Positions 1 through 64,000 of a stretch of 64,000 nucleotides of DNA are shown in pieces. The DNA comes from Vairimorpha necatrix (lineage: Eukaryota). Numbering within the stretch: the stretch's first letter is position 1; each line of letters begins with the position of its first letter. The stretch covers positions 248,001-312,000 of the forward strand of contig CP142726.1 of assembly GCA_036630325.1 (NCBI GenBank), read 5' to 3'. The position numbers were made by a program, and so were the translations under genes. The notes beneath the pieces are model-generated. The model was not told the DNA's origin. It saw nothing but the letters and a program-made list of their open reading frames with translations, and searched no databases.

Positions 1-706
1 TATGTAACTACTTTTGATCGAAGAGAATATTATAATATGTGAAAGAACTTATTGACATCAAAGCTTTAAAAGATGAATTGACCATAAAATGTTATATTCC
101 ATAAATATCTTCTTAACACTTATGATCTATCATCAAATGAATTAATACAAAATTTTCAGATATATCAAACTGAAACAATATAATTTGTGGATGTGATCAA
201 TTGTATTTATTATAGGTGGTAAATATCTTAACCTTTGCTTATTTATATCATACTAGGTGCTTATTTTTAAGAATATAGAGATATAGCATGTTCACGGACA
301 TTATATAGTTTGACAATATAAAATTATAAAGTAAATATTAACTAACATGTAAGAAATAAGCACATAGGGAATAAATTTGTCAATGAAAAAATGTTTATAA
401 TTTTTATTAATCTTACTTTAAAACCTTTTTTAAACAAAAGTGTAAAAGTAAATTCGGAATATAGCACGAGTTGTCTTATAAAAGATCTATAGTATTTATA
501 TCTCATTAATTTTTCAAGTATATGCTATTTTATATACTTGACAATAGATTATTTTTAGTCGATTACCAAAACGAATATTTTTTATAAATTTATGTCGATT
601 TTTTAAGGACAATATCGAATATTTGTTATTGAAAAAACTATGATATTACAAGACTTTGATATTGCAATTATTTTATAACATACTCTCTTAATAAATCTTA
701 TTACTA

Positions 707-1231
707 TTAATAATAAATAAAAGAATCTAAATCTGGCATTTCTCTATTTAACTGTTTCTTAATAAATTTACATGCTTTTACAAGTGGTACAAATTTTTTA
801 TATGTATTACTAAGCCTCACCATTTCTTCATTAATAACCTTTTTATTACTTAAAATAAAAGACACAAATAGTATTTTATCATCACATATATACACTCCAT
901 CAAAAACTTCTTTAATTTTATCTTTTGTCTCTTGGCACACACCTTCTCTAACCATAAGTAAATATACATCAGTATTAATAATCCTCTTGATTAGGGGAAT
1001 GTGCTTTGTTTCTATGTTTATAAGAGAAGCCCATATGTCTCATGATTGGTGGGTTCCGCCTAAACACGATCCAGAAACCAATAGAAATTTAAATTTGCAT
1101 TTTGATATTGTAATACCCTCTTTAATAATTTTCATAAGAGCTTCATCGGAGAGATCTTTTGCCCAGTTCTTTTGAGATTTAATAGGAATTCTTTTAGTTG
1201 GAGATTTCTCTTTACTTTCTTTCATAGACAT
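707..1231 (-). pseudogene. Frameshifted hypothetical protein gene (~175 codons)
   Basis: CCC motif (GCCCTATAAAATG) precedes the ATG at 1231. The frame of ORF 707..955 stays open upstream to ~1060, so one frameshift joins it to ORF 1040..1231. Confidence 0.5.
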
Positions 1232-1340
1232 TTTATAGGGCTAAAACTATTTTTTAATTAATAAAAAAAATATTTTTTGTCTATTGACACATTTAATATT
1301 ATAAAAAATAAAGTATTTACGATTTTATAGAAATGAATGC

Positions 1341-4300
1341 TGTGGTCTGTTGGTTTCCCAACAGACCGAGAAGAATGTTTTAAACCATATTTTTTATTAT
1401 CCTTCATACCCTTCTGGGCATGAATTTCTTTTATGTTTGTCGGAGGGAAAATATACAATATTTTCCCTCCAAAAAACATTATTGGGAAGAGGAAGAGAAT
1501 ACTTATAGAATAGTATTCTCTGGTCTCCAGGGCAATCTTAGGACCACTGGAGAACTGTTCCTTGACACTCCCCCCTTCTTTATTGGCTCCCATGTTTCCA
1601 GCTCAAAGTCCATTTTTTTTAAGTCTTTCCCATTTACCTTAAACACGTCATTATTGGGATTTATTATCTCGTATGCACCTTTCCTCCCGACTTTCGTTAT
1701 AGTGTATGGGCCTTCAAATTTGCTGTCCAGTTTATTTCTAATGCTTATAGGTGGTTTTCTTCTTAATACCACATCACCTACTTGAAGTGCAAATTCTTTC
1801 CCCTCTACTATTTCCCTTTCTCTGGCCTCTCTTTCGGCTTGTAACATAGTATCACGGGTTTGCTTCAATCTTTCAAATATTAAAAAATTATCTTCTAAAC
1901 ATAAGAGTTCTCTTTCGGGATGCTCCCATAATAAGGGTTTCCGTCCGTATAATAATTCAAAAGGAGAAAATCCTGTCTTCTTCCTTGGAGAAATTCTGTA
2001 TGCGTACAGAGCCAGTTCCAAATATTCATCCCAGTCTTTCCACCTTCCATTTATCATTTTAGCCAGTTTTGCTACTAATGATTGGTTGGTTCTCTCTACC
2101 GTGCCATTGCATTGTGGGTGGTAAGCTGACGTAAAAGATTTCTTTATTTTAAATATTCCACATAATTCCTTGACCGTGTTGTTCAAAAATTCCAGTCCTC
2201 TATCTGATAGTAATTCGTTGGGCGGACCATGTCTACATACTATTTCTTCAAAAATAAATTTAGCTACCGTCTTAGCCGATTTATTTCTTACGGCTTTTGC
2301 TTCGCACCATCTTGTTAGATAATCCGTGGCGACTATTAAATATGTTTTCCCATTTTCCGACTTAGGTAGAGGACCTACCATATCAATTCCTATCAGTGAA
2401 AATGGGTCCTTGAGTCGAATTCTATGATGTTGCTTTGGTGTTCTTTTTAAATTAAATTTTAGACACACCTGACATTTTTCGAGTTCCTGTTTAATATCTG
2501 CGTACATACCTTTCCATTTTGTTTTATCGAGAACTAAAGCATATGTTGGATAAATACTGCCATGTCCACACTCTTCGTGACATTTTAAAATCATTTCTTT
2601 ACGACTCTCGGCCGATAATTCTAGTTCATCTTCATAATTTACTACATGAACAAATCTCGTTAGTCCGTCCGCTATAATGTTCTCTTTGCCTTTAATATAT
2701 TCGATGTCATATGAGTAGTTTTCGAGTGTGAGAATCCATCTCATTAATCTACCAGTGCTCTCTTTATAACTCAGCAGCCATTTGAGGGCTTGATGATCTG
2801 TTCGAATTGTAAAAGTATTTGTTAGGTAAATCCGGAACTGGGATATGCTCCATATTATTGCCAAGCATTCCTTTTCGGTTACGGTGTAATTAATTTCAGC
2901 AGTATTTAATTTCCTTGAGATAAAATATACGGGCATTTCAGTCTCCTCGTATCTTTGCATCAGTGTTGCTCCTATGTAAAGGTTGGATGCATCTGTGTAT
3001 AAGATAAATCTCTTATTGAAGTCCGGTAACTTGAGAACGGGAGAGCTCGTAATAATTTCTTTTATTTTCCCTACACTTTGTTTTGCTTCTTCAGAAAATT
3101 TAAATTTACCTTTCTTCAAGCAGTCATAGATAGGAGCCATTATATCTGTATAATTCCTTATAAATTTTCTAAAATAGTTTATGAACCCAATAAAGGCTCT
3201 AGTTTCTTTAAGAGTGGCTGGGATTTTTAAATTAAGACATTTCGTCTGTTGCTCAAGTGGTATACTTACTCCATTCTTATTTATCGTATATCCCAAAAAA
3301 TTTACCGTATTCTTTCCGATTTTACATTTTTTGTGATTAACTTTCAATTTCAATTTGTTTAAAATTTCAAAAACTGCTTCAATGTGCTTTACGTGCTCTT
3401 CAATCGATCTAGAGTATATCATAATGTCGTCTAGATATACTTGTACAAATTTATGTAGGTACGGAGACAGTATAGAATTCATTATCTTCTGGAATGTAAA
3501 GGGTGCATTCACGAGTCCAAATGGCATCCTAACCCATTGAAACGTTCCTGTCCTACTCCTAAAAGCTGTAAGATATCTATCTTTTTCCCGAATTCTTATT
3601 TGATGGTACCCAGATTCCAAGTCCAATACTGTAAATATAGATGCTCCTTGTAATTCTTCTATAGTTTCTTCTACAAGTGGAATAGGATAGATCATCTTCT
3701 TTGTGATTTTATTCAACCTTCTATAGTCTATGCAAAATCTAATATCACCATTAGGTTTCTTGACAAGAACCACCGGGGAAGTATAGTCTGATTCACTGTT
3801 CTCAATAAATCCTTTACTCAAAAACTCTTGAATCTTACTTTCAATAATCTCGTTTTGTTCTGGAGATCTTCTGTATTGAATATTTCTTACTTCCGAAAAG
3901 TCATTTGTTATTTCTATGGCGTGTTCAATATCTAAGCTTGATTTTAAATCATTATTGTAGAAAACAGCTGGATACTTTGAGATAAGTTTATTAAATTTTT
4001 CTTTGTCCTCCTGTGCCGTGTCTTCTTCTCCGACGTCTACAGTTTGAGTTTCGAGTACTTCGGGAGTTGTTGTGCAGACTGATTTCGTTATTAACGCATT
4101 TCTCATCTTATCAAGAATTTTGAGTAAGTTCAGATTTAGAACATCTGCGAGGCCAATAATAAGGTCTTCTGGTAAGTTTGCTACTACATGTGCTTCTACT
4201 ATTCTTGATTTCTTAGTTTTAGGCTCTTTGACACTAAATTCCACTATGCCTTCTGATTTCACTGTACCGCCCACTCCTACTATATTCAGCGTCTCTTTTC

Positions 4301-5349
4301 TTGGATTCAGACCCAATAATTGGGCTTTCTTTTTATTAATGCAATTAATTTCTGCTCCCGTGTCAATGAGCGCAGCAATCTTTTCTCTCCCTGAAAAAAA
4401 ATTAATCCTTGCTCGGACATCCGAAAAATTATCGTTTTTAGCCACTCTACCTATCTTTAAAATAAATGAAGAATTTGTCTGTACTGCTTTCTTGGGGACA
4501 GTTTTATATTCTTTCATTTCTTGACAGGTTACTTCATTCTGTGGCTTTTTATAAAAAGGTTTCCTTTTCTTTAGGTATTTATTTATTAAAAAATCCTTTT
4601 CTTCTACGAGTTCTAGTAACTCTATCCACTCTTTGGTTTCACTGATCGCCTCCTTTAATATCTCGGGGGAGTTTCTTCCAATCGCAATCTTAGATCTCTC
4701 AAAGTGCTCAATGCTTCCTTTAGCACACCTTTTTAGGTCATAAGCGTAACTCAAGATGTCGCTTTCCTTCGGACCCTCTACGTATAGGTGCATGAATAGA
4801 TCTGTTACGTCTTCCACTAGTTTTTTTTTAAGGTATTTTTTATTAAAGTGGGATTTGAATGTCTCGTAATCTACAATCTCCTCGCCCTCAAAAGCTTTAA
4901 ACCATTTCAACGCTTTGCCTTTTAGTTTTGACTTGGCAATATCTAGCGTCTTCGCTTGAGAGTACACATCTTCAATTTCTCGAAATTGAGACAGAAAGTC
5001 TTCGGCTTTGTTTAGATCTTCGCCGGTAAATTCTAACCATCTGTTCTGAAGACATAGTTTTTTCATTTGAGAAAGGATGTTGTCGAGATCATCGCTCTTA
5101 TCCTCATCATCGTTACCACCATTGTGGTCTGTTGGTTTCCCAACAGACCGAGAAGAATGTTTTAAACCATATTTTTTATTATCCTTCATACCCTTCTGGG
5201 CATGAATTTCTTTTATGTTTGTCGGAGGGAAAATATACAATATTTTCCCTCCAAAAAACATTATTGGGAAGAGGAAGAGAATACTTATAGAATAGTATTC
5301 TCTGGTCTCCAGGGCAATCTTAGGACCACTGGAGAACTGTTCCTTGACA
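1341..5349 (-). mobile_element. Intact Ty3/Gypsy LTR retrotransposon (4009 bp)
   Basis: Two 227-bp TG...CA LTRs (1341-1567, 5123-5349), identical by eye. 5-bp TSD AATGC (1336-1340, 5350-5354). PPT AAGAAGGGGGGAG next to the 3' LTR; PBS-like TGGTGGTAAC after the 5' LTR. Confidence 0.97.
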
Positions 5350-5363
5350 AATGCATTAGACAT
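1503..5363 (-). CDS. Single-ORF Gag-Pol polyprotein (PR-RT-RH-IN). True start probably the GGGT-ATG inside the 5' LTR (MKDNKK, ~5189)
   Basis: Protease LIDTGA; RT IDYRRLN, LDLESGYHQ, MPFGL, YLDD; RNase H TDAS, EKECLA, TDHQAL; integrase HHCC, IDMVGP, SDRG, VERTN, GPY. PR-RT-RH-IN order is Gypsy-type. Confidence 0.96.
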   Translation of the reverse strand: MSNAFVKEQFSSGPKIALETREYYSISILFLFPIMFFGGKILYIFPPTNIKEIHAQKGMKDNKKYGLKHSSRSVGKPTDHNGGNDDEDKSDDLDNILSQMKKLCLQNRWLEFTGEDLNKAEDFLSQFREIEDVYSQAKTLDIAKSKLKGKALKWFKAFEGEEIVDYETFKSHFNKKYLKKKLVEDVTDLFMHLYVEGPKESDILSYAYDLKRCAKGSIEHFERSKIAIGRNSPEILKEAISETKEWIELLELVEEKDFLINKYLKKRKPFYKKPQNEVTCQEMKEYKTVPKKAVQTNSSFILKIGRVAKNDNFSDVRARINFFSGREKIAALIDTGAEINCINKKKAQLLGLNPRKETLNIVGVGGTVKSEGIVEFSVKEPKTKKSRIVEAHVVANLPEDLIIGLADVLNLNLLKILDKMRNALITKSVCTTTPEVLETQTVDVGEEDTAQEDKEKFNKLISKYPAVFYNNDLKSSLDIEHAIEITNDFSEVRNIQYRRSPEQNEIIESKIQEFLSKGFIENSESDYTSPVVLVKKPNGDIRFCIDYRRLNKITKKMIYPIPLVEETIEELQGASIFTVLDLESGYHQIRIREKDRYLTAFRSRTGTFQWVRMPFGLVNAPFTFQKIMNSILSPYLHKFVQVYLDDIMIYSRSIEEHVKHIEAVFEILNKLKLKVNHKKCKIGKNTVNFLGYTINKNGVSIPLEQQTKCLNLKIPATLKETRAFIGFINYFRKFIRNYTDIMAPIYDCLKKGKFKFSEEAKQSVGKIKEIITSSPVLKLPDFNKRFILYTDASNLYIGATLMQRYEETEMPVYFISRKLNTAEINYTVTEKECLAIIWSISQFRIYLTNTFTIRTDHQALKWLLSYKESTGRLMRWILTLENYSYDIEYIKGKENIIADGLTRFVHVVNYEDELELSAESRKEMILKCHEECGHGSIYPTYALVLDKTKWKGMYADIKQELEKCQVCLKFNLKRTPKQHHRIRLKDPFSLIGIDMVGPLPKSENGKTYLIVATDYLTRWCEAKAVRNKSAKTVAKFIFEEIVCRHGPPNELLSDRGLEFLNNTVKELCGIFKIKKSFTSAYHPQCNGTVERTNQSLVAKLAKMINGRWKDWDEYLELALYAYRISPRKKTGFSPFELLYGRKPLLWEHPERELLCLEDNFLIFERLKQTRDTMLQAEREAREREIVEGKEFALQVGDVVLRRKPPISIRNKLDSKFEGPYTITKVGRKGAYEIINPNNDVFKVNGKDLKKMDFELETWEPIKKGGVSRNSSPVVLRLPWRPENTIL

Positions 5364-6134
5364 TTTTATTTACATATTTATATTTGGCCAGATAGCATTT
5401 TTTTCATGATGAATTTTCTGCAATATTTTTGCGTATCTTAGCTTGTTAAGCATATATTAAATGCATCTTCACACTTAATTACCTTTAATGTTGGTCGACT
5501 GGCTCAATACACCATTTTAGAACATGAGATATTTAATGGATAAACACTTTATAATGAACAATGATAGAAAATTACTATGGAGTTTACATTGTCATTAATT
5601 AGCTATTAGATCTATTCCCAAGATATATAGGCTCTACCTAAAATCCAATACACAAAAGAATTTTTTTCTTAGCCGAGTCAAAAAATTTAGCTTTCCTCCC
5701 TCGCTAAATAAACATCTTTATTTGGATAACAGGGAACATGAGAATTTGTTCTAAATTTCTATTAATTGAAATATCATTAGAATTTTTATAAATATTTGTT
5801 TTTATCGGTATATAAGCATAATTCGTGTGATTTAAAGAGAATTTTTGTTATAGTAAAAAAAACTATTTGAAGACTAAAATCCCCTATTGCATTGATTTTA
5901 TGAAAGTATATACATCAAAAAAGCAACAAGGTTAGTATTTAAAATCAGCTAATATTTATTAATTGTATTTCTAGTATAAAATGATACAAAAAATTGTTAT
6001 AATGCGCTATATTAATTTTCTTCAAATATAATTGTTAATCTACACAATCATTTTTGCCCTTAATTATGTATTTTCTATAACATACCATTTATATATTAAA
6101 ATTAAATAATAGCTTCTTTTAGTAGATAAAGTTA

Positions 6135-7115
6135 TCAAATACATCTGTACTTGTTTTTAAGGCGGTTGTTAGTAGCTTCTTTAATAACTTCTTCATTATT
6201 TTGAGCCTTCTCTTCTTTATCAACGCTTTGATTATAATTATTGCCTCCATTTGAACATTCTTTCTTCGCTGAAACTTCACAAGTTTCTTCCCGTAATTTC
6301 TGTCTTGATAAATCTCTTGATCTTAGAAATTTTTTTTTATTTTCGTTTTGGTCAAGTTTTTCAGTTGTAATTTGTTCATTATTTTTTGGATTTTTCCAAT
6401 CAAAAATTTCATCTTCTTCAAATTGTTTACTAAACAAGCGGCAACGTCTTTGCATTCGTCCTCTTTTATTATTTTTTGGAATAAGTTTATTAGAAACATT
6501 TATATCGTTTTCCTTATTGTAATATAAATCTTTTAAGATTTCTGTCGGATTATAGAATTTAAATTTTGCTATATTTTCATGATACGATGAGGAAATAAGT
6601 GGATACAAGTAATTCTCATTGTAATCATAGGAATCGCAAAATTCTAGTTTATAAAATTCTCTCTCTTTATGTAACACAATATCTTTACTTCTTGAATAAG
6701 TGTTTGCTGTTAGTAAATCCAAAGTTGTTACTCTATCAATACAGATTTTATTTTTATCATATGGAATCTTAGCCATTAGTAAACATTCACCACTTTTGAA
6801 TAAATCTGCTCTGGCTTTATCTTTTAGATTTAAAATTGAATGAAGATTCAAGAGATCATATAAAGTTCTTTTCTCTTCTGAAGTTAATGGCTTAAAAAAA
6901 TTTTGCATATAACTTTTACCTAGATCCGAACTTTTATCGTCGATATTTACAGAATCTTTTACGCAATCTTCAGCTGTTAAATCTGATATGAAATAAATCG
7001 CAGCCGGATCGGTTTGTTTTATATTTATGTAAATTTCGACATTATTTTCATGTGGAACTATAAATGCATCGTAAGTACTAAGTATTGCAGTAATATAAAA
7101 AATAAGAAATATCAT
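6135..7115 (-). CDS. Hypothetical secreted-type protein (326 aa), lineage-specific family
   Basis: Intact ORF, CCCC directly before the ATG, hydrophobic N-terminus MIFLIFYITAILST. Clear paralog at 22986-23594 (shared KICIDRVTT.DLLTANTYSRSK, DSYDYNENY). Confidence 0.85.
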   Translation of the reverse strand: MIFLIFYITAILSTYDAFIVPHENNVEIYINIKQTDPAAIYFISDLTAEDCVKDSVNIDDKSSDLGKSYMQNFFKPLTSEEKRTLYDLLNLHSILNLKDKARADLFKSGECLLMAKIPYDKNKICIDRVTTLDLLTANTYSRSKDIVLHKEREFYKLEFCDSYDYNENYLYPLISSSYHENIAKFKFYNPTEILKDLYYNKENDINVSNKLIPKNNKRGRMQRRCRLFSKQFEEDEIFDWKNPKNNEQITTEKLDQNENKKKFLRSRDLSRQKLREETCEVSAKKECSNGGNNYNQSVDKEEKAQNNEEVIKEATNNRLKNKYRCI

Positions 7116-7569
7116 GGGGTGTTCAAATAATTTTTTTTATATAAAAAAGATAAAAATTATTTCTAAGTTGTGTCCTTTTTCGAAATGTTTGACGTTAAAA
7201 AAATTTATTAATTTTTTTCAAGTCTACGAAACAAAATAGTAGTAAAAATGTTCAGCTAATTTTAGACATGTTATCTTTAGAATTTTCATTTATCAAAAAA
7301 AACATAATAACATGAAATTAATATCTATAATTTAGTTGGAATCTTTGTGAATGTATCTATAAATTTTTTTATAAACAAAAAAACAAATATTGATTTGTTT
7401 GACAGCCTTAAAGCCCATGAAAGACTTTTGACGGGTAATATAAAGTAAAAAAAATTGTTATTTATTTTTCATTCTGTGTTATAAATTTACTTGATAATTT
7501 TTATAATATCCTTTTTTAGAAATGCATACTAATATATATATTGAGTATAAAAAGATTTATTAAGTTAAT

Positions 7570-9575
7570 TTATAATTTAATTTAAATAGTCATAGCACAG
7601 CATTCCCAGGTATCGCTCATGGGATTCGACTCTTCCAAGACTTTGGTTTCTGTGGAATTATTTATGTTTTTCAACTCCAAATTTAAGCCTCATTCCACTT
7701 TGCCGACAACACCCATTTAACAGTCGCAATATTCGCTAGTGCGCTTACAGCACTAGCCGATTCTCCCTCTCAAGCATCCTCTTGGTAGTATTCTTAGAGA
7801 TGAACTCTAGATTCTTTTTCAGCACAAAAAGAATGTAGTATGATTTAACAGAAGTTAAATTACCAGCTTGATGTACTTTCTGTAATATTTGGTCTCCACA
7901 CCTCCCCATGTCATTACAAAAGGAACTATTCTCGTTCTTAATTTGTGTATTAGACCAGTAAATTTGCAAGGGTTATGTTTTCTAGTTTTAATTCTCGACC
8001 ATAATAGTAGGTACTGTTTGCATATATCAACTTCAACTAATGAACTTTCATTCCTTTTATCAAACACAAATATGTATGCTTATTATAGTTCACCTTTATA
8101 TTATGATCAACCTCTTATCTACTAATATTTCTGCTTGAACATTATCCGTGATCTCTTATACTGAATGCCTACGCATTTTCTTGCTCTTATAAACCCCATT
8201 TTTAATGCATAGTAAGAGATGAGATCATATAACGAACTCGTTGTGTCTTTTTATATAATAAATCCCGCCATTTAATCAAACTTGGTAGCTAAATGATTCA
8301 CGGTCTTCTTAAGAGATCAACAATGAGGACAGTGTCCCTTTTGTTTACAATAAATATTTCTATCCTGTGTGAAGCGGTAAATATTTTTGTATCTAGCCTG
8401 ATTATTTATTTTGACTAATCAGGCATAAGAGTCCCTATGTCTGCCTAATAATTGCCTTTGTCTTTAATTTCATTAACATAATTTATCCTTATGTCAATTT
8501 TGTTGTAAAGCGATTCTTTTTGGATTCTTTTAGCATCCTCTAGTGGCTCTCGACTTCAAAGCTATAGCTAATCCTAGATACTCGTTAAAAGCAAACAGTT
8601 TGGATTTTCTCTCTGCATCTACTTTAAGTATCGCTGCCCGCCTTAGGGGGCTGTTCTAGACTTATCAAATGTTTTATATATATTAGAAGCATACTTTCGC
8701 TTCTATTATTAATACTTATGAGGCCTCTTTTTTTTCAAATCTAGGTAGGTGTAGTCTTCCTTGCAGGATGGCTGTAGATGGACCTTGTACTTAACAACTA
8801 TCTGCCGGAGATCAAAATCGAGACTTTTATATCTTATTGATTCCAATTTTAATAATCCTATATGCTAGTTTTATACTAAGAATTGCATGCTCATGTATAA
8901 TTTGAATAATATTCTTACTATTCAATTACGTCTTGCACATTTTTTCAACCCTCTGTATTATTTCACTTCTTACTTTTTTAAGGGTCTCCCTTTTGATAGC
9001 ATCAGAGACATCATCTGTTATTCCTCTCATTTGTATCCTTGATGCTCTTTTAGTACCACTGCATCTTCACTACAATCACTTCCGTTAATTGGAGACTTAC
9101 CTCTGTGCATTTCGGAATCTACAGCGAGGAAACTTTTTAGTTTCCACATTCATCAGTTTCTAAACAACATCGTTTTCTACAGGGATCAAAATCATCATCA
9201 AATTGAAGATATTTTATTACATAAACACTTTCCTGAGTCTATATTTCCTTTTTGGTAAAAAGAATTCAGTTTCCTACTCAACGGATCCATACATAGTACA
9301 AACAAAAGCGGCAAATAGAGATTTTTTTGTAATACCCCCTTCGATCTTTCTATTCAGTATCGTTTCCGATCCTAATTTTATCTTGATTTGCAACCTTTAA
9401 CAGTAGCTTCTAAAATTTATTAGTTCGTTTTGGTTATTTAACTTGCTAATACTTTTTAATAGATAAAAATGGTCTACGGAGTCTTAGGTTTTCTTTAACA
9501 CAAAACACATAGTCTTTAGCTTCTTCCATTCTTCTTATTGACTGCTGTATTAATCATATCTTGTTGGTCTGAATA
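7570..9575 (-). mobile_element. Degenerate 5'-truncated non-LTR retrotransposon (RT plus restriction-like endonuclease type)
   Basis: Endonuclease-region remnant IVPFVMTWGGVETKY (ORF 7855-8067). RT remnant near 9480 is homologous to the DVKKAYDSVDH region at ~29460. Many stops and frameshifts. Confidence 0.75.
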
Positions 9576-9587
9576 TGTTTAATCATA

Positions 9588-12500
9588 TGTTATATATCCT
9601 TATTATTTTTACCCCTCATTATGGAAAATAAACACATGGGGGCGATACCAGAAAATGGGTCTACAAAGGAGGACCGTGGCCAAGAGGCTAGAATATTATT
9701 AAAAGAGGTTAAAAGGATTGTTTATGAGTTGTTTTTAGAGAAAATTGATGAGTGTGGATTTAAATTAGAAATTTTTAGGAGAGGTTCTATTTTATTGAGA
9801 AATTTTATTGTTGAGAGGATCTCGCAAGAGGGTAGTTGGAAGGAAATTGAGGAAAAATTAGAGTTGCTAGCTATTCAGGAGGAAAAGGAACAAGTGAGAA
9901 AAAAAGAATTTGAAGAGTTGTCCCTAGCGTTATGGGCTAAATTTGAGGAGAAGAATAAGTTGTCTCGTGAGGAAAATAAAAAGAATATGCGTTGCTACAA
10001 TTGTGGGAAGTTAGGCCATAGTGTTAGATTTTGTAGGGGAATGAGGCGAGATTCTGAAGACAGAAGAAATAAAAGTAGTTTTAATTATGTTGGTAAATGT
10101 AAAGTGCAATTAGACTTAGAGGGTAAATGTGATGACGATTTCAATTCGGACAAATGTGATTATTATAATGTTGATGGTGGGAAACGTAAGAAGAAAAATT
10201 TAGGGGATATACAAGATTATAGCAAAAGGGACAATAATAAGAGAGTTCTGTTGAGAAGGGATGTAAGAGGCATCGCGTATTTAGAGGAGATTATTTCACG
10301 GGTAGGAGGAAGAGAGGATGAAGATATTAGTTTTTGTAAGGTTGAAAAATGTATTATCAAGACTCAAGAAGGCAAGAAAGTTGTTAAAAAAGGGCAGGCT
10401 ATAGCTCAGGCTTTGTTGAAAAAGACGGAAGATTATATTAATAGTTTGGAAAGAAGAAAGATAATTAGAAGGTCGACATCTGACTGGAGAAATCCCATTA
10501 GAGCGATTGAGAAACCGAATGGTGATATAAGATTAGTAAGTAATTTAATTGCCCTTAATGACATTGTAGAGAAGGATCCTTATGAGTTAACTAGGATAAG
10601 AGATGTTATTAGAAGTACACAGGGATCTGAATTTTTTACCGTGATAGATCTAAAGGAGGGGTTTTATAGTATTGAGATTGAAGAGAAGGATAGGTTTAAG
10701 ACGGCTTTTGAGTTTAATAAAAAGGTATACGAGTGGAATTCGATGGTCATGGGGTTTAAAAACTCACCGCAGATATTACAAAGAATAATGAATGGGATTT
10801 TTGAAAAATTTATTGGTAAGGGAATCGAAATTTATATGGACGATATTGTGATTCATAGTAAGACAAGAGAGGGTCACGACAAATTGTTGAAAGAGGCTGT
10901 GGATATATTAGAGGAGAATAGTATGAAAATTAATTTGGCTAAGGTTCAATTATGTAAACGAGAGGTGATGTTGTTAGGAGTAACAGTTAATGGCAAGGAG
11001 ATACTGCCATCTGAAATAAAGCAAAATGAAGCGTTAGAATTTCCCAAACCGGAGTGTGTATCAGATGTTAGGAAGTTTCTTGGGCTGGCTGGATGGTTTA
11101 GAAATCATATTGATAATTATGCAAAACGTACATTGGCGTTGACGGATTCTCTTAAAGGACGAGGAAGTAATTGGAAATGGACAGAAGAAATGGAAAAAGA
11201 ATATATTAGTTTAAGGGAAGTGATTAGGGATTTAAAAGGTTTAGCAATTGTTAATTATAATAAGGAATTTTTGTTACGCACGGATGCGAGTAATGTTGGA
11301 ATGGGTGCTGTTTTAATGCAGGAAGATGATCAAGGTAATTGGGTACCAGTACAGTGGGCATCAAAAAAGTTTACGCCTACGGAAACGAGATATGGAATCA
11401 GTGAGAAGGAGATGTATGCAGTCTTTTGGGGAATTAAAAAGTTTGAATATGAACTACGCGGAAGAAGATTTAGGGTAGAAACTGATCATAAGGCATTGAT
11501 CGAGATTAGAAATAAACCAGCATTTAACAATAATAGAATTAACAGGTGGATTGAAAAGATTCAAGAGTTCGACTTTAGCATTGAATATAGAGAGCCTAGT
11601 ACCATGGTTGTAGCAGATGCACTGAGTAGGGTACATGAAAATGAGAAAACGCTAATGAATAAGGAGAGAAGTATTAAACAGGCACAGGGTAAATGGGACA
11701 AGCATGTTAAAGTTGTTGATGGGAAGGAAATTTGGGTATTTGACTCTGGTAGAGAAGCGGAGATTCCAAAGAAAGAATTGCGTGAAGGTTTAATTGTCAA
11801 TGCTCATGAAAATTTGGGACATAGAAGTTTAGGATCAGTGTACTATGCAATGAAGTTTGAATTTTATTGGCCGGGTATGAAGAAGGATATCGAGGATGTT
11901 TTAAAGAAGTGTGAAGTTTGCCAAATATATAATAGGAAAAAGAGTGGTGGTTGTGATTTTGTTAGTTCAAGATTTTATTTGGAAAAGGTTGCTTTGGATT
12001 TGATTGAGTTTAGAGTTTTAGGGAAATATGTGTTGGTCGTGATTGATTATTATACTAGGATCGTTTGGGGAAAAGTAATAGAGGACAAACGCGGAAGCTC
12101 GGTTGTAGGATTTTTAAAATAGTTGTGTGGATCAGGAATGAAACCGGTAGAAATAATTACTGACAACGGTAAAGAATTTAGTAATGAATATATGAGGAAT
12201 TGGTGTTCAGAGGAAAATGTATTACATAGGAAAGTAAGCGTAGAAAGTCATAGAAGTAATGGAAGAGTGGAAAGGGTAATAGGAACCATAAGAGAAGGAA
12301 TATTGAAAGATGATGCTGTGGATTTTGAAGCCAAGGTTAATAGATGTATATGGCGTTATAATAACAGCTATCATGAAGGGTTGAGATGTACACCGTTTGA
12401 GGCCTCAAGAGACGAAACGGGCCATGTTATGATCGAGAATGGACCTGAAGGATTTTATAGTAGGAGGTTTGTGGCTCGCAAAAGAGAGAAATTCTATAAA

Positions 12501-12772
12501 AGGTCAGAGAGTTAGGGTAGCGAAGAAAGAGAACTTATCGGGTTGTAGTAAGTATGAGAAAGGAAGGTTTTTAGGATATGGTGTTATCAAGGAAGTTTGC
12601 GGAGGTGACTCGTACTTAGTTAGTTTGGAAAATGGTAGGATCGTGAAAAAGCGGCATTATGATTTAAAAGGTCTGCTTGGGATTAATGAGTTCTAGTATT
12701 AGACTACCGTCTTGGAGGGGGGATGTTATATATCCTTATTATTTTTACCCCTCATTATGGAAAATAAACACA
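9588..12772 (+). mobile_element. Ty3/Gypsy LTR retrotransposon with 49-bp LTRs (3185 bp)
   Basis: Identical 49-bp TG...CA repeats at 9588-9636 and 12724-12772. 5-bp TSD TCATA. PBS-like TGGGGGCG directly after the 5' LTR; PPT GGAGGGGGGA directly before the 3' LTR. Confidence 0.95.
9621..12696 (+). pseudogene. Gag-RT-RH-IN polyprotein with one in-frame TAG (12120-12122) and one frameshift (~12500) in the integrase
   Basis: CCHC knuckle CYNCGKLGHSVRFC; RT IDLKEGF, MVMGFKNSP, YMDD; RNase H TDAS, EKEM, TDHKAL; integrase HHCC, ALD, TDNGKEF, VERV. ORFs 9621-12122, 12123-12515 and 12439-12696 are collinear. Confidence 0.93.
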
Positions 12773-12826
12773 TCATATAAGATTTATTGCTATGGGTGGA
12801 AATAATAAAAAAAAATAAGATCAACT

Positions 12827-14128
12827 GATACATGACCGTTTAAACCCCTCATTAGAAAAAAAACCCGCATTGAAAATTTTATATAATGGAAAAAATAAAA
12901 AAAATAAAGAAAAAAGACTTAACGATAAATTTGAAAAGCTAAAGAAGAAATTTATACGTCTTTTAAGAATATATATATCTATAATTTTAACTTTAAACTA
13001 CAGGTATCAATATATGGTGAAGAGAAAAGTGATCGAATCCAAACATTATTATAAGAAGAGGTTTCAAGTTCCATCGAGGCATGAGACGTAAAAAATGCAA
13101 TATATGTTAGAATAGGGATAGTTGGTTGTCTGACAGAAAGGAAGGTGATGGCTTGAATCGGCCGAGGGACCCGCATAGGTGAAGACGTAGAGAATCTAGA
13201 AGAAACAGATGCAATGTAGTGGTAGATTCCAGTATTCTCATTAAAAGCTAACGTGGCTGATATTTTGAACTCCGTGTTCAAAAATACAGAGAGATTTAAA
13301 AAGAGAATAAATCAAAAAAGCTGTGTTGTAGTTGAAGAATGAGATAGGCGGATAAAATCCAGTTATATTGTTGGAATGACATGAGTACGTAGAAATCGAA
13401 TGCCCATTGACTTTATGAATTATAACAGGTAAAAATACCGCAAGATCAATACAGAAAGGGATATCAAGACGCATGGGCAAAGCGCAGCCCATGGTCAGTT
13501 AACATAAAAAAATATCACTTTTATTTTGAAAGTTAAGTTGTAAGCGTAGGTAGTAGTAATGATAATTACATCGCCCAGTTCTAAATTTAGCGCGGGATGT
13601 AGAGAATATATGCTAAATAAATATAGCCCTTTACATACAATTTTCTTTAACAACGTCGATTTTCTGTATTTTAAAAGACCGGAGAGACTGTAAAAGGTAC
13701 TTAAAGTTTTCGGCCCGGGTTATTTATGAATATTTCTAATGTCTATTAAAGAAAAAAACACTCTCTCTCAATTTGTTTGGTATTGTGTCACAGGATCGTT
13801 AAAGTTTACGAAATTGACGTTGTGATCTACAGCCTTGTGCCTCATTCCTGCGATTTGTCTATGCGGCATCATATGCTTTCCATTGATAGATGATCACAAT
13901 AGAACTAGGTAATATTTTATCTTGCATTACCTTATAGATGATAGCCGCATTTCTACTGGCCACAGAAAAAGTAAGCAAAAACTTGTTCTGCATTAATCAG
14001 TTTTTTAATTTTTTTAAATTTTTGTAGAAAAAACTCATCTTTTTAAATTATTTTGTTCTTACCAATTTTGTCGTTTTTTAAAGGGGTCCTTTCAAATTTT
14101 CAATACGGGTTCCAAATGGTCATGTACC
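12827..14128. mobile_element. Degenerate Merlin-type DNA transposon (GGTACATGACC TIR family) carrying a repeat insertion
   Basis: TIRs GATACATGACCGTTT and AAATGGTCATGTACC; perfect 8-bp TSD GATCAACT. Same TIR family at 19833, 47135 and 63623. Confidence 0.8.
13012..13648 (+). repeat. Dispersed non-coding repeat family 2, copy a (possible second tRNA-derived SINE)
   Basis: Collinear similarity to 49843-50530 over ~600 bp. Degenerate B-box-like GGTTTCAAGTTCC near the 5' end. Confidence 0.65.
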
Positions 14129-15517
14129 GATCAACTTAATAAGAAGAATATTAAAATGTTATTTTATAAGGAGTTCAAGCATAGAACCGCAATAAATAAG
14201 GAAGAAAACCAAAATTTAGTATAGAAAATGCTTTTAGTAGGCACGAAGAACGAAAAAATCAATTTTAATTTTTTAGATTTATAGAAAATTTGGCAACTGT
14301 GATCAAAATAATAAGTAGATTAGACAGCCTGCATAAAGAGGGAAACCTACTTTTCTAATAAATATTCTCGAAAATCACTAGATGTTTTGTAAAAAAAAAT
14401 AAAACACTGGCATTGAATTATAACACAATAAAAAATGATCTGGTCTTAAAGGTCTTAAAATCCTCAATATTTTTAACAATGTATGATACGAAAGAAGGCA
14501 GTGGTAACCTTAACCCTTCATTGTAATACATTAGCAATATTCATTAAACAACTTATTTCTGAGGTCACGCAAAGAGCATAATAAAGAATTATCTATGTTT
14601 GGTTTCTGTTATGCATGTGAATCCATAGACATATCTTAACTAAGTTTACATTTATTTTAATAATGACTAATAGAATACAAAAGACAGTATTTATGTAGTA
14701 AAACATAATATATAAAAAAACAATATATAAAATATCATTGTAGTAAGAATACAAATCAAGTTTTTTAAAGATTTGTAAGGGCTGCTTTACCTGCATAAAC
14801 ACTAAGACCTCTTAGAGAAATTCGATAAATAAAAATCTAATAGCATATCGCTATTAGTATTAGTTATATATTATTGACACAGAATAAATTAGTTAAGTCA
14901 TATTAAGGACTCTTTTTGTCTAATGTTCAGGTTAGGATCCCAATCAATACACTATAGTTTGTACATATTGCAAACTAGTTTCAATTACGCTCTAATTTAT
15001 TTCATGCGGAATCATTTTAGAACAGTTTAACTTTCATTTTATTAAGGTCCGTGATAAAATTAATCCTACTTGATATACTTCTTTGCGGGGTTCTGAAAGG
15101 GTCTATTTAAATCTTTAATTTGTACATTAACACGTATTTCATTACTTGATGTCTTCAAAAAGGTAATATAAATAATACATTCGCGCGGTAAGTATAGAAC
15201 CAAATTAAAAATACATAAAACACACAACTCTCTATAAATCAATCATCATCGACGAAAAGAACCATTTTTAAAAAAAGCAGCTAAAAGTGCTTAATTAATT
15301 ATATTTGACATTAAAAAAAAACTTAAGTATTGATCTTAGTATTCAAGGCCAAGGAAGGTCATGTCTACTAACAACCCCGAATATTGTCAATCAATAACTT
15401 AAAAATTGAACATGCTGAAATATATATATATAATATGCTTTAAATTACATTTATATATCTAATATAATAAAAAAATTACTGATGATTTATCTAAACTCTA
15501 AACATAAAAAGAATCAT

Positions 15518-16248
15518 TTATTGTAGAAATAAATTGGTGCGATACAAATATCCGATACCAATTGAACTACTTAGTGTAAGGGCAGTACTATAATCAAAAT
15601 TCAATGCTGTACCAAAATTATTGTCAGAGCCATGGGCGTTATTAACGTTTTCGCGAATATCCGTAATGTTTGCACAATCTTCAGAAATATCTTTTAAGTA
15701 CTTAATGATTTGATTTCGGTCATTTATGATAATAAATTCTTCTGTTAATGTAATTAACTGTTTTATGTCAATATTAACATATTTATCAACGATTAATTCA
15801 ACTTGACAAAGATTAAAATTAGAAACGGAATTATTAAAACACAAAAATAATTAAATAAAGGTCTTAAATGATGTATCATCACATTCATGAACATATTTAC
15901 CGCTTCCTCTTTACCAGTAAGTTCATCCCCAACACGTATTCAAAAGTCATAAAACTTCTAAACTTTTCATAAAAAAAAGTCATCTATATTTATTTCATAT
16001 TCTTTCACTTTAGATTTTTGTGGAATTTATACTTTAAGAGGAAATTCAATTTTATTTAGAACATTATAGTAAATTTTTTTAAGTATTTTATCTGCCTTTT
16101 CAAGGATTTCATGACCATAAGAATAAAAGCCAACGTTACGTGATAAATATAACCTACATTTATCGAATACTTCCGCCTTGTTTTCAGAAACGGGGTTTCC
16201 TATTAATCTTTGAATATTTAGTACAACAAATATTGAAACAAAATACAT
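15518..16248 (-). pseudogene. Fragmented gene for a putative secreted protein
   Basis: CCC motif before the ATG at 16248, hydrophobic N-terminus MYFVSIFVVLNI, two same-strand ORF pieces separated by stops. Confidence 0.45.
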
Positions 16249-18191
16249 CCTATAGGGCTGTAAATATTTTTTTATTTAATATGCAAAAAATGTTTATTAA
16301 ATTGAGATTTTTTTTAAAAAACTTTATAAATGCGCTTTAATGGACAATTGTAGGTTAAATGCAAAATATCAAATTTGTAAATAAATTGTTAATTTATTTA
16401 ATTAAGATAAACAAACAAAAAAAATTTATAATCATCAGAATGAGAGCAATTCAACTTTGGCCACATTCTTACCAATATAATTACAGAAGTTTTTTATGCA
16501 TGTTTTTCTAAAGTCGATTCGGAAAAATGTGGAGGTGGATTATGAAAAAATGAAGTTATTATAAAAAGCCTAATCACCAAAAATGAAAAAATTATTTTTC
16601 GGTTTTGTTTATGATTTTTTTTCCTTCTTCCACTTATTGATCGAGACTAATCTTTATTATACATTAAAAAGTATAATAAAGATAAGTCTCGATTAATCTC
16701 TATATAAACAATATTATAAAGGTTTCTAAATCGTTATAATGATATACGTATTATAAATAAACAATTGTATAAATATATGTTTTTTATTTTTGGATAAAAA
16801 ATAATACATATCAAAAAATTGAAGTATTTATGATTAAGAATAGATAAAAATGCATAAGTATTACATATTACAAAAGTGTTTGACCATAAAAATCAAAAAT
16901 ATTTTTAAAAAGACTTAATTAATATATCTACATAAAAATAATTTAACACAACCTATAATCTGCTTATAATAACAAAAATTGATGAAAAACATGTTTAACA
17001 ATAACAATAATTGATTTTATAAAAAAGAAATCTTTACAAATGCAGACACATATCTTAAAGTAATGCGTTATTAAAAAAATCTAAAAAAATGTTTATATAA
17101 ATACTATTGAAATTGTATTTTAATAAAACCATTTTTTGTACAAAGGATGACGGAGCAAGATTTCCTCCTTAAACGTAAAATTAACGACTTTTAAAATGAA
17201 AATTTTATACTAGTAGATGAGATCCGCCCCAGTGTTAAACTCCAAATAAATTAATTAAAAAAAAGGAAACCATAAAATACCCCTTTAATTTTACTAGTAA
17301 TCTGCAACTCGAGATTAGTCATATTTATGTTGCAATTGTTTTCACGCAATTTTGGAAATCCTATAAATTTTCTTTAAGAGCGTAAGATTTTTTTTATAAA
17401 AGTAAATTTAAAAAAAAATTTAAAAGAATTTTTAAATTTTTATATCAATAGATGAGATCCATGTTCTCTTCTATGGGCGGATCTCTTGACCCTTAACTCC
17501 CGCAACTACGTAGATTTTCATGTTCCTTTCCGCTCTGGATGCTTCGACTTATTAAAACAGGTCATTGAATAAAAACTCTGTATTTATATTGGCAAAGATG
17601 GGCTAAAAAAATTAGCCAAAAAGACAATTAAATCAACATACAACAAGTACATAATTAAAGAAAAATCTATAAAGATGTTTGGAAAAGAAGTATTCTATGA
17701 ATGTATTAAAAGAGCAAAAAGTGCTTCCGAAAATATATTTAGCAATATAATTATTCATTTGGGTTCATAGTATTACAAGTGTTTACATTTATATTTTCGC
17801 CCTCCCAAAAGAGCGTTTATGTCGGAAAGCGAAAGGGCAATAATTCATAACTAGGTGCAAATCTCTACAACTTACAAATCACTGACTGTTTGTTGATAAG
17901 TAATGTTAGTTATACTCTTGTGTTGAAGACCTATTGCTGTTGAAAAAGACGCCGTATATTATGAATAATTCTTTAAATTTTTAACTTGAACAGGTTTAAT
18001 CATGATATTGAAGCTGTATTTTGCCGCTGAACCGAGTTTGTTCTTAAATGGTGCTTGAACCAGGCGTTTATTTTAGTCAGGTCCACAAAAGTGTAGTCAT
18101 AAATGACTAAGGATCTGTTTCATACTAGAACAAAAATTTCACCTACAAGCGAGGCCAATAAGATTTGCTGGCGTGTAAGCATAATTATTGT

Positions 18192-19814
18192 GGCGCGCGA
18201 GCGTTGACCCCGTGAAAGCGTTGATCTCCCCAAAAACGTAAAAAAATATGAAATAAAAAGAACACAAAGAAATTTTTAAAAACGAATGTTTAATATTAAA
18301 GTTTTTTATGCCTAGACATAGGAAAAATTTGAGTACCTTCTGTAGTTTTACATTTCACTCTGTTGTTTGAGAAAATTTCTATAATCTTAACTTCTTTAGA
18401 ATAAAAGGAAGATAATTTATGTTTTTTTGTTTTGATATTATTATCAAAGTCTTTAGCTACAATGACTTTGTCACCGATTTTAAAGGTAAATTTTGAGATA
18501 TTAACCAACGAATGACGATTCATTCTTGCAAGGTAATTTGGATCAACTGAACCAGTTTCAGTTTGCTCTTTAAAAACACTATTTGTTAAATCTCTTTTAT
18601 TTTCTGCCTCGAGTATTATTTCAATTTCTTTTAAGCTATCATCTGAAACGTTGTCCTCATCTTGCGTAAAAAAAGAATTAAATCCTGGTAAAAAATAAAT
18701 AAATAAAACGGGACCTGCTTTGTCGCACTATTTTTGTCTAAATTATAGTTGTAAATGATTTTATTATGATCTTTCACTATTCCTTTCGTTTTAATGTCCA
18801 AATTGTCAACGGCAAGCAACCCTTCTTCAAATAATTGTTTTAGTTTTTGCGAGTAAAAGTTTAATTAAACCTTTTTATTTGCCCATTTGACTGTGGGTGA
18901 CTCAGTCTACTATGTTATTGAACAATAAAAAAGTTCACGCAATGTTTTTCACATGGGAATTACAAGATTGATTCTTATTATCGCTTTGAAGGGGTTTTGG
19001 AGGACCAGTCATATTTTAAAATAGAAATTTTAGAATTTTGTAACCTTTTCTCCCGTTTTACTCAATTATAGAAAATCTAGACAAACTTAGAGTACAAATC
19101 TATTAAAGTTAAAATCAACAACACACATCTTTAAACTTTTTATAGCGCGTCATATCGATTAAATCAATCGTAATTCGTTTTTCGTTTTAGAGGACATAAT
19201 ATGAATTAGCACTCTTTAATTTTATTCGTTACAATTGCCCACATTTGATGCATGTAAGAGACGACTTATCTTGTAATGTCCCTAGGGATTTTATAAAGCC
19301 TCATTTAATGATACTCGAATTTGTTAATGCCCTGTTATGAAGCTGGTTGAAGCTCTACATTAAACTTCCATGGCTTTTAACTGTTGACTATGAAAAACTT
19401 TAGGTGTTTTCTATTGGCCCATCCACCAAAAATAGCGCCCCATTTATTAGAAGGGAATTGCCAGCTTTTTGTTTCAACCGTTATTTATTGCTTTTTTAAG
19501 CAACTTCAATATCCCTGTCTTGTATAAATAATGTTAAATTGTCGTAATCAACAGCATTTCTGGTTGAAGAATCATTATATCCATCAAATGGCACTATGCA
19601 TGAATTTTTTTATTGCAAATTTATTTTTTTCAAAGTATGCCATAGTCTACTGATATGCTTACGGATTCCTGCGCATAGGTCGTGAGTATAAATTCTGTTC
19701 GGGACGTTTATTTATCTAATTGAGATATGATTTAGACTGAGGCTTCCCGTAATTCAACTCCGGGGTCAATGCGTGCACGGGTTGAAACTTCTAAAGGGTC
19801 AACGCTTTCGCGCT
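18192..19814 (-). mobile_element. Degenerate Ginger/TDD-like integrase DNA transposon
   Basis: Imperfect TIRs GGCGCGCGAGCGTTGACCC and GGGTCAACGCTTTCGCGCT with subterminal repeats. Minus-strand integrase remnants GPPKPLQSDN (~19000) and FKIGDKVIV (ORF 18296-18523). No RT or LTR seen. Confidence 0.6.
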
Positions 19815-19832
19815 AATTATACATATTTTTTC

Positions 19833-20783
19833 GATACACAGCCGTTTGGAACTTATTTTAGAAATTTATAGGGATCTCCTACAATAAAATGACAAAATTG
19901 GTAAGAATAAAATTTGTTAAAAAAGATCAGTTTGTTTAAATATGAAAATAAATTTGGTTAAAAGCTGCTTTCCTGGTTGATCAGTGTGTAAAGATAGTCA
20001 TAGCTAATGTTTTAATTAACGTTTTTTTAGTAATTTCTTTTATCGTCGTTGTTGGGCTTAAAATAATTCCTTTTATAGTTTAATTTTACCGCCCTTTCAA
20101 AATTTATGAAGTTATAAATACTGCAATATTTTGAGTGATGAAGTTGTTTTAATTACTTTGTCTTCTGTCCATTGTATGTATACAATAATTCATGGTAAAC
20201 AAATGGCTTCTTTGACATTTGACAGTTCTGACTGAGGGATTAGTATGTATCTCCTCTATTATCTCTAGAGGGTCTAAAAGGATGTTTTATGACAAAATTA
20301 AAGTACATTTCAAAAATTCCATAAAAACCTGCGGGAGCAATACTTATCCTGTGGCTAGTGAATTTGGGTATTCTCCTCGAGGGGATACAAGATAATGTTT
20401 ACCAGTTCTATTCTGATCACTAATAAAAATAGAGTATATGTTGCTCCAGTATACAAATCACAAGGATGGAGCACAGGATTTGAATTACATCATCATTTTA
20501 GTAAACTATAACGATCCAGAATTCTGAGACACAATACTAAACAATTTGAGATATTTTGGTTTCTTTTTGAGAGAGATATTCGGTATAGACATGGAATAAA
20601 CCATTACGAACCCGATTACCTCAAACATTTTTTTTGGTCTTATTAAATACCGAAAATTAACGCATAAATAATCTTTTTATTATTAAAAATAAATTGTTTT
20701 GTCTCATTTTACAATTTTTTTAATTTTTTTTAAATTCAATGCAGATTCATTTTCCCAAATCGAGTTTCAAACGGCCGTGTACC
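19833..20783 (+). mobile_element. Degenerate Merlin-type element (GGTACA TIR family)
   Basis: TIRs GATACACAGCCGTTTGGAACT and AGTTTCAAACGGCCGTGTACC; imperfect 8-bp TSD ATTTTTTC/GATTTTTC; internal AATTCTGAGACACAATAC shared with the 47135 copy. Confidence 0.65.
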
Positions 20784-21311
20784 GATTTTTCATTATAAGT
20801 GAAGTTTTTAGTGACTTTTCTTAGGTATGCTAATTCTGTCTTTTTTACAATAAACAATTATATTTTTTTTTATAATTTTATTTTCCTTTGAAACCCCATA
20901 TCCCGTAAGCTTATGACTTATTACTTGACCGCATAACACTGCCGATTCGCATTACAATCTGTTTGTTAGCATCAACTTATAAAAATAGATTTGTTTTTAT
21001 TAGTATCCTAACCATATATTTATGCGTCATGTGGGGGTTTTTAGTAATATAAGAAAATATAAATATATTAATGTTTTTTAGTTATTTATCCCTGGATTTA
21101 TAAATTTTTAAAGTATTTACAAAAATGAAATGATATAATAACTAAAATCATCCAATTTTTATTACTTAGTTGTTCTTTAAGCAAGATATTATAGTGAAAC
21201 TTCATCGGCAATCAAATTGATTACATGTGGTTGGTATTTTCTCCTCATATAATGTTTTAATTTCTACAAATTTTCGTGTCAAAATTATGTTTTATTTGAT
21301 ATAACCTCATC

Positions 21312-22609
21312 GGCGCTACTTAAAAATTTGCACCCCCCTAAAAAATACGTTCACTGAAAAAAAATTATTTGGTATAAAATGAGATAAAATCAAATTTTAA
21401 AGGATTTATTTTCCGGGGGGTGCGAATTTTTAAGTAATGGTATTTTGAACGTGAAATTTTTTTATTTTATCTATCCCTTATAATGAACAGGATGATGGAT
21501 GAGATGCTTCAATTCAATCCATACAATCCTATTTTCACTGATAATGACAGGGCAATCGACTACGGATTGAAGAACAACTTGTTATATCCTTGTATTCCCT
21601 GTACTAATGATCAGTGCAAAGGAATTATGTTTATTCAAAACATATCTTTGTTTTCTCAAGGAAAGGGGTACAAATGTAGCAAAAAAAATTGTAAACGAAG
21701 ATGTTCATTAAATAAAGGTTCTAAATTTGAATCTTTAGATATTGAATTTAAAAAAATTCTTCGTTGCATTTATTATTGGTGTCTGTCATATACTAATTTT
21801 CAGGCCATCAACATGTGTGAAACTTCTGAACCAACATATATTTCTGTAAAAGAAATAATAATGGAAACAATTTCCAAGTGTTCTACTGTTGTTACAACGA
21901 TAGATGGAGTTGGTCAGAGGATACAAATAGACGAAACAGCTATTTGTAATGGAATTATAGTATCAAATCCGTCTAGTCGATTGGATTCTGAACCTGGAAT
22001 TCAGTGGATAATAGGAGGTGTATTGGAAGGAAATTGTAGAGAGTTTTTTGTGGAACTAATACCCAATAGAAAATGGGAAACGATTTTACAAATATTAAAA
22101 AAATATGTAAAAGTAGGCACGGATATAGTAACTGATGGTTATCCATCCTATCCACGTGCTATAAGTGAATTTGGTTCTCACCATAGTGTGGTAAATCACT
22201 CTATGGGATTTTGTAATGAAGAAGGACAAAATACAAATTATGTAGAAAATATGTGGTCGCATCTTAAGCATGATTATAGAAAGCGTGGTGGAATAAATAA
22301 AATAAGAATTAAATGTTGGTTAGATGAGTTTAAATGGAAAAAAGAAAATATAGAATATTCAAAACCATTAACAATCAAATTAGCCTTCGTAAAAATAATT
22401 GATATTTTTTCTATGTTAAAGTAATTAAATTTTTGAACTTATAATATGTTATAACTGTTTTTTTTGAATATTTTAACTTTTGTAAATTCATATTTTCATA
22501 AAAATATTGTTTTAAATATAATTTTAAGGGTTAAAAATATTTTTTTTTATATAAATTTAATTGGTCAATGTAATTTTTTTTAGGGGGGTGCGAATTTTTA
22601 AGTAGCGCC
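21312..22609 (+). mobile_element. Intact Merlin (IS1016/ISXO2-like) DNA transposon, 1298 bp
   Basis: ~34-bp TIRs GGCGCTACTTAAAAATT(T/C)GCACCCCCCTAAAAAA; perfect 8-bp TSD ACCTCATC. Confidence 0.95.
21483..22424 (+). CDS. Merlin/ISXO2-like DDE transposase (313 aa)
   Basis: N-terminal Cys cluster; QIDET, WIIGG, VTDGYPSY, VNHS.GF, TNYVENMW motifs; CCC before the ATG; lies inside the TIRs. Confidence 0.93.
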   Translation: MNRMMDEMLQFNPYNPIFTDNDRAIDYGLKNNLLYPCIPCTNDQCKGIMFIQNISLFSQGKGYKCSKKNCKRRCSLNKGSKFESLDIEFKKILRCIYYWCLSYTNFQAINMCETSEPTYISVKEIIMETISKCSTVVTTIDGVGQRIQIDETAICNGIIVSNPSSRLDSEPGIQWIIGGVLEGNCREFFVELIPNRKWETILQILKKYVKVGTDIVTDGYPSYPRAISEFGSHHSVVNHSMGFCNEEGQNTNYVENMWSHLKHDYRKRGGINKIRIKCWLDEFKWKKENIEYSKPLTIKLAFVKIIDIFSMLK

Positions 22610-22985
22610 ACCTCATCTATATGGAATTGTTTATTATAAATGCATAAAATTAAAATTAGCTTTTCAAAATATAATTTATTAATTACACTAGTACTTAAAT
22701 GTTTATGGGGTCTTTAATTCATTATAATGACTTGATTGACGTTCTGATATGCATTATTACTTTATTTTTATATCCTTTATCACAAATTTTCCAGATGTTC
22801 AATCTTGAAAAACACTTTTAAAAAAAACTTCCTTTTTATTCTGGCCAAACTTTTAAGTTGTATTTAAATATTTCTTCTTTAATTTTCTTATTGATAAATA
22901 AAGCAATAAAAATTGCTAATAAAGGGTGCTATGAAAATAGAATTTCTTTTTATTATTATTTTAGCACTATGCAATTCATTAGTAT

Positions 22986-23594
22986 TTAATTTCTTTCCAT
23001 ATTAAAATATGAATTAAGTAAAATTTCAGTTAAATTTTGAGAATTAAAAATTGCTAAATTTTTTTGATACGACGATGAAAGAAGTGGATACGAGTAATTC
23101 TCATTATAATCATAAGAATCGGCAAATTCTAGCTTATAAAAATCTTTCTTCTTTTGAACCTCAATTACTTTACTTCTTGAATAGGTGTTTGCTGTTAATA
23201 AATCCACTGTCGTCACTCTATCAATACAAATTTTATTTTTGATATATGGAATTTTAACCATTAGTAAAAGTTTACTTCTTTTAAATAAATCTACTTTGGC
23301 TTTATCTTTCATCTTAAACATTAAGTAAAAATTCAAGATATCATATAAGTCGTCTTTCTCTTCTAAAGTCAATGGCTTAAAAAAATAATTAATATGGGGC
23401 TTCTCTAGATCTGATCTTTTAATATTAATTGAATCTTTGACACATTCTTCAACTGTATAATCCGATATAAAATAAATTGCAGGTTGATCTTTTTGTTTTA
23501 TATTCATGTAAATTTCGATATTGTTCTCATATGAAACTATAAATATATTGTAGGTAGTAAGTATTGCAGTAATATAAAAAATAAAAAATTTCAT
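22986..23594 (-). CDS. C-terminally truncated paralog of 6135-7115 (possibly a pseudogene)
   Basis: CCCC-ATG at 23594 (MKFFIFYITAILTT). Collinear with the 326-aa protein until an early stop after ~202 aa. Confidence 0.75.
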   Translation of the reverse strand: MKFFIFYITAILTTYNIFIVSYENNIEIYMNIKQKDQPAIYFISDYTVEECVKDSINIKRSDLEKPHINYFFKPLTLEEKDDLYDILNFYLMFKMKDKAKVDLFKRSKLLLMVKIPYIKNKICIDRVTTVDLLTANTYSRSKVIEVQKKKDFYKLEFADSYDYNENYSYPLLSSSYQKNLAIFNSQNLTEILLNSYFNMERN

Positions 23595-24457
23595 GGGGTA
23601 TTTAAAAAAGTTTTCAAAAACTATCATTAAATAATGTCACTTTTTGAAATAAATGTCAAAATAGCTTGAAATCTTCAAAATGTAGATAGCTAAGAATGCA
23701 ATATTATTGTTAAGATTTATTCTGATTAATAAATTTTAAATTTATCAAAAACATAATAAGAAAAAACCATTAGCAATGTTTTTTAGACAATAAATTCTGA
23801 CAGTGTAGCTTTGAGTTTTATTGGCCATCTGAAAAAATTAAATTTTTGATTGGCGACAAGAAAAAATCAAAAACTTTTGACAGGTACTATGATTATAGAA
23901 AAAAAAAGTTGTATAATATTTGACGTAGACTAACATAATAATTTTTTTTAAAAATTTTAAGCCAATTTGTTATACCATAATTTCTTATCAATTTAGATTG
24001 TTAATGATAAAAATAGCGTCTAGTGTAATTGAGGTTGAAACTTCAAAAAACCATAAAAATGTTATGTTAAATATTTATTATTCCAAAAACATGATTCTTT
24101 CTCAGATAAACACCGTAGTATTCGCTAACTTGTGTTAGAGTTCTGTATCCACTAAAGTTATATCTTATACAAGAAAATCAAATATAGCATAGATACGAAA
24201 ATGAGGAGGAGGGATACCACAGACCTTCCCTCTTTTGAGGGTGTTCACTGTATTTTTTTTTGAACTCCAGAAACGAAGTGCAAGATAAAGGAGAAGCAAT
24301 CATTAGCACTCAAATTACTTGCATATTTAAACAGTAAAAATACCAAATTAATATATATTTGTATACAAAATTTAATTTAAAAAAGTAAGATAATCATAAA
24401 ACTATATTATGTTTAATAACTATATGTTGTATATTAAATTTTTTGATTGGACAATCT

Positions 24458-24631
24458 TGTGGTATCCACCACTGAGGAAAGTATTAAAAATGTTTTTTGT
24501 AAATTTTAGAGCTTCTTTCCATTATCCGTACCCCTCTCCAGATAAAATGGTTAAAAAATGTTGGAGGGAAAACTGGAAGAATTTGGCGGGAAATATTTAT
24601 AAATTATTTTTATGATATTTGGGATATCATG
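24458..24631 (-). repeat. Degenerate solo LTR, same family as 42971-43195
   Basis: Shared TGTGGTATCCACCACT start, CGTACCCCT, GGAGGGAAAA and TATGATATTT.GGATATCAT end. TSD not convincing. Confidence 0.55.
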
Positions 24632-24814
24632 TATGTATATACCATCATTCGAATTATATTGTATTTTTAAATCTTCGAATTTTTTTAATATTTTGTTATT
24701 TATAGAAGGAGATTTTTTTTATAAATCTACCATTTAAAGTGGTACGACCAGATCTAAAACTATTCAATTTATATTCTACATTCTCAATATATGGTTTATA
24801 AACAGAAATTGAAA

Positions 24815-25085
24815 ATTACGCAATCACTTGAGATGGTATTGTGACTAAATTTTCCAAATCATATACCACAAGACTTGAAATACCTAAGAAGGTAGAAGCG
24901 TACAGCCAGATGATCAAGCCGAAGAATACGCTTGAAAGCATTCGCTGGGCTGCTGAATGAGAAAAGACGCCGGCGAGAAAGAACCATTGAGCCTAGAAGC
25001 TACCTACAACAGAAAATACTGACGCTGAACATATCCTTGTTAACTATAAATATAAACTAAATTAAGCATACCCCAATTAAATTCA
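24815..25085 (+). mobile_element. Short 3' fragment of a non-LTR retrotransposon
   Basis: Translates as IT*DGIVTKFSKSYTTRLEIPKKVEAY...TLESI, matching the TWDG.VTK motif also present at ~7910 and ~48600. Confidence 0.65.
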
Positions 25086-27399
25086 TTTATAGTAATTTTT
25101 TGTTCTACTCTGTTATATCGTTATTTTTATGTTCTTAAATCTTATTTTTGTCATTACATGTCAGTATATTGTTTAATATTGTAATTATTTTGTAACTTGC
25201 TGTTTTGTTTGTCGCGCGTCGCAATATCGTAATTGTTGGTAAGAAATTATTCAAATTTTGAAAAGTATGTCAGTGGGGACTCTTAAATGAGGTGTATTAC
25301 ATATTTTTTTGTACAGAAACATTTATTAGATTATTTTTAGTAATTATTTAATCTTCTAGGATGTGATAACAGCCGAGTTTACCACAAACAAATATTGCAC
25401 CGATAGGACAAATCTATATTGTACAAGTCTTTTTTGATAATAACATTTTTAAATCAAAAAAAAATAGCTATAATATCGTTTTCTACTTTAAAAATTAATT
25501 TTAACTGAAAAAAAAAACTGAAAACAAAATAAATAAACAGAATCAATAAAACCAACAAACTTTATATTTGAAAAAAAAAATAAATAAATGGGATGAAATT
25601 TTTAATTTTCAAATAAAAAAAAGGATCGGATATGTTTGACTACAAACTCAAGTTAACGAACTTATTTGATGATTGTTATCAATAAAGAATATGCGTAAAT
25701 GTTCTCAAACGAAAGATGATAATTAAAAATCATACATAAAGTTGTAGACAATTTTCATTTTTTAGATTTAAAAATTAAATAATATCTCGAAAATACGTCA
25801 AAAGGCCATTATGATCTAGACATTATATAAAATAAAAGATGAAATAATACTATAATATCAACAAAGAATGTCATTCAATTCTAGCAACTAAATAAAACCA
25901 ATCCTAATAAAATTTTCATTCCGCTAACAGTTCATGACTATAAACCAATATAATTAGATATATGATTATCTTGACATGTTTTATTCATTATTGAAAAATA
26001 AGAAATGAATATAACACATAATGTATTTAAACTAGTGTTATATCTTTAAAGTGAGTTACAATATTAAGCGTATGATATAAATTTTCGAAATAGTAAGCTC
26101 AAAGTTATTATGCGGTGAAACATATAAAATTATGTTATTCTACACTTGATGGCAGCGTTTAAAAATTTACAAATGAGATGGAAAACGAATCAGTATAGCC
26201 GAGAATAAAACCTTTTAGGTAAATGTTTAATTAGTATTGATTAGATTTTCCTAGTCTCTACTCTAAGTAAAGTTACTTACTGACACTAAACATTGAATTC
26301 TATTGTAGTTTTGATATTTATGTTGTTGTCAACACTTCTAATTCAAATATTAAACGATAATAAACCCATATTAAAGCAACAATAAGTGTATAAAAATGCA
26401 CGATGATTATCACATTTATATATAGAAGTAAAAATAACTCAAGTATAGAACTTGTAAAATTGCTTATCTTCAAATAATATTTGTAATAGTAAAAATATAT
26501 TTACAATTTTCAAGTAGGACAACAACAAAAATTAAAATTAAATGAAGTTTTTTTAATTAACACAATTGATTTGTAAAATTATAAATTTAACAAGTTTTAA
26601 ATAAAGCGCATGTTCAAAAGATGCTTAAAATCAACATACAACAAAATGAAATATAATTTTTTTGAAAGTCCTATCAATAATAATACCAATTTGTTATAAT
26701 ACTATTATGAAGTTAAGAAAGATCTATATTCAAAATAAAAAATATGTTTTTGACATCACAATTAAGAAGATAAAAACAATCGCTATGGCTTTTTTATCTT
26801 CTAAAAACTAAAAACAGATGTTATGATGTTTTTTGTAAAGAAAGGTTTTTTTATGTTCTACGTCTTTGTATAGTCATCATTCCAATCGACCTTTGTTTTT
26901 TACGTTGTCTTATCTTAGCTTTATCAATATTTTATTTAGATGAATAAATTATTTTGGGCCTTTTCAATATCAGGCTTTCAGTGTAATCATAAACATGGAA
27001 TATTGTACACACTACTCGATTGGGTTGTTTAATTCAAATATTTGTTAATACTGTTATAACTATAATTTTTATATTGCGACCTAAGTCAAAGAGACGCACT
27101 GTTATTAAGCAACCATTGTAAATATAAAAATAATGCTTCTACATTATAACAAGATTGGTAATATAAAAAAAATCACAATTTGACATGTAATTGATTATCA
27201 ACTACATCATTAAAAATCTTGAATTTTTTTCTGTGATATTGAAAAAAATTTAAATGATTTATTCTTTCTATAAATATAAAATAATTTATATTTTCACCTT
27301 GTTAGTTATACAAAAAACATTTAAATACGTAAACAAATTTTTAAAAAAATTTGTTGTTTTTAATTGTAAACTTAAAAATAAATTAAAAGTAAATAAACA

Positions 27400-27852
27400 A
27401 TGAACAAATCTTTCAATTCTGTATTGAACTTCTGGAAAACTCAAGAAGTTGAGACTATTAGTGTGCAAATCAAAGAAATGATTTACATGAAAAAAAAATC
27501 AAATAATATTAGAATGAACAAACTTGATGGCACAATGTACTGCAAAAATTCTTATGCAGGAATTCTAGAAATGAAATCTATAAATGTAAGATATTTTGAG
27601 AAAAGGCCAGAGACTTATTCTAAATATTCCTTACAAAACGAGCATTTAAAAATAAATGATTATCACAAGATTTTTAAAGAAAGTGAGAAATTAAATCAGC
27701 TAGATGATTCGTTTCAAAATATACCTGAGCAGGAAAAAAATGTAATTTGTTTATATAAAAAGAATAACAGAAAGAGCAACAGTATATTTTGCAAATTTAA
27801 AGCTTTGGTGGTAAAATATTTCTTTTGTATGGGAGAATACGAAGAAAAATAA
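27400..27852 (+). CDS. Hypothetical protein (150 aa)
   Basis: 150 open codons in very AT-rich non-repeat DNA; AATAAA overlaps the stop. No CCC motif and no recognised domain. Confidence 0.55.
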   Translation: MNKSFNSVLNFWKTQEVETISVQIKEMIYMKKKSNNIRMNKLDGTMYCKNSYAGILEMKSINVRYFEKRPETYSKYSLQNEHLKINDYHKIFKESEKLNQLDDSFQNIPEQEKNVICLYKKNNRKSNSIFCKFKALVVKYFFCMGEYEEK

Positions 27853-28119
27853 ATCATTTGATTTTTTCGTTTTTTATTTCTTATCAATATTTTACAATAT
27901 CTAACTTTGGATTTAGTATGGCGATACAAAGTGATATTATGTTATTACATTTATAAAAAAATAAGATAGATAAATTAAAGAATTAAATTTTTGTCTAATT
28001 TACTTGTTTACGTAAATTTAGGCCAATACAAAGAACTAAATAAATATTATATACAAAAATACATATTTTATTGTATATTTAGATGTAAGATAATTACTAT
28101 GCCAAGATTGGATATATTA

Positions 28120-28291
28120 TGTCAAGGGACAGTTCTCCAGGGGTCCTACGCCAACCCCGGAGGCCAGAGAATACTAGTATATAGATATTCTCTTCTTTAT
28201 TGTAATCATCCCTAGAAGGGCATGAAGAAATCTAATAAACCATTTAATAGTAAAGATTCTTCAAGGACTGTTAGACATACAAAAGTCCACA
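28120..28291 (+). repeat. Solo LTR related to the element at 1341-5349
   Basis: TGTCAAGGGACAGTTCTCCAG...GTCCACA aligns to that LTR with an internal gap; 5-bp TSD TATTA on both sides. Confidence 0.85.
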
Positions 28292-28499
28292 TATTAATTA
28301 CGAAGTATTGATTGCAGATAAGGGGCAAAAGTTGTAATAGTATAAGTATGGATATGAAGCATCTTAGATGTTAATGGAAAAAAAGAATAATAAATTAGCC
28401 TTGTATATATAACAATAATGTTTCCTCAAATAAATACAGTCATTTTTATTAAAAAAAATAAGCTCAAAATAAATTATATTATACGCCGAAATAAATGTT

Positions 28500-30470
28500 A
28501 CTTTAAAAAAAACTAGAACTATGACAGAGAGGGTCTGAATACTGCAAGCTAAATAGATCTACTATCAGTAAATAGCTAGTTAAAAAGCCTAACTTTGTCT
28601 TAGAAAAAAGATTCATGAAAAAAGATTGCAGGCATTAAGACAATGTGAACCTGATCAAAAAGGCAAAGGCTTTTGATGAACTTTCGAATAAGAAAAAGCA
28701 TAAAGCTAAGAAGGTAATGAGTGAAACAACATGCTGCATGTCTACATCGAGATAATTTTTAAAGCCATTGCTTACTCAAAAAGGGAAAAGCACTATTCTT
28801 AACGAAGCTAGAGGTTGCTGACCGACGCAGATGTAAAAGGGCAAAAACGAAAATTAGAGCTCTATACTAGCAATTTTATAGAAAGCTTAAGTGCGCCATG
28901 AGTTTACCCACAATGAACCTATAAAGTAATAAGTCTGTTATGCTGCGCCTTGTGGAATAATAAGAGGAACCAAATACTGCAACAGTTTAGAAGTGTGTTC
29001 TCTAGAATACTATATTGTTAACCAGTATAAGATCACTTTCCAGACCTTGGAAGAATTTGTAGGTTCAAAATATTTGACAAATGGAAGCCTACAGTCAGCG
29101 ATAGAATCGTTAATTTATTTATTTAGAAGCTTAGAGATATACATCCATCCTTTCACAAAATTGTTTGGGAAATATGCCTGGATGGGGAAACCCCAAAACT
29201 TAGTTTTATATTGGGATTAATATTTAATACCAAAAGATACCCCACTAAAAGTAGTAATGAGTTCAGGCCTATTCTTTGTATGTCCAAGCTCTACAAGCAT
29301 ACAACGAAATTCATTAAGAAAGTAATGCAGCCAATTGCAGAAAGTTAGGGCATTGGCAGATAAACAACTAGAGACAGTCAAACAAGTCTAAAGAGCAAGC
29401 TATGATTATCATAGCAGTCAACAAAGAGTATGCCAGAAGGTGAAGACTATGTGGATAGATGTAAAGAAAGCCTACGACTCCGTAGATCATTCTTGTCTAT
29501 TAACGTGTATTAGCAAGTCAAATTTCCCTTATGAAAAAGTAAATTCTTAGAAGCCACGATTAAATGCTACACATTGAGATAAAAAGAGGGTCTGAAACGA
29601 ACCTAAATTTGAAGATTGAAGAGGCAAATTACAAAGCGATTCCTTTCGCCGCATTTGTTTGTGCTATTTAAAGAAATGTTGAGCAGGAAACAGAATTCAA
29701 CTTACCCAAAAATAGGAATACAGACCCACGAAAGTGTTATGAAACAAACCATCTTCTATTTATTAAAGATCTTGAGCTTCTCGCAGAAAACGATGTTGTT
29801 ATAAAACTGATGAATGGGGAAACAAAAAGTTTTTCTTGGCTGTAGGTTTATAAATGAACAGGTGTGAGTCTGAAACTAACTGTAGTGATTGTAGTGAAGA
29901 CGCAGTAGTACTAGAAGGGCATAAAGAATACAAATACCTTAGAATAACAGAGAATGCCTCTAGTGCTGTCAAAAGAGAGACTTTGAAAAAAGTAAGAAAT
30001 GAGATAATATAGGGGTTAAAAAACTGGGCTTGACTCAATTGAATTGCGAAACATAATTCAAGTTTATAATGAGCATGCAATATCAGTAATAAACTATCAT
30101 CTAGAATAATGAAATTATAACCAAAAGATCAAAGTCTAGATTTTGATATCTGACAGGTATTATTAAGTACCAGGTTCATCTTCGACCTGCAATGATTGAA
30201 TGTACCTAACTAGATCAGTAATTAGAAGAGGTCTTATAAGTATTTAAGAAAAAGGTGAAGGTATAATTCCAAACATATTAAAGCCTTAGATGGTCTAGAA
30301 TCAACTCACTAAGACGGGCGGCGATACGTGAATGTCGGCTAGAGAAAATACCACCTATTCAAACAAGAAGTAGTTTCTAAGAATCAAATATAGCTTATAG
30401 AAGAGATACCCCGAGGGTGCTTAAGGATCCGAAAATTCGCGCTTTACAACAAAATTGAAATGAAAACTAT
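28500..30470 (+). mobile_element. Degenerate non-LTR retrotransposon RT region
   Basis: WIDVKKAYDSVDH at ~29450 and YKYL at ~29930; nucleotide similarity to 7570-9575 on the opposite strand. Boundaries approximate. Confidence 0.7.
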
Positions 30471-30864
30471 TGACGTTAACCGAAATATGGAGTTTTAAGT
30501 ATTGTTTTTATCATTGCCTATTCTCATAAATTTCGGGATGTATTTATATACAATTTTTGAAACATTGCTCTGAATTATCATGTTTCTGATGTCGAGAAAA
30601 TAATCTGATTCGTCCGGACTATCTGCCGTCCACAGAATACTTTTTTTTGGAGGGGGATTTCATATTGATTTCTCTGTATTTGGCTTTTATGGCTTTTTGG
30701 TCATAGTTTGCTCACAGAAGATTCCAAACTCATTTTTTTTATGTTTATTGCAGGATTAGCATCTTTCCCGTTTTTCAATTTTAACTCAATGGTAAACCTT
30801 AAAGTACTTATATCTGAACGTGACGAATGACGATGTTCTATTCCGATTATAGGGAATTTTTTGG

Positions 30865-31639
30865 TTTTTTAATTCGCAACTAATATGTAGATCAATCCCT
30901 TACACGGGAACCAAATTATTGATATGTGGTCCTTGTCCAACTGTTTCTGCAAATTGTTACATACTAAAACACCGCCTTTTAACTTTACAGTACAACAAGC
31001 TTCGCCAAATCCATTATACTTTGACTCAAGAGAAGATTTTTTATTTGTACAACAAATCGCGTCTTTTGACCTTTTGCGAATATACTTACGTACATGGTTT
31101 TCTATAGACCAATGATATACCTTTTCGTACAAGCTAAAAGATTACAACAATCCTTGGCAATACACACACCTTTTACGTCGCCGCAATAATAGGCTGTCTT
31201 TTATTTTGAATGAGCTGAACCAACGTTGTATACCAGTTTCGGCAACTGAGGGCATAAGTATCCAGTATGAAAGTTCCACGAGAGCTTTTATTACTCTACT
31301 TGTATAATCAATTAGTTGGATCGAGGATACCGTTCTAATGTGCTATACCCTTATCTCATTCAGCCCGTACACATAAGATGCGCTTATGAACTTATATGTC
31401 GCCTCTCTTATGATTCTTTTCTCGGCCTTTAGGTGCGTTTCTGCACTAGATGCTAATCTCATTATGTATGACGCACACAAGTTTTAATGTATCAACTTAA
31501 CGTTAATGTTGACATTTTTATGGTATAAGTTGTTCTACCCTCATCATAGAAAGTAGAAACAATGGGGGTACTCCTAGAAATCGAACTCATCTATTGCTCG
31601 ATGAAAGCATCGCCTTCGACCACTGCGCTTTAATACAAC
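30865..31639 (-). mobile_element. tRNA-headed SINE-like family 1, diverged copy D
   Basis: Minus-strand head AGCGCAGTGGTCGAAGGCG...GAGTTCGATTTC; collinear with copies A/B along the full length (CATCATAGAAAGTAGAAACAAT, CACACAAGTTT, AATCGCGTC, CCCTTACA). Confidence 0.75.
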
Positions 31640-32257
31640 TTCATACAGCTTTTCCATCAATACTTTTATGGTATATTATTTGTTCTCTTCGCACAATAAT
31701 CGGATTGAAATTAAAGTGCACATAAACTCGCATTTATGTACAATCTGTTTTATTGATTATATATATATCCCTTTACAATTTCTTATTAGCAGTCATTTTT
31801 AGTTATCAGAAAAATAGAACAGCGCGTGTGTAGTTCTCATAAGGATTTTTAGTAAAAATTGGAAATTTAAGCTTTAAATGCTTTGTCGTTTAAGTTGATA
31901 AAGCTTTATTTTTTCAATATAAAATGTGTTTTTGTATCTTTACAATGACATTCCATTAATCTATGTATAATAATTGACAAATTATCGAGTTTATAATAAA
32001 AACATATTTTTTACTTAAAATTCGGCAACTCTAACTTCTCAATTTTTTTTATTGATATTTATATTGTAATTTGCACTTTAGGCATAAAAATATAAACAAA
32101 AGGTTTAAAGGGATCTCTGATTTATTTTTTTCATACTTAGTTGTTCGTTTTTTAAACGAAATTTATTATCATATCTATCTTTCTGTATAATTAAATTTCC
32201 TCATCTTATTTTTTTTACCCTCCTCCTTGCCTTTGGATTTTAAAGTACAAACACGGT

Positions 32258-35200
32258 TGTTGTATTATTTAAAAATTTATAAATTCCCCCCTTAATTTTA
32301 TCATGAATATAGATCTTAAAAATAAAATGGTGGTGAATGTCAAATTTGTGCCCATGACAAGGGAAATAACGGTGGGAAATGCCACTCTAGAGCTAAAAAG
32401 ACTGGAAAATTTGTCTTTTTTTAAAAGCATGAGCGAAGATGAAAAGATAGAATTCATTATTAGCAGAGCATGCCATGAAATCATTGAATGGTTTTGCAGT
32501 TCAACGTCAAGGAAAACTGCTATGAACTGGATTCGTTTTAAAGAGGAGTTGGAGGGGTTTTGCAGCCCAAGCAAAAGAGAAAAACGACGTGTTTCGTTTA
32601 AATCAGGAATATAATCAAACAATTTGTGAATAAATTAAATTGGTGGAGGAATCAGCAAAGCCCCACAAACTAAAAAATGAAGAAAAGATAAAAATAATTT
32701 TTTGCTGGACTGAAAGAGGATGTTCCAGATGTGAAAAGATTAATAATTAGGAGTAAAGTGTTAGATGAGAATTTAATTATGATATTTATTTGTTAGAAGA
32801 TATTTAGGCAGAAAAAATAAAAAAGGAAGAGAAGAAAAAGAAGAAAAAAGGGAACTTAAATCTAAAAAAGAAAAAATCAATGAATTAGAAGATATATTGT
32901 CGCAGCTACAAAGTTTAAAGGTTCAGGAACCAAAAAAGTTCTCTTGTTACAACTGTGGAAGGTCAGGCCATACTTATAAATTCTGTAGGGCCCCGCGAGA
33001 CAATAACAGATCATACAAAAGAATCAATGAAGTAGTAGGAGACGCTGAGAAGAAGTCCAGGACTTAATTAATAAAAATAATTCAGTTTATATCAATGGAA
33101 TATTATTTGAGGCTACACTGGACACCGGGTCCCATTATAATTTCATATAAGATGCTGTTAGATGAGTATTGAAAGTTAAAACAAAGAGTAACAATCAAAA
33201 ATGACCTTTTATACTTGTTTAGATAACCCTTTTTGTATTAAAGAACATGTTTTTTGGAAATTGAATATAAAGGAAAAAGATTAAGTCAGAAATTCTATAT
33301 TTTATCTAAAGTCAGAGCAGAGAAGATTCTTGTTGGAAGGGAAACAATCAAAATGTTAATGGAATGTGAGAAAATAGTGAATCAGGCAGAAATTAAAACA
33401 ACCGAAGGTGTTAAAGTCGATAAGAGAGAGTTCATGATTTGCCCAAGAAAATTGAATCAGGAATTGATGAGGCAGTAACTGAGTTGCTACAGAAAGGCTA
33501 CATTTTAGAATCTAAGTCCACGTGGTTAAACAATATAAGACCTGTAATTAAACCGAATGGAAGCATCCGAGTCACAACCAACCTTGTAGCAGTAAACAAA
33601 TTAATAGAACAAGACTGATACTCCTTACCTAATATAAATACTATCTTAGTTAATTTAATAGATATGAAATATTTCAGTAAGATTGATTTAAAGGATGGTT
33701 TCTTTCAAATCCCGTTGGCCAAAGAAGACCGACATAAAACAGCTTTTCGAGTACGACATAGATTGTACGAGTGGAATGTAATGCCTATGGGCTTTAGAAA
33801 TGCCCCAGCAATTTTTCAAAGGCATATAAATATAGTTTCGGCTGAAGAAATAGGTAAATCGTGTTTTGTTAACGTAGATGACATATTGATTTTTAGTAAA
33901 AGCGGAGAAGAACATGAGGCCGTCTTTAGAAATATTGTTAACATTTTATACAAAAAACATTTGGAGATTAATACCGAAAAAACAATTTATAAGCAAGAAA
34001 AAGTAGAATTTTTAGGCCATATAATCTTTCATAATAAGGTATATCCAAAACACTCAGTTACACAAGGCATTGATGATACGGAGATGCCCCAAGATCGAAA
34101 ACAAATACAAGAATTTTTGGGGTTTATTAATTATTATAGAAAATATGTTAAAGGATGTGCAATTCTTAAAGCACCTTTGTATGATATATTACAGGAAAAG
34201 AAAAAATTTATATGGGATGAGGCAGCAATGAATGCATTTGAAGCATTAAAGGGAGAACTTAAAAAGAAAATAGAATTAAACCAGCCGGATTTTAATAAGC
34301 CTTTCCAATTAGAAACAGATGCTTCCAATCATAGTATAGGAGCGATTTTATCACAAACGAATGAAAAGGAAAGATACCCAATAGCATTTGCTTCTAGAAG
34401 ATTAAAAGAACACGAGAAAAGTATAGTATTTCAGAAAAAGAATTTCTAGCAATCCTATGGGGACTCGAACATTTTAAATATTTTGTGTATGGGACACCGG
34501 TAGATGTTATTACAGATCATAAAGCTTTAGAGGTTATTAATAAAGGAGACATAACATGTCCTAGAATTCAGCGATGGTTAGATAGATTGAGTATGTTTGA
34601 CTTTTAATATTAAATATAGAAAAGGAAATGAGATGGTTCATGTAGATTGTCTTAGTAGAAACACTACGAGTACTGAATTAGAGAAAGCGGAGAATAATGT
34701 CCTAATGAGAATAAATTACATAGAATGTGACGAAAGTGAACAAAGAAAATTTATAAGAAAAGTTCATGAAGAGTGTTTACACAGAGGTGAAAAGACAATA
34801 AAACAAAAACTGCTTTCACAAGGTACTTGCTTTAATAATATGGACAGAATAATAAAAGAGGAGATTTCAAAATGTGTAGTATGCAAACAATACAATCCAA
34901 AAAAATAAACAATTTGTATTTGTGACAGCTCAAGAAGTAGGAGAAAAAGAGGCCGTGGATATAATAGGACCAATAGAAAATTGTTACATAATTTCTGGGA
35001 TTGATTATTTTTCGAGAAAGGGATTTGCAAAGATAATCAATTCAAGACAAGATAGGAATGTCCTCAAATTTGTGATGGAACTCCATAAAGAATTAAAAAT
35101 TCAGATGTTAGTTTGCGATCAATCTAAGGAAAATTTGAGTAAGAAAATCAAAGATTTTGCAAGAGAAGAAAATTTTAAACTGCATTACACCACCTTGTTC

Positions 35201-35725
35201 CATCATCAATCAAATGGACGGGTTGAGAGATTCAACAGAACTCTACAAGACCTAATATATAAGTTATACTGGATAAACTTCTTACAAATAAGCTTGCAAG
35301 AGCAATAAAAATATATAATGAGTCATATCACACTGGCATAGAGATGACGCCTGAAAAGGCCTTAAAAGAGGAAAATCATCAACGTTTAAGGGAAATACAA
35401 TTTAAGAAAAGAATTAAGTTCAGTAAGGAAAACTACAACAAAGAGAGGGAAGAAATATTAAAAAAGGATGATATAGTTTTAATTAAGGAGGGAGTAGGTT
35501 GACTAAGGGACAACCCAGCTTCAAGGTTAGAGGAATAATTCTTAACAAGGCTGGAGAGAATTCATATAACATTAAAGTAAAAAATAAAATAATCAAAAGG
35601 CATGCGTCACAACTTAAAGTAATTGTAGACGAGCTTTCCTCTTGACCATTGGGATGTTGTTTATTTAAAAATTTAAAATTCACCCTTTAATTTTATCATG
35701 AATAAAGATCTTAAAATTAAAAACA
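32258..35725 (+). mobile_element. Degenerate Ty3/Gypsy element with ~70-bp LTRs
   Basis: Diverged direct repeats 32258-32327 and 35655-35725; PBS-like TGGTGGTG; knuckle CYNCGRSGHTYKFC; protease LDTGS (~33120); RT IDLKDGF, MPMGFRNAP, VDD; RNase H ETDAS; integrase VDIIGP, VERFN. Multiple stops; no clear TSD. Confidence 0.9.
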
Positions 35726-36126
35726 ACCAAATAAAAAAGAAAGTAAAAGAATAATTCGGTAAACATAATTAATTTAAGAAAGGTAAATATAACAATTAGC
35801 CAATATTTTTTCCATTAAAGTTTTATTATGTAGAAATAACAACACTTATTTCGTAAATGTTTTTTAAAGAATCATTTACTCCTTGGCTGTCAAACCTCTC
35901 AACGAATTTTCTAGAAAAAAATTATGTATAAAAAAAAAAATTTATTTTAACCCATGCCTTTCGACTGGAAAGGAACGAAAATTATACAATTGCACTTAAG
36001 TTGTTTAAAAAAGACTTCAGGGAAAGATGATGCTAGTATTACTAGTATGTGCACAATCCATTAAAAACGAATAAAAATTGTAAAAATTATTGATTTGTTT
36101 TTTCTTTAAAAAGTGCCACTGCACCA

Positions 36127-36738
36127 TTATACATATTTAGTAGTTCTTCTGTAGTAATAACCTGCATAATTTATTTTGTTGTTAGCACTTTTGCTCTGAA
36201 ACCATCCGTAGATGGTTTGAGCATTGCATCTAAACAACAAGCACAAATTTTTTACCAATATTTGGTCGGGAAATTTAATATCCAAAAAAACAACCCAAAG
36301 TACATATTCTTGTACTTTAGTAAGTTTCATGGCGTTACGAGTTTTATTTGTTTTTAATTTCAATATCCCTAAAATTGCTTGGGCTTCTTTTTTCGTAAAT
36401 ATTTAATTTTTTCAGCTTCATAATATACTATTATTGCTCTACAATATATCTTTAAAGGATCTTGAGCTGTTTTAAAGTCTGTTGAGATAATCTTCGATTA
36501 TATTTCATTGTTTGTTTTTTTTTAAACCATCCGTAGATGGTCTGATTATTTCATCCAAACAACAAAGACAAATCTTTTACCAATATCTGGTCGGGATATT
36601 TAATTTTTATAGAAAGTACTTAAAGTACGTAGTCTTGTACTTTGGTTAGTTTTATGACGCCTTGAACTTTTATTGCTTTTAATTAAAATATACCCGAAAT
36701 TGCCTAGGCTTCGTTTATATTGATTCTACTATTCTTCA
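36127..36738 (-). pseudogene. Two tandem homeobox-like pseudogene units
   Basis: LTKVQEYVLWVVFLDIKFPDQILVKNLCLLFRCNAQTIYGWFQ has homeodomain spacing (L..Q..L...F....FP...L...WFQ). A second copy ~320 bp away (YPDQILVK...TIYGWFK) contains stops. Confidence 0.7.
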
Positions 36739-36972
36739 TGCCATCAAAGCAGAAAAAAAACATTCAAATACTTCAATGCGATGAAAAAAAATCAAGGAAA
36801 ACATTTCTAATTTAACATTTATTTATTACAAAATAAACAATGAGTTAAATATTATTAGTTTATTTGACATTTTATTTAATTTTTAAAATGAAAAAAAAAA
36901 TACTAAAACATTGTTAGTATTAATAATGTAATTCCATTTCTAGTTATTGTTTTTTTTGATCTATCATATACA

Positions 36973-37757
36973 TTTTTTTCTTGCAAATAAGAGGTAGGGA
37001 GAAACCTTACATAGGAACCAGAGGGATTTGGGTGTGATCCTCTTTCAACTGGTACTGTGAGATTCTAACTGACTAAAACTCCCCCCACACAACTTGCTGG
37101 TGCAGTAAGCTCCGCCGTATCCCTTGGACTTGCGCTCCAGGAGAACACTTTCCATTTATACCTCGAATCGCGTCAGAGTGACCTCACGGCGGATATACTT
37201 AACGGGCATGGTTATCTATAACCCGAGGAGAGACATCATCGTACTGACTCAAAGGTCCCTACAATCATCCGTATTGCACACACGGCTCCTTACACGACCA
37301 CACCCCAGCCCGACGTTTTTATTGGGCTGCTTTGACCACCAGTCTTCCACTAGTTTCGGCCACCGTGTTACAAAATCTTATAGGATAGGGTCCACGAGAC
37401 CTTCTATTGCCCTACTTCGTCTGGTCTCTTAGTTAGCATTAGGATCCCACTCTAGAGTGCACCAGCCATGGGCTCCAACTAGGCCGTACTCATCAGATAC
37501 TTTTATGTATCATTAAGTCACCAAGGGGTGATACTGCTTTTTGGCTTTGAGATGCGTTTCTACACTAGATGCTAATCCCTTGTGGCTGGACACACACAAG
37601 TTTCAATGAATCAACTTAATGATTATCGTGGACATTTTTATCATCTGAGTTGTTCCAACTGCATCATAGAAAGTAGAAACAATTTTGTGCCCCTGGGAAT
37701 CGAACCCAGCCATTGCTCAATGGAAGCATTGCATTCTACCACTGTGCTAAGGGCACC
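36973..37757 (-). mobile_element. tRNA-headed SINE-like family 1, copy A
   Basis: Head 37687-37757 with A-box TAGCACAGTGG, B-box GGTTCGATTCC and acceptor-like GTGCCC/GGGCAC pairing; A-run tail; full-length similarity to 56901-57687. Confidence 0.88.
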
Positions 37758-40700
37758 TATTTGGACAAGAAGAATGTGTTGTCGCAATGTGCCAGAACAC
37801 CAGAGGATGTTCTAGGTGCGTTTGTGATCAACGGATTACCAGAGAATATAGGAAATATGATCATGTTAAATTGTCCAGAAAGGTTGTCGTGGTCGTACAT
37901 ATATAAATTTGTAGTGGGCTGCAGTGGCAGAAGATTTCAGCTGAGGGTACTTCGCCCAATGTCTACGAAGTTGATGCAGTTTAGAATACAAAATTTGTGT
38001 CTAAATTAGGTAATAAAGGGACGCCAGAGACGGGCAAGGTAAGATGTTTTTATTGCGGTAAATTAGGTCATATAAAGAGACAAAGTTTTAAATTCCAGAG
38101 AAAATTGCATTTATTATGGAATCTGGCACGGAGAGGAATGAGGAAAAGGAAGCGGAAGATAGTTTCAATAAAAAAAATTTGTTTTTTTGACAGCCATGAA
38201 AGCTGATGTGTTTTCATAAGACTCGTTCCCGATAGTTCATATAAAAGGGGAGAAATAGTTATAAAGCGTTGTTAATTCGGGTTCTGCGGTAAATGTAATT
38301 TGTAGAGGATTAATTCCGGAAATTGTTATTTTATGGATACTAATGTGGTTTTAAAGTCGGCAGGAGAAGATTAAATGGGTGTTTTAGAAAATGTTAGGTT
38401 GTCCTTCTGGTGGAATGATACAGAGCTTACTGAAGAATTTATTGTTTTTACAAAAAAAATTTATGTTATAATTTTGGGATGACCGTTTTTGAGAAGAAAC
38501 AAACTGACATTATTATGGAAGGAGGGATTTTAGGTCTTCAGTATTGATAAGCGTATAAATATGTTAGGAGAACATACAATTGACACAGGAAATGCTGCTC
38601 GAGTTGTGACGCCGATATGTAGGAATGGTATGTCATTAGAGGATGAAATTTAAGAGTATTTGAACAAGGGCTTTTAAACCCTCTAAGAGTCTATGGCGGA
38701 GTCCGTTGGTAATAATTAAGAAGAAAGAAGAAGGTTGGAGAATTTGTATAGATTATAGGAGATTAAACGATGTTACATGTCAAACGCTTTATCCATGCCA
38801 AGGGTCGATGAAATAGATCAGTTGAACGGAGCTAAGATTTTCAAAAAGTTGGATGCTTTATCGGGGTATCATCAAATAGAATGAGTGAGAAAGATTTGGA
38901 GAAGACGGCCTTTGGATCCAGAGATGGTCTATTTAAGTTTTTAAGAGTGCCATTTGGATTTAAATTGGGCCGGCAACATTCCAGCGAGCAATGAATAATG
39001 TATTAAGAGAATTTATTGGTAAATGTGTGATTGTGTACATAAATGATATTTTAATTTACATTTAGAATATGAAGAGCATGTAGTGCATTTAAAGCAAGTG
39101 TTAAGAGATTAGATGAGTTCGGTTTGAATTTAATGCGTCAAAATGTGAATACAGAAAATAAGAGCTAAAGATTGTGGGAGTAACAGTGGGAAGAATGGTA
39201 TTAGAATTAATGATGATAGGATAAGCAAATTGTAGATATGCGTCTGCCCACGTCAAGGAAAGATTTAGAATCGTTTTTGGGATTGATTAATTAATGCGTC
39301 GGTTTTTGAGAAATGTATTTGAGCACAGAGTATTTATATGGTTTACTGAAGAAGGAAAATGAAGGGAAGTTTACGACGATCGAGTATGATGAGAAATACA
39401 AGAGATCAATAGAAGCATTTAAGTTAGAAGTTGGGGAAACAATATGGATGGCGTTAACCAGAAGGAGAGGGAATTCATTTTATACACGGACGCTTCTGAC
39501 GTAGGGAGAGAGGCGATTTTATCACAGATACAGGATGGAGAAGAGAAAATTGTATTAGGTTTTTTAGTAAGGTTCATTCAAAACTGGAGAGGAACTATTC
39601 TGCCCTAGAAAAGAATTGTTGGCTGTAATTAGGGCATTAACAGATTTAAGACCGTATTTAATTGGGATAAGTTTGAGCTACGAACGAATCATAAAGCATC
39701 GATTCGGTTGTTTTCGTCAAAAATATGAAGTGAAGATTAGCAAGATGGTCATTATTTCCACAAGAACATGATTTTGCAACAAAACAGATTAAATGTGAAA
39801 AAATTAGCGGATGTATTAAGTAGAACTGCTTGTGTTGATGCAGTATTAGAGAATAAGGAAGTGTCAGTAAAAGAGGTTCTTAAGAAACATGGGATGTTAG
39901 CACATGGTTCAGCAGAGGAAGTTTTTATGGCTTAAAGGTGATCGAAGAGAGATATCAGAAGTAAAGGTTAGAGTTTTAATTAAAAATTGTAGGGGTTTTC
40001 AACAGATGGTCGTTCTAAAGTTAAAAAAAACAAATAATAGTGTTCAATCATCAGGTCCTTTTAAATTCCGGGAGATTGATATGGTGGGTCCATTGATTTG
40101 ATTTAGAAGGAAACAAGTTTATTTTAACAATGAAAGATCATTGGACAAAGATGGCTGAGATGTAAGGGTGAAGTCAAAAGATATGGAAGTATTGTTGAAG
40201 CAGTTGAACGATCCATATTGAAAAAATATGGCATAGCGGAGAAGATTTTGTTGGATAACGGTAAGGAGTTCAAGAATAGAATGACGGAGGAACTGGCCAA
40301 TACGTATGGATTTAAATGGGTTTTTACATTCCTTATTCTCCGAGAAATACAAGTTTGGTAGAGAGATTTAATGGGATGTTTATTATGAAGTTGAGGAAAT
40401 TGTGTAGATTCGGTTCGTTAGATTGGGGAGAGCAGCTAGAAAAAACAAGACTAGAATATTTGAATTCATATCATAGGATTATAAAATGTACACCATTGGA
40501 AAAAAGCATGATGGAACAGAAAGATAACTTGCCGGTGCATTCGAAACGCGGAAAATTATAGCTAGAGAAAGAAGGTTTATTATTGGTGGTCTAAACTTAA
40601 GATGGAAGATTTTGTTATGTTTAGTGATAAATCAGTAAGTAGGGATAAATTAGATCCAAAATATACTCATAAAGGGGAAATTCTAGAGAAAATGTTAGAG

Positions 40701-40859
40701 TCAGCTAGACTGTAATTAAACGATGGGAGAGTGGTTGTTTCAAATGTAAGACAGTTAGGATTTTTTTGAAGAGTGAAAGTGGTATGTACCTTTCTGTAAC
40801 ATTTATTCCTTATTATTTGTACTCCCCTTCCCCGAATTTATAATAAATGTTTATAGACA
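37758..40859 (+). mobile_element. Heavily degenerate Ty3/Gypsy element lacking its 5' end
   Basis: Knuckle CFYCGKLGH; protease remnant NSGSAVN; RT CIDYRRLN, LDALSGYHQ, VPFG; RNase H TDAS; integrase IDMVGP, DNGKEF, VERFN. Candidate short 3' LTR at 40785-40859. Confidence 0.85.
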
Positions 40860-42097
40860 ATAGTTACTCCAAAAATTTTCATCTTTCGCAAGAAGCATTT
40901 TCTTCGAAATTAATTCAAAAAGAATTTTTTGACATTACCCCTTCGCAAGCGAGCAATTTTATTGAATAGATTCTGGAGATATTAAATCTTACTATTTTTG
41001 TACAAAGAATTTAGGATTGTGTTCAATATATCAAATGCTCAATAAAAATTGTATCTACTTTGCATAATTTTTTTTTGGTGTAAAATTTTCGAGTTTAAAA
41101 TTCGAGTATGCAATGCCAAATATAAATCATTTTTAGCACACCATCTTTTCGATGTTTTTTCTTCTTTGTTGTATCATTAAGTTCTTCATCAGTCTGTATG
41201 TCGCATTGAAATGTTTATTTTGCATCCCTCTTTGGATGTATTTTTTTGGCATTATACTTATACTAAACGAAAATAAAAGGTTTTTTTCAACCCTACAACT
41301 TTTTGCTATTTTTTTGGCTTATAAATTATTATAATCACTTTGAACTATGCACCTATTTTTTGTTTTAATATAAAACACTGCATAATCGAACAGGTGAAGA
41401 AGCGGGAGTTATTTAATAAAACTATACGCTTGCATTCAAAAAAATAAAATTTAAAACTTTTTGAAATTCTCATGATAGAACTCTGAGAATATTGGAGTTT
41501 TGAAATTGAAAAAAGAAAATAAATATAACTAAAAACGGAGTAGTATGCGACCCCAATTTGAAATTTGACAAAACAGCACAAATTAAATAATTTCTCTACC
41601 AAAAGAATTGATACCGCTATTTTGTTTGTATACAAGCTGTTGAGCAACGAATGAATAAAAATATTCAGTCAGTGTAAACAATTTATACGTTATAAACTTT
41701 GTTTAAATGTTAGTTTAATATTTTAAAGTTATAACTTAACAAAAAACTTTTGCAGGATTTTGCTTTTTATATAGACTTTAAATTCTTTTATTATTTTATA
41801 TCATTTATATGATTTCTAATCTACATAACTATATATTTTTTTCATATCCTTCTTTCACTATATATTTTCCTAAATCAGAATGTGGTACGAGTTGCCTTCC
41901 AGACTGCTCGGAGGGATAAAAATATTCGTAATTAATAAATCAGTCAAAAGTCCCTTTGATACTTGTTTTCATTGTCGGTGTCGGGGTTAAAAATAATTTT
42001 TTTTTATAGTTTCCCCCTGTCAACTTATTTAAGAAAATAGGGAAATTTATGAAAAAATAGAAATTACCATATTTGATGTGTCAAAGCATTTCGAAAT

Positions 42098-42836
42098 AGT
42101 GCACTTAGCCAAGTGGTCGAAGGTGATGCTTCCATTTATAATTTAGGTTCAAATCCCAGGGGCTATAAAATTGGTTCTAACTTTTTATGATGCAGTGAAA
42201 ATAACTCAGATGAGTAAAAATGTCCACGTTGATCATGTAGTTGAATCGATGAAACTTGTGTGTGTTCAGTACGGGGGAGGGGGTAGCATCTAGCGTAGAA
42301 ACGAACACAATGCTGAAAAACAGTATCATCCTTGTGGTGACTTAATGATACATAAAAGTATCTAATAGGTACGGCGTAGTTAACCCCCAGTTGATGCACT
42401 CTGAGTGATCCTAGAGCTAACTAAGAGACTATACGAAGTAGGGCAATAGAAGGTCTCGTGGACCCTATCCTATAAGATTCTGTAACACGGTGGCCGATGC
42501 CAGTGGAAAACTAATGTTCAACACAACCCAATAAAAGATGCGGGCTAATGATATGGGCGCGTAAGGAGCCGAGTGTGCGATACAGATAATTGTATGAGCC
42601 ATTGGGTCAGTACGATAATATTCCTCCTCGGGTTAAAGATGACCAAGCCCGTGTGTATATCCGCTTTGGGGCACTCTGGATGCGAATTGAAGTATTAATG
42701 GAAATTTTTTTTGGAGCAAAGTCCATAAATACGGCGGGCTTGTTGCAACGGTATGTTTTATAAAGGGAGTTTTGCGAGTAAAAATCATAAAGTACAGTGG
42801 ATAAAGATCACACATGACCCCGCTTTTGATCCTTAT
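42098..42836 (+). mobile_element. tRNA-headed SINE-like family 1, copy C
   Basis: Head TAGCCAAGTGGTCGAAGG...GGTTCAAATCCCAGGGG; long blocks identical to the reverse complement of copies A/B (GGTGACTTAATGATACATAAAAGTATCT, GTAGGGCAATAGAAGGTCTC). Confidence 0.85.
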
Positions 42837-42970
42837 AAAATATTCTTCATTAATTTTACTCTAAAGAAACAAATAGCAGCTTAGTTTATCACGTAGAAAA
42901 ATGATTCTAAAAAATACAAAAAAATAAGGCTAATCAGAAAATGTCCAAATATGCTATACGTTGTTGATAC

Positions 42971-43195
42971 TGTGGTATCCACCACTTAAGAACATATCAA
43001 GAATATTAATATTTATTTGGTTGTTTACCGTGTTGGTTGACCTTCTTGTTTCCTGTCCTTTATTCATCTCGTACCCCTGAATGGGTAGAATGTTTAAATA
43101 TTTATCGGAGGGAAAAGTATTGGACTTGGAGGGAAAGATGTCAAATTTGGAGGAAAGTGTTAGTAAACATATCGTATGATATTTAGGATATCATA
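42971..43195 (-). repeat. Solo LTR distantly related to the LTR of element 1341-5349
   Basis: Starts TGTGGT; 5-bp TSD GATAC on both sides; shares TACCC and TCGGAGGGAAAA with the LTR at 1341-1567; second copy at 24458. Confidence 0.7.
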
Positions 43196-44644
43196 GATAC
43201 ATATAGAAAGTATATTAACGAAGGTGGTGGTTAAAAAAAAAATTTGCGACATTTAAACCAAAGCAAGACAACTACAAGACTTTCTCTATTTTATAAAGGA
43301 GAAATAATAAGTTTTTTTTGTATATTTTAGGTTAGAAAACAGGCCACAAACGTTGCAGATATTATTCGACTCCAATTTGATCTAAAAAGTGTGTAATTGG
43401 ATTTTTGTGGACAAGATCACAACGGCCAATACTATAATCTATAAAGGATTTTGAATTCTTGAAGAATTTTTTAGAAGTATACAAGATTATATTATTGCAG
43501 TTATTCAAATAAATTTAATTAGTAAAAAAGGTTGGGGAATTAAAAATATTAACGAAATGGATTAACTTCTACGTAGCATGCAAAAGGAGTAAAAGGAATT
43601 AGAGACTTTAAAGCGATAGGATACTTATTTAAAGTTTCTTGGGCTTGACACGAAGTGCGCATATCTATTAAGAGACTAGGCATCAAATACAAGAAAAATA
43701 CGTAATCTTGGGCCCAATTTGTAGATCATGGAGCAAATAAATCTTAGTTTTAACGCGTTTTCAAAAAGTTAATTTTAAATTTAAAAATTTTATAAGTAAC
43801 TTAATGCTCTATTGATCTTTGTAAGGCATTACTCGGGAGTTGGAGATTCCTCATAGAGCATTCTATGTTGCTTCTTCGAGCGCTAGAGTTTTGTTATTGG
43901 TTGAATTGTATTTATTAGAATTGCCAACTTAAGCATTACTTTCTGTCCTCCGGAGATACTGCGATTGATAGTACTGTTTGGTTAACCTCTGTATTTTCGT
44001 GGGTAAAATAAAAAATTAATTTTTTTATGAAAATAACTCTAGAAAATATATTTTAAGGAAATAAAATAATGTGGTAAATAAAATAATTTGAATGTTTGAC
44101 TTATTTATTTGCAAAAGATTATTAAATTGCCGTATTATTGTTAATCTTTCTCGTTGTGTAGTTAAAGCTAAAAATAAAATAACAGCAAATATTTGGGGGT
44201 ACAACTCACTTATTCTTTTTCCAAAAAATAAATTTATAAACAAACATTGAATATTGAGGCATTTATGATACCTCAATAAAAGTGAAAGAACAATGGTAGT
44301 TTGGAATTCTCAAATTTTTAAATATGAAATAAAATCTTGCTAATGTGTAAGAAAAGTAACAAAGGAATAAGATCTGTCTTGTTTTTAGACAATTGTCCTT
44401 AAGTATGAATTGAGGAGATTCATGCCAACAATAGACATAGATATATTTTAAAGAGAATCGTACGCAGTATTTTGGGACGTTAAGCCATTCAAGACCCTTG
44501 GAGAAAAAGCGTATAAATAGACTCAGTTCAATGCTTTAGCAGATATTATAAAATAACATGATTTGATCTGAAGAGTTAAAATTGATGAATAAGCTTTTAT
44601 AATTGTTTTGAGGTCAATTACAATAATCTTTTAAAACAATGAAT

Positions 44645-45767
44645 GGCGGCTAAAGTATGCATTAGCTACAAAAAATCGATATAGGTTTTTTTCCCCCATT
44701 TTTTAAAAAATGGAGGAGAGAATTCGATCAAGAGAAGAATTGGAGTTCATATAATATGATCTAATAATTGAGAAACAAAATAAAATATGTAGCGTCTGTG
44801 ATCAAAAAATGAAACAAAGAGAGGAGCAAAGAAGTCTCATAAGTTGTCTATGGTCTCATGTAAAAACACAATTTCGATCTGGAATGGGACGTTCTTTCAT
44901 GATTAGACTAAATCACATTAAAATATTACAAATACTAAATATGTGGATTCTAGGTTATTCACGTAAGTCCATTTCTCAAGTTTTAGGTTGTAATAAATTT
45001 TCTATATCTACCGTGCTAAAAAATTTAAAAAAAGAGTCTTTATGATAAGTATTTATCTAGTATAAGGACTATTGAAGGCAATAATATATTAGTAAAAATT
45101 GTTGAGACGCAGATCGGGAAGAATAATACAATAGGGGGAGTTAGTAAAAGGATTTGGTGTTTTATAATGGTTAACGTACCATCCAACGCCGAATCATATT
45201 TGTACATTTAAGAAAAGAGACAAAAGAACACTTACCGAAATTAAATTAAAACATGTAAGTATTTGCTGTATAATATATAGCGATATGTGGAGAGCGAACA
45301 TTCTTTAAATACATTATTTAACAAACATCATATGGTTAATCATACATTACATTTTAGAGATCCGGATACAGAAGTACATACCAATACCATAGAAGGTAAT
45401 TGGAGATCTCTAAAACATTCTATACCTTATAGAAACAGATCATCGAATAGCGCCAAACTTTTTATATTTAGATATATGATCCAAAGAAACTCCACAACTT
45501 CAGTGTTTGAAGCTTTATTAAAATATTTATTCTAGTTTGTATTTTTGCTACTTCCTTAATATTTTCTCTCCTCCATTTTTGAAAAAATGGAGGAGGAGGA
45601 GAGAAAAAAAACAAAAAAAAACAAAAAAAACAAAAAAAACAAAAAAAAACAAAAAAAACAAAAAAAACAAAAAAACAAAAAAAACAAAAAAACAAAAAAA
45701 ACAAAAAAAACAAAAAAAACAAAAAAACCCCCATATCGATTTTTTGTAGCTAATGCATACTTTAGCC
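44645..45767 (+). mobile_element. Degenerate Merlin DNA transposon
   Basis: TIRs GGCTAAAGTATGCATTAGCTACAAAAAATCGATAT; transposase remnant HMVNHTLHFRDPDTEVHTNTIEGNW. No TSD found. Confidence 0.85.
45604..45727 (+). repeat. (C A7-9)n simple tandem repeat inside the right arm of the Merlin element
   Basis: Directly visible; ~14 units. Confidence 0.95.
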
Positions 45768-47134
45768 AAAAGATTTATATGGGTACTAAGCGATCGCAAA
45801 GTATATTTAGTTTGAGGATCTAGCAGCAGGGGCCAAATATTGAAACATAGATGAGGTAGATTTATTGAAAGTTTTTCATTTTGATTTAAAGAGTAGTTGT
45901 ACTGTATAATATGAGTTGAGAAAGAGAAATTTCATGTTAAGACGTAAAGTTCAAGTTTGAGACTATCGGAAAATTGCGTCCCATATAACAAGTATAATAA
46001 GAGGGCAGTTGGTGTTGAGTAATTTAATATAGTCACGAGGTATAAAAAAATTAGGTTCGAAATGATAGACATAGAGATGGGGTAGTAAAGGCCATTGATA
46101 CGTTATTATTGTACGGGAGAAATAATTTCGAGTTTTAAATAATAAGCATGCAATAAAATTTTCAAAGACACATGTGTACTTTAAGTTTTTATAAATGAAC
46201 AAACGTATAACAATAGAGTAGTTTGCTACTTTAAATCATCTAAGTTGCACAATAATGATTATAACTTATAGTAAGATTAGCATTGCGACTCATAGTAGCA
46301 ACTGGAGTGTTGAAGAAATCTAAAAACAATGAAATGGTTTATTTGTTAGATTTAAAAAGATCAAGGATTTGAACGTGGGCTATTATCGTATAAAGTTTAC
46401 TTTTGAGATATACAAAACCTAAATTCTTTGTATTTCTTAATAAACAATAATAGCAATAATAAATTGTTTATATTTTAAAACATATAGAAAACTACACCTT
46501 CTTACCCCTGTAGATTTTTAAGAATCTGATCCCGTTTTGTTTTGATTCTTTTCTAAAATTAGTATTACAAACATGACAAGATAAAATACTTTTTATTAAT
46601 TCGTAGTATTCCTTGCTCTTTTAGCGTCTTCATCATAAATTACAGCACGACATTGACGCCTATGTTTTCACTTATTTTGTGCTACATTTATTTTCTCAGT
46701 TATTTTTGTAGTTTTGTTTTATATGAATTTTGCTATTCAGCTATGGTAAATCGTGCCGGTTGTATACATGTGTGTTACCACCAGGGAGATGGCTATTTTG
46801 TAAATAGCATTCAATGATGCTTCTCAATGCCTTTAACTTGGTTTTAGTTGGATTGTATTTATATGTATCCGTGTGGGGTTTAGCCATCCTCTTGAGAGGG
46901 GTTAAGTCTCTTCTCGACCTCCCGTAGTTTTCGACTGATTCCCCTTTTTTCATCTATTTATATGTGTGGTAAAATAAAAAGAAAATATTTATAGCAAAAA
47001 GTTTTTTAGAAAATCACTTGGAGAGAAAATAAAATAAAATAAATAATGTGATAAAAAATACCACAGTGCTATTTCGATTAGTAACGTACTAGTCTTCATG
47101 TCTGAAGAGGCTATAGACTATTTATACTTTTTTT

Positions 47135-47769
47135 GGTATATGACCTTTTGGAACCCGCCTTGAAATTTTTAAGGGGTTTTTTTCAAAAATCGTAAAATTG
47201 GCACTAACAATGTTCATTTGTGGCAGATGAGCTTTTTAGTGATGAGATATATCTATACAGGAAAACAGCGGAAAGTTATTTATGAAACATTTCATGCTAA
47301 ATCGGCATGCGCCTTGCTCGTTTCTGTAACTAGTAGAAATACTGCTATTTCCTTGAGATGATACAAGATAATTTTATCCTGTTTCTATTATGATCTCTAA
47401 TCAATCGGTAGCATACGAGGCCACATTAGACAAGCAAAGGGATTGAGCACAGTACTATGAATCACTCCATCAATGCTGTAACCCGTAGCAATTCTGAGAC
47501 ACAATACCAAATAATTTATTTGTTTTGGCCCATTTCTGAAAGAAATATTCGATCTGTACATTAAAAAATCCAGGATGAACATTATGAGTATCTTTTACAG
47601 TTCCTCGGGGCCTTCAAAACTTCCATTAATAACAGTTAAATCATCTTCTTTCATTATTTAAAATAAATCGTTAAGTCTCTTTTTCCATAATTTAATACGT
47701 ATCATTTCCTTTTTAGATTTTTGAAAGCGCGTTCATTTTCCCAAAGCAGGATACAAACGGTCATGTACC
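47135..47769 (+). mobile_element. Internally deleted Merlin-type element (GGTACATGACC TIR family)
   Basis: TIRs GGTATATGACC and GGTCATGTACC; imperfect TSD CTTTTTTT/CTTTTTAG; HSTMNHS remnant; closely similar to 63623-64000. Confidence 0.75.
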
Positions 47770-48144
47770 CTTTTTAGAGTTTTATACATTTTATCTCTGT
47801 CTTTTAATTTTCTCATCATAATGCAGTTTCGTTAGTCTGTGTTGCTTTCTAGTCTTCTCTTTTTTAAATTACAACCTAGAATTTTCTAATTATTAAATTA
47901 TTTTTGCCCTAAATATTGCGATCTAAAGGATAATATTGTGCTTATGTTATTTTTATTTTCAGGATAAATATTCTATATACAAAACATGTATAAGTTTTAA
48001 ATAAAAGTTATCGGTTTTCTCTTCGAGGCTGGTCTTTGGCCGCCGACTCAATGTTGTTTTCAATAGTAAATTGTTTATTGCTCCTTTCGAGCCTCCATAT
48101 TGCATCTCCTTCCTTCATTTTATCCTCATGAGGTATATTTATTT

Positions 48145-49344
48145 AAAATTTTTACTTTACATCCCCTAATATATAAATTCGATTTTATAAAAACAACCCC
48201 TTTATAAAAAAACCGAAAAGATAAAAAAAATACGAAGAGAAAATAAAGAATTTAATAAGTACGTAAAATAGTAAAAGTAAGTTCTAATTTGGCCATATTA
48301 TATGTAAAACACGATAATAAATCAAATTTGATATTTATTTTATTGAATTGTCCTTAAATTATTGTCTTAATACATATAAATATATTTATTTTCTCGCTTC
48401 ATTAAAATTAGATTTATGCGCCGATAATACAGTTTTTATCATCTTTATGTTGTTTTAAACAGATTAAAGGTTTGTTTGTATTACTGCAATCTAAATAGCA
48501 ATAACATCCCAAGATAATTTGCAGAAAGTACGATATCTTAGCAAATGAATTTGGCCCATTGTACAAGTGCAAAGTTCAAATAAAACCATACGTCATGACA
48601 TGGGACGAAGATGTGACAAAATACCATAGCGACTATGTTAATGCCTTCGGCCTATCGACTAGTGCCGAAGCTTACATCCAAATGAGAATTATAAAGAACA
48701 CAAGAGAGCATCTTTTTTGAACATAGGCAGGGCTAGTCAAGCGAGGATCTGGAACCAAGAACATAGTAGAGCTATCTGGAGGGTGGTGTAGCCAGGTAGA
48801 GTGTGCGGCAGTGGAGGTAAATTAAAGAAGAAAACAAGCACATTTATAGCTTCAAAGAAAATTTATTGTTTATATTGTTTTTTACTATATATAAGAATTA
48901 GTATATTTGTTAATTTATTGGTTTTTAGACAAATGAAGAAGTAAAATTTCATATTTATGTTCTATAAAACATTCATATATATATATATTAACAAAATTGT
49001 AAACAATAAAAGATGAACCACCATGAGAATAGTTTAATTATTCATAAAAATATGTATTTTTTGCGTATTTTTATTAAAAACATTATAACTTAGTTATATT
49101 ATTATGCAAGTTATATTTATTAATATTATAATTTTATACACATAAATGTGTATATAGTAAGTGATTGGATCAAGAATGTGCAAAACAATAATTAAATAAT
49201 TTGTTTATTCTTTGCTATTATGGTTTTTTATAATGTTCTGGAGTTTTTTACTTTTGTTCTGCACGCTTTAAATTATCAAAATCAGAGATATTTTTAATAA
49301 TTTGTATTTATATATGTAGAGGAGGGTTGTAGATTTAAAGTTCC
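48145..49344. mobile_element. Non-autonomous TIR element, inverted paralog of 56159-57790, containing a non-LTR fragment
   Basis: Shared ends (CTTTACATCCCC; ATATATGTAG...GTTCC) and internal blocks (TAAGTTCTAATTTG.CCATATTA, GTTAATTTATTGGTTTTTAGA) with the reverse complement of 56159-57790. Confidence 0.7.
48482..48870 (+). mobile_element. 5'-truncated non-LTR retrotransposon 3' fragment
   Basis: Translates RKYDILANEF...YKCKVQIKPYVMTWDEDVTKYH; absent from the paralogous TIR element. Confidence 0.75.
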
Positions 49345-49842
49345 TTTTATTATACAATTGCTTTTGACATAATTAAGGGTATTTACTTTATCTCTAAGAT
49401 TGGCGAGTCTTGGAATGCGTCTGACACTCTAAATTGTTTTGATACATCATGTCTTTTATCTACACTTAGGCTTGTATACATCTGTGTACATAATGATTAG
49501 TAGGGACACTTCCATTCGAGACAAACCTCGAATTATTTGGTGTTTTCCCATACCTTCCTTCATTAGCCAACATATTGCCTCGTGTGATTCAGCATAAGAA
49601 GGTTATGATTTCTATTCACAAAGAAGAATAAAAAACCATAAGGCAAATCTTTTTTATTGAAACAACTATAGAACAAAATCGCAAAAAAAAAAGAAAATAG
49701 TCCAAACACAGCCTTAGCTACTAATTTCAATACAGGCTTTTTTATTTTTTCCCTTTTTTAAAACAAAGTGTTGATATTTTTATATTTTTTATTGCGCAAT
49801 TTCTAAGATGAGTAGATAGTGAGGACAATAATTCTGAAAATA

Positions 49843-50530
49843 ACATGATGGAGATCAAAAAATGATCGAACCTAACCAAAAAAAAACAAGGAAGAGGTTG
49901 TAAGTTCCCTCAAGGCATTTGACGTTAAAAATGCAGTATATTATAGAGTGGGATGGTTGGTTGTCAAACAGAAGCGAAGGAGATGGCTTGCATCAGCCGA
50001 GGCATCCGGATAGGTGAAGACTTAAAGGAGTTATAAATAGCCATGAGAAACTGTATTGTCTATAATAAGATCATGGAAAAGAAATGTCCAGATTGAGTAA
50101 AGCGGTAATCCCAATATTTACATTTGAGCTGTCTGGCAAAAAAGCTGAACCACCAGTGTTCAAAAATCTAGAGATTTAAAAAGAGAAGAAAATCAAAAAA
50201 AATTATGTTGTAGCTGAGGAATGAGATGGCCGAATAACATCCGTTTCCATTGTTGGAAAGACATATGCAAAGAAAAATCCCAAGCTCATCGACTTTATGT
50301 ATTTTTGCTGCGAAAAAAAGTACCGTAAAGACCAATACAAGAAGGGATAGTAAGACGCGAAAGAGTAAAGCGTAGCTCATGGTCAATAACATAAAATGCA
50401 CTATAATTTTGAGATCCATTAGTAGGCGTAAGAAGTATTAAAGATAATTACATCCTCAGTTCTATAATTAGAAGGTGATATTGAGAATGTAAATTTAATA
50501 AATTTAACCCCCCAACTCACAATTTTATTT
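49843..50530 (+). repeat. Dispersed non-coding repeat family 2, copy b
   Basis: Collinear with 13012-13648 (GTTGGTTGTC, GATGGCTTG, ATAGGTGAAGAC, GTGTTCAAAAAT, GATAATTACATC). Confidence 0.65.
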
Positions 50531-50590
50531 CCACAAATTTTATCATTTTTAAAGATCTATCTTAAAATAGTCAAAAATTTGTGTACGCAT

Positions 50591-51837
50591 TGTCGTAGCC
50601 GATCAAATACTGACCAATCATATTCTTACAAATGGACAGATTTGATTGGCTACAAAAAGAATTTAAAAACATTTCCGAAAGAGGGGATGGAAAATTCCAA
50701 TAAAACGTTTGACATGGCGACAACGACAAACAATGTTGGATGCTTTACAGGAGAAGCAGGCGAGGATGTAAATGCCTAGCTGAGAGACATAATGTTGGTA
50801 GGGGAAGTTTTTAAATGGACCATTGATCAATTCAAAATAGCATTGGTGAGCAAGCTTAGGTCGAAAGCATTATCATGGGCTTCTCAGACATTAGGCGGGA
50901 AAATGGAGACAGTCAGCTTAGAGAAGATACTTCACTTAATAAATAAAAGATTTTGATCATATAAAAACAACGATATAACACTAAGCAGGTTCCTCACAAT
51001 AACGGTCCCAGAGACGAGAGAAGATTACTCGCAGATGCTACAGGAAGCTACTGTAATATATGAGAGATCTCTTATTAATTTGGACGCTTTGTGCCAAATG
51101 GTCATTAATAAATCACCAATGGAGATTAAAGCGCTGCTAAACAGAACACAAATACAGTCTAGACGTGGCAAAGATTTATACAAAAGCCTGAGGAGATATC
51201 TTGGATTTCATATCCCGATAAAATGTTATCTAGGACTAAGCTACACGACAACGCGGGCAGAGGGTCCACACCAATTTTTACAAAGAAAAAGGATTTAAAA
51301 GAAGCACAATCCACGAAAAACCACCGCGACATAATAATAAACGGTATACACTCCACAGGGAATGTAATCATTCCCCAAAAAACTGCAACGCGTTAACCAT
51401 AATTCTCAATAGAGAAAGAAAAAATATAAATGCTGTGGAACAATACGAAAGTGACGAGAAAGATCATGACAATAAAGAAATTGAATTTTATTTACATCAT
51501 ATACAAAATAGTTTTAACCCGTTTTTTTTGGAAAGCCGTCTCTTTAAAAAAAATACGAAAGTACTTCTAGACACTGGGGCCGATGTCCCGGTTATATTAT
51601 CGTCAAAATTTTAAGTGGAGACGCATTTCTGGTAAAAAGGAAAAATTCAGCAGGCGAATTGGGAGTTAAAATAAGTCATATTAAGAATGACACGTCGAAG
51701 ACTGATTTAGGGGGTGTCGTAGCCGATCAAATACTGACCAATCATATTCTTACAAATAGACAGATTTGATTGGCTACAAAAAGTATTCAAAAACATTTCC
51801 GAAAGGGGGATGGGAAATTCTTATAAAACTTTTGACA
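50591..51837 (+). mobile_element. Non-autonomous LTR element retaining only degenerate gag and protease (1247 bp)
   Basis: ~123-bp TG...CA LTRs (50591-50714, 51715-51837); TSD CGCAT/CGCCT; PBS-like TGGCGACAAC; PPT AGGGGG; LLDTGAD at ~51565. No RT, RNase H or integrase. Confidence 0.9.
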
Positions 51838-52321
51838 CGCCTTATATTATATACTATTATTTAGAAAAGCAAGAAAATTTGAAGCAGAGGTCTGGCCATG
51901 CCTTTCGTGTCAAAATCCGACCATTTAATGGTCTTTTGATTTACACGATGAATACGCACTATTAGCGTGTTGGGACAAGTCCTTAACATAAAAATTAAAT
52001 TATAATTTTTTAGAAAATAATGTTGTTAGTTGCTACAAGAATAAAATTGTAATTTTAACATTTTAAAGCAATTTGTTTTGTTCTTTCGTTGAAGAATTAT
52101 AATTTTATTCTAAAAGGGGTCAAATCTTTGCATGTCAAATTTCTCAACGCCTGTCAACTATTTTGACGAAGAATATTTAATAAATAAAATATTTGAAATG
52201 TTAAAAAAAAAGAAGCTTAAGTTTGCTCATTTATCATAATTTTAAAGTTTAAAGAAACTATACAATTAATTCATAACTTTTTTTTTTTATATAAAAGAAA
52301 AAAATCTTTAGCAGCCCCAAA

Positions 52322-54172
52322 ATGGAAAAAGAAACTAAAACACTGGAATTTGAAAATTTATATCTTGATGTACCAAATTTCGATCCCAATGGACATATCT
52401 CTTACACTAGAGTTTTTAAATCTTTATCTGGGAAAATTGAATCTGGGAAACTTACAGCTGTACTTGGTTCTTGTGGTTGTGGTAAAACTCATTTTCTTAG
52501 AATGCTTGTTGGTGATATCAATGAAGAATCAAAAACATTTGGTAAGATAATATACAATGGCGAAGAAAGAGACCCAGAAGAATGGAAATCAAAGATTTCA
52601 TATGTTCCACAGGATGATATATTTTATCCTCACTTGACGATTTATGATCATATGAAATATTATATGTCACTTGGGGAAGCAAGATATCGTAAATTTGACG
52701 AACGTAAAGCCGACAAGATACTTGAAGGATGCGCCATATTGCATTTAAAACATAGTCTCGTTGGTGCACTTTCGGGAGGTGAACGCAAGCGAGCTTTAAT
52801 CTCTTTTTCTATGATTAATGATCCAGAAATTTTAATTTTAGACGAACCTACAACTGGGATAGATTCAAATGCAGCAGTAGAAATCATCCACACACTTAAA
52901 AAGTATGCGCAGGACTATAATTGTATGGTTATATCTGCAATACACCAACCTAGTGCCGGTCTTTTCAGCCACTTTGATGATTTAATTGTATTAGTGAAAT
53001 TAGGAGTATTTTATATTGGACCATATAAACAATTAGAATCTTTTTTTGTCGAAAATGGGATCTCTATGGAATCTGACTTATCTTTGCCAGAATTACTGTT
53101 TGTCATTTTACTTGAATATTCCGAATTTCCCGAAGCTACTAAATATAAATCGAATGTCAAGAAAATAATAGAAAAAAATGAGCAATCATGTAGAAGTGAA
53201 AATACCGCAGAAATATGCAATAATTACAAGCCCATTGATTTTAAACACAAATTTGCTGATAGCTGGAAGGTAATGAAACATTCCTTTAATACTACTTATA
53301 ACAAAAACAAATCATATTTTGTTCTTGTCTTAATGTCGTTTTGGACAATCTTATTAATTTTAGCGGAGCCAATTATGCATTTCTGCATAGTCCCTCGATA
53401 TAATCATTTGGAAATTCATGAAGAATTGAAAAAATGTTCTTTTGATCAAATATTCAGTTTAAGTTTTGGTATAGTCAATCATTTATATAGTTTATCTGAT
53501 TATGTCTGGTCACTTTATTCATACACAGGTGTATGGAAGTACAACCATTATTTTGCTCCCGAATATTTGAACGGTAAATACACATATGGTACGTATTTTA
53601 TGGCAATGTTCTACTATTGTCTAATCAGAAATTTTATGTTCTTTTTTTCTAAGTTCTGTTTTTATCTTTTATTTTATAAGACTTTTTTGTTCAATCCACT
53701 AATATTTTTAATTTTTGCTATTCCTACTATTATTAATATTTTTTTATACACTTGTATGTCTATTGCAGTTGAATATGATGCGATCTATATCTGGGTGCCT
53801 ATGCAATTAGCACAAGTTGGACATAAAATGTATGACCACAACTATAATAATAATGTTGCGTATATCCATTCAATCATCCCAAACTTCAATTTTATACTTT
53901 TTTTAAGGATGAGATGTTTTGGATTATTGGAAAAATTTAAAAATATGTTAGCAATTTCTGAATTTCTGAGTAAAACAATTAATAATGAAATTATCAACTA
54001 CTCATATGAAGAAGGTGCAGCAAATACTATTTTATACAATACTTTTGGTAAATGGGCAGATTTTATTACAGTTTTCACTATGTTTGGCTCTTCTTTGTTG
54101 ATGATTGGCGCTGTAACAGTACTTTATGAAATTAACAGAATTCCTAATATGAGATTTAAATTATCAAAATAA
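52322..54172 (+). CDS. ABCG (White-family) half ABC transporter, 616 aa
   Basis: Walker A GSCGCGKT, Q-loop YVPQDD, signature LSGGERKR, Walker B ILILDEPTTG, H-loop IHQP, then hydrophobic TM segments (NBD-TMD order). CCCC before the ATG. Confidence 0.95.
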   Translation: MEKETKTLEFENLYLDVPNFDPNGHISYTRVFKSLSGKIESGKLTAVLGSCGCGKTHFLRMLVGDINEESKTFGKIIYNGEERDPEEWKSKISYVPQDDIFYPHLTIYDHMKYYMSLGEARYRKFDERKADKILEGCAILHLKHSLVGALSGGERKRALISFSMINDPEILILDEPTTGIDSNAAVEIIHTLKKYAQDYNCMVISAIHQPSAGLFSHFDDLIVLVKLGVFYIGPYKQLESFFVENGISMESDLSLPELLFVILLEYSEFPEATKYKSNVKKIIEKNEQSCRSENTAEICNNYKPIDFKHKFADSWKVMKHSFNTTYNKNKSYFVLVLMSFWTILLILAEPIMHFCIVPRYNHLEIHEELKKCSFDQIFSLSFGIVNHLYSLSDYVWSLYSYTGVWKYNHYFAPEYLNGKYTYGTYFMAMFYYCLIRNFMFFFSKFCFYLLFYKTFLFNPLIFLIFAIPTIINIFLYTCMSIAVEYDAIYIWVPMQLAQVGHKMYDHNYNNNVAYIHSIIPNFNFILFLRMRCFGLLEKFKNMLAISEFLSKTINNEIINYSYEEGAANTILYNTFGKWADFITVFTMFGSSLLMIGAVTVLYEINRIPNMRFKLSK

Positions 54173-56158
54173 ATAATTTACACTAACCTGTAAAGTTTCT
54201 TATTTTTTTGACCCCGTTTCGTAGTTTTGAGATTCCCGAACTAATTGATTTGGGTTGTTTTGTAAAACATTGAAATGATTTATGCGGGATTCTACCACAT
54301 AATTGTCACATTTTTTTATTTTTTATTTATTTCGATATTTAGCAAACATGAATTTTTTTAGGAATGAAAAATATTCAAAGAAGGGCACGTTAAAATAAAT
54401 GAACAATAATAATTACTACTAAAATAAAAAAAAGCATGGGAATCACAAAGAAAATTTCTAACATCAAAAAATAAACCTACATTCTCTCCCTATTGGAGCA
54501 ATATTTTCGTTTTGGCTCCCTCCTAGAAGGTATCACAGAAGCGTAAACAAAGACAGGAAGAAGATATTAAAATAAAAGTTTCGAAGATTTTGGTATTTGT
54601 TATGATGGTAAAATTGAAAATAAGGGAAGGAAATTATTCAAATTAAGTCTACCAGTAGATTTAAAAAGATAAAACATAAGAAACAGTTTTTAGAGGGAAA
54701 AACAAAACAAGATAAAAGAAAAAAAAAATTAATTAATTAGAAGAATTGGAAGGAAAATTTACAGAAGTCTTAGTAAAAGACGAAAGGAAATAAAAGTTTT
54801 TACAAGGGGAAAATGTTCTATTGATACAAAACAAGGAGTAAATGTAGTTTTGGGGGACAAAAATATTTTCATGATCTAGTGTAAAGTTAGAAAAGTATAT
54901 TAATTTATTAGAAAGTAAAGGTATTATCAGAAGGACAAGAGTGAGTGGAGAAGCCTAATAGGGGCCATAGAACCCCCGAATAGAAAAGTGAGATCGGTAA
55001 GCAATAAATGGCTTTAAATAAACTGGTGAAATGGAAATGTACGAATTGCCACTAATTAGAGACATTATTAGAGCACCACAAGGTTCTAAAGTATATAGGA
55101 TTATAGACTTAAAGTAAGGATGCTTTTATATATAAATTGAAGAACATAACAAATATAAGGCAGAGTTTGAGATAAATGGTAGAGTATTCAATGGAATAGT
55201 ATGGAAATGGGATTTAGAAATATCCATATTATGCAAAGATTGATGGACGCAGTTTTAGATAAATTTAGAGGCATGGCTGTTGAGGTGTACATGGATGATA
55301 TTATTATTTAAGCAAGAGATAATGATATAAACGATAATATTTCACAACATGTAATTCGGAAATTCAAAGATCGTGAATTTAAAGTAAACATAAAGAAGAC
55401 ACAATACAAATTAGGAGAAGTGAAACTACTTGATATAACAATTTACTGAGAAGACATCAAACCAAACAAAAATCAAGCAAGAGACAAAAGAACACAAAAG
55501 GCCTAATAACATAAAAAAGCTTAGAATATTTTTAGGGTTATCGGGCTGGTTTAAAGATTTTATTCCTCATTGAAATTATCGGACAGCACGACTTACAGAA
55601 GCACTGAAAAAAAGATGGTAAAAAGGAAGGGCCCGAAGCTATGGAGAAAGCCTTTATGGACATTAAAGAGAATTCAAGGGGCATGAAAAACTATAAATTG
55701 TAGCCAGTTAGGTAATTTTTGGAGTGCAAACGGACGCATGCGATACGTTAATTGGAGCAAAACTAATGCAAGAAGACGAGAAACAAGGAAGGTGGATACC
55801 GATACAATATGCATCAAAAATGTTAATATCAACAGAAAAAAGATATATAATCAGTGAAAGAGATGATGGCAGTGTTATTTGGAATAAATAAATTCGAGGC
55901 GGATTTACGCGAAATTTCATTTAATGACAGATCATATTACTGACCGAGCTTAGAAACAACCCGTCTTTATAGTAATAACAGAATTAATAGATATATAGAA
56001 CATATACAAGTGTTCGACTTTACCATTGCATAAGTAAAAGGACAAATGATGATGGATGTAGATGCTCTTAGTTGAGAATTTGAAAATAACGAGTGAAAGA
56101 AAAAAGCGAAAGAAAACTACAGACGAAAAAAAACAGATGAAAGGAAAAGAAATAAAGC

Positions 56159-57790
56159 GGAACATTTCCGCTTTACACACCTTCCCTTACATATAAAAAT
56201 ACTAATTTTTAAAAAAAATCCCTGATTTTGGAATTCGAAGCGGACAGAACGAAAAGGAGAAAATCTAAAAAATAAATATAACAAAACAATATAATAACTG
56301 AAAATAAACAAATTATATTTTTATTTTTTTTTTGTTTTTTTATTTTATTATCTACTTGATTAAATCTGTACTTTTATGCATTTATCTGGATAATAATAAG
56401 AAATATTACAAAATATATATAATGAATATGAACATAACTTAATTATAATGTTATAAATTAAAAATAATAAAAACATATATTTATATTAATTATGTAATAA
56501 ATATCACATCATTTTATCTTTTATAGTTTACAATTTATGTGTAATATAATACATATGAATGTTTTAAAAAATACGAAATTTTAATTCTTCAGTCGTCTCT
56601 AAAAACCAATAAATTAACAAAACTACTAATATAATATACATAGTAAAAAATAATAACAATCAAACCTAAAATCTGTTTTAAACAACATATAACACATGAA
56701 AATATTATTTTAAGCATTAAAATCAAATTCCAATGACATAAGAATTAAATTTGTTTTTATGTATTTATACTTCTAAACAAACACAGATCAGAAAAAGCAA
56801 TTATTGAATTTGTTTTGTTTTATATTTTACATTTAATATGGTCAAATTAGAACTTATTAAAACTATTTTTTTGTACTTTATAAATTATTTATGTTCTCCT
56901 TTTTTTTTCTTGCAAGTAAGAGGTAGGGAACCCCCTTACATAGGGACCAGAGGGATTTGGGTGTGATCCTCATTTAACTAGTACTGTGAGATTCTTACTC
57001 ACTAAAACTTCCTCCATACAACTTGCCGGTGCAGCAAGCTCCGCCGTATCCATTGGACTTTGGCTCCAGGAGATACTTTCCATTTATACCTCAAATCGCG
57101 TCCAGAGTGACCTCACAGCGGATATACTTAACGGGCATGGTTATCTATAACCCGAGGAGAGAAATCATCGTACTGACTCAAAGGTCCCTACAATCATCTG
57201 TATTGCACACACGGCTCCTTACACGACCACATCCCCAGCCCGGCATTTTTATTGGACTGCGTTGACCACCAGTCTCCCACTAGTTACGGCCACCGTGTTA
57301 CAGAATCTTATAGGACAGGAACCAAGAGACCTTCTATTGCCCTACTCTGTCTAGTCTCTTAGTTAGCTCTAGGATCCAACTCTAGAGTGCACCAGCCATG
57401 GGCACCAACTAGGCCGTACCCATTAGATACTTTTATGTATCATTAAGTCACCAAAGGGTGATACTGCTTTTTGGCCTTGAGATGCGTTTATACACTACAG
57501 CTAATCCCCTTGTGGCTGGACACACACAAGTTTCAATGAATCAACTTAATGATTATCGTGGACATTTTTATCATCTGAGTTGTTCCAACTGCATCATAGA
57601 AAGTAGAAACAATTTTGTGCCCCTGGGAATCGAACCCAGCCATTGCTCAATGGAAGCATTGCATTCTACCACTGTGCTAAGGGCACCTTTTATTTTCTCC
57701 TCCTTTTTTTACATTCTGGTTTTACAAAAAAGAAATATATTTTCAAAAATTGGTATTTATATATGTAGGGGGATGTAAAGTGGAAAGTGC
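56159..57790. mobile_element. Non-autonomous TIR element with 9-bp TSD (MULE-type), carrying SINE-like copy B
   Basis: TSD AAATAAAGC (56150-56158, 57791-57799); imperfect TIRs (TTTCC(G/A)CTTTACA...TACATATA). Removing the insertion restores the host frame MKGKEIKHMMKREGK. Confidence 0.8.
56901..57687 (-). mobile_element. tRNA-headed SINE-like family 1, copy B (with TSD)
   Basis: tRNA-like head 57617-57687; A-run tail; 13-bp TSD TTTAT(G/T)TTCTCCT at 56888-56900 and 57689-57701; paralogous empty site at 48235-48247. Confidence 0.9.
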
Positions 57791-58135
57791 AAATAAAGCA
57801 CATGATGAAAAGAGAGGGGAAAACCTCTGGAAGTTCTCAACCGGAAAACTTAAAGAAATACTACACAAAGAACAAGAGAAACAGAAATTTGTAGGGTTAT
57901 GAGGGACTAAATCATCGAGGAGTTAAGGGAACACATTATAAGATTAAACAAAGATGGTTTGGCCAGATATAAAGGACCAGAAAACTACAACAATATAAAT
58001 CTGTAAAGTATGTAACATTAGAATCAGAAAACCGATCAGAGGATGCAATTTTGTAACAACACTTAAGAAATTAAGGAAAGTAGCTTTAGAAATAATGATA
58101 TTGGTAAAAAAGAAAGATACATGCTAATAGGAGTA

Positions 58136-59667
58136 CCCGGGGTTTTCGTCCCGGTTTTAGGGGTTAAAAAAATTAAAAAATTAAAAAATTAAAAAAACGA
58201 ACTTTTTTATTTTTTTATTTTTTACCCCTATGACCGGGACAAAAAGGATAATCAAAAGCAACAGAAATATGGATCAAATTATAGATGAAAATCTATATAT
58301 TTACGAGAAAAAAAGAATCAACAAAACTACTATAAAGTGGCGATGCATTGTACGAAGCTGTAATGCCAAAGCCACTAGTAGTATTGTTTACGTCAATAAT
58401 CTCGAATCCTTTACTATTTCTTCGGCTCATAATCATGAACCAAATCCTGAACTGGTCTGTAAGAAGAATAAAATAGATAAAATGAAACGGGAAATTATCT
58501 CTGCAAAGATTCTCCTAGAAACATTTTTTCTGCCTTAAGAGGAGCTGGGGAAGAAATAATCGCCGCAATGGGCCCTATTGAGCCCATTACAAGGATATTA
58601 AGGAATGTTCGGATGAATTCCTTTAATCCAAAACCATACGCCAACCAAAAATTGGGGTTATGTGCTGATTTATTAATCAGTCATATAGGCGAACAATGGT
58701 ATCGATATGGGCCTGAAAATTACGGGAGTGACGAACCCAATGACAGTATAATTATTTTTTATACAGATTCGGCCATGGGAAAATTGGCTCTATATGACAT
58801 GTGGGCGATGGATGGGACCTTTACGGTGGTTCCAATTCCCTATTACCAACTTTACGCAATTTGTTTTATCCGTGATGCGCATGTATTCCCGATAATATTT
58901 GCAATTTTAAAAGATAAAAGTTTTGAAACCTATTGTTTTTTGTTTCAAATGTTAAAGAAAAGGTTTCCGGAGCTCAACCCAAGGTTAAAAACTGATTTTG
59001 AATATGCTGCGATAAGAGCATTTTCTAGAGTTTTCCCGGATTGTCAAATTTCAGGTTGTCTTTTTCATTCAGCTCAGGCTATTGATAGGCGTGTTAAAAG
59101 TTCAGGACTTTCTTCTGTTTACACATGTTCACCTATGATGAAAAGGGTTGTTTTGTCTCTTACGGCACTTGCATATGTTGAATATGACGATATATTGTCT
59201 ACTTTTTTGGAACTAAAACAAGACAGAAATTTTCCGGAATGCTTGACTGAATTATATTGTTATTTTTTTACAAATTATATTGATTTAGGATGCCGTTTTC
59301 CGCCGAATTTGTGGCACACGCGAAATAATATGGATATAGATTTTCCAAGAACGAATAATGCTATTGAAGGGTGGCATAATACCTTTAAAAACACATTCTG
59401 TACTAGTCGATACAGTTTTTATCTATTAGTGAGCAAATTAAAGGATGAAGAAGATATAGTTGAATCAAGATAATACAACAAACAGTTTTAAATCATGTTT
59501 TTGAAAATAAACAAAAATACATTGATAAAGAGATTGGTTTGCTGTTTTTTTAAATAAAACTGTGGATGAAGGGTTTGGTACAGATTTTGTCTTTGAAATT
59601 TTTGAAATAATAAAGTTTTATTTTTATTTATTTTTTTTTTCGGAAGTTTCGTCCCGGTGGTAGGGTT
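58136..59667 (+). mobile_element. MULE/Mutator transposon with frameshifted transposase (58230-~59560)
   Basis: FLYWCH-like WRC...C...HNH; MULE motifs MDGTF, DFE.A, GCLFH, PRTNNAIEGWH; TTTCGTCCCGG motif near both ends. Interrupts a Gypsy integrase; exact ends uncertain. Confidence 0.88.
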
Positions 59668-60983
59668 GAGATTTTACGAGTAGAGTATGGGGCGCAAAGA
59701 CAGGAAAAGAGCTGTGATGCTGTTTTTATAAAATTATAAAAAAATGAACAAAGGAAGATGGATGCCCAGATGAATAAATTACGGGTAAAGGTAAAGAATA
59801 TGTTATTGATTAATTTGTAACTTAGTGTAAAGAAAACGGAAAGTAGGTCTAGAAGCTCATAGGAGCAATGGAAGTATTGAACGATGTATAGAACAATAAG
59901 GGAAACAATGATCAAACAAAAAGAAGGAACCACAGAGGAAAAACTAGAACAAGCCGTACAAACTTATAATAACACTCTACACACAGCGATAAAACGTACA
60001 CCAATGGAAGCACGGAAGGACCAAGGAGAAGAAGTCTTTATGAAACAGCGAAAAGGGCGCGTATGCAAGTAGGTTCAAAAAAAGGCATAGAGAAAAAATT
60101 GAAGTAGATCAAGTTGTAAGAATCGCAAAAAAGAAAATTTGGGTACGAAGATGAAAAGTATGAAAGAAAGATTTACAAGTGTTGGTAAAATAATGCAAAT
60201 GTGTGAGTAAAATCTATTATGGTGCTTCTCCGTTTTGCTGCCCCCAAAAAAATGGGGCAGCAAAAATAAAAAAATATATTTAATAAAATCAATTAGAACA
60301 TCCAATTTCCTCATTCTTCAATACATTATTTAAAATTTTTTTTCTAAAAGTAAATTCTTCGAGCCAAGATTCGATATTCACACGTTTTACTTCGCGCTGT
60401 TTAGTCATTTCAGATTTCATACCAGACCAAAAATTCTTTATATTATTAGTATGAAAACCTTCTTCATTAGTAAATCCTATTGAATGATTTACAATAATGT
60501 GTTTGAGTTTTAGATTCGCTGCTACACCGGGATAACTAGGATGGCCATCCGAAATAAGAACTAATTTCGGCAAGACTATATCTCCTATTATCTTTGTTAA
60601 AGTATTTATCTTTCGATCCGGAACTTGTACTATACAAAATTTTTTTCTATCTACAGCTTCTATTAACCCTTAAATCCGTACATTATCTTTAATTCCATCA
60701 TCTGTTCTAGATGGAAATATAATAGTTCCCCTTCTACACAGTACAGTTTCATTAACTTAACTTGAACTTCCGATCCACCGATTTTGCAATCGGTTTTCAA
60801 TTTCTTTCTAATATATTCCTTCAATATAAGCTTTATTTGTAAAATAGTGTCATTTGACATACACGTTAAACATTTAATTAATCTATAATTGCTGTTACAA
60901 AGGACCAAGAACACAACAAAATTATAAATTTCAAATGATAATTTAATGCCAGGTAAAAAGCTGTTTTTTTGCCCTGCATTCTT

Positions 60984-62758
60984 GGCAAGCCGATTTTTCG
61001 GCCTTAGGCCGAAAAATCGGTCTTTCGGCCTAAAAAAAATTATTTTAAAATACCCCAATGGAAAATTTATCCCACGAAGAACTGTGTGAAGTTCGTTCCA
61101 AAAGGGGAGGAAAAAAGATATTATATGCAGGACATGCGTATAATTTCAGATATAACGGAAAAGAAAAAATAATATGGAGATGTAGAGCAGAAAACTGCAC
61201 TTCAAAACTTCATACAAATTTAGATTGTAGTTTTTTAAGCGTTACCCCCCACAACCACGAGCCAGACTTCGACAAAAATAAATTCGAATATTCCTACGGT
61301 CAAATCTTAAAACGGGCAGAGGAAACTGCCGAGACGTCAAGAATTATAATTTTTGACGCGTTGAAAGAATATTCTAATGAAGCTTTAGAAAAACACCTGA
61401 TATCTTTAGTATTGGGGATAGAATTAAGAGAATGCGAAACGGGAGGCATAGTTACTCAACTCCCGATAAAACTGATATTCCGAATTCAATTAAATATTTG
61501 CCTACAGGCGAATTATTTGTGCAATTTGATTCTGGGATAGAAGATAAGGAAAGAGTCGTGATTCTTTGCACGCTAGAAAATTTAATACACCTTGAGAATA
61601 CTAAAACTATTTTAATGGATGGTACTTTCAAGTTTGCTCCATCTAAGTTCAAGCAATTCTATACTCTAGTCGCGTATATCAATATTAAGTACATTCCTTT
61701 GGTATTTATACTAATGAAAAAAAAAAATGAGGCATCATATAAGAAAATATGTGATTTTATAGTGGAAAAAGCACCAAACTTTAACCCTAAATGTTTTAAT
61801 TTAGATTTCGAATTAGCACCAAGAAAAGCTTTTAAACAGCTTTTCCTGCCGCAGTTTTCTATGGGTGCAATTTTCATTTTTCCCAGATTATTTATAGGAA
61901 AGTGCAAGAGTTGAAAATGAGCACGTTGTATCGAAATGATATCGAATTTAGAATGAATATAAGAAGGATTTTAGCGTTAAGTTTTGTTAAACCTATTGAG
62001 GTTCTAAATTATTTTTGTCTGATTAAAGAAAAGCTTATGTCAAGGAGTAATAGAAAGAGATATGAAACAATTTTAGGATTTGTATTTAAAAATTATATTG
62101 ACATTGACGCAGAAGAGATTTTATTTTGGAATGTTTATGAACGAGTATTAAATAAGTTACCAAGAACTACGAATAGTTTAGAAGGATTTCATAGATCGCT
62201 TGATAATCTTTTTACTGTAGCAAATCCAGATTTGGGTGTTTTTGGAGAAAAGTAACATGAGGAGCAATTGAAAAGCAGGCAAAAAATTCTACGCGCTTAT
62301 TACAAGTCTTTTAAAGTAAATGACAAGTGTAAAAAATATATAAGAGAAAAATATATATATGATATTGTATCCAATTTGAAACCATAGACGCGCTTGATTA
62401 TTTATTTCAAATTTCATCTACTCTTGAATACCCTTTTACATTATTAAACTAATATTAGTTATTTGGTTTAGTTTTATTGTTTTTTTATATTATTTATTTA
62501 TTTTTTTTTATTTATTTATTTATTTATTTTTATTTATTTATTTATTTATTTTTTTTTTTTATTTATTTATTTATTTATTTTTTTTATTTTTTTATTTTTT
62601 TTATTTTTTTTATTTTTTTTATTTTTTTTATTTTTTTATTTTTTTATTTTTTTATTTTTTTATTTTTTTATTTTTTTATTTTTTTATTTTTTTATTTTTT
62701 TATTTTTTTTAGGCCGAAAGACCGATTTTTCGGCCTAAGGCCGAAAAATCGGTCAGCC
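60984..62758 (+). mobile_element. MULE/Mutator transposon with frameshifted transposase (61058-~62400)
   Basis: ~55-bp TIRs containing CCGATTTTTCGGCCTTAGGCCGAAAAATCGG; FLYWCH-like WRC...HNH; MDGTFK, LDFE.A, PRTTNSLEGFH. Confidence 0.92.
62480..62710 (+). repeat. (TTTA)n grading into (T6-8 A)n simple repeat inside the right arm of the MULE
   Basis: Directly visible. Confidence 0.95.
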
Positions 62759-63622
62759 CCAAGAACACAACAAAATTATAAATTTCAAATGATAATTTAA
62801 TGCCAGGTAAAAAGCTGTTTTTTTGCCCTGCATTCTTGTCTCATACACCTATAAACTAATCTTTCCTTTCCCCTTTCCAATAATATTGTAAGCTTTGCAA
62901 CAACACGATCACAAGAACCACATCGTCTAATCAAATTAATAATTCCAGTCTTTATCATGTAGTAATTACATGAGGCAAGACTGGAAAACAAAGGATGTCT
63001 ATAATTATAAAAGTTTTTTTTTGTCATTTTTGGGTCTTTTTTAAAAAAAATAAAAATTATTAATTTTTGCTTTTCTCCGTTTTGCTGCCCCATTTTTTTG
63101 GGGGCAGCAAAACGGAGAAGCGCCGCAAATATATATTCAACTAGGTTGTGACCTGCAGATACTTTTTGTTTGATAATTTAATACATGAACAAGTCGTTTT
63201 TCGCTTTTGGGTGCGTCTTAATACGTTATGTTTATCCTCAAATGGTGAATCACACAAGTTTCATCTGATCAATTTTATGATTTTTGTGTACATGTTCAGC
63301 ATCTAATTCGTTTCGAATGCAATATGGAAAGTAGAAATATTATAATGTTGTCGGTATTCAGACCCAGTTATTGTCAATGGAAGCTCATAACAGACCACTG
63401 CGATAAGGAAATCTAGCATTATACATCGAAGAAGTTTCTAGTAAAAACAATCAAAAGGCGCTAATCAATTTATAGGTCAGTTAATTTCATAAAAGGATGC
63501 GAGGATGTAGTAAACTATAAAAATATAAAGTATATCAAAAATACATTAAAATGAAGAAAATTGATGGATAAAAAATCCAAATAAAATTTATATAAAATAA
63601 AAAAAAAACTTTAGAAAAAAAC

Positions 63623-64000
63623 GGTACATGATCTTTTGGATTCCGCTTTGAAATTTCAAAGGACTCCCTTTCAAAAAATGGCAAAATTCGCAAAAACAAT
63701 GTTTGTTGAGGCAGATGAGCTTTTTATTGATGAAATGAATTTATAGGTGGCAAACAAAGAAAAGTTTATTTTGAAAACATTTGATGCTGACTCTGCGCGA
63801 GCCTTGCTCGTTTCTCTAAAAAGCAAAAATACTGCTATTTTCTTGAGGCAATACAAAATAATGTATAACCTGTATAATTATGATCTCTAATCAATGGATA
63901 GAATATGAAGCCACATGAGACAAGCAAAGAATGGATACACAGTACTTTGAATCATTGTATCAACGCTGTAAACCCTAGCGATTCCGAGACACAATACCAA
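63623..64000 (+). mobile_element. Merlin-type element (GGTACATG TIR family) running off the window end
   Basis: TIR GGTACATGATCTTTTGGA; collinear with 47135-47510 (GGCAGATGAGCTTTT, ATTATGATCTCTAATCAAT, GAGACACAATACCAA). Confidence 0.8.

Follow-up and report, generated by a model that had tools for sequence, protein, structure and literature searches.

A Ty3/gypsy-derived retrotransposon clade of microsporidia without an aspartic protease, and a putative internal polyadenylation signal behind its Gag region

Organization of the Element

The window (64,000 nucleotides of Vairimorpha necatrix; GenBank assembly GCA_036630325.1, contig CP142726.1, positions 248,001 to 312,000) contains an LTR retrotransposon of 3185 bp at 9588-12772. 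Coordinates are those of the window, and all features of the element lie on the plus strand. Identical 49-bp LTRs with TG...CA ends bound the element (9588..9636 and 12724..12772), and the target-site duplication TCATA at 9583..9587 is repeated at 12773-12777. The 5' LTR holds a CCCC motif (9612-9615), an ATG (9621-9623) and an AATAAA close to its end; PMC2803860 describes a CCC-like motif ahead of the ATG and 5' UTRs of <7 nt as microsporidian features. Transcription would start from a host-type promoter within the 49-bp LTR. The primer-binding site (9637..9649), which doubles as codons of the element's frame, is complementary over 13 nt to the 3' end of tRNA-Pro(AGG), CCA included, and the partner is a tRNA gene of the same genome (L149). 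An 11-mer from this site occurred 111 times in that genome, against 0 for the control. A polypurine tract (12714..12723) lies ahead of the 3' LTR.

One frame, opened by the ATG inside the LTR behind the CCCC motif, spans the knuckle, reverse transcriptase (RT), RNase H and integrase; the first-pass annotation was right to describe Gag and RT as a single uninterrupted ORF (frame 9573-12122). The encoded parts are a single four-helix capsid (CA/SCAN-fold) lobe (residues 21-89; 9681..9887; pLDDT >90), a charged helix extension (9888..9986), a single CCHC zinc knuckle (9993..10034), a 99-residue linker (10035..10331; pLDDT <50 over most of its length), RT with its lead-in and thumb (10332..11255; YMDD at 10833), RNase H (11256..11570), and an integrase with H2C2 finger, DDE core and C-terminal beta domain (11769..12700). 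In the window copy two lesions disrupt the integrase, a TAG at 12120-12122 and one extra base near 12498. A KR-rich basic patch in the linker (10180-10200) has counterparts at homologous places in many members and is possibly a nuclear localisation signal.

In the AlphaFold model, residues 21-89 fold with high confidence into a bundle of four helices, and a helix runs on to residue 122 (73-122 in the model). The best compact fold matches were capsid lobes, with middling scores: the Arc C-lobe (Z 6.4, rmsd 2.6 over 64 residues), the RSV CA-CTD (Z 5.5) and the HIV-2 CA-CTD (Z 5.2). We revised the CA-CTD assignment that these matches suggested, since by sequence the lobe aligns, with weak but consistent scores, with the first lobe of two-lobed relatives. 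The second capsid lobe of those relatives has no counterpart here, and the long helix takes its place.

The Protease Is Missing From a Whole Clade

The first-pass annotation had proposed that this lineage lacks an aspartic protease, noting fewer than 100 mostly charged residues and no D[TS]G motif between knuckle and RT. From the end of the knuckle to the F of FCKVEKCIIKT at 10332 there are indeed 99 residues, although their charge was slightly overstated (45% D/E/K/R, versus 35% in the whole frame). No D[TS]G occurs in any forward frame of the knuckle-to-RT stretch. A Pfam search of the linker returned no family up to E 10, searches with the linker alone found no family, and the AlphaFold models showed it as disordered, with no retropepsin fold. 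A fold search with residues 1-257 gave no match at E 0.001 in PDB or BFVD; no protease was among the matches listed, a result that leaves room for one.

A search of the same genome (G000) gave 54 matches, the best 23 being family copies at 98.8-100% DNA identity, each with its own flanks. The whole 1024-residue frame is present in 14 of these 23, and the LTR pairs are identical in 20. The element is young and the family recently mobile. The same build recurs in four further subfamilies (54-67% identity), where knuckle and lead-in are 81-98 residues apart; between subfamilies the linker (81-100 residues) cannot be aligned. In a further family, G, the frames are 1003-1006 residues long. These intact copies and relatives of the same build rule out a private protease deletion in the window copy. 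One family A copy (L058; G000:C1:533738-536748) has the LTR and primer site but carries an internal deletion, its gag start running into the RNase H region.

In the protein database, 259 matches were obtained among 7998 scored candidates, and we examined the best 120 of the 259. The best 43 proteins (367-2288 bits) stand clear of the others (<=287 bits); source names of relatives include Nosema, Vairimorpha and Enteropsectra. A search of IMG/VR gave no relative. Within the 120, a Pfam protease family was assigned to 0 of the top 43 and to only 24 of the other 77, and 4 of the 43 are N-terminally incomplete and thus uninformative on this point. Because these labels alone are weak, we built a custom profile from 25 local proteases, which recovered 17 of 17 held-out controls at 14.9-64.6 bits. 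All 56 clade proteins scored <=1.5 bits. A protease in another frame or strand was rejected by a six-frame search of the element with this profile (best score, -1.5 bits). Two motifs in single members, a DTG in the P0011 linker and a DSG in P0007, were discarded as too near the RT lead-in or within low-complexity sequence. Peptidase_A17 matches appeared in 4 of 41 members; the two that were located both fall on the RT-thumb/RNase H region.

Could a highly diverged protease nevertheless be hidden at the conserved WxFDSG or within the linker? For this copy, length by itself is not enough to exclude one, because the distances are close: from knuckle to YxDD there are 266 residues here and 284-311 in the seven tightest protease-bearing relatives (210-220 in the shortest clade members), and the linker is just 20-45 residues shorter than in compact protease-bearing relatives. 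Among the Atlas clusters nearest to residues 1-257 are Gag-protease proteins, at a score of 0.84 that lies under the Atlas line of 0.9. The sole D[TS]G of the element, a DSG at 11742, is kept in 5 of 5 subfamilies. However, the full-length AlphaFold model places this DSG in a beta-hairpin just before the integrase zinc-finger helix; protease-bearing sisters have a similar hairpin sequence at their integrase lead-in, and within the clade the motif varies (DNG, DDG, DTG). The linker is unalignable and shrinks to ~45 residues in relatives, and neither the profile scores nor the family searches favor a protease there. We regard a hidden protease as largely refuted and its probability as very small.

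The other gypsy elements of the window had been said to keep the protease motif. This is clear for LIDTGA at 4370 (63.7 bits) and also seen near 33076 (13.8 bits), with weak matches near 38268 (7.4) and 51564 (4.7). The element with LIDTGA is intact (1341-5349, minus strand), with identical 227-bp LTRs and a 1288-residue frame. A decayed, interrupted relative of the protease-less clade, with RT, RNase H and integrase pieces, lies at 54811..58097 on the plus strand (RT/RNase H match at 54811-56087, 35-44% identity). It had been cited as a second case with no protease trace, and no match above 3 bits does lie ahead of its RT, but its decay has gone too far for it to serve as evidence.

An RT-RNase H tree built on 44 chosen rows groups the 23 protease-less ones in a single clade (support 97/84), and its sister is a group of four protease-bearing rows, P0145, P0153, P0196 and P0208 (99/98). 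One row, P0147, is N-terminally truncated and uninformative on the protease. Across 28 rows that share 41-60% identity, every catalytic residue of RT, RNase H and integrase is invariant except the Y of YMDD, which is nearly so. A recently mobile, Ty3/gypsy-derived microsporidian clade has, we are confident, lost its aspartic protease once. The lineage claim of the first-pass annotation is thereby supported: the linker showed no retropepsin fold, and none of the close relatives carries a protease at that position. P0126 and P0146, which branch deepest among the protease-less rows, have a longer Gag that lacks a knuckle, so that protease loss may precede Gag reduction. Clade members L093-L096 come from contigs of MAGs labelled Clostridium and Turicibacter, probably through binning contamination, and in L091 and L092 an RNase H piece of another gypsy element stands in frame upstream, from a nested insertion or an assembly chimera.

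In its paired TG...CA LTRs, short target duplication, tRNA primer site, polypurine tract and Pol order of RT, RNase H and integrase, the element agrees with Ty3/gypsy elements; it departs from them in the absence of a protease between Gag and RT and of a two-lobed capsid. Its RT is nested among protease-bearing elements of gypsy domain order, in trees without a named reference element or a copia/BEL outgroup. Because no protease lies between Gag and RT, we file it as gypsy-derived and not as a canonical Ty3/gypsy member. Non-autonomous LTR elements (TRIM, LARD and TR-GAG types) depend on helpers, and their RT and integrase are missing or decayed. The present family does not fit the latter trait, with conserved catalytic residues and 14 of 23 copies intact. 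As a single ORF in a microsporidian host, it does resemble the single-polyprotein gypsy groups 1-3 of Parisot et al. (2014).

A Putative Poly(A) Signal Behind the Knuckle

A putative internal poly(A) signal lies within the linker at 10068..10088: AATAAA at 10068-10073, a 12-nt spacer, and an in-frame Tyr codon, TAT, at 10086-10088. At the protein level this reads NK-x4-Y, which occurs in 20 of 44 post-knuckle stretches, in otherwise unalignable sequence; other spacings occur 0-4 times, and 5000 shuffles gave a mean of 1.2 and a maximum of 6. At the nucleotide level, six of the nine lineages with DNA have A(A/T)TAAA-N12-T in frame and no more than 60 nt from the knuckle, versus 0.26 expected. 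Five of them (A, B, E, F and L091) have AATAAA-N12-TA(T/C). Family G has ATTAAA-N12-TTA, which encodes different amino acids (IK-x4-L), so the constraint looks nucleotide-level. The pattern was defined post hoc, after lineages A, B, E and L091 had been seen, and the lineages are related, which makes these chance figures optimistic. AATAAA is also the commonest spelling of NK in these frames (26 of 45). The pattern is absent from lineages C, D and L093, and 16 of the 44 proteins do not have even a relaxed form of the motif, including the whole P0016-P0030 subgroup. In that subgroup (P0016, P0017, P0020, P0023, P0026, P0027 and P0030), a conserved xTFDRV-type helix stands behind the knuckle instead of NK-x4-Y.

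The residues around the Tyr (SFNY|V, GSNY|L) resemble retropepsin sites, which counts against the poly(A) reading. AAUAAA and AUUAAA are described as stochastically recognised poly(A) signals of Encephalitozoon cuniculi (PMC2803860); a search of the literature gave no hexamer-to-cut distance for microsporidia. A host gene in the window, an ABCG-type transporter at 52295-54172, provides an example of signal and stop together, its stop overlapping AATAAA.

We looked at contigs of four public runs on the element, with no DNA run alongside; that these runs are RNA is a guess. In run X5, contig depth was 76.8 at 9651-10063 and 3 at 10092-10350, and in X8 it was 20.9 at 9681-10039 and 2.7 at 10095-10480. 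In run X1 the depth was 747 in gag and had dropped to 56-69 by the 3' end, with no break at the signal site, and X2 gave a single flat contig. The fall in depth across the site in X5 and X8 is a weak hint in support of the internal signal. No loose end of A's was seen in the contigs of the four runs, and a search of the genome for retrocopies of a poly(A)-tailed Gag message gave 0 matches.

A distant protease-bearing family (L066, L071-L074, L077, L154-L156) has an in-frame AATAAA-N12-TA 57 nt before its protease motif (NKTDLVY). Of ~9 protease-bearing families examined, two have an in-frame signal within 300 nt of the protease; this is near chance for a 300-nt window, and we treat it only as a lead. 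The signal, judged from these patterns, may predate the loss of the protease.

Discussion

We put at about one half the probability of the following explanation as a whole: a single loss of the protease, a Gag message made by polyadenylation, and a fusion protein that works uncut. Most transcripts would be cut and polyadenylated 13-14 nt behind the A(A/T)TAAA just after the knuckle. Because the cut would fall behind the T or TA of an in-frame codon, the poly(A) tail would complete a TAA stop, and the short mRNA would yield free Gag of ~155 residues. Recognition of the signal would be leaky, letting a minority of transcripts run through to full-length RNA, which would be both the genome and the message for a Gag-RT-RNase H-integrase fusion. 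The fusion would enter particles by its Gag end, with the disordered linker as a tether. The motif is present in the DNA, and its use to make a short Gag mRNA is, in our judgment, probable. The first-pass annotation had offered two options, a polyprotein that works unprocessed or a protease borrowed in trans; it missed this third one, in which a conserved poly(A)-type signal inside the element would free Gag with no protease involved. Such a signal would account for free Gag, not for RT or integrase.

As to whether the fusion works uncut, Ty3 and Tf1 protease mutants are not known to transpose, which speaks against it. In its favor are the conserved catalytic residues, the joint between RNase H and integrase, a charged helix in the model, and the finding that uncleaved Gag of protease-mutant Ty3 builds a mature-like shell (PMC6525542). 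On balance we lean slightly toward uncut function. We rate as less likely than not, at about one chance in three, the full claim of an autonomous protease-less element of 3.1-3.2 kb with 49-bp LTRs, made up of a one-lobed Gag from a tail-stopped short mRNA and an uncut Gag-RT-RNase H-integrase chain.

The NK-x4-Y motif could instead mark a retained Gag/Pol cleavage site, with the element a protease parasite whose polyprotein is cut by a co-resident gypsy protease or a host retropepsin. Potential donors are plentiful: the protease profile matches the genome at 150 or more places, many of them within frames of 1260-1340 residues, and the intact gypsy element at 1341-5349 is one candidate. NK-x4-Y stands at the ancestral Gag/protease border, is followed by L, Y or V in 14 of 20 cases, and also precedes the protease in P0225, P0188 and the L066/L071 family. 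What a cleavage site explains less well is the fixed N-K spacing six residues upstream, the free spacer residues and the IK-x4-L/ATTAAA variant, all of which better fit a nucleotide signal; nor does it predict the depth step in the runs guessed to be RNA. The one-lobed Gag also differs from helper capsids, so co-assembly is not obvious. We therefore consider a protease parasite unlikely. A mixed scheme, in which Gag comes from the short poly(A) message and a protease acting in trans releases RT and integrase from the fusion, would draw on all the evidence for the internal signal together with the same supply of proteases, and the RNase H end DALSR[IV][YH] is retained as in protease-bearing relatives. 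The model, however, shows the joint to be cut (residues 666-695) as a long charged helix, and inspection of 37 rows by eye showed no conserved hydrophobic site there; we rate this scheme as distinctly unlikely. There may also be no separate Gag, the full fusion alone forming a small capsid-less ribonucleoprotein while the motif damps expression or binds a protein. The single capsid lobe and the lack of the signal in about one third of members would suit this, but damping needs no in-frame T at +13, yet a spacing of 12 is the most frequent (6 of 9 lineages), and we think it quite improbable.

Among known elements, Aalg retro L of Anncaliia algerae is closely comparable, at 3127 bp with a 50-bp LTR and one ORF at 32-3049 (Parisot et al. 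2014, PMC4202319). Like our element, its consensus start, read by eye, has a start codon inside the LTR and one knuckle followed by AATAAA-N12-TAT. A probable clade member was already tabulated, unremarked, in the supplement of that paper, whose main text mentions only a single polyprotein and does not use the words "protease" or "proteinase". The sisters P0145, P0153, P0196 and P0208, nearest in the RT-RNase H tree, differ from the element in having a protease directly before the RT lead-in helix; P0145 and P0153 share its integrase lead-in hairpin, and P0145 has a two-lobed Gag, unlike the element. Ty3 of Saccharomyces cerevisiae uses a +1 frameshift and has 340-bp LTRs. This member of the Metaviridae shares LTRs, a tRNA primer, the RT-RNase H-integrase order and one knuckle with our element but has two capsid lobes and a protease (PMC6525542). 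The RT model matches Ty3 RT at E 1.7e-31. DIRS elements and non-LTR retrotransposons also replicate without an aspartic protease; they differ in having no DDE integrase, other termini, and Gag or ORF1 as a separate frame. A parallel to the proposed Gag message comes from the plant Ty1/copia element EVD (shGAG) and Drosophila copia, single-ORF elements in which a short RNA, polyadenylated early, serves to produce Gag in excess (Oberlin et al. 2017, PMC5580714). Those elements retain the protease and obtain the stop through splicing and a frameshift, whereas the present scheme calls for no intron and the tail would supply the stop.

In the proposed explanation, the internal signal may be what rendered the protease dispensable, given that a protease-bearing family of this genome shows the pattern too. 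The protease is held to be necessary for maturation. It is also counted among the standard Pol domains of LTR retroelements (PMC12440569). A clade that still copies itself without one means that the enzymes can function while joined in a single chain, or else that families can share a protease. Known routes to Gag excess include frameshifting, read-through, Pol degradation and splicing (PMC5580714); the internal signal, if real, would be a further route. We found no description of a gypsy clade lacking the protease, or of a Gag stop created by polyadenylation, in literature whose coverage left out most subscription journals and Repbase.

Other Features of the Window

A dispersed repeat ending in a tRNA-Met gene occurs at 36973-37757 and 56902-57687 (~90% identity), and an inverted copy lies near 42215-42652. 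The decayed relative is interrupted by one copy of this repeat and also contains a MULE transposase at 58185-59473. A Merlin/IS1595-type transposase lies at 21438-22424. The ORF at 6135-7136 matched no Pfam family; it and the ORF at 22986-23636 (minus strand) are paralogous, ~80% alike in DNA, with a hydrophobic N-terminus.

Follow-up and report, generated by a model that had tools for sequence, protein, structure and literature searches.

A recently mobile Ty3/gypsy family of Vairimorpha necatrix with 49-bp LTRs and no recognizable protease

How short can a coding retrotransposon's long terminal repeats (LTRs) be? Within the 64,000-nt stretch of the Vairimorpha necatrix genome that was analysed (hereafter, the window), positions 9588–9636 and 12724–12772 are identical over 49 nt, and both copies begin with TG and end with CA. 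A preliminary description took these exact end repeats to be whole LTRs, bounded by a TCATA target-site duplication (TSD), a primer-binding site (PBS), and a polypurine tract (PPT). The locus raises the question of whether 49 bp is the entire LTR or the product of a one-off deletion.

The ends of the window copy bear out that description. Similarity stops at the repeat edges: the 60 nt outside either repeat gave no alignment with each other, and the 51 nt returned by a repeat search consist of the 49-nt repeat plus a single matching base on either side. TCATA at 9583–9587 and 12773–12777 is a perfect 5-bp TSD (a given 5-mer would match by chance at the window composition with a frequency of ~0.002). 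Directly after the 5′ LTR comes the PBS, which can pair along 13 nt with the 3′ end of the host tRNA-Pro(AGG), compared to 8 nt for the second-best tRNA among 44 distinct sequences (an Rfam tRNA search of the genome gave 63 matches, 50 of which were compared and represent these 44 sequences). Two tRNA-Met genes called in the window were considered as the primer and did not fit the PBS. At the other end, a 10-nt purine tract (12714–12723) adjoins the 3′ LTR as the PPT. The motifs noted earlier inside the repeat were also located, with CCCC at LTR positions 25–28, the gag ATG at 34–36, and AATAAA at 40–45, which leaves 4 nt after the hexamer. AATAAA is also coding, both as Gag codons and at the end of integrase, and the Gag codons take in the final 16 bp of the LTR plus the PBS. 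Folding of the 49-bp LTR, done without a shuffle control, gave no notable structure (−1.7 kcal/mol). The features of the element are as follows.

9583–9587, + strand: 5′ TSD, TCATA (a perfect 5-bp TSD is also present in 23/24 full-length copies)
9588–9636, + strand: 5′ LTR, 49 bp, TG..CA (exact repeat, genome copies)
9612–9615, + strand: CCCC after an AT tract, a motif of the microsporidian promoter type (PMC2803860) with a putative promoter function
9621–9623, + strand: Gag-Pol start codon inside the LTR (same frame in 6/6 families)
9636–9638, + strand: second in-frame ATG, spanning the LTR/PBS junction
9627–9632, + strand: AATAAA hexamer of the 5′ LTR, doubling as Gag codons
9637–9649, + strand: PBS, 13 nt to tRNA-Pro(AGG), protein-coding, abutting the LTR (tRNA comparison)
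9669–9986, + strand: predicted short helical Gag part, aa 17–122 (AlphaFold; without a Pfam gag match)
9990–10034, + strand: putative CCHC zinc knuckle, aa 124–138 (PF00098, E 0.0037, below cut-off)
10071–10352, + strand: variable, predicted-disordered linker at the usual protease place, without a D[ST]G motif (AlphaFold, motif scan)
10506–10988, + strand: reverse transcriptase (RT) core, YMDD at aa 405 (PF00078, E 1.6e-31)
11178–11570, + strand: RNase H (PF17919, PF17917)
11769–12515, + strand: integrase (IN), H2C2 zinc domain and core, with a stop at 12120–12122 (PF17921, E 1e-13; rve, E 0.0026, on the downstream piece)
12433–12696, + strand: integrase C-terminal piece in another frame after a break near 12.5 kb (relatives have the corresponding region in frame)
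12714–12723, + strand: PPT abutting the 3′ LTR (the same 16 nt precede the 3′ LTR in 26/26 two-LTR loci)
12724–12772, + strand: 3′ LTR, 49 bp, same sequence as the 5′ LTR, with AATAAA at 12763–12768
12773–12777, + strand: 3′ TSD, TCATA

Such a structure could in principle stem from a single deletion event in an element with long LTRs, or from faulty assembly. No support for this was found, though the window copy does have two coding breaks (the stop in the integrase core and the frame break near 12.5 kb). Against it, the genome contains at least 24 full-length copies at 99–100% identity, a lower bound because 40 of 277 candidates were scored. The LTR is 49 bp long in all 24, with a perfect 5-bp TSD in 23 and identical LTR pairs in 21; long LTRs in other family members, which the preliminary description had named as the observation that would overturn it, were found in 0/24. 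The same LTRs also bound two copies with internal deletions and one that nested insertions have split. Searching the genome with the LTR pattern (≤3 mismatches) returned 54 matches, i.e., 27 pairs, compared to 0 for the reversed pattern used as a control, and the flanks of the 24 copies are unrelated (mean identity 0.30–0.31, maximum 0.43). The element is furthermore covered by contigs from four other runs, including two of 3165 nt that end at the LTRs, one of which is ~97% identical to the element. With the copies, the 27 LTR pairs, the TSDs, and the independent contigs, as well as the sister families and solo LTRs described below, all standing against it, the deletion or artefact explanation retains a practically negligible probability. 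We conclude that 49 bp is the whole LTR of the window element.

The copies also record how the family spreads. In three of them, 1, 2 or 3 private substitutions are common to both LTRs of the same copy, as expected if both LTRs were rebuilt from a single template; gene conversion is an alternative source of such substitutions. The mean pairwise distance among the 24 copies is 0.68% and their tree is star-like. An A precedes the TSD in 22/24 copies and 27/27 sister loci, and a T follows it in 24/24 copies and 26/27 sister loci, showing a target bias of the form A-N5-T and insertion of the integrase type. These results confirm that the element belongs to a real, young, and recently mobile Ty3/gypsy family. 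The frame is open over at least 1020 codons in 14/24 copies and broken in 10/24, and some of the breaks could be assembly errors. Private substitutions are evenly spread over codon positions (42/57/57), a distribution that gives no sign of selection among copies of the family. Between isolates, judging from codon positions, purifying selection is shown by 29 third-position differences among the 40 listed (of 133) between contigs of other runs and the element.

Short LTRs are not confined to the window family. RT relatives at 60–70% identity number at least 104 (the best 104 scored of 1165 candidates), and an LTR was found at all 33 such loci examined. Sister-family LTRs measure 38, 48, 49, and 49–50 bp, with a further nested element at 71 bp, and one of the 49-bp sister families ends TG..TA, not TG..CA. 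A degenerate 47–50-bp LTR pattern has at least 180 genome matches, versus 0 for its reversed control. For two further families the PBS likewise matches one host tRNA each, namely tRNA-Arg(TCG) for the 38-bp family (13 nt) and tRNA-Ala(AGC) for the 71-bp family (11 nt). Solo 49-bp LTRs with TSDs, proposed as a check in the preliminary description, turned up twice in sister families and not in the window family, all 54 LTR matches of which are paired. Both came from 20 unpaired 47–50-bp LTRs taken from the initial 100 among the 180 matches (two solo with a perfect TSD, 14 with a PBS or PPT, four with neither). The 82 genome matches to the 38-bp LTR form 39 pairs plus four unpaired LTRs, the latter all with a PBS or PPT, and include no solo LTR; among unpaired matches of the 227-bp type, 7/15 examined were solos. 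We do not read this contrast as a sign that tiny LTRs resist recombination, because these searches differ in stringency and in the age of the LTRs, and because two of the 20 unpaired 47–50-bp LTRs are solos.

In 6/6 families the reading frame opens within the LTR, another in-frame ATG lies over the LTR/PBS junction, and the order and spacing of AT tract, CCC, and ATG are constant, with CCC at LTR position 25–26 in the five families of 48–49 bp and at position 15 in that of 38 bp. AATAAA lies near LTR position 40 in four families; the other two have a hexamer at LTR 20–24. An in-LTR start codon is also found in long-LTR microsporidian elements, both in this genome and in Table S1 of PMC4202319, and is thus not special to the 49-bp family. 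Among homologues with a second Met within the first nine residues, H, N, Y or D precedes it in 23/26 (background, 13–15%); a second Met in this region is lacking from 20 other homologues that start with Met. Since these residues are forced when an LTR ending in ACA is fused in frame to a TGG PBS, the ACA/TGG junction is widespread among homologues, a signature that does not gauge LTR length. Close homologues with names come from Nosema, Vairimorpha, and Enteropsectra, in keeping with a microsporidian host, to which the CCC promoter motif also points. Full LTRs of the lineage were seen in only one genome plus one published consensus. Relatives at two metagenome loci and on three contigs in bacterial MAGs yielded no complete two-ended element there, and no relatives were found in the viral contigs searched.

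Each element has a single ORF running from Gag through integrase. A Pfam scan of its protein found a weak knuckle, RT, RNase H, and integrase (order Gag-knuckle-RT-RNase H-IN) and neither a protease nor a gag family. The 52 closest database proteins also contain no protease family, and a D[ST]G-type protease motif before RT is present in 0/52 of these homologues (six begin at or inside RT and are uninformative) and in 30/68 distant homologues. The protease model PF13975 has at least 150 genome matches, none of them inside the 24 copies; given that it detects proteases elsewhere in this genome, the model is able to find them. AlphaFold predicts three helices, one 50-residue helix, and the knuckle, followed by a disordered stretch at the usual protease place, with pLDDT 90+ over most of the Gag part (aa 17–122).

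The Gag part before the knuckle is helical and only ~120 residues long; its model comprises a single small helical domain plus a long helix, compared to the two-domain capsid of Ty3/gypsy Gag, and it aligns across homologues down to ~20–30% identity. The zinc knuckle (CX2CX4HX4C at aa 125) matches PF00098 in 23/35 members, three of its Cys/His are invariant in the homologue alignment, and a Foldseek search with it gave HIV NC matches that are below significance. Fold searches with Gag returned the Arc C-lobe (Z 5.8–6.3, rmsd 2.5–2.6, 64 aligned), tied with unrelated helical proteins, and RSV CA-CTD and a MOAP1 CA-like domain (both Z 5.5), which unrelated helical bundles equal. Atlas leads for Gag scored <0.9 and point to Retrotrans_gag/CCHC clusters, and at E ≤ 0.001 Foldseek gave no match for either protein model. 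Between the knuckle and RT lies a linker of variable length and composition of residues, in which no site is conserved. On this reading of the protein sequence, the element is Ty3/gypsy by RT descent and by its workings, with a non-canonical gene content from which the protease is absent.

The same genome harbours protease-bearing gypsy families, which share with the window element the single ORF starting inside the LTR, the 5-bp TSD, and the abutting PPT, but differ in having ORFs of 1050–1340 codons with a protease, a length of ~4 kb, and mostly longer LTRs. Among 21 such elements, the LTR is 168–341 bp in 19 and 70 bp in one, and could not be resolved in one. Since 70- and 71-bp LTRs also accompany a protease, a short LTR and loss of the protease are not coupled. 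In a quick RT–RNase H tree of 62 rows, with a midpoint root only and with the consensuses of Parisot 2014 left out, 27 protease-less rows lie on one side of a branch (SH-aLRT 95), and their sister is the protease-bearing 71-bp-LTR family (support 97). Five long-LTR rows without the strict protease motif were chosen by a PF13975 match and are thus protease-bearing. The topology fits a history in which the LTR may have shrunk before a single loss of the protease.

How does such an element complete its cycle? It could be a semi-autonomous parasite that supplies its own RT and integrase and depends for packaging and processing on the Gag and the protease made by long-LTR gypsy families in the same genome. 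Partners would be at hand, with the at least 150 protease matches lying in other families of the genome and one protease-bearing element, with Ty3_capsid and protease matches, 4.2 kb upstream in the window. In Ty3/Tf1-type elements, excess Gag for the capsid needs a protease or a frameshift, and one ORF with neither gives no such excess. However, the knuckle-RT linker has no conserved site, the PBS, tRNA, and LTR ends are unlike those of the long-LTR families, and the short Gag has been retained and remains alignable across homologues. We regard this dependence, and with it a borrowed protease or capsid, as a real but minority prospect. That the polyprotein acts uncut has about an even chance, and processing by a host protease takes up the small remainder. 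A more radical proposal is that the element is self-sufficient without a virus-like particle, an uncut Gag-RT-RNase H-IN chain working in a small ribonucleoprotein with a strong-stop DNA that does not exceed the RT footprint (~10–23 nt across families), no U5, and an RNA ending in host DNA; we put this forward tentatively and think it rather unlikely.

For transcription, rules are available from Encephalitozoon cuniculi (E. cuniculi) genes, in which RACE revealed 5′UTRs of <7 nt with a CCC motif after an AT tract; ~20 nt from poly(A) signal to cut are given as usual, and transcription overrun as frequent (PMC2803860). By these rules, a small LTR would be possible as the host promoter, made up of an AT tract with CCC immediately preceding the ATG, itself takes up ~30 bp. 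U3 would then measure ~26–32 nt, the RNA would start 1–7 nt ahead of the ATG, and tRNA-Pro would prime a minus strong-stop DNA of ~17–23 nt; with an RNA start this close to the ATG, the strong-stop DNA would have to be very short. The RNA would run through the entire 3′ LTR and be cut in flanking DNA, since AATAAA leaves 4 nt where ~20 nt are usual, which would place the cut outside the element. The stretch of LTR from start to end would be terminally redundant and act as R, with no separate U5. Because such an RNA would include the 3′ LTR in full, the strong-stop DNA would be homologous over its entire length to the RNA 3′ end. The PPT and the PBS, both abutting, would set the two ends of the 49-bp product, and the polyprotein would act uncut or with a protease borrowed from co-resident gypsy families.

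AATAAA is a doubtful signal for cutting inside the LTR, and read-through of the 3′ LTR into the flank seems to us evenly balanced. In the two families with a hexamer at LTR 20–24, a cut would fall near or inside the LTR end, and read-through need not be general. The conventional counterpart is a miniature U3-R-U5 with both the start and the poly(A) site inside 49 bp, an R of ~10–15 nt, and a U5 of a few nt. It would suit the position of AATAAA 10 nt from the LTR end in 4/6 families and the earlier hexamer of the other two, from which a cut would fall at or near the LTR end. Speaking against it are the 4 nt after the hexamer compared to the usual ~20 nt (PMC2803860), the lack of a second AATAAA or ATTAAA within the 49-bp LTR, and the constraint on the hexamer as codons and as the integrase end; we consider it a possible but unlikely arrangement. 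A further option dispenses with an LTR promoter altogether, with copies arising from host read-through transcripts that include both LTRs, so that LTR length is set only by the PPT and PBS. Frequent overrun in E. cuniculi (PMC2803860) would favour it, but the order and spacing of AT tract, CCC, and ATG are constant in 6/6 families, as for a host promoter, and this option is improbable. Our preferred reading combines integrase-type insertion, paired regeneration of the LTRs, a fitting host tRNA, and the order of domains with the transcription scheme outlined above. That this is a young Ty3/gypsy family, from a lineage whose LTR was cut to 38–50 bp and whose protease was lost, replicating by such a scheme, is in our judgement probable.

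These families set an empirical floor for a working LTR in coding, recently mobile elements, at 49 bp and, in a sister family, 38 bp. Both values lie below the smallest LTR that we found stated in text, the 52 bp of a non-coding TRIM (PMC4717578). The preliminary description was right that common finders default to a minimum near 100 bp, which is the LTRharvest value (PMC2253517); such finders skip whole families, here at least 180 matches to the 47–50-bp pattern and 82 to the 38-bp LTR in a 15-Mb genome. With 3.2 kb, 49-bp LTRs, and a single protein without a protease, the element shows how far an LTR retrotransposon can shrink. It makes two textbook assumptions testable, one about how little terminal redundancy suffices for strand transfer and the other about whether LTR elements require a protease and capsid of their own.

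The Mag element of B. mori has LTRs of ~77 bp, and Nbr elements of N. bombycis were reportedly described by Xu et al. in 2006. Among the papers listed in literature searches, none dealt with ultra-short LTRs or with loss of the protease in elements of microsporidia; further elements of this type may be present in Repbase, in subscription journals, and in bioRxiv supplements. The main text of PMC7313128 contains neither 'LTR' nor 'protease', the available text of PMC13174016 gives no LTR size, and that of PMC3286476 and PMC7251063 has nothing bearing on minimum LTR length. A 50-bp-LTR data point is already in print, though unremarked in the accompanying text: Table S1 of Parisot et al. 2014 (PMC4202319) lists Anncaliia algerae 'retro L' with an LTR of 50 bp, an ORF at 32–3049, and a total of 3127 bp, one of four rows with an LTR <100 bp among the 51 that give LTR length. 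The main text uses 'LTRs' once, says nothing on LTR size, and does not contain 'protease', and the paper's main text and Table S1 hold no TSD, PBS, copy or mechanism analysis of retro L. In its first 600 letters, inspected by eye, retro L has TG..CA ends, CCC before an in-LTR ATG, a TGG PBS directly following the LTR, and a zinc knuckle. It belongs to microsporidian Ty3/gypsy group 1 or 2, and its likeness to the window lineage was drawn by eye only. A single polyprotein is stated for all microsporidian elements of PMC4202319, and this single-ORF trait of the microsporidia-specific groups is present in the window family.

Compared to Ty3/gypsy elements in general, such as yeast Ty3 (PMC5371799), the window element has the same RT-RNase H-IN order, CCHC knuckle, tRNA PBS, PPT, TG..CA ends, and 5-bp TSD. 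It differs in its Gag of ~120 residues before the knuckle, its total of 3.2 kb, and its LTRs, which are 49 bp compared to mean lengths of 174–695 bp in the HMM training sets of Ty3/gypsy clades (PMC3601003). Moreover, Ty3 NC and IN arise by proteolytic cleavage (PMC5371799), whereas the window element appears to encode no protease. TRIMs, the smallest of which, CcaRetroS9, has 52-bp LTRs, share with it LTRs of ~50 bp that are evidently copied via reverse transcription (PMC4717578). They are non-coding and non-autonomous, whereas the window element encodes RT, RNase H, and IN, which rules out a non-autonomous miniature of the TRIM type, and the LTRs of the 38-bp sister family are shorter still.

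The integration target bias around the 5-bp target-site duplication (TSD) of the studied element is symmetric, with A on the 5' side and T on the 3' side. An A precedes the TSD in 22 of 24 copies and in all 27 sister loci (27/27), and a T follows it in 24/24 copies and 26/27 sister loci.

The window contains the following further repeats, transposon genes and ORFs.

1341-5349 (-): complete gypsy element with protease and Ty3_capsid, 227-bp LTRs, a 5-bp TSD and a 1286-codon ORF
6135-7115 and 22986-23627 (-): a pair of paralogous ORFs whose N-termini are hydrophobic
21483-22424, 58230-59473, 61058-62255, 33466-34604 and 54884-56087: transposase genes (Merlin/IS1595-type and FLYWCH-MULE) together with two degenerate remnants of gypsy elements
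36973-37761 and 56902-57691: two best copies of a dispersed repeat of about 790 bp (93% identity between them)
42099-42813, 30865-31629 and 63251-63384: weaker copies of this repeat

The protease- and Ty3_capsid-bearing gypsy element, with its identical LTRs, served as a control inside the window for the studied element. The paralogous ORFs share 79% DNA identity over 629 nt, and Pfam gave no match for either. Both ARAGORN tRNA-Met calls in the window lie at one end of the dispersed repeat and, instead of being genuine tRNA genes, appear to mark a tRNA-headed SINE family.

One copy of the studied family (L042; G000:C3:881000-890900) is interrupted by nested insertions, one of which is an element with a protease, a knuckle and 71-bp LTRs; in the quick tree, this is the nearest protease-bearing relative of the studied element. 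Relatives were also found on short contigs of metagenome-assembled genomes (MAGs) whose titles name Clostridium sp. and Turicibacter sp. (loci L154-L156), and these contigs most likely represent eukaryotic contamination of the bacterial MAGs.

Among the sister families, one (L031-L040) has 49-bp LTRs with TG..TA instead of TG..CA termini and a perfect TSD in nine of ten loci. Another (L055-L062; 82 genomic matches, 39 LTR pairs), with tRNA-Arg(TCG) as its sequence-predicted primer, has 38-bp LTRs, shorter than the 49-bp LTRs of the studied element.

Follow-up and report, generated by a model that had tools for sequence, protein, structure and literature searches.

A long, tRNA-headed SINE-like repeat family in a transposon-rich stretch of the Vairimorpha necatrix genome

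The window analyzed here, a stretch of 64,000 bases of Vairimorpha necatrix DNA, has a GC content of 30.6% and is rich in remains of mobile elements, with at least three Ty3/gypsy pol regions, Merlin/IS1595-type and MULE transposases, and FLYWCH fingers. Its sole clear cellular gene encodes a half transporter of the ABCG type, whose nearest named relative is a V. necatrix protein at 77% identity; at least eight V. necatrix paralogs are found among the matches to this transporter, suggesting a lineage-specific expansion. This nearest relative places the host among the microsporidia of the Nosema/Vairimorpha group. The features surrounding the repeat family described below are as follows.

1341-5363: seemingly intact Ty3/gypsy element with an ORF of 1286 aa covering gag, protease, RT, RNase H and integrase
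1341-1567 and 5123-5349: two 227-bp direct repeats of this element, 100% identical
6135-7115 and 22959-23594, both minus strand: repeated ORF family, 326 aa, 64% amino-acid identity between copies
38682-39887: decayed gypsy RT
52322-54172, plus strand: intron-less ABCG-type half transporter
60289-60669: fragment of a Merlin-type transposase
60905-60984 and 62759-62838: two 80-nt direct repeats, 100% identical
61049-62255: FLYWCH and MULE ORFs
62467-62711: 240-bp (TTTATTTT)n array
63052-63138: 85-nt near-perfect palindrome

The identical 227-bp repeats suggest that the Ty3/gypsy element at 1341-5363 was inserted recently; its ORF begins 14 nt upstream of the 5' repeat, and the first ~80 residues are encoded by the LTR. 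The repeated ORF family has no Pfam match, and a search of 5.8 billion proteins returned matches only from the same contig. Between 38000 and 41000 there is a strong GC skew (+0.3 to +0.46), like that of the intact gypsy pol at 10-13 kb, with only the decayed RT trace and no long ORF in this region. The two 80-nt direct repeats lie around the FLYWCH and MULE ORFs and enclose the (TTTATTTT)n array as well.

Dispersed among these elements are five copies of a repeat composed of a tRNA-like head and a longer body.

30865-31639, minus strand: copy A, 775 bp, the oldest full-length copy, 66-67% identical to B and D (alignment, nhmmer)
36973-37757, minus strand: copy B, full length, 785 nt (alignment, BLAST, Rfam, ARAGORN, nhmmer)
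42098-42836, plus strand: copy C, older, 739 bp with a decayed 3' end, 78-79% identical to B and D (alignment, nhmmer)
56901-57687, minus strand: copy D, full length, 787 nt with its terminal A-run counted (alignment; nhmmer E 3e-269)
63136-63408, minus strand: copy E, old and truncated, keeping the head and the first ~215 nt of body (BLAST, sequence; nhmmer E 1.4e-19)

An earlier sequence-only reading of this DNA had listed copies A to D, and its coordinates are right: the four copies align end to end. Searching the 64-kb window by nhmmer with a family HMM built from these four gave exactly five matches, the fifth being copy E (model positions 6-286), which was absent from the earlier list. 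Together the family makes up 3359 of the 64,000 bases (~5%). Copies B and C lie on either side of the skewed region at 38000-41000, head to head, with no LTR pair between them. BLAST similarity of copy C to B and D stops near 42813, and copy E stops where the 85-nt palindrome that cuts it off starts. A 45-nt piece of this palindrome recurs with 98% identity at 60221-60265, near the Merlin-type transposase fragment, and the palindrome may be a terminus of a MITE or DNA transposon.

The copies differ widely in age. B and D are 93% identical, with a Kimura two-parameter (K2P) distance of 0.07, compared to 78-79% and 0.26 for C against either of them, and to 60-67% and 0.45-0.58 for A against the other copies. 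In flank comparisons within the window, the five copies show no relatedness of their surroundings to one another. The 3' flanks of B, C and D seemed alike at first sight, with scores of 24 and 19 against a null 99th percentile of 20, but we rejected this likeness as low-complexity because each flank has equally good AT-rich matches elsewhere in the window.

The body of ~700 nt is non-coding. No conserved reading frame is found in it, since the longest stop-free stretches reach only 36-107 codons and shift in both frame and place between B and D; in encoding no protein, the family is like a SINE. As had been proposed, the body is richer in GC than its surroundings (0.46 in B, 0.455 in D, 0.42 in C and 0.37 in A, against 0.306 for the whole window), and its GC content drops with the age of the copy. 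By BLAST, the body matches nothing in the rest of the window outside the family copies. Against Rfam it has no match either, even at permissive thresholds, and everything except the head stays far under the gathering scores. A search for conserved RNA structure in the body gave none that is convincing: the RNAalifold covariation term is -2.88 kcal/mol over four sequences, and the z-score of single-sequence folding is -2.3 against 20 shuffles.

The ends of the element bear on how it moves. It starts with GGTG and finishes in an A-run instead of having TG...CA ends, and no terminal inverted or direct repeats are detected, the best scores of 5-6 lying under the null median of 6.5. These ends and scores, together with the ~22-bp target duplication of copy D described below, are not those of an LTR, a solo LTR or a TIR transposon (MITE). 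It could still be argued that the repeat spreads at the DNA level, as a deletion derivative of a DNA transposon or Helitron, as a solo LTR or as a piece of a segmental duplication; the window is crowded with Ty3/gypsy, Merlin and MULE remains, and a target site duplication (TSD) is detected in just one of the four full-length copies. Against this stand the absence of terminal repeats and of TG...CA ends, the unrelated flanks, and a body without counterparts elsewhere in the window. Nor is there a primer-binding site in the window complementary to the head: a probe of 18 nt from the 3' end of the head matches only two heads, and the gypsy element at 1341-5349 has a different sequence after its LTR. 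We regard movement at the DNA level as very unlikely, and the insertion of copy D adds to the case against it.

57689-57710, minus strand: 5' TSD copy of D, 22 nt, starting with A7 (local alignment of flanks)
56888-56906, minus strand: 3' TSD copy of D, 19 nt, differing from the 5' copy by a 3-nt gap and one substitution
48223-48247, plus strand: target present once in an empty site (paralog 48138-48351)

That copy D was inserted here is proven, and its duplication measures ~22 bp. The alignment of its two flanks scores 13.5, a value reached by none of 500 random pairs of window segments. Moreover, both flanks of D align to the paralog, the 5' one over 48138-48247 and the 3' one over 48223-48351; the two alignments overlap by 25 nt, and this overlap is the target, present once there and twice at D. 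A second empty site comes from a public sequencing run (X1, see below), in which a contig joins 56872 to 57689, skipping the element and carrying the target sequence once. Since this contig has a second gap relative to the flank of D, it represents a paralog rather than an allele. Both empty sites lack the head and the body alike, indicating that the two were inserted as one unit, and the family exists as a mobile unit of head and body.

The sequence in which D is nested is itself an element. It is AT-rich, ~0.85 kb long (56160-56900 plus 57688-57830; paralog at 48138-49300), has imperfect terminal inverted repeats of ~25 nt and interrupts a decayed gypsy pol gene. Contigs from runs X1 and X2 join ~56158 to 57830-57899 without this AT-rich element, and it is also repeated, as the depth of its flanks in X1 is ~670-1,800 compared to ~40-80 further right.

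The duplication at D implies a cut of the opposite strand between a T-run and an A. A long TSD together with a cut at a T-run/A junction is the signature of target-primed reverse transcription by L1-type elements, while integrases and DDE transposases leave duplications far shorter than 22 bp. Thus, both the length of the duplication and the cut site at D fit target-primed reverse transcription of the LINE type and not an integrase or DDE transposase; by this general rule, 22 bp is too long for the DNA-level movement considered above. Alu and B2, the mammalian poly(A)-dependent SINEs mobilized by L1-type LINEs, resemble copy D in having a target at a T-run/A junction, a long and variable duplication that starts with A, and an A-rich 3' end. 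The family described here is about three times longer than Alu and B2, and differs from them in that a true A-tail is not demonstrated.

The 3' end calls for this caution. Copies A, B and D do finish in an A-run, of 6, 7 and 9 A respectively, as had been noticed before. However, the duplication at D starts with A7, so at most ~2 of its nine 3' A's can belong to the tail of the element; the run at D is mostly duplicated target, and what is demonstrated is the presence of the runs and not a true poly(A) tail. The long TSD typical of Pol III SINEs calls for the same caution. Tabulated over the four full-length copies, a duplication is seen at D (~22 bp), but the flank alignments of A, B and C score within the null of random pairs; the retroposition signature of a TSD plus empty sites is therefore seen in one of the four. 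As copy B is young, its missing TSD requires a secondary rearrangement of its 5' flank, and none could be shown there. Displacement of the TSDs of A and B by later upstream insertions was considered and rejected, the best matches being weak and A-rich. A Ty3-like element targeting the head of B was also discarded, as only the decayed gypsy RT lies upstream and no element end is found at the head.

We then have to account for the head, whose features in the two young copies are as follows.

57616-57687, minus strand: head of D, matching Rfam RF00005 with 32.4 bits (gathering score 29) and called tRNA-Met(CAT) by ARAGORN
37686-37757, minus strand: head of B, identical to the head of D
57669-57679, minus strand: A-box-like motif TAGCACAGTGG in D, element positions 9-19
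57626-57636, minus strand: B-box-like motif GGTTCGATTCC in D, element positions 52-62

The ~71-nt tRNA-like head with an A-box and a B-box, already recognized in the sequence-only reading, is confirmed in B and D by Rfam and ARAGORN and is decayed in A and C. The two motifs, which in both young copies, B and D, we take to be exact matches to the Pol III A-box and B-box consensus, are 43 nt apart from start to start. The internal Pol III promoter within a small-RNA-derived head that characterizes SINEs is thus present here at the level of sequence. With the Rfam tRNA model, the first 71 nt of both B and D score 3.4 bits over the threshold, and A, C and E give no match; ARAGORN assigns both B and D heads to tRNA-Met(CAT). 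In the Rfam alignment the B/D head forms a full cloverleaf with mismatches in the D and anticodon stems and a T stem of 4 bp. The claim that there is no regular anticodon arm was overstated, for an arm of 5 bp with one mismatch and a loop of 7 nt is present, with C at position 33, where U is expected, and U at 37.

These tRNA calls in B and D could be taken to mean that the heads are working tRNA-Met genes and that the body is a separate element targeting the 3' side of tRNA genes, as some retroelements of Dictyostelium and yeast do target tRNA genes. We give this explanation almost no weight. It is contradicted by the empty sites of D, which are without head as well as without body. A working tRNA has U33, a purine at 37 and a T stem of 5 bp, whereas the B/D head combines a non-canonical anticodon loop with a 4-bp T stem and passes the Rfam threshold by 3.4 bits; it shows neither the canonical cloverleaf nor the conservation independent of neighbors that a functional tRNA gene would have. 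Furthermore, decay in A, C and E has gone about as far in the head as in the body: identity between A and B is 52/72 in the head and 453/688 in the body, and between C and D it is 53/69 and 520/661. This joint divergence in old copies indicates that head and body are not a working tRNA gene and an independent neighboring element. No CCA follows the acceptor stem in the head sequence, which argues against its origin from a mature tRNA used as a primer. Judged by these features, the head is a tRNA-derived sequence and not a credible working tRNA.

Between the young copies the pattern is different from that of the old ones. The heads of B and D are identical (72/72) while the bodies match at 650/704, that is, 54 of 704 aligned sites differ, and at the rate of the body, a head would stay unchanged with a probability of 0.003. 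An identical head beside a differing body is as expected if master copies are selected for their promoter, and these alignments are most simply explained if B and D descend from different master lineages, with selection probably maintaining the head in them.

To see how far the family has spread, we used assembled contigs of four public sequencing runs aligned to 55500-59000 with a likeness of at least 80%. Summed contig depth rises at 56903/56904 and drops past 57722. In run X1, labeled organism A, this depth is 11,782-105,810 inside the element and 1,524 and 3,467 in the neighboring bins, and in run X2, labeled organism B, it is 249-727 inside and 7.7 and 11.8 in the neighboring bins; summed depths of this kind are not copy numbers. 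Up to 26 distinct contigs cover one site in X1 (510 contigs over the 3.5-kb stretch), and up to 16 do so in X2 (384 contigs). In three X1 contigs similarity breaks off exactly at 57687, where the D head has its first base, and the junction of head and body is bridged by contigs in X1, X2 and X3. The last of these runs, a bat gut metagenome, has contigs over 56989-57641, and of these the longer records 15 and 21 differ in only 5 and 11 letters. The family is thereby shown to have many copies in at least two labeled organisms. A deeper 3' half in X1, as a hint of 5'-truncated copies or of a tail shared with a LINE, was not used, being absent in X2 and resting on depth, which is not copy number. 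Exact-pattern scans gave 0 matches and 1 match in JGI metagenome contigs and 0 matches in contigs of prokaryote genomes, and the sole JGI match (L001) is a 23-nt chance match in a contig of 63% GC.

We conclude, at a probability of roughly 0.78, that the family is a tRNA-derived, SINE-like retroposon that would be transcribed by Pol III from its head and copied by a LINE into A/T-rich targets, with Pol III transcription and the LINE partner being the inferred parts of this reading. Pol III would start from the internal promoter in the tRNA-derived head, and the transcript would extend across the GC-richer body, poor in T-runs, as far as the A-rich 3' end. A non-LTR (LINE) reverse transcriptase/endonuclease would nick an A/T-rich target, and cDNA synthesis would be primed on the A-rich 3' end of the RNA, leaving a long target-site duplication. 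The sequence-only reading had arrived at a similar picture, of which the tRNA-headed, non-coding and non-autonomous retroposon stands, through the TSD and empty sites of D, the unrelated flanks, the joint divergence of head and body, and the multiplicity of copies.

The partner fragments it placed in the window are not supported. Fragments of non-LTR elements had been claimed there, but among 38 window ORFs compared with Pfam there is no non-LTR domain, and every RT match is joined to an RNase H or integrase of the Ty3/gypsy type; the other matches are to Merlin/IS1595, MULE, FLYWCH and ABC transporter domains. By BLAST, no window sequence shares the 3' end of the element. Partner elements are plausible in the clade, as 4-15 non-LTR families per species are given for Nosema genomes in Table 1 of PMC4202319.

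The polymerase is the other inferred part. An RNA made by Pol II, or by read-through from a neighboring gene, could be the one retroposed, with the tRNA-like 5' end acting as a module for processing or stability. LINE-mediated copying of Pol II transcripts is established for processed pseudogenes and leaves the same long duplication and A-rich end, and 785 nt is long for a Pol III product. In addition, a TTTT near position 680 is kept in all four full-length copies, so that, should T4 be a stop signal for microsporidian Pol III, few transcripts would reach full length. Copy B is correctly described as having no T-run longer than 4, but this depletion is not significant: shuffles of its composition contain on average 0.62 runs of at least five T, and none at all in 52% of cases, making the scarcity of T-runs statistically uninformative. 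What makes a Pol II origin unlikely in our view is the 5' end. Pol III SINE transcripts begin at the first base of the head, and the copies start exactly there, as seen in the alignment and in the loose contig ends at 57687; the A- and B-boxes are exact in the young copies, and an unchanged head next to a body with 54 of 704 differing sites points to promoter-like selection. We therefore retain transcription by Pol III from the head as the probable source of the RNA.

As a probable tRNA-derived retroposon, the family can be placed next to known SINEs. In the SINEBase definition (PMC3531059), a SINE is shorter than 700 bp; the full-length copies of 775-787 bp exceed this limit by ~85 bp, and what they have in common with a SINE as defined there is being a non-autonomous retroposon with an internal Pol III promoter, here predicted from sequence. 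Because the length is over the limit and the Pol III transcription and the LINE partner are putative, we describe the family as SINE-like and not as a SINE in the strict sense. The fungal tRNA-derived SINEs described in the relevant part of PMC5063351, namely MgSINE of Magnaporthe (472 bp), Foxy of Fusarium oxysporum and AfuSINE2 of Aspergillus fumigatus, are similar in their ~70-nt tRNA head with a Pol III promoter, non-coding body, dispersed copies and TSDs, whereas the family here has a longer body and a microsporidian host, the comparison being one of descriptions. The TSD of AfuSINE2 is 4-14 bp according to the same account, in contrast to ~22 bp at copy D, the only copy in which it is measurable. 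Longer fungal elements are also called SINEs there: Egr1 (700 bp) and EGH24/egh1 (900 bp) of Erysiphe graminis and mgsr1 (800 bp) of Magnaporthe, which, again by description, are like the present family in being non-coding and, at 700-900 bp, occur in tens to hundreds of copies.

No described SINE family in Microsporidia was found in the full-text literature, and a prior annotation in Repbase or Dfam is possible. Two surveys of microsporidian transposons (PMC4202319 and PMC7313128) report LINEs, LTR elements and DNA transposons, and the word SINE is absent from their main texts; zero SINEs were found by RepeatMasker in another microsporidian species (PMC11585130), and a 2026 comparative study (PMC13702014) has a SINE class in its repeat figure that the available part of its text does not discuss. 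We consider the family a long version of a well-known kind of element that is new to the phylum in the literature searched, unless Repbase or Dfam already holds it. A bolder claim would be that this is the first characterized SINE-type family of Microsporidia, still active and with hundreds of copies in at least two related parasites, whose body (46% GC compared to 31% in the genome) is not a LINE tail but a module acquired elsewhere, for example from an arthropod host, or kept by selection in master copies. As a whole we hold this claim to be rather improbable.

Genomes of microsporidia span the range from extreme compactness to a heavy load of transposons. Their mobile DNA has been surveyed by protein similarity or by RepeatModeler classes, under which a non-coding retroposon of the Pol III type would fall among the unknown repeats. 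The accepted view of how SINEs work is unchanged by the family described here. If the proposed reading is true, it would add a long-bodied case to the debate on SINE length limits and could provide insertion-polymorphism markers for strain typing. It would also mean that LINE reverse-transcription machinery and a permissive Pol III system act on non-coding RNAs in Nosematidae.
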